Of a stretch of DNA of 64,000 bases, positions 1 to 64,000 are shown in pieces. Numbering within the stretch: position 1 is the first letter of the stretch; each line of letters begins with the position of its first letter. Source of the DNA: Macrostomum lignano (taxonomy: Eukaryota); contig NIVC01003543.1 of NCBI GenBank assembly GCA_002269645.1, positions 28,079 through 92,078 on the forward strand, given 5' to 3'. Position numbers and translations under genes: made by a program. The notes beneath the pieces were generated by a model. The model was not told where the DNA came from. It searched no databases and saw only the letters and a program-made list of their open reading frames with translations.

Positions 1-2857
1 TTCAGTGTATTTAAATGCACAAAGTGTATAGCGGCAGTAAGAATGTATACATGTTACTGTATAAAAGAATAATATGAATAATATGAACAACATGATAGCA
101 AACGACGCAGTTGTCCATAAAAATTTGATTGAAATACGAAGTAAATGCTTGAATTATTTGACTTCCGGTTAGACGCGCACAAATTATAAATCCCATTCAC
201 AGCTCACTACGTAGATTCAATTAAAGCTTATCCGGATAATTGTATTTCTTGGAAACATTGCAATAAGCAAAATAAAAAATACAAAGACTACATCTAATTC
301 TAAATCTGAAAATAACTTGTAAATTCTAGCTATTAAAATAAACTGGAAATTATTTCAGCTATTTATAAAACTTATTTTGCTGCTTATTTTAAAAAGTCGT
401 TTCGTCTGCCGGCAGACGAAAAGGCGGCAGACGAAATGACCGCGCACCTATAGGCATAGCCAATATAGTTATCAATAAAAGAAATTTGATTTTACTGATT
501 ATTATAGTAGGCTTTAGCCCTTGCCTATACCTATACCTAGGCTCTAGGGATTTTATATTTTGTAGGCCCCTATTAAAAAATCTAGGATTTATTTTATGTA
601 GGTAGGCCTAACCTATGCTTAGGTAAGCAGTAGGCCTAAGACTTATTTTGAAATTCAAAAGCTCAGCCATAAATACAAGGTTTATTGGATTATAAAGGTA
701 AAGTTAGACCTAAAACTAAAAGCCTAAAGCTAGGGCATAGTTGTTTCCATAGCTTAAAGTATTATAAGCCTAGTCTATCCAGCTAGGCCTAGCTTTTCTA
801 ATTTCTAGCCTAAAGACTAGGCCTAACTTTCAATTTTAAGTATTTTGTATATAATGAATCAGTGTTAGGGATTACAATTAAATTCCTAAACCTTTTTCCA
901 AGTTGATTAGGCCCTAGTCTAATTTTTACCAATCATTTTGTTTAAAAAGCAAGATACTTCCCCCAAAAAGTAGGACAATTCATCCAATTCCCACTTGTTG
1001 TTGCTTCTTTATTTGTCTTGGATGCCTAAAGCACTGTGACTTATTGAGTTTAGAGCTTGTTAAATTATGGTCACTGGTTAGATTGTCATATTCATTTCGT
1101 TATCCTTCATAGGCCTATCAGATGACAAAGTGACCAAAAGCAAACTAGCTTGAAATAGGGACTTCAGTGAGTTATAAGAAGTGCGTGCCAATGGCAAAAA
1201 AGTAAGAAAAAAGTCCAATTTTTCAAGGGCGATTTTAAAGAAACTATAGAAGCCAGGATGAAAGTAAAATATGCATTTAAAAGGTAAAAAGGAGCTCTTT
1301 CAAATGACACCAACTGCAAGTCTAGCTTTGTTATACTTTTTGCACTGTATATTTTTAAAGTTGACCATTTTTTAGGAGGAATATAAAATTGAAGCCAAAA
1401 TGAATAAAAAAACAGTGGTTCAGAAAATGCTTTTTCTTAGCTGCAATGTGTTTCTTATAATGGAAACAAAGGTTTTATAGTGTAAAGGGATAATTTAGAA
1501 ACATTTTTCTGGTGTTAAAAAAAATTTTTTTTTTCTTTTAATGCCCATATGGCTCTATGCAAAATTTCAAATCCAAAATTTTCCATGAAATCCTTTTCCT
1601 GCATTGTTTCTCTTTATATTTTTCATTACCTATTGACAATACAAGCACAGTAAAAAAAACCGCTTGCCAATAGCTATAGGCGCAAAAATTTTGTGGAGGT
1701 TTCTTTTTTTGATACGTTTACATGTAAAATACCCATTGAAACGTGTATTTCGTGTTTTTTGTGAGACTCTGCCTTCCGGCAAACTAGTTCTCTGTGTCAT
1801 TTAACTAATTCTGCTATGCTGAACACGATAGGCAAAACCGTTTTTTAATAAACCCATGCGCAAAGCCTGTACAGCACATTACATTGCAGTTGGGGTGTCT
1901 GTCATGCATTAAAAATTTAGGGCAAGAAGTAGAATAGTATTATAGTAGGTAAAAACCTGAACAAAATGACACTAGCCTTGTATAAATTAAGCAAGCAGAA
2001 CAGATGCTATTGTATTTTTAAAATTGCAATCATTGCGTATCTGGTTAAAATAGTCAAAATTTCATACACCCATCCTGTTTCAATTAGCTTAGCAACTTGG
2101 GCATATAAAATAATATTAAAATATATAATTCATACAATTAACACTAAAAAACTGAACAAAATGACACCAAGCACAGTCATTTTGGTTGGCTAGAAAATTA
2201 ATTACAAGTGTTCAAAGACAAAAAGCCAACTTTTTGGCCAAAAATGATCACAAACCGTAATGTAAAAATTCCATTGGCTAAAGGCACAAATCGGGGTTAC
2301 TAAAATAGCTGTAGTTTCCTTATTACTCAACCAAATCACTAAAGTTTGGCCATTTTGGAAATGGGAAAGTAAGATCTATCTAGTGAAATAGCAGCCTATA
2401 ACAATTTCTGAAATTTAATTTTCTCACTGAAGTGCTTACTTGAAAAATAATATGACAAAGTGACCAAATATTTAGTTATGTTGGATACTTCATCATCAAC
2501 CAATCTATATGATTTGAGTTAGTGTAAACTTTTTTTGTTTAATAACTATAAGCTGTGGCAAGCAGAATTAATCAATCGACAGGTTTTATCAATCAAGATG
2601 ACAAAATGACTGGGATCATTAGGATTCCAAGTAAATATATTTGATTGCCACAATAATTCACTTGAAGTTGGAACTAATATGATTGGTGGATGACGAAATG
2701 ACTCTCTTCAGGTAGTGCATGTTAATTAAGATGACGAAGTCACCCAGATGACAAAATGGCAGATGACGAAATGACTAGAAACCTAAATTACCTATAATAC
2801 CTAATTTAATTCTTTGAAACTTGTGATGCTTAGTTATTGTTAGGCCCTATTATTGAT

Positions 2858-3040
2858 CAGGGGCGGATCCAGAGGGGGGGCCAAGGGGCCATGGCCCCCC
2901 TCAGCGGCGGCCAAAAAATGTTGGCCATATTTTTTTGGCCTGCAACCATGCCAGGTCTATTTTCCAATTTTGGGTTGTAGTGCTTGGTAAAGCTTGCCTT
3001 GCCCCCCCCCCCCCTAAAATTTTTTCTGGATCCGCGCCTG
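2858..3040. mobile_element. hAT-type MITE (183 bp)
   Basis: 16-bp TIRs CAGGGGCGGATCCAGA / TCTGGATCCGCGCCTG (1 mismatch); identical 8-bp flanks TTATTGAT at 2850-2857 and 3041-3048. An 8-bp TSD is characteristic of hAT. Confidence 0.9.
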
Positions 3041-3728
3041 TTATTGATTGGTTAGGGCCTACACATTTGCTTTGGTGGATGGTGGTTTAGGCCCCTTTAG
3101 GGTTGGTCTAGCTAGGAGCTACTAGCTAGGACTAAATTGTGCAACAAATGTTTTACAACTTGTATAGACCCAGTCGCATTAATTTAGTCTAAATTCAGAT
3201 CTAAATGCATAGGAAAAACCTGGTATGCGTTAACACTACTTTGCTTTAAAACGTTTACATATACATCATATGGTTGGTTCAGCAATCTTGCACGCTGATT
3301 CTTGATCTATCCTGAAAATATGTAGTAGTAGTAGTAGTAAGTTGGCTCAGGCAAGAAGCCTGTTTGGCCAATATATTTCTGTGTATTTTAAGATTACTTC
3401 AGGTCCAGGAACAGAAGGTAATATTTTAGGATAAGTTATTTACTACGATTACAAGTACGAGTTTTGCAATATGGTATTTGAAAGGACGCGTAAATTTTGT
3501 TGACGAAACTATGGACGACTAGCGAGGTGAAAGAAAGAGCAAGGAGTTAAAAAAGTATTGCGTGAAATTAAGTTCTATAATAAGTAGTAGTAGTAGTAAA
3601 GTAGTAGTAGTAGTAAATAAAAAAATTTAGTAATAAAATGCGATTCAGAAAAGGTAGTTAAATATTATTTTGTCAATATAACAAATATCTAGTATAATTA
3701 AGGATTGTTCTCAATAATAGGCGATTTT

Positions 3729-5469
3729 GGTAAGGGGTAAAACACTACCCGAAAAATGGGGTAAAAGGCTACCCGATGATTTTAGGCGTCTACCCGCTTC
3801 AAATCGTCCAGAAAATGCGCCTAACCTATGCAGCTTCTAGTGTGGAATTTTTTAGGTGAAAAACTGAAAGATTATGATGAAATTCACGTTTATTTTTGTT
3901 GGTAGTGTTTTACTCCAAAAAGCTACCCAAAACTACCCGACCCCTACCCCCGTCATTGAGAATCGAAAATCAATAGCTAAGCTTACTTTTACATCTTCTC
4001 CCATAATGTATAATATCAAGTGGTTTTAACCTGTATGAGCAAAGTTAGGGTAATGGGTAATTTGTTTTACTGTATTTTACTTTCGCATTTTTTAACAGGC
4101 ATTTTCGTTTACATTTCACTTAGTTATTGTGTAGCCCGTTAAGCTAGCGTAAGGTGCAAACTAATATTAAAGCATCGTTTTTTAGTTGATGCATAGTATA
4201 GAAAATAAATTACCTCTAATAGAGGCTCGATATATTTTTGCCTCAATTCAAAGTGAATTTCACTGTCAAAGTTTTTTATGGTTAACATTAAATTTATTCA
4301 TTAAAAATTAAGCAGATTGTGTAAAGTATAAGTATGAAATGCCAAATACCATATGTCAACTGTCCTTTATAAGTTTATATATTTACGCTTTGTATACCAG
4401 AAGCGTAATACTATGTTTACTCAATTATTTTTGGCCATGCCTTGTCTGTCACTACCATTGGGCATTGCTATGGATGGCTTTTGATAGGTTTTTGAATACT
4501 CACTTTAGATTCTTCTTATATTGTGGCAGGCTGTGAAGCACTTCTATATTTAGGAATGGATCATGATCTAATTAGAGTTACTGTTTTACTTTATCCTACT
4601 CTACTTTAAGGAAGTTTCAAGAATAGCAAAACCATGATATTGATTATATTTATAGAATTTGACAATAGGATAGGAAGAATAAATTAAGAAAGGACCATAA
4701 TCTAATGGGGGTTATTAAAATTTGCTTTCTCACTTTGTCTATTGGCCTCATAAATTTAATAGCAAATTGGAAATGCTTTTAAGTTGATAACTAGACTTAG
4801 TTTGTTGTCTATTTTTGCCCTAGGGCTCTCTATTATTCTTTCTCTTGGTTCTAACTTATATACACTTTATATATACTTTATAAAGTATATAATACACTTT
4901 ACTACTAATATTCCTCTTGTCTAAACTTCCTCTCTTTGGTAGTGGTTGTGCCCAAGCAACTTGACACTCCTTCTTATAGTCTAGGCATTGTGATCTAGAG
5001 GGTCATAGCAATTACTCAATCTAAATGATTGGAATACTTCTTGAATTTAGACTTCAATGATTTGCTCACTTTCAGGCTAATTTAATATTGCAAAATATTT
5101 GAGTGTTTTAACAAAGTTTACTATATGATTTGAATATTAAAGCAAATTGCTTTGATACAAATTCAATTTTCAAATATTCAATAGTGAATATTTTAAGGAT
5201 GGCCTATTATATTTTCTAATTATAATATCTTTCAGACAAAATTGGGAATGAATAATAGAAAAATGCAATATGTACTTTTTTGTCATAGCCTTCTAATTAG
5301 ACTGATATAAAAGTTTTATACAATTATAGCATTTTGTGCCTTACTTTGCTTTTTTATCTGTTATGATTACAATTAAATTCCAAACTTATTTAATAACTAA
5401 CTTAGAGTATTGCAAACTGAAGATTCTATTATTAGTATATATTTTCATTTTTTGAAAATTAGATTGTTA
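3729..5469 (+). repeat. Left TIR, outer part (1,741 bp)
   Basis: Reverse complement of ~35770-37516. The same 65-aa ORF appears at 4339+ and 36709-. Only scattered differences, e.g. a 6-bp TAGGCC indel near 4860/36380. Confidence 0.95.
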
Positions 5470-5759
5470 CTAGCAGTCTTCGCCCCCCGTTGGGGGACAT
5501 CTGGATAGAATCTCTGTTTTCTACAAGTAACAAAAAGACAGCCAAAAAAGCCTTCACAAAGACAGCAAGCATCCCCCAGATAGCAAGCATCCCCCGAATA
5601 GCAAGCATCCCCCAGATAGCAAGCATCCCCCAGATAGGAAGCATCGCCAAATAGTAAGCATCCACCAGACAATAAGTAGCTAGTGCAACAGTTTCCTTAG
5701 CTCTATAGTGGCTCCTTTAAAATTGGCATGACACTTTTATGTTAGAAATTGTGTATCTT

Positions 5760-7180
5760 TTATGTTTGACATGGTGACTCTTTAATGTTTGACATGGTGG
5801 CTCTTTTATGTTCTACATGGTGGCTCTTTTATGTTTGATTCGGGGTTTTTTTAATGTCTGACATGGTGTCTCTTTAATGTTTGACATAGTGGCTCTTTTA
5901 TGTTTGACATGGTGGCTCTTTAGTGTTTTACATGGTGGCTCTTTAATGTTCAACATGGTGGCTCTTTTATGTTTGACATGATGGCTCTTTAATGTTCTAC
6001 ATGGTGGCTTTTTATTTTCGACATGGTGGCTCTTTAATGTTTGGCATGATGGCTCTTTGATGTTTGACATGGAGTCACGAATATACTTGACATGGTGACT
6101 CGTTAATGTTAGACATGGTGGCACCTTAATGTCTGTAATGATGGTCTTTAATGTTTGAAATGGTGGCTCTTTAATGTTTGACATGGAGTCACATATATGT
6201 TGGACATTGTGGCTCTTTAATGTTTGACATGGTGGCTCTTTTATGTTCGACATGGTGGTTCTTTTATGTTCGACATGGTGGCTCTTTTATGCTTGACATG
6301 GTGGCTCTTTACTGTTTGACATGGAGTCACATATATGTTTGACATGGTGGCTCTTTAATGTTTGACATGGTGGCTCTTTTATGTTTGACGTGGTGGCTCT
6401 TTAATGTTCTTCATGGCGGCTCTTTTATGTTTGACATGGAGTCACGAATATACTTGACATGGTGACTCGTTAATGTTAGACATGGTGGCTCTTTAATGTC
6501 TGACCTGGTGGCAACTTAATGTAATGATGGCTCTTTAATGTTTGACATGATGGCTCTTTAATGTTTGACGTGGTGGCTCTTTAATGTCCTTCATGGTGGC
6601 TTTTTTATGTTTGACATGGAGTCACGAATATACTTGACATGGTGACTCGTTAATGTTAGATACGGTGGCTCTTTAATGTTTGAAATGGTGGCTCCATAAT
6701 GTTAGACATGGTGGCTCTTTAATGTTCGACATGGTGGCTCTTTAATGTTAGACATGGTGGCTCTTTAATTTTTCACAAGGTGGCTCTTTAATGTTTGACA
6801 TGTTGGTCCTTTTATGTTTGACATGGTGCCTCTTTAATGTATGACATAGTGGCTCTTTTATGTTTGACATTGTGGCTCTTTAATGTTTGACGTGGACGCG
6901 TGGTGGCTTTTTAATGTTCGACATGGTGGCTCTTTAATGTTCGACATGGTGGCTCTTTTATGTTTGACATGGAGTCACAAATATACTTGACATGGTGACT
7001 CGTTAATGTTTGACCTGGTGGCACCTTAATGTAATGATGGCTCTTTGATGTTTGAAATGGTGGCTCCTTAATATTTGACATGGTGGCTCTATAATGTTTG
7101 ACATTGTGGCTCTTTAATGTTAGACATGATGGCTCTTTAATGTTCGACATGGTGGCTCTTTTTATGTTTGACATTGTGCT
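5760..7180. repeat. 23-bp minisatellite (TGTTTGACATGGTGGCTCTTTAA), Helitron unit 1
   Basis: Direct tandem copies with variant monomers of the same length (e.g. ...ACATGGAGTCACATATA). Confidence 0.95.
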
Positions 7181-7244
7181 TTTTTGTGTTTAGCATTTTG
7201 TGTTTTTAAGGTTTTTGAATAAAAAAATCTTTTTGCGCTACTAC

Positions 7245-7297
7245 GATTCGAACCCAGGTCGCTGCATTAGCAGTCCAGTCTGTTCGCATCTATGCTA
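7245..7297 (-). promoter_or_regulatory. tRNA-derived A-box/B-box head in Helitron unit 1 (homologues at 10202-10254, 13284-13337, 18471-18523, 22132-22183, 26148-26200)
   Basis: Minus strand TAGCATAGATG...GGACTGCTAAT...GGTTCGAATC; A-to-B spacing ~43 nt as in tRNAs; no acceptor stem. Confidence 0.7.
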
Positions 7298-7776
7298 TCT
7301 CTTGTCAATTGGAGAACATGAATTGTGGCCCTTATAATTCAATTCTTATAGCAAATCGGTTAGAGTAAAAAGTTATGACATAATCAATTTCTTAGTCAGC
7401 CAGTATCAGTGTCAATTTAAGTTAGCAATATTGTTACGCAATTTAAATTAAGTTTTGTGTGCATTTGTTCGGCACTGTTTTCAACTGGTTGTGACGTAAT
7501 CCTTATCACAATTGGAATTCGGTCATTCAGTTTTTTCTCTAGCATTTTTATAATGCATTTTAGGTCGAAAGAGCTGCTTGACCTTTGCAAAAAAGCATGT
7601 TTTTCGAATATTTAATCCCTTTAACATTGAGGAATTTCTTAGCCAAGATGCATGTACCGTCCCAGGAAAATTTCTGATCGAATGGTGCAAGTTTGAAGAA
7701 AATCGGTTGAGCCATTTTTTCTGAAATCTATCGCATACCTACCCACATACAGACAACTCATTTTTAGTATATTGGA

Positions 7777-10738
7777 CTAGCAATCTTCGCCCCCCGTTGG
7801 GGGACATCTGTATAGAATCTCTGCTCTCTACAAGTAACAAAAAGACAGCCAAATAAAGCCTTCACAAAGACAACAGACAAACTGCTCAAATAAAGTGTAA
7901 TGCAAAAAGAAATCATCCCAAGACAGCAAGCATCCCCCAGATAGCAAGCATCCCCAAATAGCAAGCATCCCCCAGATAGCAAGCATCCCCAGATAGCAAG
8001 CATCCCAAATAGTAAGCATCCACCAGACAATAAGTAGCTAGTGCCACAATTTCCTTAGCTCTATAGTGGCTCCTTTAAAATTGGCATGACGCTTACTTTT
8101 ACGTTTGAAATTGTGTATCTTTTATGTTTGACATGGTGGCTCTTTTATGTTTGACATGGTGGCTCTTTTATGTTTGACATAGTGGCTCTTTAGTGTTTGA
8201 CATGATGGCTCTTTAATGTTCGAAATGGTGGCTCTTTTATGTTTGACATGGTGGCTCTTTTAGGTTTGACATGGTAGCTCTTAAATGTTTGACATGGTAG
8301 CTCTTAAATGTTTGACATGGTGGCTCTTTATTGTTTGACACGGCGGCTCTCTAATGTTTGACAAAGTGGCTATTTAATGTTCGAAATGGTGGCTCTTTAA
8401 AGTTTGACATAAAGTCACATATATGTTTGAGATGGTGGCTCTTAAATGTTTGACATGGTGGCTCTTAAATGTTTGACATGGTGGCTCTTTTATGTTCGCC
8501 ATGGTGGCTCTTTAATATTCTACATGGTGGCTCTTTTATGTTCGACATGGTGGCTTTTTAATGTTTGACATGGTGGCTCTTTTAAGTTTGACATGGTGGC
8601 TCTTTACTGTTTGAAATGGTGGCTCTTTAATGTTCTACATGGTAACTCTTTTATGTTTAATACGGTGGCTCTTTACTGTTTGAAATGGTGGCTCTTTTAT
8701 GTTTGACATGGTGGCTCTTTAATGTTCTTCATGGTGGCTCTTTAATATTCTACATGGTGGCTCTTTTATGTTCGACATGGTGGCTTTTTAATGTTTGACA
8801 TGGTGGCTCTTTTATGTTTGACATGGTGGCTCTTTACTGTTTGAAATGGTGGCTCTTTAATGTTCTACATGGTAACTCTTTTATGTTTGATACGGTGGCT
8901 TTTTAATGTCTGACATGGTGGCTCTTTTATGTTTGACATGGTGGCTCTTTAATGTTCTTCATGGTGGCTCTTTAATATTCTACATGGTGGCTCTTTTATG
9001 TTCGACATGGTGGCTGTTTTTTGTTCTACATGGTAACTCTTTTATGTTTGATACGGTGGCTTTTTAATGTCTGACATGGTGGCTCTTTTATGTTTGACAT
9101 GGTGGCTCTTCTATGTTTAACATGGTGGCTCTTTTATGTTTGACACGGTGGCTCTTTAATGTTCGACAAAGTGGCTATTTGATGTTTGATATGGTGACTC
9201 CTAAATGTTTTACATGGTGGCTCTTCTATGTTTGACATGGTGGCTCTTTATTGTTTGACATGGTGGCTCTTTAATGTTTAACCTGGTGGCTCTTTTATGT
9301 TTGACACGGCGGCTCTCTAATGTTTGACAAAGTGGCTATTTAATGTTCGAAATGGTGGCTCTTTAAAGTTTGACATAAAGTCACATATATGTTTGACATG
9401 GTGGCTCTTAAATGTTTGACATGGTGGCTCTTAAATGTTTGACATGGTGGCTCTTAAATGTTAGACGTGGTGGCTTGTTTAGGTTTGACACGGTGGCTCT
9501 TTAATGTTCGACAAAGTGGCTATTTGATGTTTGATATGGTGACTCCTAAATGTTTTACATGGTGGCTCTTCTATGTTTGACATGGTGGCTCTTTATTGTT
9601 TGACATGGTGGCTCTTTAATGTTTAACCTGGTGGCTCTTTTATGTTTGACACGGCGGCTCTCTAATGTTTGACAAAGTGGCTATTTAATGTTCGAAATGG
9701 TGGCTCTTTAAAGTTTGACATAAAGTCACATATATGTTTGACATGGTGGCTCTTAAATGTTTGACATGGTGGCTCTTAAATGTTTGACATGGTGGCTCTT
9801 AAATGTTAGACGTGGTGGCTTGTTTAGGTTTGACATGGTGGCTCTTTAATGTTTGACATAATGGCTCTTAAATGTTTGACATGGTGGCTCTTAAATGTTA
9901 GACGTGGTGGCTTGTTTAGGTTTGACATAGTGGCTCTTCTATGTTTGAAATGGTGGCTTTTTAATCGTTGACATGGAGTCACGTATATGTTTGACATAGT
10001 GCTTATTTTATGTTTGACATGGTAACTCTTTTATATTCGAAATGTTGGCTCTTTAATGTTCGACATGGTGGCTCTTCTATGTTTGACATTGCGCTTCTAC
10101 CAGGTATTATGTTTAGCTGTTTTGTTGTGTTTTTAAGGTGTTTTGATAAAAAATGTTTTTGCACTACTAAGATTTGATAAAAAATCTTTTTGCACTACTA
10201 AGATTCGAACCCAGGTCGCTACATTAGCATTCCAGTCTGTTCGCATCTTGGCTATCTCTTTTCAATTGGAGAACGTGAATTGTGGCCCTTATAATTCAAT
10301 TCTTACAGCAAGTCAATTGAAGTAAAAAGTAATGACATAATCAATTTCTCAGTCAGCCAGTATCAGTCTCAATTTAAGTTAGCAATATTGGTTACGCAAT
10401 TTAAATCAAGTCGTGTGTGCATTTCTTCGGCACTGTTTTCAACTTGTTGTGATGCAATCTTTATCACAATCGGAATTCAGCCAGTCAGTTTTTTCTCTAG
10501 CATTCTTACAATGAATTTTAGGTCGAAAGAGCTGCTTGACCTTTGCAAAAAAGCATGTTTTTCGAATATTTAATCCCTTTAACATTGAGCAATTTCTTAG
10601 CCAAGATGCATGTACCGTCCCAGGAAAATTTCTGATCGAATGGTGCAAGTTTGAAGAAAATCGGTTGAGCCAATTTTTCTGAAATCTATCGCATACCCAC
10701 ATACCCACATACAGACAACTCATTTTTAGTATATAGGA
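7777..10738 (-). mobile_element. Non-autonomous Helitron, unit 2 (family A)
   Basis: 5' TCCTATATACTAAAAAT; 3' hairpin + GATTGCTAG; same modular layout as unit 1. Confidence 0.88.
8120..10090. repeat. 23-bp minisatellite, Helitron unit 2
   Basis: Same monomer; includes a 345-bp (15 x 23) internal duplication (9141 vs 9486). Confidence 0.95.
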
Positions 10739-11322
10739 CTAGCTAAAGTTTTGCCCCCCTTCGGGGAGCAGAAATAATTAATATTCGTCTAATATAATAT
10801 ACCTTTTAGCAGGAGTACTTTAAGTGTTTTTCTTAAGCTTAAGCTTAAAATAGGAATTTTTGGAGATCGTTAATAACGCATTTTAGGTAAAACAAAACTA
10901 TCAACTTTTTACAGTTTTTAGTTTAGAGCCCTGTATATGTCAACGTGTTTGATAAAAATTATTTTTATCATTTTTATGATAAAAAATGGCCTTCGGGGTG
11001 GCCAATAAGCAAGGGACGAATCCTTTTAAATGAAAAAAAATTCTTAGGGAGGGGGGCTAGGAATCGAATTCTCATTTTAATTCCAGGCTTATGTACCAAT
11101 AAAACATGTTTGTGCAGAATTTTATAACAGACATTGAAATTCAACCATACTTGCCTTCTTTCAGAGCTACTTCTACCAGTATGCTTCAGTACGCTACCAG
11201 TACCCTTGTAAGCCTTGACATGTCAGCAATCCCCCCCACAAGCCTTAACATATCAACTCCCCCCTTGACATCTCAGCAATGCTCCCACAAGCCTTGAAAT
11301 CTTAAAAAATCTGTCTATTTTC

Positions 11323-11356
11323 TAACCCTAACCCTAACCCTAACCCTAACCCTAAA
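11323..11356 (-). repeat. Short interstitial telomeric-type repeat (TTAGGG)~5
   Basis: CTAACCCTAACCCTAACCC... on the plus strand, inside Helitron unit 3. Confidence 0.85.
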
Positions 11357-12289
11357 GCATTGAAATTTCAGTAATTCTCTCTAAGAGTCTATAGCACTAC
11401 TACAGCATTATAGCGATTCCCTGCAAGCCTCGACATCGTAGGGATTCCCAAATGAATCTCTTAACTTTGACATGAAGCTTCTTTTTTTTACATTACGCTT
11501 TTTCTATCAGCGATCCCTCCCGTGAGGAGCCAACAAATAATGTAATAACTTTTTTCCAATAAACTACATGTAGCTTCTGACATTAGCCTTGACATCTCAT
11601 TTATTCCCCCGTGAGCCTTGACATCTCAGCTATAGATAGATAGATAGATTCCCCTCGTAAGCCTTGACATGTCAGCGATGCCCCCCATAAACCTTGAAAT
11701 CTAAAAAATCCCCTGTTAACCTTGAAACGCGCTAAAATCTAACCCTCAACCCAAACCTGACGTAAACCTAACTTTCACCCAACCTAAAGCCTTGAAATCA
11801 CAGCAATTCTTCTTCCCTAAGCCTTGGCATTTAAGTGATTCCTTCTTTAAGAATCACAGCACTATAACGATTCCCTCCAAGCTTTGACATCGTAGCAATT
11901 CCCAAATGAATCTTTTAACTTTGACATGACTTTTATTTTATGTATACATAGTGCTCCTTTTATTTTTACATGACTCTTCTTCTATCAGCGCCCCCCCCAC
12001 CGTGGCAAGCCAACAAAGAATGCAATAAAAAACTTAAGTAAAGTACATGTACTTTGAAGTAGCTTCTGACTTTTGCTTTAACATCTCAGAAACCCCCCTG
12101 TAATCTCAGTTATTCTCTGTGAGCCTTGACGTCTCAGTAATTCTCCCCAGCACAGCACTGTACTATAGCTTCATTTAATTTTTATATGACATTTCTTTCA
12201 TGTCTGACATGACGCTTCTTTTGATTTTTACGTTACGCTTCTTTTATTCTTCCATGATGCTTCTTAATTTTTTAAATGACACACTTTCA

Positions 12290-13225
12290 TTAGTTTTTAT
12301 ATGAGGCTTCTATAATTTTTTCATGACGCTTCTATGCTTGTTTACATGACGCTTCTATGATGCTTCTATGATTTTTTACATGACGCTTGTATGATTGTTT
12401 ACATGACGCTTCTATGATTTTTACATGACGCTTCTATGATTTTTACATGACGCTTCTATGATTTTTACATGACGCTTCTATGATTTTTACATGACGCTTC
12501 TATGATTTTTACATGACGCTTCTATGATTTTTACATGACGCTTCTATGATTTTTACATGACGCTTCTATGATTGTTTACATGACGCTTCTATGATTGTAT
12601 ACATGACGCTTCTATGATTGTTTACATGACGCTTCTATGATTGTATACATGACGCTTCTATGATTGTTTACATGACGCTTTTATGATTGTTTACATGACG
12701 CTTCTATGATTTTTACATGACGCTTCTATGATTTTTACATGACGCTTCTATGATTGTTTACATGACGCTTCTATGATTGTTTACATGACGCTTCTATGAT
12801 TTTAACATGACGCTTCTATGATTTTTTTACATGACGCTTCTATGATTGTTTACATGACGCTTGTATGATTGTTTACATGACGCTTGTATGATTTTAACAT
12901 GACGCTTCTATGATTGTTTACATTACGCTTCTATGATTGCTTGCATGACGCTTCTATGATTTTTTATGACGCTTTTATGATTTTAACATGACGCTTCTAT
13001 GATTTTTTTACATGACGCTTCTATGATTGTTTACATGACGCTTGTATGATTGTTTACATGACGCTTTTATGATTTTAACATGACGCTTCTATGATTGTTT
13101 ACATTACGCTTCTATGATTTTTACATGACGCTTCTATGATTTTTACATGACGCTTCTATGATTTTTACATGACGCTTCTATGATTGTTTACATGACGCTT
13201 GTATGATTGTTTACATGACGCTTCC
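12290..13225. repeat. 22-24-bp minisatellite (ACATGACGCTTCTATGATTTTT)
   Basis: About 40 tandem copies inside unit 3. Confidence 0.95.
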
Positions 13226-13639
13226 ATAATTTTTTTTGTCTTGGCGTTAAAAGGCTTTAATTAAAAAAACTCTACTCTCTAAAAATTCGAACCATCGTCC
13301 CTGCATTTAGCAGTTTAGTCTGTTTACCTCTAGGCTAGCTCTCATGAATTTTAGTCATTACCCCTAAATAGAAAATATTCCCAAGACAGCAAGCATCCCC
13401 CCAGTAGCAAGCATCCCCTAATACTCCTAGCAAGCATCCACCCAGATAGCAAGCATCTGCAGATAGCAAGCATCTTGCAGATAGCAAGCATCTTGCAGAT
13501 AGCAAGCATCTTGCAGATAGCAAGCATACCCCAAATAATGTAGAAGCATCCTTCCAGATAGCAAGCATCCTGCACATAGCAAGAATCCCTAAATAGCAAG
13601 CATCCCTGGATAGAAATAATCCTATACATGTAGCCAAGC

Positions 13640-16600
13640 TTATCAAGCGCAGTAATCCTTGGCTATCGAGTGCAGTAATCCTTGGTTTATTAATAGCAAT
13701 AATCCATGGCTTATCGAGTGCAGTAATCCTTGGTTTATTAATAGCAATAATCCTTGGCTTATCGAGTGCAGTAATTCATGGTTTATTAATAGCAATAATC
13801 CTTGGCTTATCGAGTGCAGTAATCCTTGGTTTATTAATAGCAATAATCCATGCCTTATCGAGTGCAGTAATCCTTGGTTTATTAATAGCAATAATCCTTG
13901 GCTTATCGAGTGCAGTAATCCTTGGTTTGCCAAGTGCATAATCCTTGGTTTATTAATAGCAATAATCCTTGGTTTATCGAGTGCAGTAATCCTTGGTTTA
14001 TTAATAGCAATAATCCTTGGCTTATCGAGTGCAGTAATCCTTGGTTTATTAATAGCAATAATCCATGGCTTATCGAGTGCAGTAATCCTTGGTTTGCCAA
14101 GAGCAATAGTCCTTGGCTTATCGAGTGCAGTAATCCTTGGTTTGCCAAGAGCAATAGTCCTTGGTTTATTGAGTGCAGTAATCCTTGGTTTATTAATAGC
14201 AATAGTCCTTGGTTTATTGAGTGCAGTAATCCTTGGTTTATTAATAGCAATAATCCTTGACTTATCGAGTGCAGTAATCCTTGGTTTGCCAAGTGCATAA
14301 TCCTTGGTTTATCGAGTGCAGTAATCCTTGGTTTATTAATAGCAATAATCCTTGGCTTATCAAGTGCAGTAATCCTTGGTTTATTAATAGCAATAATCCT
14401 TGGCTTATCGAGTGCAGTAATCCTTGGTTTATTAATAGCAATAATCCATGGCTTATCGAGTGCAGTAATCCTTGGTTTGCCAAGAGCAATAGTCCTTGGC
14501 TTATCGAGTGCAGTAATCCTTGGTTTGCCAAGTGCATAATCCTTGGTTTATTAATAGCAATAATCCTTGGCTTATCGAGTGCAGTAATCCTTGGTTTATT
14601 AATAGCAATAATCCTTGGTTTATCGAGTGCAATTATCCTTGGTTTATTAATAGCAATAATCCTTGGCTTATCGAGTGCAGTAATCCTTGGTTTATTAATA
14701 GCAATAATCCTTGGCTTATCGAGTGCAGTAATCCTTGGTTTGCCAAGAGCAATAGTCCTTGGTTTTTTGAGTGCAGTAATCCTTGGTTTATTAATAGCAA
14801 TAGTCCTTGGTTTATTGAGTGCAGTAATGCTTGGTTTATTAATAGCAATAATCCTTGGCTTATCGATTGCAGTAATCCTTGGTTTGCCAAGTGCATAATC
14901 CTTGGTTTATTAATAGCAATAATCCTTGGTTTATCGAGTGCAGTAATCCTTAGTTTATTAATAGCAATAATCCTTGGCTTATCGAGTGCAGTAATCCTTG
15001 GTTTATTAATAGCAATAATCCATGGCTTATCGAGTGCAGTAATCCTTGGTTTGCCAAGAGCAATAGTCCTTGGTTTATTGAGTGCAGTAATCCTTGGTTT
15101 ATTAATAGCAATAGTCCTTGGCTTATCGAGTGCAGTAATCCTTGGTTTATTAATAGCAATAATCCATGGCTTATGAGTGCAGTAATCCTTGGTTTATTAA
15201 TAGCAATAATCCTTGGCTTATCGAGTGCAGTAATTCATTTTTTTTTAATAGCAATAATCCTTGGCTTATCGAGTGCAGTAATCCTTGGTTTATTAATAGC
15301 AATAATCCATGGCTTATCGAGTGCAGTAATCCTTGGTTTGCCAAGAGCAATAGTCCTTGGCTTATCGAGTGCAGTAATCCTTGGTTTGCCAAGAGCAATA
15401 GTCCTTGGTTTATTGAGTGCAGTAATCCTTGGTTTATTAATAGCAATAGTTCTTGGTTTATTGAGTGCAGTAATCCTTGGTTTATTAATAGCAATAATCC
15501 TTGGCTTATCGAGTGCAGTAATCCTTAGTTTTCCAAGTGCAGTAATCCTTGGTTTATCGAGTGCAGTAATCCTTGGTTTATTAATAGCAATAATCCTTGG
15601 CTTATCGAGTGCAGTAATCCTTGGTTTATTAATAGCAATAATCCATGGCTTATCGAGTGCAGTAATCCTTGGTTTGCCAAGAGCAATAGTCCTTGGCTTA
15701 TCGAGTGCAGTAATCCTTGGTTTGCCAAGAGCAATAGTCCTTGGTTTATTGAGTGCAGTAATCCTTGGTTTATTAATAGCAATAGTCCTTGGTTTATTGA
15801 GTGCAGTAATCCTTGGTTTATTAATAGCAATAATCCTTGGCTTATCGAGTGCAGTAATCCTTAGTTTTCCAAGTGCATAATCCTTGGTTTATTAATAGCA
15901 ATAATCCTTGGCTTATCGAGTGCAGTAATCCTTGGTTTATTAATAGCAATAATCCTTGGTTTATCGAGTGCATTAATCCTTGGTTTATTAATAGCAATAA
16001 TCCTTGGCTTATCGAGTGCAGTAATCCTTGGTTTATTAATAGCAATAATCCTTGGCTTATCGAGTGCAGTAATCCTTGGTTTGCCAAGAGCAATAGTCCT
16101 TGGTTTTTTGAGTGCAGTAATCCTTGGTTTATTAATAGCAATAGTCCTTGGTTTATTGAGTGCAGTAATGCTTGGTTTATTAATAGCAATAATCCTTGGC
16201 TTATCGATTGCAGTAATCCTTGGTTTGCCAAGTGCATAATCCTTGGTTTATTAATAGCAATAATCCTTGGTTTATCGAGTGCAGTAATCCTTAGTTTATT
16301 AATAGCAATAATCCTTGGCTTATCGAGTGCAGTAATCCTTGGTTTATTAATAGCTATAATCCATGGCTTATCGAGTGCAGTAATCCTTGGTTTGCCAAGA
16401 GCAATAGTCCTTGGCTTATCGAGTGCAGTAATCCTTGGTTTGCCAAGAGCAATAGTCCTTGGTTTATTGAGTGCAGTAATCCTTGGTTTATTAATAGCCA
16501 TAGTCCTTGGCTTATCGAGTGCAGTAATCCTTGGTTTATTAATAGCAATAATCCTTGGTTTATCGAGTGCAGTAATCCTTGGTTTATTAATAGCAATAAT

Positions 16601-18400
16601 CCTTGGCTTATCGAGTGCAGTAATCCTTGGTTTATTAATAGCAATAATCCATGGCTCATGAGTGCAGTAATCCTTGGTTTATTAATAGCAATAATCCTTG
16701 GCTTATCGAGTGCAGTAATTCATGGTTTATTAATAGCAATAATCCTTGGCTTATCGAGTGCAGTAATCCTTGGTTTATTAATAGCAATAATCCATGGCTT
16801 ATCGAGTGCAGTAATCCTTGGTTTGCCAAGAGCAATAGTCCTTGGCTTATCGAGTGCAGTAATCCTTGGTTTGCCAAGAGCAATAGTCCTTGGTTTATTG
16901 AGTGCAGTAATCCTTGGTTTATTAATAGCAATAGTCCTTGGTTTATTGAGTGCAGTAATCCTTGGTTTATTAATAGCAATAATCCTTGGCTTATCGAGTG
17001 CAGTAATCCTTAGTTTTCCAAGTGCAGTAATCCTTGGTTTATCGAGTGCAGTAATCCTTGGTTTATTAATAGCAATAATCCTTGGCTTATCGAGTGCAGT
17101 AATCCTTGGTTTATTAATAGCAATAATCCATGGCTTATCGAGTGCAGTAATCCTTGGTTTGCCAAGAGCAATAGTCCTTGGCTTATCGAGTGCAGTAATC
17201 CTTGGTTTGCCAAGAGCAATAGTCCTTGGTTTATTGAGTGCAGTAATCCTTGGTTTATTAATAGCAATAGTCCTTGGTTTATTGAGTGCAGTAATCCTTG
17301 GTTTATTAATAGCAATAATCCTTGGCTTATCGAGTGCAGTAATCCTTGGTTTGCCAAGTGCATAATCCTTGGTTTATTAATAGCAATAATCCTTGGCTTA
17401 TCGAGTGCAGTAATCCTTGGTTTATTAATAGCAATAATCCTTGGTTTATCGAGTGCATTAATCCTTGGTTTATTAATAGCAATAATCCTTGGCTTATCGA
17501 GTGCAGTAATCCTTGGTTTATTAATAGCAATAATCCTTGACTTATCGAGTGCAGTAATCCTTGGTTTGCCAAGAGCAATAGTCCTTGGTTTTTTGAGTGC
17601 AGTAATCCTTGGTTTATTAATAGCAATAGTCCTTGGTTTATTGAGTGCAGTAATGCTTGGTTTATTAATAGCAATAATCCTTGGCTTATCGATTGCAGTA
17701 ATCCTTGGTTTGCCAAGTGCATAATCCTTGGTTTATTAATAGCAATAATCCTTGGTTTATCGAGTGCAGTAATCCTTAGTTTATTAATAGCAATAATCCT
17801 TGGCTTATCGAGTGCAGTAATCCTTGGTTTATTAATAGCAATAATCCATGGCTTATCGAGTGCAGTAATCCTTGGTTTGCCAAGAGCAATAGTCCTTGGC
17901 TTATCGAGTGCAGTAATCCTTGGTTTGCCAAGAGCAATAGTCCTTGGTTTATTGAGTGCAGTAATCCTTGGTTTATTAATAGCCATAGTCCTTGGCTTAT
18001 CGAGTGCAGTAATCCTTGGTTTATTAATAGCAATAATCCTTGGTTTATCGAGTGCAGTAATCCTTGGTTTATTAATAGCAATAATCCTTGGCTTATCGAG
18101 TGCAGTAATCCTTGGTTTATTAATAGCAATAATCCATGGCTCATGAGTGCAGTAATCCTTGGTTTATTAATAGCAATAATCCTTGGCTTATCGAGTGCAG
18201 TAATTCATGGTTTATTAATAGCAATAATCCTTGGCTTATCGAGTGCAGTAATCCTTGGTTTATTAATAGCAATAATCCATGGCTTATCGAGTGCAGTAAT
18301 CCTTGGTTTGCCAAGAGCAATAATCCTTGGCTTATAGAGTGCAGTATTCCTTGGTTTGCCAAGAGCAATAATCCTTAGCTTATCGAGTGCAGTAATCTAA
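13640..18400. repeat. 24-bp satellite with 48-bp dimer and 1,485-bp higher-order repeat
   Basis: Alternating CTTATCGAGTGCAGTAATCCTTGG and TTTATTAATAGCAATAATCCTTGG monomers; diagnostic variants recur at 15173, 16658 and 18143 (spacing 1,485). Confidence 0.95.
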
Positions 18401-19209
18401 GTGTTTTTATTTAGTCCTTTAATAAAAGCTTTTAATAAAAAATTTTACACTACTACTTTTAAACTACTTAGATTCGAACCCAGGTCGCTGCATTAGCAGT
18501 CTGGTCTGCTCAGCTCTAGGCTAGCTCTCATCGAAGTTATCAGTGAATTTGTACCACTTATATAATTCAACACTCACACCAAGTCAGGTAGAGTAAAAAG
18601 TCGATCACGCGAAGCAGTTATGACATAATCAATTTCTTAGGCAAGTCAGTACCAGTGTCTATGAAAGTTAACAATATGGTTACGTAATATAAATTCAGTA
18701 CTGCACTATACTTTCACCCTCAAAGCTGTGACGCAATTCAATTGAGTGTCAAATTCAGCCAGTACACAGACGATAAATAAAGTGTATTGTGATGCAATCT
18801 ATTTCAGAATCAGAATTCAACCAGTCAGATTTTTCTCTAGCATTCTTACAATGCATTTCAGGTCGAAAGAGCTGCTTGACCTTTGCAAAAAATCATGTTT
18901 TTCGAATATTTAATCCCTTTAACATTGAGCAATTTCTTAGCCAATATGCATGTACCGTCCCGGGAAAATTTCTGATCGAATGGTGCAAGTTTGAAGAAAA
19001 TCGGTTGAGCCGTTCGGGAGAAAATCAATTACAAGCAAGCAACCAAGCATTTCATTTTTAGTATATTAGACTAGCAATCTTCGCCCCCCGATGGGGGACA
19101 TCTGGATAGAATCTCTGTTTTCTAAAGTAACAAAAAGACAGCCAAAAATCCTTCAAAAAGACAACAGACAAACTGCTCAAATGAAGTGCATTGCAAAAAG
19201 AAATCATCC

Positions 19210-19690
19210 CAAGACTGCAAGCATCCCCCAGATAGCAAGCATCCCCTAGATAGCAAGCATCCCCAAGATGGCAAGCATCCCCAGATAGCAAGCATCCCCC
19301 AGATTGCAAGCATCCCCAGATAGCAAGCATCCCCAAGATAGCAAGCATCCCTCAGATAGCAAGCATCCCCCAGATAGCAAGCATCCCCCAGACAGCAAGC
19401 ATCCCCCAGATAGCAAGCATCCCCAGATAGCAAGCATCCCCCAGATAGCAAGCATCCCTCAGATAGCAAGCATCCCCCAGATAGCAAGCATCCCCCAGAT
19501 AGCAAGCATCCCCAGATAGCAAGCATCCCCCAGATAGCAAGCATCCCCCAGATAGCAAGCATCCCCCAGATAGCAAGCATCCCCCAGATAGCAAGCATCC
19601 CCCAGATAGCAAGCATCCCCCAGATAGCAAGCATCCCCCAGATAGCAAGCATCCCCAAGATAGATAGCATCCCCAAATAGCAAGCATCCA
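19210..19690. repeat. 17/18-bp minisatellite (GATAGCAAGCATCCCCCA); shorter copies at ~5565-5665, 7925-8020, 13380-13620, 22810-22940
   Basis: Direct tandem copies near the 3' end of each Helitron unit. Confidence 0.95.
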
Positions 19691-19779
19691 CCAGACAATA
19701 AGTAGCTAGTGCGACAATTTCCTTAGCATTATAGCGGCTCCTTTAAAATTCGCTTACTTTTACGTTTGAAATTGTGTAT

Positions 19780-22080
19780 CTTTTTATGTTTAACAGGGTG
19801 GCTCTTTTATGTTCTACGCTCGTACATGGTAACTCTTTTATGTTTGATACGGTGGCTTTTCAATGTCTGACATAGTGGCTCTTCTATGTTTGACATGGGG
19901 GCTCTTCTATGTTTGACATGGGGGCTCTTCTATGTTTGACATGGGGCTCTTCTATGTTTGACAAAGTGGCTTTTTAATGTTCAAAAAGGTGGCTCTTTTA
20001 TGTTTGACATGGTGGCTCTTTAATGTTTGACATGGTGGCTCTTTAATGTTTGACATGGTGGCTCTTTAATGTTAGACAAAGTAGCTCTTTAATGTTTGAC
20101 ATGGTGGCTCTTTAATGTTAGACAAAGTAGCTCTTTAATGTTTGACATGATGGCTCTTTAATGATAGACATGGTGGCTCTTTAATTTTTGACATGGTGGC
20201 TCTTTAATGTTGGACATGGTGGCTCTTTAATGTTAGACATGGTGGCTCTTTAATGTTTGACATAAAGTCACTTATATGTTTGACATGATGGCTCTTTTAT
20301 GTTTAACATGGTGGCTCTTTAATGTTTGACATGGTAGCTCTTTTATGTTCGACATGGTGGCTCTTTAATGTTCGACATGGTGGCTCTTTTATGTTCGACA
20401 TGGTGGCTCTTTTATGTTCGACATGGTGTCGCTTCAATGTTTGACATGGAGTTACGTATATGTTTTACATGGTGGCTCTTTTATGTTCGACGTGGTGGCT
20501 CCTTTAATGTTTGACATGGGGTCTCTTCAATGTTTGACATGGAGTTACGTATATGTTTGACATGGTGGCTCTTTAATGTTTTACATGGTGGCACTTTCAT
20601 GTTTGACCTGGTGGCTCTTAAATGTTTGACATGGTGGCTCTGTAATGTTTGACATGGTGTCTCTTTAACGTTTGACATAGAGTCATGTATATGTTTGACA
20701 TGGTGGCTCTTAAATGTTTGACATGGTGGCTCTTTAATATTTGACATGGTGGCCCTTTTATGTTCGACATGGTGGCTCTTTAATGTTTGACATGGAGTCA
20801 TATATATGTTTGACCTGGTGGCTCTTGTATTTTTAACACGTTGGCTCTTTAATGTTCGACATGGTGGCTCTTAAATGTCTAACATGGAGTCACGTATATG
20901 TTTGACATGGATTCATGTATATGTCTGGTATGGTAGCTCTTTAATGTTTTACATGGAGTCACCTATATTTTTCATATGGTGGCTATTTTATGTTTGACAT
21001 GGTGGCTCTTTAATGTTTTACATGGTGGCACTTTCATGTTTGACCTGGTGGCTCTTTAATGTTTGACATGGTGGCTCTTTAATATTTGACATGGTGGCCC
21101 TTTTATGTTCGACATGGTGGCTCTTTAATGTTTGACATGGAGTCATGTATATGTTTGACCTGGTGGCTCTTTAATGTTTGACATGGTGGCTCTTTAATGT
21201 TTTACATGGTGGCACTTTCATGTTTGACCTGGTGGCTCTTTAATGTTTGACATGGTGGCTCTTTAATATTTGACATGGTGGCCCTTTTATGTTCGACATG
21301 GTGGCTCTTTAATGTTTGACATGGAGTCATGTATATGTTTGACCTGGTGGCACTTTCATGTTTGACCTGGTGGCTCTTAAATGTTTGACATGGTGGCTTT
21401 TTAATATTTGACATGGTGGCACTTTCATGTTTGACCTGGTGGGTCTTTAATGTTTGACATGGTACCTCTTTTATGTTCGACATGGTGGCTCTTTAATGTT
21501 TTACATGGTGGCTCTTTAATGTTTGACATGGTGGCTCTTTAATGTTTGATAAGGTGGCTCTTTAATGTTTGACATTGTGGCTCTTTAATATTTGACAAGG
21601 TGGCTCTTTAATGTTTAAAATGGTGGCTCTTTAATTTTCGAAATGGTGGCTGTTTTATGTTTGACATGGTGGCTCTTTAATGTTCGACATGGTGGCTCTT
21701 TAATGTTCTTAATGGTGTCTGTTTTATGTTTGACCTGGCGGCTCTTTAATGTTTGACATGGTAACTCTTTTAGGTTTGAAATGGTGTCTCTTTAATGTTT
21801 GCCATTGTGGCTCTTTAATGTTTGACATGGTGGCTTTTTAATGTTCGACATGGTGGCTCTTTTAGGTTTGAAATGGTGGCTCTTTAATGTTTGACATTGT
21901 GGCTCTTTAATGTTCGACATGGTGGCTCTTTAATGTTTGACATGGTAACTCTTGTATGTTTGATATGGTGGCTCTTTTATGTTCGACATGGTGGCTCTTT
22001 AATGTTTGACATTGTGGCTCTTTAATGTTTGAAATGGTGGCTCTTTAATGTTTCGATATGGTGGCTCTTTAATGTTGAGA
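19780..22080. repeat. 23-bp minisatellite, Helitron unit 4
   Basis: Same monomer as units 1 and 2. Confidence 0.95.
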
Positions 22081-22662
22081 ATTTTGTGTTTTTTAACGTG
22101 TTTTAATAAAAAAAACATTTTTCACCACTAAGATTCGAACCAAGGTCGCTACATTAGCATTCCAGTCTGTTTGCATCCGGCTATCTCTTTTCAAATCGAG
22201 AACATGACTTGTGGCCCTTATAATTCAATACTTATAGCAAGTCGGTTAGAGTAAAAAGTTATGACATAATCAATTTCTCAGTCAGCCAGTATCAGTCTCA
22301 ATTCAAGTTAGCAATATGGTTACGCAATTTCAATGAAGTCTTGTGTGCGTTTCTGTGGCACTGTTTTCACCTTGTTGTGATGCAATCTTTATCACAATCG
22401 TAATTCAGCCAGTCAGTTTTTTCTCTAGCATTCTTACAATGCATTTCAAGTCAAAAATTTGGCTTGACCTTTGCAAAAAAGCATGTTTTTCGAATATTTA
22501 ATCCCTTTAACATTGAGCAATTTCTTAGCCAAGATACATGTACCGTCCCAGGAACATTTCTGATCGAATGGTGCAAGTTTGAAGAAAATCGGTTGAGCCA
22601 TTTTTTCTGAAATCTATCGCATAGCTAGTTAGTTACAGACATTTCATTTTTAGTATATAGGA

Positions 22663-25600
22663 CTAGCAATCTTCGCCCCCCGATGGGGGACATCTGGATA
22701 GAATCTCTGTTCTCTACACGGATCAAAAACACATCCAAATAAAGCCTTCACAAAGACAATAAACAAACTGCTCAAATGAAGAGCAATGCGAAAAGAAAAC
22801 ATCCCAAGACAGCATGCAAGCATCCCCCCCCAGATAGCAAGCATCCCCCCCCCAGATAGCAAGCACCCCCAGATAGCAAGCACCCCCCCATAGCAAGCAT
22901 CCAATTGATAGCAAGTATCTATCCTTAAATAGCAAGCATCCACCAGACAATAAGTATCTAGTGCAACAATTTTCTTAGCTTTATGGTGGCTTCTTTATGA
23001 TTGGCATGACGCTTCTTTTTACGTTTGTAATTGTCTCTTTTATGTTTGACATGGTGGCTCTTTTATGTTTGGCATGGTGGCTCTTTTATGTTTGACATGG
23101 TGGCTCTTTAATGTTTGAAATGGTGGCTCTTTTATGTTTTACATGGTGGGTCTTTAATGTTCGACATGATGGCTCTTTAATGTTTGACATGGTGGCTCTT
23201 TAATGTTTGACCTGGTGGCACTTTACTGTCTGCAATGATGGCTCTTTAATGTTTGACATGGAGTCACGTATACGCTTGACATGGTGACTCGTTAATGTTT
23301 GACATGGTGGCTCTTTAATGTTTTACATGGTGGCTCTTTTATGTTCGACATGGTGGCTCTTTAACGTTCGATATGGTGGCTCTTTAATGTTCGACATGGA
23401 GTCACATATATGTTAGACATGGTGGCTCTTTAATGTTGGACATGGTTGCTTTTTAATGTTCGACATGGTGGCACTTTAATGTCTGAAATGATGGCTCTTT
23501 AATGTTTGACATGGAGTCACGTATACGCTTGACATGGTGACTCGCTAATGTTTGACATGGTGGCTCTTTAACGTTCGACATGGTGGCTCTTTAATGTTAG
23601 ACATGGTGGCTCTTTAATGTTTTACATGGTGGCTCTTTTATGTTCGACATGGTGGCTCTTTAACGTTCGACATGGTGGCTCTTTAATGTTAGACATGGTG
23701 GCTCTTTAATGTTTTACATGGTGGCTCTTTTATGTTCGACATGGTGGCTCTTTAACGTTCGACATGGTGGCTCTTTAATGTTCGACATGGAGTCACATAT
23801 ATGTTGGACATGGTGGCTCTTAAATGTTGGACATGGTGGCTCTTTAATGTTAGACATGGTGGCTCTTTAAATTTTTTTCATGGTGGCTCTTAAATGTTTG
23901 ACATGGTGGCTCTTTATTATTTGACATGGTGGCTCTTTAATGTTTGACATGGTGGTTCTTTATTGTTCGACATGGTGGCTCTTTAATGTTCGACGTGGTG
24001 GCTCTTTAATGTTCGACAAAGTGGCTCCTTTATGTTTGACATGGTGGCTCTTTAATGTTTGACATGGTGGCTCTTTAATGTTTGACATTGTAGCTCTTAA
24101 ATGTTCGACATGGTGGTTCTTTTACGTTTGACATGGTGGCTCTTTAATGTTTGACATTGTAGCTCTTAAATGTTCGACATGGTGGTTCTTTTACGTTTGA
24201 CATGGTGGCTCTTTAATTTTCGACATGTTGGCTCTTTAATGTTCGACGTGGTGGCTCTTTAATGTTCGACAAAGTGGCTCCTTTATGTTTGACATGGTGG
24301 CTCTTTAATTTTCGACATGTTGGCTCTTTTATGTTTGACATGGTAGCTGTTTAATTTTCGACATGTCGGCTCTTTTATGTTTGACATGGTGGCTCTTTAA
24401 TGTTTGATATGGTGGCTCTTTTATGTTTTACATGGTGTGTCTTTAATGTTCGACATGATGGCTCTTTAATGTTTGACATGGTGGCTCTTTAATGTTTGAC
24501 CTGGTGGCACTTTACTGTCTGCAATGATGGCTCTTTAATGTTTGACATGGAGTCACGTATACGCTTGACATGGTGACTCGTTAATGTTTGACATGGTGGC
24601 TCTTTAATGTTTTACATGGTGGCTCTTTTATGTTCGATATGGTGGCTCTTTAACGTTCGATATGGTGGCTCTTTAATGTTCGACTTGGAGTCACATATAT
24701 GTTAGACATGGTGGCTCTTTAATGTTGGACATGGTGGCTTTTTAATGTTCGACATGGTGACACTTTAATGTCTGAAATGATGGCTCTTTAATGTTTGACA
24801 TGGAGTCACGTATACGATTGACATGGTGACTCGTTAATGTTTGACATGGTGGCTCTTTAACGTTCGACATGGTGGCTCTTTAATGTTAGACATGGTGGCT
24901 CTTTAATGTTTTACATGGTGGCTCTTTTATGTTCGACATGGTGGCTCTTTAACGTTCGACATGGTGGCTCTTTAATGTTCGACACGGAGTCACATATATG
25001 TTGGACATGGTGGCTCTTTAATGTTGCATGTTGGACATGGTGGCTCTTTAATGTTAGACATGGTGGCTCTTTAAATCTTTTTCATGGTGGCTCTTAAATG
25101 TTTGACATGGTGGCTCTTTATTATTTGACATGGTGGCTCTTTAATGTTTGACATGGTGGTTCTTTAATGTTCGACATGGTGGCTCTTTAATGTTCGACGT
25201 GGTGGCTCTTTAATGTTCGACAAAGTGGCTCCTTTATGTTTGACATGGTGGCTCTTTAATGTTTGACATGGTGGCTCTTTAATGTTTGACATTGTAGCTC
25301 TTAAATGTTCGACATGGTGGTTCTTTTACGTTTGACATGGTGGCTCTTTAATGTTTGACATTGTAGCTCTTAAATGTTCGACATGGTGGTTCTTTTACGT
25401 TTGACATGGTGGCTCTTTAATTTTCGACATGTTGGCTCTTTTATGTTTGACATGGTAGCTCTTTAATTTTCGACATGTCGGCTCTTTTATGCTTGACATG
25501 GTAGCTCTTTAATGTTCGAAAAGTGGTTCTTTATTGTTAGACATGGTGGCTCTTTTATGTTTGACATGGTGGCTTTTTCACGTTCGACGTGGTGGCTCTT

Positions 25601-26672
25601 TAAAGTTTGACATGGTGGCTTTTTTATGTTTGACATGGTAGCTCTTTAATGTTCGACATGGTGGCTCTTTTAAGTATGACAAAGTGGCTCTTTAATTTTT
25701 GACATGGTGGCTCTTTAATGTTTGACATGGTGGCTCTTTAATGTTCGACATGTCGGTTCTTTTACGTTTGACATGGTGGCTCTTTAATGTTCGACATGGT
25801 GGTTCTTTTACGTTTGACATGGTGGCTCTTTAATGTTCGACATGTCGGTTCTTTTACGTTTGACATGGTGGCTCTTTTATGTTTGACATGGTAGGTCTTT
25901 TATATTCGACATGGTGGCTCTTTAATGTTTGACATGGAGTCACGTATATATGTTTTACATGGAGTCACAAATATGTTTGACATGGTGGCTTTTTAATGCT
26001 TGACATGGTGGCTCGTTTATGTTTGGCATGGTGGCTCTTTAATGTTCGACATAGTGCCACTGATATGTTTGACATTGTGCTTCTTTTATGTTTAGAAGTT
26101 TCATGTTTTCAAGGTGTTTTAATAAAAAAACTATTTTGCACTACTAAGATTCGAACCCAGGTCGCTACATTAGCATTCCAGTCTGTTCGCATCTGGGCTA
26201 TCTCTTTTCAATTGGAGTACATCAATTGTGGCCCTTATAATTCAATTCTTACAGCAAGTCAATTAGAGTAAAAAGTTATGACATAATCAATTTCTCAGTC
26301 AGCCAGTATCAGTTTCAATTCAAGTTAGCAATATTGGTTACGCAATTTAAATCAAGTCGTGTGTGCATTTCTTCGGCACTGTTTTCTACTTGTTGTGATG
26401 CAATCTTTATCAGAATTGAAATTCAGTCAGTCAGGTTTTTTTCTAGCATTCTTACAATGCATTTCAAGTCGAAAATTTTGCTTGACCTTTGCAAAAAAGC
26501 ATGTTTTTCGAATATTTAATCCCTTTAACATTGAGCAATTTCTTAGCCAAGATGCATGTACCGTCCCAGGAAAATTTCTGATCGAATGGTGCAAGTTTGA
26601 AGAAAATCGGTTGAGCCAATTTTTCTAAAATCTATCGCATACCCACAGACAACTCATTTTTAGTATATAGGA
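22663..26672 (-). mobile_element. Non-autonomous Helitron, unit 5 (family A)
   Basis: 5' TCCTATATACT preceded by host A; 3' hairpin + GATTGCTAG. Confidence 0.88.
23040..26090. repeat. 23-bp minisatellite, Helitron unit 5
   Basis: Same monomer; ~1,289-bp internal duplication (rare variant CTTTACTGTCTGCAATGATG at 23221 and 24510). Confidence 0.95.
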
Positions 26673-27422
26673 TATAGGCCTGGCATTACTTGGCATTTAC
26701 TTGGCAAATGCCATAGGCCTAGGCTTGGCCAAGTAACTGATTACTTGGCATTACCTGGAATTTACTTAGCATTAGTTGGCATTTACTTGGCATTACTTGG
26801 CATTAGTTGGCATTAGTTGGCATTAGTTGGCAGACACTTGGCATTAGTTGGCATTAGTTGGCATTAGTTGGCACTTACTTGGCATTACTTGGCAGACACT
26901 TGGCATTAGTTGGCACTTACTTGGCATTAGTTGGCATTAGTTGGCATTAGTTGGCATTTACTTGGCATTAGTTGGCATTAGTTGGCATTTACTTGGCATT
27001 AGTTGGCATTTACTTGGCATTAGTTGGCATTCGTTGGCAGACACTTGGCATTAGTTGGCAATTACTTGGCATTAGTTGGCATTAGTTGGCATTAGTTGGC
27101 ATTTACTTGGCATTAGTTGGCATTTACTTGGCATTAGTTGGCATTTACTTGGCATTAGTTGGCATTAGTTGGCATTAGTTGGCATTTACTTGGCATTAGT
27201 TGGCATTAGTTGGCATTAGTTGGCAGACACTTGGCATTAGTTGGCATTAGTTGGCATTAGTTGGCACTTACTTGGCATTAGTTGGCATTAGTTGGCATTT
27301 ACTTGGCATTTACTTGGCATTAGTTGGCATTAGTTGGCATTTACTTGGCATTTACTTGGCATTAGTTGGCATTTACTTGGCATTTACTTGGCATTTGTTG
27401 GCACTTTGTTGGCATTACTTGG
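26673..27422 (+). repeat. Left TIR, inner part, with 10/11-bp tandem array (TTGGCATTAG / TTGGCATTTAC)
   Basis: TATAGGCCTGGCATTACTTGGC... resumes the TIR where the Helitron array interrupted it; it is the inverse of 34867-35775. Confidence 0.92.
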
Positions 27423-27599
27423 TATCAGATGGTATACACTAGTTTTCAGTTTGCATTGGGTTGGTTCAAAAATGTAAAGTGTAGTAACTATAGGACAAGC
27501 ACAAATAGTATGTCTGTAGTACTATTGTCTCTGATCCTAGTCTTTCTGAGTGTCTTTCAATTTAGATGCTAATGTTAGACTTCTAAAATCCCATAAAAA

Positions 27600-28529
27600 T
27601 TGCAGCTGAACCTCCTACAGACTACACCTACTGTGGACTTACCGCAGCCTGGTCCGCCACTGCCATGTCCTGATGGTTCTGTAATTGTGGTGTTTGCACT
27701 CCCACAAGATCTACCGTTGCGCAGTATATGCCAAAGGCTTTGTGTTTGTACTCGTGGAATGACTGCGTCTTGTGTTCACATTTACCGTCAGCATGGCTAC
27801 AAGCGGTGTGGTAAAGACCGAGTGTCTGTTATTACTTCCATTGAGGAGCCTAAAGTGGCTGTATTTCTACATGGCGTATATGGTGGAGCAATCCATGGCG
27901 AGCACCACCAAAATGGTAAAGAGTGGCTTCGTCGTCTTTCTACACCGTCTCAGACAGTAAATTTACCTCACCAACCTTGCCTTGCTCGTCCGTGCACATC
28001 ACCACACATGCGACGTGTACTTCAACGTTCGCTCACCCAGTTGGCGCTCCGTGGGAATGACCGCGTTCTTCGTATGCTTCATTCTGTGGTTGATCTCTGC
28101 TCAGCTATTCCGTTACAGAACAATGAGCCCAATCATAGCCGTTATAACGAAGAGTTAGTCAATAACCTTGAAGTAAACATCGGCGATCAGGAGCTGGGCG
28201 GCGACGAGCAGGAGCTGGGCGGAGACGAGCAAGAGCTGGGCGGCGACGAGCAGGAGCTGGGCGGCGACGAGCAGGAGCTGGGCGGCGACGAGCAGGAGCT
28301 GGGCGGAGACGAGCAGGAGCTGGGCGGCGACGAGCAGGAGCTGGGCGGAGACGAGCAGGAGCTGGGCGGCGACGAGCAGGAGCTGGGCGTAGACGAGCAG
28401 GAGCTGGGCGTAGACGAGCAGGAGCTGGGCGGAGACGAGCAAGAGTCGGTTGTCCCGATGCAGCTGCGATCGCGGCAAGTAAAATCTCAGATGGTGCTTC
28501 TTAAACGGCGTGTGGGACGAGCAAGATGA
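27600..28529 (+). CDS. Orphan ORF inside the MULE (309-aa open frame; Cys/His-containing N-half, 13x QELGGDE acidic repeat, basic C-terminal tail); true start uncertain
   Basis: Long open frame with ~190 non-repetitive codons in an element whose flanks are AT-rich; 21-bp repeat at ~28185-28445; no recognisable family. Confidence 0.5.
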   Translation: MQLNLLQTTPTVDLPQPGPPLPCPDGSVIVVFALPQDLPLRSICQRLCVCTRGMTASCVHIYRQHGYKRCGKDRVSVITSIEEPKVAVFLHGVYGGAIHGEHHQNGKEWLRRLSTPSQTVNLPHQPCLARPCTSPHMRRVLQRSLTQLALRGNDRVLRMLHSVVDLCSAIPLQNNEPNHSRYNEELVNNLEVNIGDQELGGDEQELGGDEQELGGDEQELGGDEQELGGDEQELGGDEQELGGDEQELGGDEQELGGDEQELGVDEQELGVDEQELGGDEQESVVPMQLRSRQVKSQMVLLKRRVGRAR

Positions 28530-30562
28530 TCTATTTAAAATTTCCATACGGATTCACTTGATCTGTGAAACCCGCACTAGCCGTACTAGAAACAATATGC
28601 ATTGTGGACACAAATGTTTAAGAAACAGTTATCTCATAGACTTTTATAGTGGTTTACGGAAGCAATATCAATATAAGTGAAAGGAACTTATTTCTAAGAC
28701 ACTAAACTAGGATACAAGATGCGATCCATGTCTTCTGTTTGTTTTTCTGATAGAAACGAGACCCAGCAAGCTGTTAGTAGAAATCCATTTGTTAGGTCAA
28801 TACGTATACGTTAGCCACATTTGGAAGAGTAAGTTTTAAAGTGTAATTCTCTCGGGGTGCTCTGCACGCATCCCGACAAAAAATTTCTGGACATAATCAG
28901 CGTACTTTTGGTAATCCATTTTGCGTCTGTAATTTTGTAATTTCTCCATTCCTTGAAATATATTGTCTTAGCTCCTACGTGTTTCCTTTATATCCATAAG
29001 AACCATCTGATTCTTATCGATTTAGTCGATTTAGAGCAACAATAAATTTCGTAATTGACATTTATCTTAATTGACTTTTGGAACATCTCAACTTTCACTA
29101 AATCACCCAGGATTCGCCCCGTTCTGGTCCGTGATATCGCTAGGTGCTGTGCAAATGGTGCAAAAATACGTAGATAGTGAACTTTTAGGCACAGAAATGC
29201 ACTATACAATGCTTTGAGATTTCTACTTTAGAATATCAACTTTGAGATTCCAAATCTCTAAGCCGAGAAAAAGTTAAAAATAGCTCCAACTTTTTTGCCT
29301 CACTGCCTGGCGTCTCCGGAGTTTCGCTATTCGATTTCTCATGCCAAAATCATTGGGAAAGAGTCATTTTGCAAGTGTGCAATCATTTTGAAAAAAATTC
29401 GACTTTTCAAAATCTCAGGTCAACTTACTAAAGTAATCCATGCACATACCAGCCATTCGAGCTCGAGTACATACTCGTAGAACCGCCCGACACCATCCGG
29501 ACCACGCTACATTTTGATTGGGCATGCAAAATGCGTTCGAAAGACGGCAACGCGGTCGCTCAGAACCTATTAGAAGCGCTTCTAGTGGGCTAAAATAGCA
29601 CATTTATTGGGTCTTATATCGATTTTTTATAAGAAATCTGCATTTAGTCTCAATATCCGACTGCCGGACCGCTAGAATAGCACATCAGCCGCATAGCCGC
29701 ATAGTGTCTGCAAGCTGCCAGCGAATACGGCGACACTTTTCATGAAAAGCGAAGCTGCCCAGTTCCTCTGAAGTGCAACAACCCATGCACGGGTGCTCCT
29801 GGCGTGACGAAATTGGGGGGCTACATAGGAAATACTCTGGGAGGCATTAAAAATGGCTAAAATCCTCTTAAATAGATCTTTTAGATCTCTTAGCTGGATT
29901 AAAAAAAAGAAGTACCGGAATATGTTCTGGACACGAATTTGCATCAACGAACGACGCGATAAATGAGCGAAAACGTGTCAAAATATTCTTTTTTAGAAGC
30001 AAATGTACCATTAAAAAATTTTACGTTATAAAACTGTCCAATAACGATTAGACTTTATTGCATAAAAGCTTTTTATTTTGAAAAGCTAAAAAAAGGCCAC
30101 GGTTGTCAAATGCGCATGTAAATGTTCAAGAAACAGTAAAAAAACTTCAAAATGCACAAGACATTACAATGAGACTTGTGCAAAAGAAGTTTTAAAGAAG
30201 ACACAACAGACAAAACGGAGACTGCGTCTGAAAGCTATTTAAATGTCAAAAAGTAGGTACATTTGTCTCACTGTCGCCCATCGCTCCCCTTACCTCCATC
30301 TCGCCCTTCCTCAAATCCTTGCCTTAATCTGCCTTGTTCTTTCCCACAAACCTCGTGTCACTCATTATTTTTCTCTCAGTACTCAGCTCTATTTCGCCAG
30401 CGCCTTCCGTCGCTCTTTTTCTACTCAAGCAGCCTCTTTCGATGTGAGGTAATTTGGGGAAGAGAACAATTTTTTTAACAAACGCAAGAATTTCGGGTAT
30501 CTTCAGATTAACGGCAGAACATATTTTATCGCTTTGAGTTATAAATCCGAACAGTTATTTTC

Positions 30563-33500
30563 TTAGCAGAGGTCCGGGTGGTTAATATGAAAAAATTCCT
30601 TCACTTCATCAAAAGCCTTTCGAGCGTCCGGACGGAAGCGGATTTCCATAGAGACGAAAAAACCGTGACCGAATCGCGATTCTAGGCAGTACGCTCGCAG
30701 ATGATAAAAAGTTTTGCGCAGCTGTGAGGTTGCTTTCCAGGAAGTTGCGACTCCTGTGGATGCACTCTGGGGGGTCATATGATGTTCCATATGCCCCACT
30801 ACAAACCGATGCTGCAGTAAGGCAGACTTGGTTACAATGGAGCAGCTGCACCCGGGACACACTTGCCCCTGGCATTCAGCCGATGTGAAGGCTACAAAAA
30901 GCGGATGATCATTTTCCCAAGGCCGACACTCTTCTGAATTTGCCATTTCTGACGGAAAAGGCGTTTCCATTGGAGCCTTCCTTGGCGGCCTGCGCAGACG
31001 AGAAGGATTTTTGTTTCCACGTGTGTCACCGACACCTGGCCGAAGGTCAATGTGAGTGGCCGTACCTGCATGAAAAGAAAAAATATCCTAAATAGACTTC
31101 GCGACAGTTTTACGGACATGAGCAAATATTCTTTTATTGTCAGGACACTGCCCATTTAACCAGTTTAACCAATGCTAACCGCTTAAAAATTTTAAGTTGT
31201 CCTTAGTTCCCAAAACTGAAAGGAATAATAATTAAGGTGACACAACTCCCAAAGCCTATAGAATCTGTGCCCAAAGCTGCTAAGGGTATAGACTTGACAA
31301 GACTTTGATTTTTCCATCGACTGTTTCGCCCGGCCACATACAATCTTTACTTTTGCTAATATGGGGCCCATTCAAATGAAACAGGCGTATTAAAGAAAAG
31401 AGTATATTTTTAGAACTTAAACACGTTTGTGTACTACTTATAACTTACTTCGCGATGCCAAAAAATGTTTTAGATGAAGACTCTGTTCGTCAGCAGAGAG
31501 CTGATTCCAGTCTTCGTTAGCAACAAGATGTGAGGTCCATCCTCGCTGCAAATTGTAATCCCCAGAGCCGTGAAGTGCGGATTCCTCAGCAGCAAACTCT
31601 AATTTGATACGCGATTTAAACTCTGACAGTGCGTCTGTGACAAGTCTCTGGTGCTCACGAACACGAAACGCTTTCAAATCGCGATTGAGTCGTTCCTGGC
31701 GTTGTTGCCATGCAGAATTTAGGCCGGCTTCAGAAAGGCGAAATCGGGTGGCTTTCTGCTTTAATGTGTCCGCCTTTTTCTGAAATAACGAAAAGGTAGG
31801 AAGTAATGCAGCGTACACTTTACACACAATGTTAGTTATTATCAACCCAATTCGTCTTGCTTCTGTTACATCTTTTAGTACATCATTAAATTTATTTAAT
31901 ACATCTTTTAAAACTTACTACAGAGTGCTAGGTTCATGAAGAGAATGTTACGAGTAATTGAATTATTCAAATAAGTGTCGATGGAGTCTTCACCTTGATA
32001 TACTGGAACATGACGGCGCCTACTGGGCCCTGCGATGGCCACTCATTCTCAATGTCAGACAGCTTCCTATCGAAATAGTCAGAATCTGGCGACTCTAGAA
32101 GACCCATGGGGCCAAAGACGTCCTGGCGCATTGTCTGTACCGCAGAGATACGCTGTTGGCTCGACGTCTGGCATGAAGCAACACTAGCTTTGCGCAGTTG
32201 TTCGTCAAAATTGAACATCAAATGTTCCTTACCGAGGAAATGATAGTGGTCATGAAAGACAGTACGCAAGGAAAAGTCGATTGCGCGGCACTCATCAGAA
32301 ATGAAAATTGGACCACTTTTTCCAGGACTTTGTCGAATTTCCTCCTTTATACGAGCAAAAAATGTAATAAAGGAACTCGTGTCAGCATTTTTTGAGTGAA
32401 GAAGTCCGGGGCCGCAAACCAAGGGGCAATTTCCTTCGTGATTCGCCAACCTTGGGTTTTGAACGGCAATATACGTGAGGTAGCAGGCTTTCATATACGT
32501 TGTATCAACGTGCAATTACAGGCCTTCTGCAATGGCACACTTCAGCATTTGAATTTGCCGATCAAAAAAAACGATGACAGCATTGTTACCCTCGTGGCAG
32601 ACGCGTGACCTGAGAAAACGAGTTGATTTATCCATGTCACGGACTTCGCGGTGTAACTGCGTCTCAATTTTAAGCCATTCATCATCGACAATGTCTACAT
32701 GCAAACTGCTAGAGTCCTCACTTCTGCGCACTTTTTTTCTTATGTATTTCAATTGGTTTACATTACGTAGACCGTCTACTCCTGATCGAATGCGCTTATT
32801 CTGTACACCAAGTTTAACCAGTCTCGCTGCATTACTAACAGCAGACGAGTCAGCACGAACAAAAGGAACATGCAGGTTTGCGTTTGCGTTGCCATGAGGG
32901 AGATTAGTAATATTACTTGGTGTGACTGTCCATTTGTATTGTACAGTGCACGTGTCGTAAACGATAATTTGTGGAACAACTTGACGAAATAAGCGTACCG
33001 TTTTGCGAAAGCCAGGAGCAGCCCGCTGGCTGTAATACTTTTCCTGCATTTCCAATACGACAGCGTCACTTCCAAGGCTTTTACTGGCCAAGCGAAAACC
33101 GCACTTCGCGTTCCCGTTTAATCGCTTGCCATCTTCCGTGTAGAATCGATTGTGGCCGCCAATCATGGTCCATTGCCACCCATCGTTAGCTACTGCTGAT
33201 GTTTTAACAACGTATACAGCATCCTTCTCTGGCTTAAATGGGGCCTGGGACGAACTGCTTCTAAGAATAGCTTTAAGGCACGAAGAAAAGGACCACGTAA
33301 AGTTATCGTCGTTGTTACTGGCGTCATCTGAACAAAAATTCGCAGGAGCAAAGGAGTGCGGGGAGGATTGCGCATCATTCGATTCCGAGTTGTTCGACTC
33401 CTCAGATTGGTGCTCCTCGCCAGCATCTGATTCAGCGCCTGTAGTAGTGAAGGTAGTATCGACAAAAGTAACGGAATTTTTCGAAACATGGGAGCCAGTC

Positions 33501-34408
33501 TGTTTCTGATCTGCCATGACGTCTTCAAAATCGCCCAACATGGAAGAACCCACAGCTTCATCGGTATCGGCGTCTACGTCAACATTGCAGCGGCGTTTAC
33601 GTCGGCAGGTTGCTGCTTCTCTAGCATAATACATTCTTTTGTTACTGGCTTCGGAATTCTTTAGACACAGAATAAATGGATTTGTTGAGGATATTACCAA
33701 GTCATTTTCGCTGAAACCAGGGTTCGTCACTAAGAGACAGAAGTGGTTCGGGCGCCATGTGGAATCTAATTGTATGTCCGAGTTGCACGTCCACATTATA
33801 GTTAGAATCTCACCTTTTGAACTGCTTCTTGGTTCTACGACACAGTTGAGCATCGAGTGTCCAGGCGCTTCAGTAATAGGATGAACGCTTTGAATTTTTC
33901 TTTGAATAACAGAGGCCAGTGCGTAAAGCTCGATGATTTCAGAATAAGACGAATATTTTGAAATATTTAGTATAACACTTAGCAACGAGACCGATGTCTC
34001 ACAGACATCGTTTTGGGGTGCAGCCAAAATTTTATTTCTAATCTGCAAAAGTACGTCGCGATAGTGCGCTGAGTGGAATCCAATTTCCAGAACCGTTCGT
34101 ACTCGTAGTTCACAGACAACTTCTGGTGTAGAATCGCAACCGATTCCATTACAAATCGCGTGGTATAGACAGTTGCCATCTGCATACGTAACAATGGGCA
34201 GAAACTGTCCTTGTAGCGACGCATTCGCTTCTATAGCTTGAAAAGAAAACCTTTCTACTCCAAAAGTTTGTATCAGTTGTACTACTTCCACTGACTTTTG
34301 AGTAGCATAGTTTTTAGGTCTAGATTTGACCACAAGATCTTCCATATCTAAAACAGCTCGCCGAAAAATGGGAGTGCCTGTAGTCAAACCACACAAGAGC
34401 CTATCCAA
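30563..34408 (-). pseudogene. MULE (Mutator-like) DDE transposase with N-terminal vertnin/OTU-like domain; disrupted
   Basis: OTU-like ADGNCLYHAI...ELYALASVIQRKIQSVHP...PNHF; PHGN-containing N-terminal region; MULE core HVDTTY (D1)...GPGLLHSK...FISDECRAI (D2)...HFLGKEHL; C-terminal CPGC...YHLRAYC. In-frame TAA at 32516-32518 and a further break near 31967. The third catalytic residue was not located. Confidence 0.8.
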
Positions 34409-34866
34409 GCTCTTTCGCCAATTAAAACGGTCTCAATGGCCAGTGCAACCAGAGCAAACAAAACGACCTCGCAAGTCGGTGTCATTCAGTCGAATGACGA
34501 AAATTGCTACTGAGTCACATTGAGTGTGTAATTTACAAAGACAATGGCAGCAACTGACAATAGAGTCAGTTACCTTCAGCTGTACACCGCATGCAGTACA
34601 GTCAACTTGCATTATCTGCTGTTCTGTTTAGAACCCATGAAGACCTGAAAAGCAATAGAGCAATTATGTGAAAGAAAGAACCGAAATAAGGAAAAAAAGT
34701 GAGTGCAAAATACAAAAAAAGAAGCCAGAACCAAAACAGCATTAAAATAAACTATACTGAACTAATCTGGAATAGTTAATAGCAAACTCATATAGAATAG
34801 AAAACTCATATAGAATAGATAAAAATAAATGCTACAGCCAAACACAATCTAAGGTCTGAAACAACC

Positions 34867-37516
34867 AATGCCAAGTGTCTGCCAAGTAATGCCAAGTAAA
34901 TGCCAAGTAAATGCCAACTAATGCCAAGTAAATGCCAAGTAAATGCCAACTAATGCCAACTAATGCCAAGTAAATGCCAAGTAAATGCCAACTAATGCCA
35001 ACTAATGCCAACTAATGCCAAGTAAGTGCCAACTAATGCCAAGTGTCTGCCAAGTAATGCCAAGTAAGTGCCAACTAATGCCAACTAATGCCAAGTGTCT
35101 GCCAACTAATGCCAACTAATGCCAAGTAAATGCCAACTAATGCCAACTAATGCCAAGTAAATGCCAACTAATGCCAACTAATGCCAACTAATGCCAAGTA
35201 AATGCCAACTAATGCCAAGTAAATGCCAACTAATGCCAACTAATGCCAAGTAAATGCCAACTAATGCCAACTAATGCCAACTAATGCCAAGTAATTGCCA
35301 ACTAATGCCAAGTGTCTGCCAAGTAATGCCAAGTAAGTGCCAACTAATGCCAACTAATGCCAACTAATGCCAAGTGTCTGCCAACTAATGCCAACTAATG
35401 CCAACTAATGCCAAGTAAATGCCAACTAATGCCAACTAATGCCAAGTAAATGCCAACTAATGCCAACTAATGCCAACTAATGCCAAGTAAATGCCAACTA
35501 ATGCCAACTAATGCCAACTAATGCCAAGTAAGTGCCAACTAATGCCAAGTGTCTGCCAAGTAATGCCAAGTAAGTGCCAACTAATGCCAACTAATGCCAA
35601 CTAATGCCAACTAATGCCAAGTGTCTGCCAACTAATGCCAACTAATGCCAAGTAATGCCAAGTAAATGCCAACTAATGCTAAGTAAATTCCAGGTAATGC
35701 CAAGTAATCAGTTATTTGGCCAGGCCTAGGCCTATGGCATTTGCCAAGTAAATGCCAAGTAATGCCAGGCCTATAACAATCTAATTTTCAAAAAATGAAA
35801 ATATATACTAATAATAGAATCTTCAGTTTGCAATACTCTAAGTTAGTTATTAAATAAGTTTGGAATTTAATTGTAATCATAACAGATAAAAAGCAAAGTA
35901 AGGCACAAAATGCTATAATTGTATAAAACTTTTATATCAGTCTAATTAGAAGGCTATGACAAAAAAGTACATATTGCATTTTGCTATTATTCATTCCAAA
36001 TTTTGTCTAAAAGATATTATAATTAGAAAATATAATAGGCCATCCTTAAAATATTCACTATTGAATATTTGAAAATTGAATTTGTATCAAAGCAATTTGC
36101 TTTAATATTCAAATCATATAGTAAACTTTGTTAAAACATTCAAATATTTTGCAATATTAAATTAGCTTGAAAGTGAGCAAATCATTGAAGTCTAAATTCA
36201 AGAAGTATTCCAATCATTTAGATTGAGTAATTGCTATGACCCTCTAGATCACAATGCCTAGACTATAAGGAGTGCCAAGTTGCTTGGGCACAACCACTAC
36301 CAAAGAGAGGAAGTTTAGACAAGAGGAATATTAGTAGTAAAGTGTATTATATACTTTATAAAGTATATATAAAGTGTAGGCCTATATAAGTTAGAACCAA
36401 GAGAAAGAATAATAGAGAGCCCTAGGGCAAAAATAGACAACAAACTAAGTCTAGTTATCAACTTAAAAGCATTTCCAATTTGCTATTAAATTTATGAGGC
36501 CAATAGACAAAGTGAGAAAGCAAATTTTAATAACCCCCATTAGATTATGGTCCTTTCTTAATTTATTCTTCCTATCCTATTGTCAAATTCTATAAATATA
36601 ATCAATATCATGGTTTTGCTATTCTTGAAACTTCCTTAAAGTAGAGTAGGATAAAGTAAAACAGTAACTCTAATTAGATCATGATCCATTCCTAAATATA
36701 GAAGTGCTTCACAGCCTGCCACAATATAAGAAGAATCTAAAGTGAGTATTCAAAAACCTATCAAAAGCCATCCATAGCAATGCCCAATGGTAGTGACAGA
36801 CAAGGCATGGCCAAAAATAATTGAGTAAACATAGTATTACACTTCTGGTATACAAAGCGTAAATATATAAACTTATAAAGGACAGTTGACATATGGTATT
36901 TGGCATTTCATACTTATACTTTACACAATCTGCTTAATTTTTAATGAATAAATTTAATGTTAACCATAAAAAACTTTGACAGTGAAATTCACTTTGAATT
37001 GAGGCAAAAATATATCGAGCCTCTATTAGAGGTAATTTATTTTCTATACTATGCATCAACTAAAAAACGATGCTTTAATATTAGTTTGCACCTTACGCTA
37101 GCTTAACGGGCTACACAATAACTAAGTGAAATGTAAACGAAAATGCCTGTTAAAAAATGCGAAAGTAAAATACAGTAAAACAAATTACCCATTACCCTAA
37201 CTTTGCTCATACAGGTTAAAACCACTTGATATTATACATTATGGGAGAAGATGTAAAAGTAAGCTTAGCTATTGATTTTCGATTCTCAATGACGGGGGTA
37301 GGGGTCGGGTAGTTTTGGGTAGCTTTTTGGAGTAAAACACTACCAACAAAAATAAACGTGAATTTCATCATAATCTTTCAGTTTTTCACCTAAAAAATTC
37401 CACACTAGAAGCTGCATAGGTTAGGCGCATTTTCTGGACGATTTGAAGCGGGTAGACGCCTAAAATCATCGGGTAGCCTTTTACCCCATTTTTCGGGTAG
37501 TGTTTTACCCCTTACC
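34867..37516 (-). repeat. Right TIR (~2.65 kb, uninterrupted) including 10/11-bp tandem array at ~34870-35690
   Basis: Continuous reverse complement of 26673-27422 plus 3729-5469. Confidence 0.95.
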
Positions 37517-37722
37517 GGCGATTTTTGTAAAAAGATATAGTATTTTTGAAAGCGCGTGATATTTTAAAGCGTGAAAAACGAGCATAAACACACTTCGAAC
37601 GAACTTAACGACTAACGATTAACGACGAATAAATAGGAAATTAAAAGACAGTAAATGAATAAGCAACTGAAAAGCGGATTTATTACACTGCTGATGTATC
37701 TGTTTCAGTTTGCATAACTGTT

Positions 37723-38196
37723 TTAGCTATTCATGACTTCATATATTTTAGCTACACCAGTGAGCTCTTTTCTGACTCTTTTTTCATTTGTAGCATATCC
37801 TATCTTGTGTACTTGCTTGTCATTTAAGAGGTATTGACAGAAGTATTTTTTTCTGATCTTTTCAGTTTGTGGACATTCGGTCAAGTAGTGTAGGATATCG
37901 GAACCATTTCTCGCTCCACACAGTTTACATGCTTCTTGGTAGAAAATGTTGGGTGTAATCTTGCATTTCAGTTTTAGGAGGGTAGTTAGGAATTTTTTGT
38001 TTCTAAATGTGCATGGAAAGTAATCTGAAAGGTCGGGCCTGCAGATTTTTTTGTAGAGATAGGCGTTTTTGTAGAGTTTAATATGTTGCTGGTTCTCTAG
38101 CTTTTGGCTAAGTTCTCTTTCTCTGTGTATCTTGAGGTGCTTTTTCACTAGGTATTTCTCGTTATTAAAGCGTGTGAGCAAATTTGAATGGACCAA
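37723..38196 (-). mobile_element. 3' fragment of a non-LTR retrotransposon ORF2 (CR1/L2-like group)
   Basis: C-terminal CCHC-type motif CKLCGARNGSDILHYLTEC with typical upstream LTTLLKLK context; no RT domain present. Confidence 0.65.
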
Positions 38197-40846
38197 ATTT
38201 TATAGTTTTCTTAACAAAATTTAGTTATTTATATCGTTACGCATGTCAGTTGGTCTACACAGAAAATTAATTTTTTATATAACAGCTCAAAATATTAAAA
38301 AAAAGTCTAAATGGCTTCAGTTTTAGGTAACTTATTTTAGGAAATAGTAATATAACTGGCAATAATTGTTGTAAAAACGTGACTTTTCGACCCATTTGCT
38401 TTTTAAAATCTGTTTCCCGCTTGACCCTCGTAAAAATAGCTATTCTTGATCATTACCTGAAACTCTTCTGTCTTTCTTCGGTCCCCTCCCCTGCAGTGGT
38501 TTTTTAGTCTACTCTATTCTAGGCGTTACGTCGGAAGCCTTACAATCGATATGGCTGCATGTTGATCGGATGGGTTTCTCTAGTGAAAATTTTCTCATTC
38601 GGTTCGACCTTCAGTCAAAGCACGCAAACAATATATATGTAGACTTGAGTTTTGATCAAAGGTTTTTAGAACGAGCTTCAGAAAATTGCGAGATGCACGT
38701 GTACCGCGGGCTCGTGGTGCGGAGCTGCCTCGTTGACTTTACTGATTTTTTCGATTTTCGTCATCTGCTACCGATGGGGCTATAGCGTCTGTAATGATGC
38801 TACAGGGGTGAGAGGGTTGATTAGTAATTGGTGTCAATCATTTTGGCTTAGGATTGAGTAGAAGCAATGGGGGTGGTCATGCAGTATTTGAGTTTTTCTT
38901 GCAAAATTCTGATGGGTTTCGACCTTCGGGTCCCTTGCTAGGAAGCCTTCGGGCCTCAGGCTCAGAAACAAATCACTTAGAGACCTGGCCCCCCACTCCT
39001 GTCAGATGGTCAGCCCCATGGTAGCTTGATCGTGTGGCGAGCAGTCTAGGTCCTATAGCTAAGAGAGGGACAGCGAGAGACAAGCAGGGAGAATTTTGAA
39101 GGTAGAAATTAGCTAATCCGCAGACTAAGCTAACTCGCTGCCACCAGCCCGTGCGTCCTGGCTCACCACACCGGGACTCTCGAAATCGGGCTTCCGACTA
39201 GAAGGGGCTTTGCACTTACCTGCCAACTAGTGTCTTTTTACTGTCTATCTCGAAGTCATAGCCGATGATAAGGGACACTGCTGGGACTAGATCGCATTGG
39301 CCATGCAGGTACAGAGGGGACTTGTGCAGGGGATTCTTGCAGTGGCGAGTCTATGGGGTAGCTACATGTACTATTACATTGCTAAATACGAAGATATGTA
39401 CTTTTGGCCTTCAACGCGCCAACTAGCCTCTCATAGCGCTGATGTTAGACTAACTCGAACTTCAGAGACCGCATGATTCATTACCCGAGCCGCTTGGCTA
39501 ACCTAGAGTGCACAAAGTACATCTCTGGCGCCGATTCTGCACTTCTGGCAGTTTTGCTCACTGATTTGATTGATTGATCGACTGAGAACCGCCTTGCCAT
39601 TGGTCCACTGTGACCGGCGCCTACTAGCTTAGCTACTCATCTGAGCCATCGGCAAACAAAGAAACAAAACCGATAAAAATAACTGTTAGATTTAACCTTC
39701 TCCTTTGATCACTTCACACTTCAGATTGAATTGGAGTTTAGACTACTAGCAGTATTATTGAATGACTTCTGCCTCAGTAACAGCACTACTGAACAAAATG
39801 AGCAAAAGTGTGCGCCTAATTCAGCTACTGAAACAGGGGACAGATAGGGGATCACCCAATCAAGCAAGTCTAGGTAGCCTCTCACCCAACCAATCAGAAA
39901 CTCAACAGCCGGAGACCAGGTAATCCACAGTGACCGAATCGGCTTGATGCCTCGCAGCTGTAGACTCGGGATGATGCTGACAAAATCTTCGCTGATAGCT
40001 AGCAGGTGATGATCTTCGCTTGATGTTCGCAGCTGACGACCGGGGGATTCGCCCTTGATGATGATGGGGGGAAGTCGCAATCCGGGGATCAAGAAACGAC
40101 GGTCGCGCTCCGGGAACCAGAAGTTGCGTGCTGGGCCCGAGCAAGAGGATGCGTCCGAGCGGGCCAAAAACTCCGGTTTAAATAGCCGCCAACTCGACCG
40201 CAGTTTGTTATAATGGAACACGTCGATTCTGATTGGCTGAGCCGTTTTGTTAAAATGAGCGCCGAATTTTCTGATTAGCTAAGCTTGTTGCTACCCAGAA
40301 TCACGTGACCGAGAGATCCTATCAGTTCCCACAGGGTCGTAAAAAGATGACAGGTGCGGCCATAAATCCCTCAAAATCGCAACAAAATGATTTATGACTT
40401 TTCGCGTAGGATTGACGGAAATTGATGAAAAAATATGCATTAGAAAGCTCTTATTAAATAGAAAGTGAAGATAATGAAGAGAAATCGCTAATCGCTAATC
40501 CCAAAGTACTTTTAGGGGTAAAACGCATAGCTGTCAAAGCTGTCACACGCTTGAGTGAACACGAACAATAGGCTCTGACCTCATAAATCTTGATGGCCTG
40601 TCAAAATGATGAGAAAAAAGCTACCGCCCGCATCCTCTCAGACCATCTGGCGCCCGTCTCAACACTGAGTGAGGCGCAGGTGGCTGTCAGACCAACTTCG
40701 GAAGCGATTATTTACGACCCAAAAAGCTACGCCTATGTTATTATGACTACTAGTATGGCCAGACATTATATCTAGTATAGATTCTATGACAATTTGCAGA
40801 AAAAAGATAAAAATGCCCCTTGCCCACTGTTAGTAGGCAAGTAAGT

Positions 40847-41059
40847 TTAGAGCCCATGTGCTAGCGCGGGATTTGGGAAAAAGTGCGTCCTCATCAATTC
40901 CTCGTCGGTCTTGGGCGTAGCGGCTGTGGCCGCTGCCTTCTCACCCTCCATGCAGACACTCGCCTGGTAAACCGTTGTCGCCCTACGCTCGTAGCTCTCC
41001 GTCTTTGCCATCACCTTTTGTATCCTGGTGGAATGGATCGGATGGTGGTTGTTATACAT
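40847..41059 (-). CDS. Possible small orphan protein (70 aa)
   Basis: ATG-initiated GC-rich ORF within AT-richer flanks; no recognisable motif. Confidence 0.25.
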   Translation of the reverse strand: MYNNHHPIHSTRIQKVMAKTESYERRATTVYQASVCMEGEKAAATAATPKTDEELMRTHFFPNPALAHGL

Positions 41060-41531
41060 TTAGTCCCATCACGTGCCTCCTCTGTTGGCCTCCGCATCAT
41101 TCCATTTATTTGCATGCCTTCCATCTATCTTTCTCCCTGCACGGCCCTTGACTGTTTAACGCGGTTTTTTCTATTTAGCTCCCATTCTTGTGGAATTCTA
41201 AGCCCTAATACATGTAATGCTTCAGCTTTCATGACAGATAGCGAGCTCACAATAAGAGCAGGAATCGCTTCACTAATCCATCGCTTTATGGCTGAGTGCT
41301 ATAGAGAATGAAGAAATTCTCAAGATATCCAGGAACTTCAGACAAAGAACAGATACGTGCTGAGACGATTTTATTGTGTGCACAAACAGATCGTTGTCAC
41401 CGTGTGCCACTCAAAAGAAAAAATTGTTTAAACAAGCTCTCAGAAAAGGGAATATAAAAATTTGCAAGACTTGCGATACTCTGTCAGCAGTTGCATTTGG
41501 AACAAAAATCCAACTATCAGAAGCAAGACCA

Positions 41532-42300
41532 ATGCCTCAGGTGCAGTCAGCTCTGCTCCTACTGCTCGCCCTCTGCGCAGCTGTTCGCGGCCAGTGCCGG
41601 TCCTCTTTCGAAGAAGTCAACGCCAGCCTGTGCATCAACAGTGAGTTCACGGAGGTCATCAGTGATAGTTCTATGGGTGAAAGTGCGACAGCTGACCTGC
41701 AATGCTCAGTGCAGTGCAGCATCCGGCAGCGCTGCCAGGCATTCAGCACTGTTCGTGTTCGACAGGTGCAGCAAAGGCGTGAGGAACTGCAGCTGCTCTC
41801 GGACAGGCCGGCTGTTTGTGAAGAGCCAGCCGGGACTGCAGCCAGGCCTGCTGTGTCCGGCTGGTTACGCCCAGGAGCGGTGCGGAGTGAAGTACAAGGC
41901 GTACCCGAGTCCGGGATACTGGTGGGACGCCAGGCAGAGGTGCGAGAATGACAGCGGGCTGGTGATCATGGCGGATGTGGAAGACGCAGCTGAGATGTCC
42001 TTCATTGACAGCCACTTCAATGCCGAGTACTTCAGCCAGTCGAAGTCATTGTGGCTCGGAGGCTTCCAGTCTCCAGCGAGTCCGAAGTCGAAGTTTGGCT
42101 GGCGGTGGGTCAGCTGCAACACCAGCGTGGATAGCAACCTGTGGAGCTCCTATCCGACAGGCCAGCCTGACAACATTCTTGGTGGTGAAGTCACGATTGG
42201 AAGATTTTACGAGTCTCCGGGTCTCAACGACTTTTCTCCTTCTACCCTGTCCTACAAGCCATCAGCCGTGCTGTGCAAGTGCGTGTCACCGTTCGAATGA
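41532..42300 (+). CDS. Secreted PAN/apple + C-type-lectin-like protein, intronless, with one frameshift at ~41740-41755
   Basis: Signal peptide MPQVQSALLLLLALCAAVRG; PAN-like CSVQCSIRQRCQAF in one frame; CTL motifs (WWDARQRC, LWLGG, GWRW, QPDN, VLC) in the next frame; AATAAA at ~42401. Confidence 0.75.
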
Positions 42301-42905
42301 GAGACGTTTGACCCTCAGCTACAAACCAGCCGCATGTGCAGCCTAACTGCAGACGCTTTGGCTGCGTTTATGAAGCCAACAATATTTACTTTCCTTGGTT
42401 AAATAAAAAAATATTGTTTTTTTTAACTCCCTTCCCTGCAACCCGCTGAATTCTCTTTCGTTCGTTCGCTGAAATAAAAACAAAATCAAGGAAGATGGCT
42501 AATCTACAGAACTACAGAATTCTACAGAACTAACCATAAAATTATCAGTGAGTAAGCTCGTAGAAATTTGTGAATTGCTGAACTGAAAGATAGTGCCTCA
42601 TCCAGCAAACCTGCAACCCGATAATGTCATCTTATATTTGCTACTCTCAGTAGCAGAAACTGTATCTGTGTGTCTATCTGTCTGTCTGTCTGTCTGCCTG
42701 CCTGCCTTGTCTTTCTGCAATAGAAAGTTGAATTTAAAGCTACATTTCCGTGTATTTTAAGTGCGATTCGGACCATAGACTACTCAAGTTTTCGAGCAAC
42801 GTGCATGAGTTATTGTTAGCCGATTTTTAAAGCGCTCGCTTAAAGCTGAATCAAAGTTGCTTGCCAAGGAAAGGCAGGAAAATAGAAGTCCCGAGTCTTT
42901 CAAGA

Positions 42906-43080
42906 ATGTGCAGTACCGTTCGAAAGTTCATTTTTCCCGCCGTGTTTCTGGCCTACCTGCTTCTGCTGACACCTGGCAGCTGCCTGCGAACCAAAGTCCG
43001 TGAGTTCTGCGTGCTGTGACTGGCATTTGACTGCTGAACAGGTGTTTCAATGGGATCTGATGGAATGGTTACAGACAGTC

Positions 43081-43125
<45 letters not shown>

Positions 43126-43138
43126 GTCAAACAGTCAG

Positions 43139-43189
<51 letters not shown>

Positions 43190-43889
43190 GTCAGACAGTC
43201 AAACAGACACTAAGACAGACAGACAGGCATGCAGACACTAAGACAGACAGACAGAGTCAGACAGACAGACAGACAGAGTCAGACAGACAGACAGACAGAC
43301 AGTCAGACAGACAGACAGACAGACAGACAGACAGTCAGACAGACAAACAGACAGAAAGACAGACAGACAGACAGACAGACAGACAGGCAGACAGACAGCC
43401 CACCCTATTCCCACAGTTTACTGCTATTTCTATGAGTTCTACGGCACCGAGTTCGTTGACGAGATGCAGATCCGGCGGTGCTCATCAGCCAAGTGCTACA
43501 TCCAGGCCAAGGTGCACACGCTGGACACCAGACTGTACGCGCAGCCTTCTACAACCACGGTGAGCTGACGCAGAGCACTTAAATATGGCCAGTTGTAAAC
43601 AAAAGCCACGCTGCAGCAGGAGCTTGGGGCTTGAGGGCCCCAAGTCCGGGCCGCTGTACACCCTGTGAGCGCGTGCCTGGGGGTCAGCAGTATGCCTTGA
43701 CCGCTTGTCTCCTCACTGACTTATAAGAAAGCAATCTATAAGAAAGGAAACCCCTTAGCAACGAGTTTATTTACATTGGATACGCAGATACTGGAAGGCG
43801 GATGCGGCTTCTGTGCCAACACGCCCTCAATTATGGAGAAGCAGGGCATCGCCTGCCAGGACTGCGAGTCCGACCTGTGCAACCTGTGA
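42906..43889 (+). CDS. Secreted three-finger (Ly6/uPAR-fold) protein, 112 aa; exons 42906-42999, 43417-43559, 43788-43889
   Basis: GT-AG introns with consistent phases (1, 0); signal peptide; 8 Cys in the mature part ending C-x2-C-ESDLCN-L-stop; no GPI tail. Confidence 0.8.
43074..43398. repeat. (GACA)n microsatellite in intron 1 of the three-finger gene
   Basis: Direct tandem tetramer. Confidence 0.97.
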
Positions 43890-44189
43890 CCGCCGATGAC
43901 CTTTTGACCCGGGCAGTTCAGCAACCACAGACAAGCTTAGCAACTAAGAGCAGAACTCAGTACTCAGCAAGGCCTTAATCGTTTTTTAAAAATAAAGCTT
44001 GGAGGTTTTCACTGACTAGTTTGTTTTCTTTAAGAGTCCCTGAGATTTAGAATACAAGCGAGCACCAGATGACTTCATTTTTACTATGACTAGAGAACTG
44101 TTCCTGCTCTGAGCTCTTCTGCTGCCTAATGTACATTCAGTGCTTATTGATTTTTTCATGACTATAAAACCAGGTTTCTAGCAATTAGG

Positions 44190-45010
44190 ATTGTGTGAAT
44201 CAATTCAGATTGTGTGAATCCAGTTCAGTTTGTGTGAATCCGATTCCGACCGTGTGAATCCGATTTAGATTGTGTGATTCCGATTCAGATTTTGTGAATC
44301 CAGTTCAGTTTGTGTGAATCCGATTCCAACCGTGTGAATCCGATTCAGATTGTGTGAATCCTATTCCGATCATGTGATTCCGATAGTGTGAATCAGATTC
44401 AGCTTGTGTGAATCCGATTCCGATCGTGTGAATCCGATTCAGATTGTGTGATTCCGATTCAGATTGTGTGAATCCAGTTCAGTTTGTGTGAATCCGATTC
44501 CGACCGTGTGAATCAGATTCAGCTTTTGTGAATCCGATTCCGATCGTGTGAATCCGATTCAGATTGTGTGATTCCGATGCAGATTGTGTGAATCCAGTTC
44601 AGTTTGTGTGAATCCGATTCCGACCGTGTGAATCCGATTCAGATTGTGTGAATCCGATTCAGATTGTGTGAATCCAATTCGGATTGTGTGAATCCAATTG
44701 AGATGGTGTGAATCTAAATATAGATTGTTTGAATCCAATTCAGATTGTGTGAAACCGATTCAGCTTGTGTGAATCCGATTGAGATGGTGTGAATCTAAAT
44801 ATAGATTGTTTGAATCCAATTCAGATTGTGTGAATCTAATTCAGATTGCGTGAATCTGATTCAGCTCGTGTGAATCCAATACAGATTGTGTGAATCCATA
44901 TCAGATTGTGTAAATTAAATGCAGATTGTGTGAATCCGATTCAGATTGAGTGAATCTATTTTTAGATTGCGTGAACCCGATTCAGATTGTGTGAATCTAA
45001 TTTATATTGT
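44190..45010. repeat. 20-bp minisatellite (TTGTGTGAATCCGATTCAGA)
   Basis: About 40 tandem copies; each contains the TGAATC-C-GATTCA inverted repeat. Confidence 0.95.
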
Positions 45011-45180
45011 GTGAATCGTATTCAGTAAGTTCGAGTTGAATACCGGTTATTGAAATAATATTAGAAATAAAATTTCCAAACCAAAAGCCTTTGCGCTGAT
45101 TTTATTACTTTCTAAAGCAATACTCTGCAAGAGCTGGGGCTGAGTGCCTCAAAACTGAAATTGTCAACTCGCACGCAGCC

Positions 45181-47614
45181 TCAGTACAGCAGGGGCAGCC
45201 AGGATACGGACAGCACAATGACCAGGATGAAGTTATAAACAGCACCCAGAGGTTCGTCTTGCTGAGAGTCTTCGGCCAAGTCGCCGCCGCCGCCGCACAT
45301 GGCCTGAGCGGTCTCGGCCCAGACTCCGCGTCGCCTCATCTCGGACTCCAGCTGGGGAAGAAAGCAGGGCGGCGGGCAGAACGGGATGCTGAGCTGGTGG
45401 ACTGCCGGCTGCTCAGTGGAGTTCTTGTACACCAGCCGGAACTCGCCGCTGGCGTACAGTTCGGCGATGATGCAGGCAGCCATCGGCGGTCGCAGGCCGT
45501 TGAACACTTGGAAGGCGTGCAGGAAGGCAGCCACGGTGCTGTCGTGGGCGGAGTACACCTGCAGCGCCTGGCGGTGATGGGTGGGGCGGAAGGAACTCTC
45601 AGCGCCTGGTGCCACATAAGAATCTACATCTAAAATCTAGGCCACTGCCTCACTATCCACAGCCAATTCTACCAGATTCTGAACTAAAATCTACCGAAAA
45701 GTCTACACCCCAATCTACCGAACAATCTGCATCAAAATCCATTGAACAATCTACACCGAAAAATCTACCTAAACATCTACACCAAAATCTACCGAGCTAT
45801 CTCCACCCAAATCTACCGACCAACCTACACTAAAATCTACCGAACAATCTACACTAAACTCTACCGAGCAATCTACACTAAACTCTACCGAGCAACCTAC
45901 ACTAAACTCTACCGAGCAATCTACACTAAAATCTACCGAACAATCTACACTAAACTCTACCGAGCAATCTACACTAAACTCTACCGACCAACCTACACTA
46001 AACTCTACCGAGCAATCTACACTAAAATCTACCGAACAATCTACACCAAAATCTACCAAACAATCTACACTAAAATCTACCGAACAATCTACACCAAAAT
46101 CTACCGAACAATCTACACCAAAATCTACCGAACAATCTACACCAAAATCTACCGAACAATCTACACCAAAGTCTGCCGAGCAATCTACACCCAAATCTAC
46201 CAAACAATCTACACAAAAATCTACCGAACAATTTGAACTAAAATCTACCAAGCAATCTACACAAAAATCTACCGAACAATCTACACAGAATCTACCAAGC
46301 AATCTACACCAAAATTTACCGAACAATCTACACTAAAATCTACCAAACAATCTACACTAAAATCTAATCACCTTCGCAGTCTTTCCCTCCAGCCGCAGCC
46401 GCATGCCTCCCAACAGCCGAGCCACCAGCAGGCCCATCCTGGCCGAGTGCAGCTGGGGCTCTTCATATTTCCACAAAAATTTGCGCCTCTTCAACTCGGC
46501 CAAGCCTTCCCGGACGGTGCCGTTGACCCAGCTGGGCATCGCCAGGCCCATTCGCTGCCAGCTGCTCACCGAGTCCTCCACTCTCCATAGCTGTTTGATC
46601 GGACAGTCGTCCGGCCCCGGCCAGCCTGTCCGGTTTCTGGCCAGCTCGGCCAGCCAGCGGAACTCCCGCACAGCCGACTTGAAGGGGCCGTTTGGTCGGG
46701 CGCGGAATTGGCGCCAACGATGCTGATAAGCGGCACACGGAGAGGACATCTTCAGCAGCTGGTCTGTCTGCGTCGGCTTCGAGTGCACCTGCGGCCGGTT
46801 AGAGTAATATTGATGGTTTTTTACCTTGCCAATGCAAGATTTTGAGTCACATCCTATACTTTCTACTTTTGTCAGTAGACGAACTCATATGTATAGTGTA
46901 GTGCATGTTATATACATGTAGCGTTAGAAAAATCTGGTTCTTAGGTGAGTGTCCGAGAGTTCGGAAGTGGAATCACCGAGAGTTCTTAGGTGAGCGTCCG
47001 CGGGTTCGGAAGTGTCCGATCACCGAGGGTTCACAGGTGAGTGTCCGGAAGTGAAATCACCGAGGGTTCTTAGGTGAGTGCCCGGGAGTGGTATCAATGA
47101 GGGTTCACAGGTGAATGTCCGGGAGTGGAATCACAAGGAGTGTTCACAGGTGAGTGTCCGGAACAGTAAGTGTCCGAAAAAGCCAGTACTCCCAGCTCAC
47201 CGGCACAGGATAGCAGACGGGCATCGAGGTGCCGTCTCCAGCGCACTGTCCGGGGAATAGTCCAGCCAGCAGTGCCTGGGCGCTCATCAGTGTCCGGTCG
47301 GTGTCCGTGCTGCGCACCTCCATGGTGCTGGTGTTAAACCGACGCGGCAGTAACGACTGGTTGTCATAGCGACGGCGTAGCCAGACGCCCAGCCGGAAGA
47401 GCTGGCGCACCCCTTGCTCCAGCAGCTGGGCCGGACCCACCTGGTCAAGCAGCTCGGAGTGAGGGTCGATCGGCAGCGAGCGCATCGCGCTGCGATCTCC
47501 GTGACGGACCAGCACGACAATCTGCATCAGCCGGTTCGGTTCGGCCGGCACCGAGGCCGCCACCGCTGCCGCTAGCAACAGAAGCGCCCTTAGCAACAAT
47601 ACCGCAACGCCCAT
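45181..47614 (-). CDS. Histidine acid phosphatase, lysosomal/prostatic type (~405 aa); exons 47614-47201, 46788-46372, ~45567-45181
   Basis: Signal peptide, RHGDRS catalytic motif, RSTDTDRTLMSAQ, PVPVH across the exon 1/2 junction, YSAHD motif, C-terminal hydrophobic anchor; GT-AG phase-0 introns. Confidence 0.9.
45690..46365. repeat. 24-bp minisatellite (AATCTACACCAAAATCTACCGAAC) in acid phosphatase intron 2
   Basis: Direct tandem copies. Confidence 0.95.
46935..47175. repeat. Degenerate ~35-bp minisatellite (AGGTGAGTGTCCG...) in acid phosphatase intron 1
   Basis: Six to seven degenerate copies. Confidence 0.8.
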
Positions 47615-47819
47615 AGCTACATGTAGGCCACTTTCAAACTGCCTGATTTCATTTTATCAGATTTTATCTAAATCATATGGGAGTTTGAGCGGATGAACTG
47701 CCGGTTTCGGCCATAGAGTCAGGGCGTTGCCGCAACATATTACGAGTGTATATATAACATAAAGTATATGCATTTATTAGTGAAACACTACTGAATATAG
47801 TGTCAAATGAGGCGTGACG

Positions 47820-48950
47820 AAGAAATTCCGAATTGAGAGTGACCGGAAGAGTGCCATAATTGAGAGTGACCGGAAGAGTGCCATAATTGAGAGTGACAGG
47901 AAGAGTGCCATAATGGAGAGTGACAAGAAGAGTGCCATAGTGCAGAGTGACAAGAGTGCCATAATTGAGTGACAGGAAGAGTGCCATAATGGAGAGTGAC
48001 AAGAAGAGTGCCATAATTGAGTGACAGGAAGAGTGCCTCAATCGATAGTGACAAGAAGAGTGCCATAATTGAGAGTGACCGGAAGAGTACCATATTTGCG
48101 AGTGACCGAAGAGAGTGACAAAAAGAGAGGAAGAGTGCAAAAATCGAGTGACAAGAAGAGTGCCATAATTGAGAGAGTGACATGAAGAGTGCCGTAATAA
48201 AAACAGGAAGAGTGCCATACTCGTAATTGAGAGTGACCGAAGAGAGTGACAGGAAGAGAGGAAGAGTGCCACAATCGAGAGGGACAAGAGTGCCATAATT
48301 GAGAGTGACAGAGAGTGCCATATTTAAGAGTGACCGAAGAGAGTGACAAGAAGAGAGGAAGAGTGCCAGTAAGAGTGCCACAATCGAGAGGGAAAATAGT
48401 GCCATAATTGAGAGTGACAGAGAGTGCCATATTTGAGAGTGACCAAAGAGAGTGACAGGAAGAGAGGAAAAGTACCACAATCGAGAGTGACAAGAAGAGT
48501 GCCATAATTGAGAGTGACCAAAGAGAGTGACAGGAAGAGAGCCACAATCGAGAGTGACAAGAAGAGTGCCATAATTGAGAGTCACAGGAAGAGTGCCATA
48601 ATGGAGAATGACCGAAAACGAATAGTGACAGAGAGTGCCAAATCAAGAGCGACAGAAAACGAAGAGTGACACGGACAGAGTGCCACAATGGAGAGTGACA
48701 GAAAACGAAGGTGACAGGGACAGAGAGTGCCCAATCGAGAGTGACAGGAACAGAGTGCCAAATCGAGAGTGACAGGGACAGAGTGCCAAATCGAGAGTGA
48801 CAGGAACAGAGTCCAAATCGAGAGTGACAGGAACAGAGTGCCAAATCGAGTGTGACAGGAACAGAGTGCCAAATCGAGAGTGACAGGAACAGAGTGCCAA
48901 ATCGAGAGTGGCAGGGACAGAGTGCCGCAATGGAGAGTGACCGATTGAAA
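47820..48950. repeat. Purine-rich degenerate minisatellite (GAGAGTGACAGGAAGAGTGCCATAATT)
   Basis: Tandem copies, intergenic. Confidence 0.9.
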
Positions 48951-49394
48951 AGTCAGAAGCTTCAGGTTGAGCCGAAATACAAAAGCACTCAGTGCTTACA
49001 GTCTGACGCACACTGGCGGTGCAAAGATGAAGCAGTGCAAAGCTGGATCGCTGAACAATTTTATTGTGACAGCTGTACCCAAATAACGTGGATTCGGTAA
49101 ATAATGTAAAAATACAGAATGCTACAATTGCTTTTGTTAACTAGAAATGCGCAGTTGGTAGTAATAAGAATTACTAATTAAAAGCAATGATTGCATACGG
49201 TAGTCACGCACTAAAGTACACTGGAGGTGCGTATCGAAATGATAGGATAACCACGTGCCAGATGAACTCTGTGGCATGATAAATACGTTAGCATATCAAG
49301 CTGGAAATATATAGACAGACACTGTGGGGCTAATAAATAATGGAATCGGGTGACAAATAAAGCAGATAATCGGTTAGATTAGATTATGGAAGAA

Positions 49395-49915
49395 TTGTGA
49401 CAGATGGGATACTGTGACAGGGATAGTGTGACAGATGGGATACAGTGACAGGGATAGTGTGACAGATGGGATACTGTGACAGGGAGTGTGACAGATGGGA
49501 TACTGTGACAGGGATAGTGTGACAGATGGGATACTGTGACAGATGGGATACTATGACAGGGATAGTGTGACAGATGGGATACTATGACAGGGATAGTGTG
49601 ACAGATGGGATACTGTGACAGGGAGTGTGACAGATGGGATACTGTGACAGGGATAGTGTGACAGATGGGATACTGTGACAGGGATACTGTGACAGATACT
49701 GTGACAGATGGGATACTATGACAGGGATAGTGAGACAGATGGGATACTGTGACAGGGATAGTGTGACAGATGGGATACTGTGACAGGGATACTGTGACAG
49801 ATACTGTGACAGATGGGATACTATGACAGGGATACTGTGACAGATGGGATACTATGACAGGGATAGTGTGACAGATGGGATACTGTGACAGGGATAGTGT
49901 GACAGATGGGATTGT
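49395..49915. repeat. Minisatellite built from GTGACAGATGGGATACT / GTGACAGGGATA modules
   Basis: Tandem copies, intergenic. Confidence 0.9.
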
Positions 49916-50124
49916 CACAGAAGAGTGACATCGAAGGAATGTGACAGATGGGAGAGTGTAACAGAGAGTGACAGGAGTGTGACAGAAGAGTGATAGGAGG
50001 GGGTGTCAGAGGTCGGGTAACCGAGCGTGCCAGATGAGATGGGAGAGTGCCTGAGAGTATGAAAGGCAGAGGTAACAATAATGATGGAGAGTGACAGAAA
50101 GTGTGACAGACAGCGCAGGCCAGC

Positions 50125-53100
50125 TCAGTCGGCAATGCAGCTGGACTGGATCTCCCGCCGCCTAGGCAGGTAGACGTGAAAGCTGAAGCCGGACTCCTTG
50201 AAGCAGCCGGGATTGACGCACAGGCAGTCGGCGTGGCGCAGCTGGAAATGCCGGCAGGCGGAGTCGGCCAGCACCAGCAGGTCGGGCAGGGGGCACAGCC
50301 GCAATGTCCGGTCCAGATTCCACAGCACAGGCGACACGTGCAGCGGCAGCGGCGACAGGTGGCCCTGGGACAGCACCGTCCGGACGAAATGGCCGCTCAA
50401 TTCGTCACCCTCGGCCGGACAGCTGAGCGCCTGTCGGCAGAGCTTCTCGCACAGCTGCTGCCTGTACACGACAATCTCCTGCGTGCAGAACTGCAGCCTG
50501 CACGGGTTGCTGCCAAGCACAACTCGGCCGCCTCCGCGCTGCTGCTGCTGCTGGCCGAGATCTCCGGCCACCGCTTCGGACAGCGGCGGGTAGGGCAGCA
50601 GAGGGGACAGCGGGCAGTCGGAGGGGCCCGGGATCAGCACCACAGTGCTGTGCTGCTGCACCGGCTTGCATGAGTCTAAGAGGAAGTTGGGTTGCCGTCT
50701 GGTTGCTATGGTTACTGGGACTGGTTTGCTCTGTAACCTACCGCTTGCTCTGTAGCCTACCCGCTTAATCTGTAACCTACCCGCTTAATCTGTAACCTAC
50801 CCGCTTAATCTGTAACCTACCCGCTTAATCTGTAACCTACCCGCTTAATCTGTAGCCTAACCGCTTACTCTGTAGCCTACCCGCTTACTCTGTAGCCTAC
50901 CCGCTTACTCTGTAGCCTACCTGCTTACTCTGTAGCCTACCCGCTTACTCTGTAACCTACCAAAACACTTTCGAAAATCCCCATACACATAAAGCGATAT
51001 TGCCCCAAGCGCACTAACCAATCAGAGCCTGCAGACGCCGCAGGCCGGTCCGCAGCTGCTCCACCCGATCGGGCGCGTGTCGGCCAACCGGGCTGAGGAA
51101 GTCGCCGCACAAAATCAGACCGGTTGGCGGCGAGTCCGAGTAGCCAGTGAGCATCAGGGACAGCTTGGACATCACCTGAAGGGAGAGAAGTATCGGGACT
51201 GAAGGATTGGGACTGGAGGATCGGGACTGAAGGATTGGGACTGGAGGATCGGGACTGAAGGATCGGGACTGAAGGATTGGGTCTGGACGGGACTGAAGGA
51301 TTGGGACTGAAGGATCGGGACTGGAGGATCGGGACTGGAGGATCGGGACTGGAGGATCGGGACTGGAGGATCGGGACTGGAGGATCGGGACTGGAGGATC
51401 GGGACTGGAGGATCGGGACTGGAGGATCGGGACTGGAGGATCGGGACTGGAGGATCGGGACTGAAGCATTGGAACGAATCGCACCTCTGAGTCGTCCAGC
51501 CACAAGTCGGACACGAACACCAGGTAGTGCGCGTGACTCGATCGCTCCCGTTCGCCCAGTCGAGCGTCCAGGCGTGCGCAGGTGGTGGCCGGGCCGCCGA
51601 AGGTGTTCAGCGAGCCGAGTGCGGCCCGGGTGTCAGTGGGCCGCTCGGCAGGCGGCAGGCCAGCCTCCAGCATGAGGAAGGAGGCCTCAGACTGTCTGTA
51701 GCAGCCTTCGGCCAGCACGTGGCAGCCTTCGGCCAAGATTCCTTCGTTAAAACGGCACCGACTAACGTCTAGAAGCATCACGCCGGTGGGGTCCTCGAGG
51801 AACCAGCGGTTGGGCTCGGCGGAGCTGCGGGTTGGTCCAAGAAAATGATGTCTGGTCACTCAACACATTCCAATATTTGTCCCTAACTTGTGAATCTCAT
51901 TCCTGATCTGTCCTGGGTTTCATTGACTTTAACCGGTGAAACTTAACCAACCATAACCGGTGAAACTTGACGGACACTAACCGGTGAAACTTGACCGACA
52001 CTAACCGGTGAAACATGACGGACACTAACCGGTGAAACATGACGGACACTAACCGGTGAAGCTTGACTAACTCTAACCGGTGAAACTTGACGGACACTAA
52101 CCGGTGAAACTTGACCAACCATAACCGGTGAAACTTGACCGACACTAACCGGTGAAACTTGACCGACACTAACCGGTGAAACTTGACCGACACTAACCGG
52201 TGAAACTTGACCGACACTAACCGGTGAAGTTTGACCAACCCTAACCGGTGAAACTTGACCGACACTAACCGGTGAAACTTGACCGACACTAACCGGTGAA
52301 ACTTGACCGACACTAACCGGTGAAACTTGACCGACACTAACCGGTGAAACTTGACCGACACTAACCGGTGAAGTTTGACCAACCCTAACCGGTGAAACTT
52401 GACCGACACTAACCGGTGAAACTTGACCGACACTAACCGGTGAAACTTGACCAACCCTAACCGGTGAAACTTGACCGACACTAACCGGTGAAACTTGACC
52501 GACACTAACCGGTGAAGCTTGACCAACTCTAACCGGTGAAACTTGACGGACACTAACCGGTGAAGCTTGACCGACACTAACCGGTGAAGCTTGACCAACC
52601 CTAACCGGTGAAACTTGACGGACTCTAACCGGTGAAATTTCACGGATGACAGGTAAATCCCGTACTTCCCAACCGGTAAATAAAAGCACACAGCGCGGCC
52701 TCACCGAGTCAGCATGCCCAGAACTACCAGCTGCTTGTCAGGCCCGCTAGCCTTGGCAAACTCCACCGTTCTCAAGGCGCCGCCGCTGCCTTTGCCGATG
52801 GACCCTCCGATGACTCCACTGACGCCGCCGGTGACGCCGCCAACGCCGACAGTCAGCGGATCGCAGTCGGCAAAGCCAGGCGCCCGCATCAGGCGCTGGA
52901 GCAGAAACTCGTACCGTTGGCGCATCAGCTGGACGCGCGACTCCGCTCCGCTCTCCGACCTGGACGTCGGGCGCGGCAGCGCCGGCGCCGGCGCCAATTT
53001 TCGACTGTCGCGGTCGTAGCGAAAATTTGGCGCCGCCGGGTCGAACGCGTCGAACACCTGCAGCCAGGGACTGTCGGCGGCGATGGCGGCTGCGGCGGCA

Positions 53101-54663
53101 GCTGTGCCGCTTAGCAACTGCTCGGCAACGAGGGACTCGATTTCAGAGCGCTGCACGTGACAGGAATTGAGCGGCAGGCGGAGGACCGCCTCGACCAGCC
53201 TGAGGGGTGAGCGTTTTAATTGGTGGATTCAGGGCGACTCATAAACAGGGCTTAGGGCGACTCATAGACAGGGCTTAGGGCCACTCTTATACAGGGCTTA
53301 GGGTCACTCTTAGACAGGGCTTAGGGTCGCTCTCAGACAGGGCTTAATTCGACTCTTAGACAGGGCTTAGGGTCGCTCTTAGACAGGGCTTAGGGTCACT
53401 CTTAGACAGGGCTTAGGGTCGCTCTTAGACAGGGCTTAGGGCGACTCTTAGACAGGGCTTAGGGTCGCTCTTAGACAGGGCTTAGGGTCGCTCTTAGACA
53501 GGGCTTAATTCGAATCTTAGACAGGGCTTAGGGCGACTCTTAGACAGGGCTTAGGGTCGCTCTTAGACAGGGCTTAGGGCGACTCTTAGACAGGGCTTAG
53601 GGTCACTCTTAGACAGGGCTTAGGGTCGCTCTTAGACAGGGCTTAATTCGACTCTTAGACAGGGCTTAGGGTCGCTCTTAGACAGGGCTTAGGGCGACTC
53701 TTTGTCTTAGACAGGGCTTAGGGTCGCTCTTAGACAGGGCTTAGGGCGACTCTTTGTCTTAGACAGGGCTTAGGGTCACTCTTAGACAGGGCTTAGGGCG
53801 ACTCTTTGTCTTAGACAGGGCTTAGGGTCGCTCTTAGACAGGGCTTAGGGCGACTCTTTGTCTTAGATAGGGCTTAGGGTCGCTCTTAGACAGGGCTTAG
53901 GGCGACTCTTTGTCTTAGACAGGGCTTAGGGTCACTCTTAGACAGGGCTTAGGGCGACTCTTTGTCTTAGACAGGGCTTAGGGTCGCTCTTAGACAGGGC
54001 TTAATTCGACTCTTAGACAGGGCTTAGGGTCGCTCTTAGACAGGGCTTAGGGCGACTCTTTGTCTTAGACAGGGCTTAGGGTCGCTCTTAGACAGGGCTT
54101 AGGGCGACTCTTTGTCTTAGATAGGGCTTAGGGTCGCTCTTAGACAGGGCTTAGGGCGACTCTGTCTTAGACAGGGCTTAGGGCGACTCTGTCTTAGACA
54201 GGGCTTAGGACGACTCTTAGAGAGGGCTTAGGACGATTCTTATTGATTAGGGCGAATATCATGCTGGTTTCTAGGCTTTTGGACGATTCAATTTAAAATA
54301 ATTTTTGCACTATTTTTAACTCAGATCAGAACCAACATCCAAAAAACAAATCACAAATGTAAAGTTAGAAACATTTATTTAAGTAAGCAAATACGAGTAG
54401 CACTAGATATGGACCTACTAGGCTAGTTTTACCAGCAATAGGAATATATTTTTAATATTCAATACTTTATTGACAATGTAAGGGCCTACTACAGTGCATT
54501 ATAAAACTGAAACTCACCTGTCAATCACCTGGGCAGGATTAACTGCAGCCTGACCGCTGTGCTCCATAGCAGCTAGGATAGTGCGTGTTGCCTCTGGATG
54601 AAGACTGAGGCCATGCAGGCGAAATGCCTTGCTTAGCTGGGTTCTTACCTCTGTTTGACTCAT
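50125..54663 (-). CDS. POLE2: DNA polymerase epsilon subunit 2 (DPB2); exons 54663-54518, 53199-52705, 51824-51485, 51175-51019, 50675-50125
   Basis: Collinear POLE2 motifs: AFRLHGL, RYEFLLQR, VLGMLT, WFLEDPTG, VLAEG, FVSDLWLD, ILCGDF, IPGPSD, NPCRLQFCTQEI, LSQGHLSPLP, PDLLVLAD, VNPGCF. All four introns are GT-AG with consistent phases (2, 2, 0, 1). Confidence 0.96.
50725..50960. repeat. 20-bp minisatellite (CTGTAACCTACCCGCTTAAT), POLE2 intron 4
   Basis: Direct tandem copies. Confidence 0.95.
51190..51470. repeat. 14-bp minisatellite (CTGGAGGATCGGGA), POLE2 intron 3
   Basis: Direct tandem copies. Confidence 0.95.
51925..52640. repeat. 24-bp minisatellite (AACCGGTGAAACTTGACCGACACT), POLE2 intron 2
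   Basis: About 30 tandem copies. Confidence 0.95.
53240..54235. repeat. 23-bp TTAGGG-containing minisatellite (CAGGGCTTAGGGTCGCTCTTAGA), POLE2 intron 1
   Basis: About 40 tandem copies with longer insertion variants. Confidence 0.95.
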
Positions 54664-56129
54664 CTGTAATAGATAAGATAATATAAGTTAAAAGATACCC
54701 AAATATAACCAAAAATATACCCAAAAATATACCTATATATAGGCTTAATGATAGATCCATGTCTTATACTATCAATACTAGAGCAAATCGAAAAACCATG
54801 TGGATTAACTATTAAATATATCAGATATATAGAAAAACCTTCAATCCCAGGTGCATAAGATCATGGAAATATAACTTTCAGTCTCTTAACCTAACTATAT
54901 TTTTTGTTAGACCCACTTCTTGAGTAGGCCTAATAAGAAACAGGCTTCTATGCAAATTGAATCTTATGATTTTTCAAGTTGATAGTTTTAAGCATTTAGA
55001 TACAATATAAACTTTATCAATTTAATTAGTTTTCTTATCTGTATATGATGCAATCTATACTATAGGCCCTATTAACCCCTATTTGTTTTAATAAACCTAT
55101 CTTAGGCCTTAGGCTATCTTAGGCTATCCTAGGTTTAATAAAAATTATTTATTCTTTATATTTTATTAGGTATACAACAAATTTTAATAGGCCTACAATA
55201 AATAAAGGCCCTATAAAATAAAGTATTTATCTATGAAAATTGCCTAAACAATTGTTTGAAAGTGGATTATAGATATGATTAGGTCTATATTCATTAATCA
55301 TTAAAAAACATAAAATATTCCAAGTGTAATAAATTAAAAATATAGTTATTGTGCGAAATTTAGAATAACAAGATTGTTATGACAATATAATTTCATGTTT
55401 AAAAGTAATATTATATAATACTATAGGGCACAAGGCCATAGACATTGGCCTATATTAATTTAGCTATCTAGAAACATGTTGGCCTAAAACATGTGTTGCT
55501 TATTTAGTACAATATATACATTATGAATTATTATATGTTAATTCATAATGATATATTATAATTTTATTATTATAGTTAGGCCCACTAATCTAGTGTCTAT
55601 TACATTGCTTATTCCTTAGTTTTGACTTGGTAGTCAGTAGACCAGGTAGCTACTGTTGACTGAAAAATGACAAAATAGGCATGCAGGTTTGTCTCAGCTC
55701 AGTTGCACAATAAGCTCACTAGGCCCTAGGCCTAGCATTCTGAAATAGGCCTATTTGATTATCTAAGATCGAATCAAGTAGTCCTGAACAAGATAAAATT
55801 TAAACTAAAAAAATTCTGGAATCTGCAAGAATTTAATTATGAGGGTGCGGCATGATGCCGTGCACTCGTGCAGGCCTGTTGTATGCATAAATAGATCATT
55901 ATTGTGTGAGTTTCAAGTAGAGCCTACAGGCATCACAGCACTGAGTTAGAGCAGAGCCTAGATTACATTTTAAACTGACTTGTGTGAACACTGTGATTTT
56001 TTAGTTGTTCATATTCCGCATGATACACGTGTTCGTGCAGACTGTTCACGCTTCACGGTCATGCTTTACAATTTAAAGCTGCGTATGCTATCGCGTATGT
56101 TACGCACGAATGTCACCTAATCAGGTTGC

Positions 56130-56830
56130 AGAAAACGACTGCTGTCTGGGACACTACTTTTAGCACCACCTGGGGGCTCACCTCCAAGCGCCTCTGGTGG
56201 ATCTACACTGCAATGGTTAGGCCTACTATCTCGTACGGCGGCCTGATCTAGGCTAGTGCCCTGCAACTGAAGACCTGCCTGGAGACTCAGGAGAGCGCAA
56301 GGGCGCGCATGCCGCAAGATCATGAGCGTCCCCCATCTGCTCCTTACGATGACCTCAACGCCTTCCTCAACATTCCCCGCTGGATATCTGTCTGATTTGT
56401 CTGATTGACGCCGGCATTCGTTTCCTGCCCCATAGGGCCATGGCTAAGCGCAAGCTCGATCCTGCCTCACGCCGCACCGACCTCTGCCTCAAAGACTTGA
56501 GAGACGGCGGCAGGCTCCACGTCTTATCCGACGGTGAACTCCGCACTCTCAACCTCTTTCAGCACTACAAAGTCACCATCCCCTCAAGGAATGCTGCCAC
56601 TGACACCACTGGAATTTCCAGGAGGTCCATTGTTTCACGCACCGGACGGATCCATCAAAGATGGCTACGCCGGCTTTGGGGTCTGCATCATCATCGACGG
56701 CCTCGTCATTGCCACGTATGCCCACCAGCACACTGGCAGTCTCTCCAGGGTCTTCCAAAACGAAGTCCTTCCTATCAGCTGCTGTGCTGCAGAGCGCTGT
56801 GTCTTTCAGACCACCCTGCAGCTAAGTCAA
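56130..56830 (+). mobile_element. Decayed non-LTR retrotransposon fragment (R1/LOA/I-like, post-RT region + RNase H)
   Basis: TWGLTSKRLWWIYTAMVRPTISYG, LNIPPLDI and RNase H-like DGSIKDGYAGFGV...RVFQNEV, broken by stops and frameshifts. Confidence 0.75.
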
Positions 56831-57695
56831 GTAAATCAATTAACTTCTAATTTTATCTATCCATTTTAATATCTATAGGGCCAAATTAAATCAAGCTTAA
56901 TTCCTGTTTTAAAATTCGAGGGAATACGAAGTAGTTAATCTATGTTTAATTTGAGGATCAGTCCCAGATCTGAGCATTCCTGGAGTCGGCACGCGTTGAT
57001 CATCTTATTACAAAGTATTGCATGGTCTCCCTTTGAAGCAGCGATGCAACGCAAAATACTGCGTAACTAGCAAATTTTGTTCAGACAATGCGGTTTAATT
57101 CTAATTATTCTCTTGCAGTCGAGCATTACCAGCCAAATGCCAAACAAGAATTACTTACCATGCATGTGACGTGGATCCTGCCTGTAGATACATGTATTAG
57201 GTTTTTGTTTGTTGCACTGCTTCAAGCGGCTTCGAGTATCCATAAAAGCGGAACAGCCACACTATTGAGCTACCGCAGAGCCCTGAATTCAGTTTTATAT
57301 ACAACCACACTTTCCATACAAACACTTTCGAAGCTTGTTTGGGTATTTAGCAATCCAAGTGGGTTTGGTTCATGTATTTTTCGGAGACATACATAATTAA
57401 GCGGCAGCTAGCTCTTTGAAGCCAAAGCTAGAATTTACATGTAGGACTAACGATGGATGCTTCAAAGACAGAAAAATGCCGCTCCATATCAAAGAGTTCC
57501 GCCAGTTTTTTTTCGTTGCTTATTCTGATTGAGTCAAGTCCCCTATTGTTTCCATTTCGCTATTGTCGCTGCGGTCCCTACTGGGAGCATAAATTCGCTT
57601 TCGGATTCGAGAACCCCCAGCCCAGCACGGAGACTTTGCCGAAGTTTTCTCTCAAAGACATGACTACGAGATACTACCTTCGCTTCTTCGACAAA

Positions 57696-58857
57696 ATGGT
57701 ATCACTGCCGGTGATCTTGGCGCTAATCTTTGCGGTTGATGCAGAAATATGTGAGTACTTGCCTTTGCGATAGTTGCATGTATAGAAAGATACAATTGAA
57801 AGCTATAATCTCAACGCAACCATCCCCGAAATAAAAAATCCCCAGTGACGCATGAGTTTGAGCTCGATCCAAACTCGTCAAACCCTGTCACCGAGTTCGC
57901 CCGAGTGACCAGGTCGGTCGCCACCAACAAGATTCACTGCGCCGCTCTGTGCAGCAGGAGCAGCGACTGCCGGACATTTAGCTACTCGCCGGCCAGCTCC
58001 GAGTGCCGGATGTCGAATGAGGAACCTGGAGGCCTAGACAGTGACGGCCTCCCGGTTTACAACTCCGGTAACAGAAGACGCGCAGGTGAGCTCAAAAAGA
58101 AGAGTGCGTGCATTTAATACAATGTTCTAGTACGAGAGTTTCTGAGAATTAATTTTACATGCATGTACATTCAAACCTCGACAGCGACCGGCTCTCTCTG
58201 CAATCGAACAGTTGTGACAACGACTGACGGTCGCCTGTTCTGCCCCATCCAGCAGCGGGTGAGCGACACCGACTTCCAGCAGCCGTGGAGCGCTTACAAG
58301 ACCGGCTTTGGCGACGACGTCAACTACTGGATTGGTGAGCTCTGCTTCTTGTAGTACATTAATTATTTCGATCTTATTGGAGTATTAACTTTTCTGGACC
58401 TTTTTGACACTCGGCAGGCCTAGAAGCAATCCACCAGCTCAGCTCGGCTTCCGCTAACGGAGTCACTCTTCTCGTCCAAGTTGTAACCTGGGAGGACAGC
58501 GTGCTGCAGTATCAGGAGTACTCGAACTTTCTCGTCCGAAATGCCAGCTCCAACTACACAATGACTGTCGGGCCTGTTGTCGAAAAAAAATCGAACGCTC
58601 CCGAAAGCAAGTTGAGCTACAGCAACGAAGAGATGTTTTCTACTAAGGATCAGGACAATGACAAGTTCGTTGGAGCGTCCTGCTCAAACGTGTATCATGG
58701 AAAAGGCGGCTGGTGGTTCGAAGCTTGCACCCTCTTTAACCCGAACGGGATTTACTCTGCCGAACAGGCCCTGGGTGAAAACTGGATGAGCTGGATGCGC
58801 AGCGGCGAATGGAGATCGTTGAAGGCGATGCGTCTGCTGCTGCTCATTGCTCCCTGA
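57696..58857 (+). CDS. Secreted PAN/apple + fibrinogen C-terminal domain (FReD) protein, ~294 aa; exons 57696-57750, 57846-58085, 58185-58334, 58418-58857
   Basis: Signal peptide; PAN-like CAALCSRSSDCRTFSY; FReD motifs IQQR, WSAYKTGFG, YWIGLEAIHQL, FSTKDQDND, GGWWFEAC, NPNGIY; GT-AG phase-1 introns all consistent. Confidence 0.88.
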
Positions 58858-59431
58858 TCCGGCATTTCGAGAGTTGGACGCGCTACAAAGTGATGGAATA
58901 GTGAAATGACAAAGGAGAACATACTTGAAGATACGATTGTTGTGCCGGCGTGCACTTGCACTGTTGAGTGATCTATTCAGCCCTCAGCGCGGGTGCACCC
59001 GTCAGTGCACCATTCCTCACGCGCCCGCCGCCCCCAGCTTTGTCTGAAGGTTAAGAAGTTTACGCGCGCCGCCCCACCTCCCTTTCTGTGTGATTGGCTG
59101 AGCTGCCCTAGCTGGCTAGTTGTGATTTGTTCTTTGTGCCGGCCAATCGGCGGCCGAGAATTGGCTTTGGACTTTTGTGCGTAGTAAATATAAATATGAG
59201 TTGGAGTAGAGCGAGGGAGAGCGCGCCTTTATGAGCCTGTCTCGACGAATCAATATATAACGAGCAGCGCATTAATATTAGAAACCTCTCGGCCGCTCTG
59301 CCTCGATCTCACCGTGATTCGCAGCTATCGGTTTTTACAGAGACAAACAGTATGAGATTCATCCGCTTTATTTGCGGGTGAACTGCTTTATTCCCTCGTT
59401 CAAGTTGTGGGAGATCTAGGGACGGACCGGC

Positions 59432-62400
59432 TCAGTGTCTTGATGCGATCTCACGCTCAGTTATTGAACTCAGTCCGGCCAGCGGACTGAAGCGATCCCA
59501 GGCTCGCCCGCTGAAGGGAGTCTGCGACATTCTAGCCCAGGCATTGTCACAACACAATTGAATATTTGATTTTTCTTTACGGTCAGATAACGAACCGTTA
59601 GTTAAACCCCATTTGATGCAATTCACGCAATGATTCATTAGAAACAAACGAACGGCTGGGCTAAGCTGCAGACTATGCTCGAATCGTATCAAGTTGTGTT
59701 TTTCTGGTTAAACCGAAAACTTTAAAATGAAATGGTGTATTTAGAAATACAAAATACATGATTCTCTAGTCCTTAGATGAACAGAAAATCGCATGAGAAA
59801 GTCCTTGATCGATTCGTCCAACTTAACAGGAGACCTCAAGACTTTTCCCTCAGTGTCACCTCCAGCTGAGGCAGACTTCGCCTGCGTATCCGATCCAACA
59901 GGAAGGTCGCCCCGCCGAGTTTCAGAATTGACGACACCGCGGCTTCCGCCCGTTTCTGTCTCGGTTGGATGGCAGAATCTGCCGCTGCTGGGCTTTGCAG
60001 AGCGAGCGCTCGAATCAGTAGGCGACCCTTGGGCGGCTGGTTCATGGCGATGTTCTGGAGTGAATTGATTAGGTCAGTATTGATAGATTGATTGGTTAAC
60101 TGAAACTGCTCATTTTATTGGTCATAACTATATGTGTATTCTTCAAGATTCAATGCTGCAATGCGAGCAATAAATAAGCGCAATTGATGACTTGACGCAC
60201 CTGAATGACCCTAACTGCCAGCACATCGTCTATCGCATCCGACACCCAGCCGCCGGAACTGTCACAGGTGGCCCGCATCAGTCTGGTCTGTAACCGCATC
60301 TGCCGACACTCGAGGTCAGTTTGAGCAACAATGTCTATGGCCAGGGTCCAACTGCTCAGGTCGCGCCGCTCGTAGTCTAGATATAAACGAGTAAAAGACT
60401 CAAAAGTCAGTCTTCCACCCGTGCGGTGGAAGAAAAAACAGTTCATAAAAAGGTCACCGAACTTTTTGGCATTTTAGGCACAACGATTCAGCTTGCCTCG
60501 TACATATCGCCAGTCCTTGCCGACAGGTGCAGGGTCAAAGCCACATTAGGCTTTGCATTCGGAAACAATTTGCTTCCAGTTTCCACGCTTCTTTTCCTTG
60601 CTTGGTTACGGAAATAGAATAGGGACCAAAAAGGGCTGCCTTCATTTCCGCAACTTTAACGCACAAATTGTAATTTTTGCTGGTTTTGCATTGTACATGC
60701 ACCTTTCGCTCTTGAATTCACACTTTAAGTGAACTTTAGGTGCAAATTGTAGAGCACAATCGACCAACAGTCCTAAGTATTTGCGCAATAATTTCATACC
60801 CACCCGCAACTCCTAGAGTTTAGCTCTTGAGTGGTTTGTCGGACAAGATTTAGAGTCACTCTTGAACCAGGAGACTCTTGGCTCCTGGGACTTGACTGTA
60901 CTCCTAGCTTTATAGAACGGACCCCTATGCAACTCTTCAAAAACAGTCACCGAAAAGCCTGCACGTGTCCGTCAAATGCCTGCTTACCTTCGAGAGCGCG
61001 TAGCGAGAGTTGAAAGCTGTGCAGGCAAAGCAGCCCGTTGGCTTCGTCGAGTCGAGCGCTGAACCGACACGAGGCGACAGCGCGTCCAGCATCTCGGCTA
61101 GCTTCATCAACTGATTTCTTTCTACGCGTCGTATTTGTCTGCAGCAGACTCTCGTACGTGTAGTTACTGCTCGGCTTGCTGAAGATGAAGCGGTGCATGA
61201 TTGGGACGCTCTCACTGGCTCCTGCAGCCTCCTGGTTGTCATCGGCGCCCGGCTCTACCGTCTCGAGTTCCTCGTAGTCAACTTCGGATCCATTGTCATC
61301 AATGTCGACAGCGCTGTCCTCGGTGGCGGCACTTTTGAACTCGTGCTCGGTGGTGGCGGCTCGTTGCGTGAATTTCAGGACCAGAACAACCGCGACCGAG
61401 GCCACTACGAATAGGACGCCGGCCAGGGCTGCGATCTCGTGAGAGTAGGGCGTGTTGAACTCGATCCCGGCCAGGCCTAGCGATGAATGGTTGGGTGACT
61501 GCTGTACTTAAGCTTACTTGTTTCTATTTATGGCAGTGTTGTTTGGGTAGGTTTCCTTGGGTCACGAATTTTCTGGGTGAGAATCTTAGGTTGCAGACTC
61601 GATTGGGTGAGAAGAGCATCGATCTCGAATGAGAAGATCACCGTTGTTGAGACTCTTTAGAATGAGAAGATCAATGTTTTCAATACTCTTCTCAAATGAG
61701 ATCACCGTTGTTGAGACTTTGAGACTTTTCTCAAATGAGATCACCGTTGTTGAGACTTTGAGACTCTTCTCAAATGAGAAGATGACCGTTGTTGAGACTC
61801 TTCTTGAATGAGATAATAATAATATAAAATAATAACTGACTACACCTGCCCTAATGGGCAGATGTGCAACCGACAGCTCAGCCGCAGCAATTGCGGCGCA
61901 TCTGAAGGCTGCGTACGGTTGTTCAGTCCAAGGACCCATTTTACAGGCTGGGTGAACTGAAGCAATGCAGAGTTACTGGTAAGTGTCTTGATCAAGGACA
62001 CAAATTGTTCCAGTAGGATCGGGAATCGAACCCCGACCTTCAAGTGGTGAGTCCGACGCTCTGACCACTAGGCTACAACCCTTTGTAGCCTCTCGATTCG
62101 ATTCTCGATTCTCGGATCTCGAATGAGAAGGTCACCGTTGTTGAGACTCTTCTCAACGCGATGATCCAAACTGTGAATACATTTGGGGAACTAGGAATTC
62201 TTATTCAGAATTTGAGAGCTATCGATAGCAGGACTCATATGATGTGAGGTTCTGCAAATATTGCAGACACCGCAGACTCACTCGAAGTCTCTGAATTCCC
62301 GGCAGCGCCGCCAGCAGACGCTGAGGACAGAGATTCCATCGGACTTGGATGTTGCTGAGCTGCTGTTGCTCCAGTTGTAGTCGTATTTTCGCCGGAAACC

Positions 62401-62465
62401 CGCTGCCAGCAATGAAACAGCTGTAGCAACATCAGCAGCAGAAGCGGCACTAATAGCAACCGCAT
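59432..62465 (-). CDS. Orphan type I membrane protein (~439 aa); inferred exons 62465-62282, 61476-60988, 60418-60201, 60054-59860, 59665-59432
   Basis: Signal peptide MRLLLVPLLLLMLLQLF, short S/T/A-rich ectodomain, TM segment IAALAGVLFVVASVAVVLVL, acidic linker. Exon phases chain into one frame, but the exon-3 acceptor reads CACGG instead of CAG. Confidence 0.55.
61620..62160. repeat. ~36-bp minisatellite (AATGAGAAGATCACCGTTGTTGAGACTCT...) interrupted by the SINE
   Basis: Copies on both sides of the SINE. Confidence 0.8.
61813..62081 (-). mobile_element. tRNA-derived SINE with V-domain-like core and (ATT)-rich tail
   Basis: A box TAGCCTAGTGG, B box GGTTCGATTCC, core TGTGTCCTTGATCAAGACACTT...CACCCAGCCTGTAAAATGGG, AT-rich tail. 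Confidence 0.8.
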
Positions 62466-63009
62466 TTCTGCTTCAGTGTGTGAAAAATGCTCAAAAAACA
62501 CAGGAAGCTCAGCTGGATCAGAATAGGTTCCCAGCGCAGCGGCTGCTCATGCGGGGGGGGGCTGATCCTGAACAACAAAATAGCGGAGGTGAGGAGGGGC
62601 GAGGAGAGACGGAAGCTTCTCCTCTCCTCGTTTCCAACCGACAATTTGAGCTCGTCTAAGCAGTCACGAGTGGCGTGACTCTGCTCCACCCGGTTACCAG
62701 ACAGTTGCACTCTGCCCAGCAGAACCTGTCTACTCCGAGAGCTCTGCTTTCGGGTCGATAAGGCAGACAGTGGCAACCCGGCTGGTGGGCGAGAGGCAAG
62801 CCGATTTTGTATTCGACTCCAAGTACCCGGGAATTGTCACGATTGAAATAAAATAGTGCGAGAAATTCCGGGCTTCGATTGGCCGCCATTCAATGCGCTG
62901 TCTTTTAGGGTTTTTTGTGAAACTGAAAATATTCGGGCTAAGCGAACGCACAAGCGACTGAGCATTTTTGGCCTCGCTTCTAAATTCTCCCAGTTATTTA
63001 TCGTTTCCA

Positions 63010-63482
63010 TCCTCGATCTCTGCCTCTATTCTCTCCCATTCCGCACTCTATCCCTGCCTCTATTCTCTCTCATTCCGCACTCTATCCCTGCCTCTATTCT
63101 CGCTCATTCCGCACTCTATCTCTGCCTCTATTCTCTCTCATTCCGCACTCTATCTCTGCCTCTATTCTCTCTCATTCCGCACTCTATCCCTGCCTCTATT
63201 CTCTCTCATTACACCCTCTATCCCTGCCTCTATTCTCTCTCATTACACCCTCTATCCCTGCCTCTATTCTCTCTCATTCCACCCTCTATCTCTGCCTCTA
63301 TTCTCTCTCATTCCACCCTCGATCTCTGCCTCTATTCTCTCTCATTCCGCACTCTATCCCTGCCTCTATTCTCTCTCATTCCGCACTCTATCCCTGCCTC
63401 TATTCTCTCTCATTCCACACTCTATCCCTGCCTCTATTCTCTCTTATTCCGCCCTTTATCTCTGCCTCTATTCTCTCTCATT
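63010..63482. repeat. 34-bp pyrimidine-rich minisatellite (TATTCTCTCTCATTCCGCACTCTATCCCTGCCTC)
   Basis: About 14 tandem copies. Confidence 0.95.
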
Positions 63483-64000
63483 TTAATTTAAATTTTAACT
63501 CCTGTCATTCGCTCTAACAAGGTCTTTGCCATTTTATCCTTTAATTCTCTTATTTAGCAAAAAAATAGCGACAAAATATTCTACATTACCTACTGACGCT
63601 TATTCTTTTAGTAGTATCAGTAGCTTGTTTGCGATAAAATAATCGATTTCAGTACTATTCAATAATCTCAAATCTCAAAGCAAATCTTATAAGTAACAAC
63701 TCGCAGATTATGTTACGCAGTTCCATGTAAGAGACTATTCGCACTCCGAAAAGTACAAATCCCTTTGATCCCGATCCGCCCACTACATAAGACAGTAATT
63801 CCCGTCCCCTACGTTGTGTGCCATCTTTGTCTGAAGCCGGGCTGTCTCGGAACTACATATTAATCCCTTAATCTCTTAATCTCTAGGCGGAAATCATTGG
63901 ACAGCATATGCATACATAGGGGACCTTCGACTGAATGATGAACTGAAACTGCATGGGAAACTGTGCTGCCTGCAGCCTTGCAGAAATGCATTGAAATCTT

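What the first reader, a model, noticed from the sequence alone, without database searches (positions are those of the whole stretch)
33720..34210. Vertnin/OTU-like cysteine protease fused in-frame to a Mutator transposase
Seen: one 630-aa frame carries D-G-N-C (Cys codon 34169-34171), ELRVRTVLE, YALASVIQRKIQSVHP and PNHF (His codon 33743-33745), then an acidic linker and the MULE N-terminal region. Known: these motifs match the OTU-like domain of vertebrate vertnin as I recall it, and plant MULEs carry Ulp1-type proteases (Kaonashi). Inference: a transposase with its own deubiquitinase-like domain and intact catalytic Cys/His, which might counter ubiquitin-based silencing or turnover, and a possible link to the origin of vertnin.
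Basis: partly seen in the sequence, partly recalled or inferred. Interest (0 to 1): 0.8.

Follow-up and report, generated by a model that had tools for sequence, protein, structure and literature searches.

The report
Dead transposon encoding vertnin-like OTU protease
This is a decayed copy of a 9-kb "foldback" Mutator-type jumping gene from the flatworm Macrostomum lignano. Its single large protein joins a chromatin-reading PHD finger and an apparently active OTU (deubiquitinase-type) protease to the transposase. That protease module is the closest detectable relative of the catalytically dead N-terminal domain of the vertebrate gene vertnin.

Summary
The 630-aa minus-strand ORF (32516-34408) carries D-G-N-C (Cys 34169-34171) and P-N-H-F (His 33743-33745).

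- **OTU fold:** the domain models confidently (pLDDT 88.8), and all 50 listed PDB fold matches are OTU deubiquitinases.
- **Vertnin link:** it matches the vertebrate vertnin N-terminus at hhalign E 3e-20.
- **Fusion to a transposase:** this is real and ancestral. 34 of 36 long relatives (flatworm, bivalve, brachiopod, crustacean, tunicate, amphioxus) have PHD/OTU in front of the same DDE transposase, and Asp/Cys/His are intact in 44 of 48.
- **Transposase type:** it is a divergent Mutator-like enzyme (DDE plus CxxH and NNxxESxN motifs). It matches a Pfam-annotated MULE protein, and two relatives have 8-9 bp target-site duplications.
- **Element:** in the window the gene sits in a 9.1-kb element (26673-35775). 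Its 0.75-0.9 kb inverted ends are built from about 66 and 80 copies of a 10-bp repeat. This anatomy is foldback/Rehavkus-like.
- **State of this copy:** it is dead. It has in-frame stops at 34433-35, 32516-18 and 31967-69, a frame change, and no target-site duplication.

OTU-bearing transposons are already known (Helitron, Ginger1, MuDR-6_HM), so this is a new member of a known kind. The vertnin link is the interesting residue.

The parts
26673..35775 (-). Whole foldback-like DNA transposon (9,103 bp); the gene is on the minus strand.
   Evidence: The inverted arms start at identical 22-mers, TATAGGCCTGGCATTACTTGGC, found only at 26673 (+) and 35775 (-). No match is expected by chance. No target-site duplication flanks it.
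26673..27422 (.). Left inverted arm (3' end of the element relative to the gene): a 67-bp unique tip plus about 66 copies of the 10-bp unit ATTAGTTGGC.
   Evidence: TRF 26740-27422, period 10, 65.9 copies. The outer 150 nt is 99% complementary to the right arm (pair I14).
34880..35775 (.). Right inverted arm (5' end relative to the gene): about 80 copies of TGCCAACTAA plus the unique tip.
   Evidence: TRF 34880-35708, period 10, 80.1 copies; inverted pairs I1-I25.
34436..34612 (-). Start codon (34612-34610) and PHD-type zinc finger (C-x2-C-x12-C-x2-C-x4-H-x2-C-x20-C-x2-C).
   Evidence: Translation. tblastn aligns P0002 residue 1 to 34612. The family profile hits PHD fingers that I recall to be H3K4me3 readers: MLL1 PHD3 1.6e-7, Pygopus, DIDO1, BPTF. 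The window copy lacks the Trp found before the His in P0002.
34433..34435 (-). In-frame TGA stop between the PHD finger and the OTU domain (lesion 1).
33701..34264 (-). Vertnin-type OTU cysteine-protease domain. Asp 34180-34178, Cys 34171-34169 and His 33745-33743 are all intact.
33140..33496 (-). Acid-rich, low-complexity linker, not conserved in the family.
   Evidence: No homologue covers it in tblastn of 280 family proteins; sequence.
32519..33139 (-). N-terminal transposase region (presumed DNA-binding domain; motifs YY..., EY.G, pHGN, yvRt).
   Evidence: Matches positions 115-283 of the family transposase profile; covered by homologues.
32516..32518 (-). In-frame TAA stop inside a conserved block, three codons before the first catalytic Asp codon (lesion 2).
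   Evidence: The alignment runs through the stop.
31970..32515 (-). DDE core, first part: D1 (HVDTTY, Asp 32506-32504), D2 (ISDEC, Asp 32296-32294), and a CxxH motif degraded to GKEH.
   Evidence: Family profile E 1.6e-19 to 1.6e-22, profile positions 292-448; conserved columns.
31441..31969 (-). TGA at 31969-31967 and a frame change (lesion 3). The C-terminal transposase part follows in another frame (31441-31845) and keeps the catalytic-Glu motif W-QQRQERLN (Glu about 31695-31693).
   Evidence: Three-frame translation; profile positions 457-566, E 9e-8 to 1.6e-10.
28184..28445 (.). 21-bp minisatellite (12.5 copies) between the end of the transposase gene and the 3' inverted arm.
   Evidence: TRF. 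The position matches the 'minisatellite prior to the 3' TIR' described for Rehavkus elements (PMC6446971).

Best explanation
The locus is a non-autonomous, decayed copy of a cut-and-paste DNA transposon of the Mutator superfamily (foldback/Rehavkus-like anatomy) in Macrostomum lignano.

Shown:
- The ancestral element encoded one protein of about 1,000 aa with the order PHD finger, vertnin-type OTU cysteine protease, acidic linker, DNA-binding region, DDE catalytic core (with CxxH and NNxxESxN motifs), C-terminal domain.
- This architecture is conserved across bilaterian phyla, with the OTU Asp/Cys/His triad retained.
- Relatives are bounded by inverted ends that contain about 10-bp tandem repeats and are flanked by 8-9 bp target-site duplications.
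- The window copy has three stop codons, a frame change and no duplication, so it cannot make a transposase.

Inferred mechanism:
- The transposase binds the reiterated 10-bp units in both arms, excises the element and reinserts it with a 9-bp staggered cut.
- The N-terminal PHD+OTU module acts as a chromatin-directed isopeptidase. It would remove ubiquitin or a ubiquitin-like modifier from the transposase itself, from histones, or from repair factors at the donor or target site, which would favour transposition or transposase stability. I put about 50% on this deubiquitinase role.
- The main alternative for the protease is cis-cleavage of the polyprotein at the linker.

The vertebrate vertnin N-terminal domain is a catalytically dead homologue of this module.
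For: - Source genome: the window is contig NIVC01003543.1 of assembly GCA_002269645.1, the M. lignano Mlig_3_7 assembly.
- OTU identity: profile against PDB gives OTUD1 3.5e-6 / 2e-8. The AF2 model has pLDDT 88.8, and all 50 listed Foldseek PDB hits are OTU domains.
- Triad conservation: Asp+Cys+His intact in 44 of 48 transposase-linked representatives; Cys 49/49, His 57/58.
- Fusion: P0002 aligns collinearly from the PHD through the OTU and in the core (z = 15.8 against shuffles). An exhaustive phmmer search finds 4,534 relatives, and 34 of 36 representatives of at least 850 aa have OTU plus transposase. Named examples come from Pinctada, Styela (3 paralogues), Branchiostoma, Lingula and Oratosquilla.
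- Transposase: the family profile, built without the window, hits the window's joined ORF at 1.4e-33 and its C-terminal ORF at 9e-8. It also hits the independently Pfam-annotated MULE+FLYWCH protein P0006 at 3.9e-7 across D2..E. The conserved D776/D852/E969 and C873..H876 columns are.
- Mobility: the L002 element has perfect 24-bp termini with an 8-bp TSD, ATATCCTC. L003 has a 9-bp TSD, CAGACCCAG, and ends made of 5 copies of CCGACAAGAG.
- Window ends.
- Lesions.
- Precedents: foldback/Mutator and Rehavkus descriptions (PMC3169594; PMC6446971; bioRxiv 10.1101/2024.12.02.626372).
Against: - No target-site duplication flanks the window copy, so its exact termini and its history (transposition, or rearrangement between copies) are unproven.
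- No Repbase sequences (Rehavkus, MuDR-6_HM) could be compared, so the subgroup is assigned from anatomy only.
- The link to Pfam MULE rests on one annotated protein and a moderate E-value.
- 8-bp duplications and CxxH motifs also occur in hAT and P elements.
- The transposase structure model failed (pLDDT 34.8).
- No biochemical evidence exists for any activity of this OTU subfamily.
- The third triad residue is assigned by analogy with OTUD5, from my own knowledge.
- The window's PHD finger has lost the cage Trp, and its CxxH has lost the Cys.
Confidence: 0.8

Rival explanations
1. The OTU domain is a processing protease. Like the OTU/papain-like proteases of tymoviruses and arteriviruses, it would cut the polyprotein in cis within the acidic linker, releasing a PHD-OTU protein and a separate transposase. 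It would not act mainly as a deubiquitinase.
For: A long, non-conserved linker separates the two halves in every member. Babu et al. 2006 proposed exactly this for OTU-superfamily fusions on Medicago MULEs (PMC1702500). The conserved triad is compatible with either role.
Against: No conserved cleavage motif (for example a Gly-Gly-like site) was seen in the linker, which is not alignable between members. All structural neighbours are isopeptidases. The adjacent PHD finger suggests a chromatin substrate. The two roles are not mutually exclusive.
Confidence: 0.25
2. The 630-aa ORF is a host gene (a flatworm vertnin-like or OTU gene, or a domesticated remnant) rather than part of a transposon. The open frame would then be kept by selection.
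For: 630 codons remain open while the flanking parts of the gene are broken. NCBI's annotation calls a 609-aa product. The catalytic residues are intact.
Against: The ORF is collinear with full-length transposases on both sides, across the stops. It lies between 0.75-0.9 kb inverted arms. It includes 250 aa of transposase N-terminus that would be useless without the core. The outer arms are 99% identical, which suggests a young copy in which a long open frame is expected without selection.
Confidence: 0.07
3. The protease is captured host sequence (Pack-MULE-style gene capture) peculiar to some copies, not an integral part of the transposase.
For: MULEs are known for capturing host fragments (PMC6446971). 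The same OTU subfamily also occurs on Helitrons in rotifers (P0003 has PF14214 plus PF02338).
Against: The fusion has the same order, sits in a single ORF, and appears in 34 of 36 long representatives from many phyla. The transposase-linked OTUs form their own sub-profile: the window scores 125 bits against it and 58 bits against the rotifer type. The catalytic residues are conserved. An ancient single capture followed by retention would amount to 'integral domain'.
Confidence: 0.05
4. The transposase belongs to another CxxH-type superfamily (hAT, P, Kolobok) and only resembles Mutator.
For: An 8-bp TSD in L002 fits hAT or P. Pfam MULE is not recorded for P0002 itself. Similarity to P0006's MULE domain is modest (BLASTP E 0.09; profile 3.9e-7).
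Against: A 9-bp TSD in L003. The W-x-NN-x-x-ES-x-N glutamate motif and the D1-D2 (76 aa) and D2-E (117 aa) spacing are what I recall for Mutator elements; that comparison was not run. No solved hAT or P transposase appears among the 60 PDB profile hits listed of 116. Long ends with tandem repeats and a PHD finger match Rehavkus, which is grouped with MULEs (PMC6446971).
Confidence: 0.08

Closest known systems
Rehavkus elements (Repbase; a MULE-related group, e.g. Rehavkus-1_HR, Rehavkus-1_TC)
   Same: Single ORF with a PHD finger. 9-bp TSD (seen here in relatives L002 and L003). Long inverted ends carrying a variable number of tandem repeats (foldback-like). A minisatellite before the 3' end. 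DDE core grouped with Mutator (PMC6446971; bioRxiv 10.1101/2024.12.02.626372).
   Different: The papers read do not report an OTU domain for Rehavkus. Their host range is given as arthropods and annelids, whereas this family is also in flatworm, molluscs, brachiopod, tunicate and amphioxus. No Rehavkus sequence was available, so homology is untested.
MuDR-6_HM (Hydra magnipapillata MULE listed with an 'Ovarian Tumour Gene' motif) and the Medicago MULEs with a C-terminal OTU-superfamily protease
   Same: A Mutator-superfamily transposase combined with an OTU-type cysteine protease (PMC6446971 Table 1; PMC1702500).
   Different: The Medicago fusion is C-terminal, whereas here the protease is N-terminal and preceded by a PHD finger. 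MuDR-6_HM is listed without TIRs or a zinc finger.
Phantom MULEs and Mutator/Foldback elements (Tm1 of Meloidogyne)
   Same: Animal MULEs with composite inverted ends of tandem repeats and 9-bp TSDs (PMC3169594). P0006, a FLYWCH+MULE (Phantom-type) protein, carries the same vertnin-type OTU at its N-terminus.
   Different: The window's family lacks a recognisable FLYWCH/WRKY zinc finger: only one conserved Cys and one conserved His lie in the DNA-binding region. It matches P0006's core only weakly.
OTU/Ulp1 proteases on other transposons (Helitrons, Ginger1; Ulp1 on Kaonashi and other MULEs)
   Same: A ubiquitin/UBL-type cysteine protease fused to a transposition enzyme. The same OTU subfamily sits on a rotifer Helitron protein (P0003). 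A role in ubiquitin-dependent steps of transposition has been proposed (PMC2836005).
   Different: The transposition enzyme differs (Rep/helicase, retroviral-type integrase). Ulp1 is a different protease fold family. The window's OTU scores much better with the MULE-linked sub-profile than with the rotifer type.
Vertebrate vertnin (VRTN)
   Same: The roughly 240-aa N-terminal module is homologous: hhalign E 3.4e-20, BLASTP to the window ORF 7e-12 at 30% identity. Shared motifs are ELRxRT, YALASV..R.I.S.YP and IMW.
   Different: VRTN has lost the catalytic Cys (GEGS/GEGN-L) and the PNHF His. It is classed as an inactive OTU (PMC10318531). It continues into HTH repeats rather than a transposase, with no similarity to the transposase profile, and it is a single-copy host gene.

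Membership tests
OTU cysteine protease superfamily (Pfam PF02338 clan) | OTU fold (papain-like alpha+beta core) | tested here: met
   AF2 model pLDDT 88.8, pTM 0.85. All 50 listed Foldseek PDB hits are OTU domains, E down to 3e-6, TM about 0.5-0.65.
OTU cysteine protease superfamily (Pfam PF02338 clan) | Sequence-profile similarity to bona fide OTUs | tested here: met
   Profile against PDB: OTUD1 3.5e-6 and 2e-8. Many homologues carry precomputed PF02338.
OTU cysteine protease superfamily (Pfam PF02338 clan) | Catalytic Cys (D-G-x-C box) and His box present | tested here: met
   DGNC with Cys 34169-71 and PNHF with His 33743-45. These are conserved in 44 of 48 transposase-linked relatives.
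OTU cysteine protease superfamily (Pfam PF02338 clan) | Isopeptidase or protease activity | not testable with these tools
   Needs probe or cleavage assays on an intact family member.
Vertnin-type OTU subfamily | Specific similarity to vertebrate VRTN N-terminus beyond generic OTU similarity | tested here: met
   hhalign probability 99.3%, E 3.4e-20. The VRTN profile against solved OTUs reaches only E 0.15. UniRef names homologues 'Vertnin'. Caveat: the VRTN sequences came from a machine-read PDF (PMC3024977 supplement S9) and contain reading errors.
Mutator superfamily (MULE, Pfam PF10551) | DDE triad with a CxxH motif after D2 and an NNxxESxN glutamate motif | tested here: met
   Family columns D776, D852, E969, C873..H876. 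The window keeps D1, D2, E and the His, but has CxxH as GxxH.
Mutator superfamily (MULE, Pfam PF10551) | Detectable homology to a Pfam-defined MULE domain | tested here: inconclusive
   The family profile hits P0006 (PF10551 recorded) at 3.9e-7 over D2..E. This rests on one reference protein. The Pfam HMM itself was not available, and P0002 has no Pfam hit on record.
Mutator superfamily (MULE, Pfam PF10551) | Target-site duplication of about 9 bp (8-11) | tested here: met
   Relatives: 8 bp in L002 and 9 bp in L003. Not met for the window copy itself, which has no TSD.
Mutator superfamily (MULE, Pfam PF10551) | WRKY-GCM1/FLYWCH or SWIM zinc finger in the transposase | tested here: not met
   The conserved columns of the N-terminal region show only one Cys and one His. 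FLYWCH is recorded only for the more distant P0006. This feature is common in MULEs but not universal (Table 1 of PMC6446971).
Rehavkus group | PHD finger in the transposase | tested here: met
   C4HC3 pattern at 34436-34612. The family profile hits PHD fingers at 1.6e-7. 12 of the 34 OTU-bearing long representatives fit a strict PHD regex.
Rehavkus group | Long inverted ends with subterminal tandem repeats, plus a minisatellite before the 3' end | tested here: met
   750- and 896-bp arms of a 10-bp repeat, and a 21-bp minisatellite at 28184-28445.
Rehavkus group | Sequence homology of the transposase to Repbase Rehavkus consensus proteins | not testable with these tools

The most novel reading that the evidence does not exclude
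Vertebrate vertnin arose by domestication of the N-terminal (pre-OTU helices plus OTU) module of this PHD-OTU-Mutator transposon family, which is still present and multicopy in tunicates and amphioxus, followed by loss of the catalytic Cys and His. Conversely, the transposon-borne module would be an active, chromatin-targeted deubiquitinase that the transposon needs. My evidence shows:
- VRTN matches the transposase-linked OTU sub-profile far better than the rotifer/Helitron-type one (73-92 against 25-43 bits).
- VRTN is barely recognisable against cellular OTUs (E 0.15).
The direction of transfer and the identity of the donor element are not shown.
Probability: 0.4. Interest if true: 0.6.

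Novelty: new member of a known kind. Interest (0 to 1): 0.45.

Why it matters
- **Accessory protease is selected, not a passenger:** this defines a large, phylum-spanning and so far unnamed ('uncharacterized protein') group of animal Mutator/Rehavkus-like transposases. They carry a conserved, apparently active PHD+OTU module. That argues that ubiquitin-type deconjugation is a selected part of transposition, and it extends what was proposed for Ulp1 on plant MULEs and OTU on Helitrons and Ginger1.
- **Bridge to vertnin:** the family links the enigmatic vertebrate gene vertnin (pig vertebral-number QTL; zebrafish work cited from memory) to the OTU fold and to a plausible transposon origin. Phylogeny can test this directly.
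- **Annotation hygiene:** 'Vertnin' labels on invertebrate proteins in UniRef are mostly transposon fragments.
- **The window copy itself** is a dead element of no functional consequence.

Tried and rejected
1. NCBIfam scan of both ORFs: no hits. That library covers prokaryotic families.
2. Single-sequence PDB search of the 630-aa ORF: only a marginal OTUD1 hit (E 0.42) and a spurious AcrIIA6 hit. Profiles were needed.
3. MAFFT alignment of the two window fragments with P0002/P0004 (A4) misplaced the fragments. I replaced it with local Smith-Waterman plus shuffles and an HMM built from 65 relatives.
4. AF2 on the P0002 transposase with that shallow alignment gave pLDDT 34.8, which is unusable, so no fold search was run on it.
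5. Search for a TSD at the window element's ends with 0-4 bp offsets: none. TATA at the tips is palindromic and cannot be separated from the inverted repeat.
6. A shared 'GCCRAC' core between the window's 10-bp unit and the CCGACAAGAG unit of L002/L003. I rejected it because the core points the opposite way relative to the termini.
7. VRTN-type HTH motif (STYYxWK) in 280 family proteins: none. VRTN residues 240-400 against the transposase profiles: no significant score.
8. No inverted ends were found on the 4.3-kb contig of P0006.
9. No second copy of the gene or of the terminal 22-mer in the window.
10. Literature searches for VRTN plus transposon/domestication, and for OTU plus MuDR/MULE in animals, found nothing beyond the papers cited.
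Full report
**1. Observation**

The window is contig NIVC01003543.1 of assembly GCA_002269645.1. This is the Macrostomum lignano Mlig_3_7 genome (PMC10733133).

The minus strand carries a 630-aa ORF at 32516-34408.
- D-G-N-C, with Asp at 34180-34178 and Cys at 34171-34169;
- ELRVRTVLE and YALASVIQRKIQSVHP;
- P-N-H-F, with His at 33745-33743.

An acid-rich stretch follows, and then a region that aligns with transposases.

**2. The gene is longer than the ORF, and it is broken**

Translating the same frame beyond the ORF shows three things.
- Upstream, a start codon at 34612 and a perfect C4HC3 PHD pattern (34436-34612) are cut off from the OTU part by a TGA at 34433-34435.
- Downstream, the ORF ends at a TAA (32516-32518), and the frame goes straight on for 182 aa (31970-32515). 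This stretch contains HVDTTY and ISDEC...GKEHL.
- After a TGA at 31967-31969 the reading frame changes. A 135-aa ORF (31441-31845) then carries the rest.

tblastn of 280 relatives covers 33497-34624, 31994-33139 and 31441-31809. It covers nothing else between the inverted arms.

**3. The OTU domain**

- Alone, the ORF gives only a marginal hit to OTUD1 (E 0.42).
- A profile of five related domains (A2) gives OTUD1 at 3.5e-6, then VCPIP1, nairovirus vOTUs, OTUD5, Cezanne and A20.
- The same profile finds 338 database proteins. Many carry Pfam PF02338 and many are named 'Vertnin' by UniRef. Those that carry a name are mostly from bdelloid rotifers, plus one pearl-oyster protein.
- An AlphaFold2 model built on 73 sequences is confident (pLDDT 88.8, pTM 0.85). 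All 50 listed Foldseek PDB matches are OTU domains.
- Across cluster representatives that also contain the transposase, Cys is present in 49 of 49 and His in 57 of 58. Asp+Cys+His are together intact in 44 of 48.

The protease is therefore conserved as if it were active. Assigning the Asp of DGNC as the third triad residue follows OTUD5 and rests on my own knowledge.

**4. The vertnin resemblance**

I took vertebrate VRTN N-terminal sequences from the machine-read alignment in supplement S9 of Mikawa et al. 2011 (PMC3024977). They contain reading errors.
- The transposon OTU profile against these sequences gives hhalign probability 99.3%, E 3.4e-20 over 162 columns.
- BLASTP between the window ORF and one VRTN sequence gives 7e-12, 30% identity over 235 aa.
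- VRTN has Ser or Asn-Leu in place of the Cys box and lacks the His. This agrees with its published classification as an inactive OTU homologue (PMC10318531).
- A VRTN profile barely detects solved OTU structures (best E 0.15). The transposon family is thus the bridge between VRTN and the OTU fold.
- Sub-profiles built without the window or VRTN show which subtype each belongs to. The window's domain scores 125 bits with transposase-linked OTUs and 58 bits with the rotifer (Helitron-type) set. VRTN scores 73-92 against 25-43 bits.
- VRTN residues 240-400 (HTH repeats) have no counterpart in the family.

**5. The fusion is ancestral and widespread**

- P0002 is a 1,102-aa intact relative from a eukaryotic ENA assembly. 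It aligns collinearly with the window from its first residue (the PHD) through the OTU. It aligns again across the catalytic core, with a local score 15.8 standard deviations above shuffles and the alignment running straight through the window's TAA.
- An exhaustive phmmer search with P0002 finds 4,534 cluster representatives at E up to 1e-3, and 429 at E up to 1e-30.
- Of 36 representatives of at least 850 aa, 34 have the OTU domain N-terminal to the transposase. Twelve of those 34 fit a strict PHD regular expression.
- The 30-sequence full-length alignment has the catalytic Cys and His invariant.
- All named members are 'uncharacterized' or 'hypothetical' proteins. They come from Pinctada imbricata, Styela clava (three 987-aa paralogues at different loci), Branchiostoma, Lingula anatina and Oratosquilla oratoria.
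- A more distant protein, P0006, combines the same OTU type with Pfam FLYWCH and MULE domains.
- A rotifer protein, P0003, combines it with Helitron domains.

**6. The transposase**

I built a 607-position profile from 65 relatives, excluding the window and P0006. With Z set to 1e6 it gives these matches:

| Target | E-value | Profile positions |
|---|---|---|
| Window's joined ORF | 1.4e-33 | 115-447 |
| 135-aa ORF (31441-31845) | 9e-8 | 457-566 |
| P0006 (Pfam-annotated MULE), from D2 to the Glu motif | 3.9e-7 | 337-515 |

- The 135-aa ORF match includes W-tNNncESlNhvlK, which is W-QQRQERLN in the window.
- Conserved columns define D776, D852 and E969, with C873-x2-H876 after D2. D1-D2 is 76 aa and D2-E is 117 aa. 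This is the Mutator-type signature as I recall it.
- The full-length profile also detects PHD fingers that I recall to be H3K4me3 readers (MLL1 PHD3 1.6e-7, Pygopus, DIDO1, BPTF). No solved transposase appears among the 60 hits listed.
- A structure model of the transposase failed for lack of usable alignment depth (pLDDT 34.8).

**7. Element anatomy**

The gene lies between inverted arms at 26673-27422 and 34880-35775.
- Each arm has a unique tip, TATAGGCCTGGCATTAC..., which occurs only twice in the window.
- Inside each tip are about 66 (left arm) and about 80 (right arm) copies of a 10-bp unit.
- The outer 150 nt of the arms are 99% complementary.
- A 21-bp minisatellite (28184-28445) lies between the end of the gene and the 3' arm.
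- No target-site duplication flanks the arms.

The relatives do show the marks of transposition.
- In L002 the P0002 gene lies between perfect 24-bp termini (GGTCTCCCTAATTACCGACAAGAA). These carry subterminal CCGACAAGA repeats and an 8-bp duplication, ATATCCTC.
- In L003 the ends contain five tandem CCGACAAGAG units and are flanked by a 9-bp duplication, CAGACCCAG.

Four traits together match published descriptions of Rehavkus: tandem repeats in long inverted ends, an 8-9 bp duplication, a PHD finger, and a minisatellite before the 3' end. Rehavkus is a Repbase-only group treated as a MULE relative and as a foldback element (PMC6446971; bioRxiv 10.1101/2024.12.02.626372). The traits also match Mutator/Foldback elements such as Tm1 (PMC3169594).

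**8. How it most likely works**

Shown: the domain order, conservation of the catalytic residues, the inverted repeat arrays, the duplications in relatives, and the lesions in this copy.

Inferred:
- The transposase recognises the reiterated 10-bp units. The Tribolium preprint cites Liu and Wessler 2017 for more repeats strengthening transposase binding and excision in foldback elements; I did not read that paper.
- It then performs cut-and-paste with a 9-bp stagger.
- The PHD+OTU module most plausibly acts as a chromatin-directed isopeptidase. It would strip ubiquitin or a related modifier from the transposase, from histones or from repair factors, as speculated for OTU and Ulp1 on Ginger1 and MULEs (PMC2836005).
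- A cis-processing role, as suggested for Medicago MULE-OTU fusions (PMC1702500), is the main rival. The two roles could coexist.

The window copy cannot do any of this. It has three stops and a frame change, its CxxH has lost the Cys, and its PHD has lost the cage Trp.

**9. Novelty**

Already published:
- cysteine proteases of the ubiquitin/UBL type on transposons: Ulp1 on MULEs, OTU on Helitrons and Ginger1;
- OTU on a Hydra MULE (MuDR-6_HM) and on Medicago MULEs;
- VRTN as an inactive OTU.

Not found in the searchable literature:
- a description of this PHD-OTU-transposase family and its breadth;
- the fact that VRTN's N-terminal module is specifically related to it.

I therefore file the window feature as a new (and dead) member of a known kind. 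The VRTN-origin hypothesis is the part worth following up. Interest 0.45.

Noticed in passing
window 5734-7178, 8096-10089, 19824-26093: Very large arrays of a 23-bp satellite (CTTTTATGTTTGACATGGTGGCT), all in the same orientation. The last array ends 580 bp from the transposon's left arm. Further arrays lie at 12178-13235 (23 bp), 13640-18397 (48/359 bp), 44189-45025, 45686-46366, 51930-52637, 53231-54242 and 63012-63482. Given the Rehavkus-satellite link reported in Tribolium, some could be transposon-derived. I did not test this.
   Followed up: partly
window 51014-51859 (-): The ORF matches DNA polymerase epsilon subunit 2 (PDB 5vbn, E 4.6e-29). It is a host-gene exon, interrupted by a 14-bp tandem repeat at 51192-51463 that is translated as a Pro/Ser-rich repeat.
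   Followed up: partly
window 27600-28529 (+): A 309-aa ORF inside the transposon, on the opposite strand to the transposase. It ends in a (DEQELGG)n repeat encoded by the 21-bp minisatellite. No family protein matches it. It could be a second gene, a captured fragment or a chance ORF.
   Followed up: no
window 41491-42300 (+) and 37723-38196 (-): By eye, the first ORF ends in a C-type-lectin-like motif set (WLGG...WRW...QPDN), and the second resembles the C-terminal zinc knuckle of a non-LTR retrotransposon ORF2. The first has no PDB sequence hit. The second was not tested.
   Followed up: partly
L003 660-2832 and 3583-5372; L002 14729-18592: The unknown ENA eukaryote that hosts P0002 and P0004 has other small foldback-like pairs whose arms are tandem repeats: GTCAACTCGTACC and AGTCAAAACGTCCCC. 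A full-length non-LTR retrotransposon ORF (Exo_endo_phos + RVT_1 + RNase_H) lies next to the P0002 element.
   Followed up: no
database hits P0033, P0036, P0054: Short proteins pair the vertnin-type OTU with Pfam PF00628 (PHD) and a Pfam family, PF27108, whose name I do not know. Many invertebrate fragments are auto-named 'Vertnin' in UniRef although they are probably transposon pieces.
   Followed up: no
P0002/P0004/P0005 linker region: In the intact relatives the linker between the OTU and the transposase is itself a protein-level tandem repeat (SVSDSAGTA / TAKHATVSG units). Its copy number differs between paralogues.
   Followed up: no
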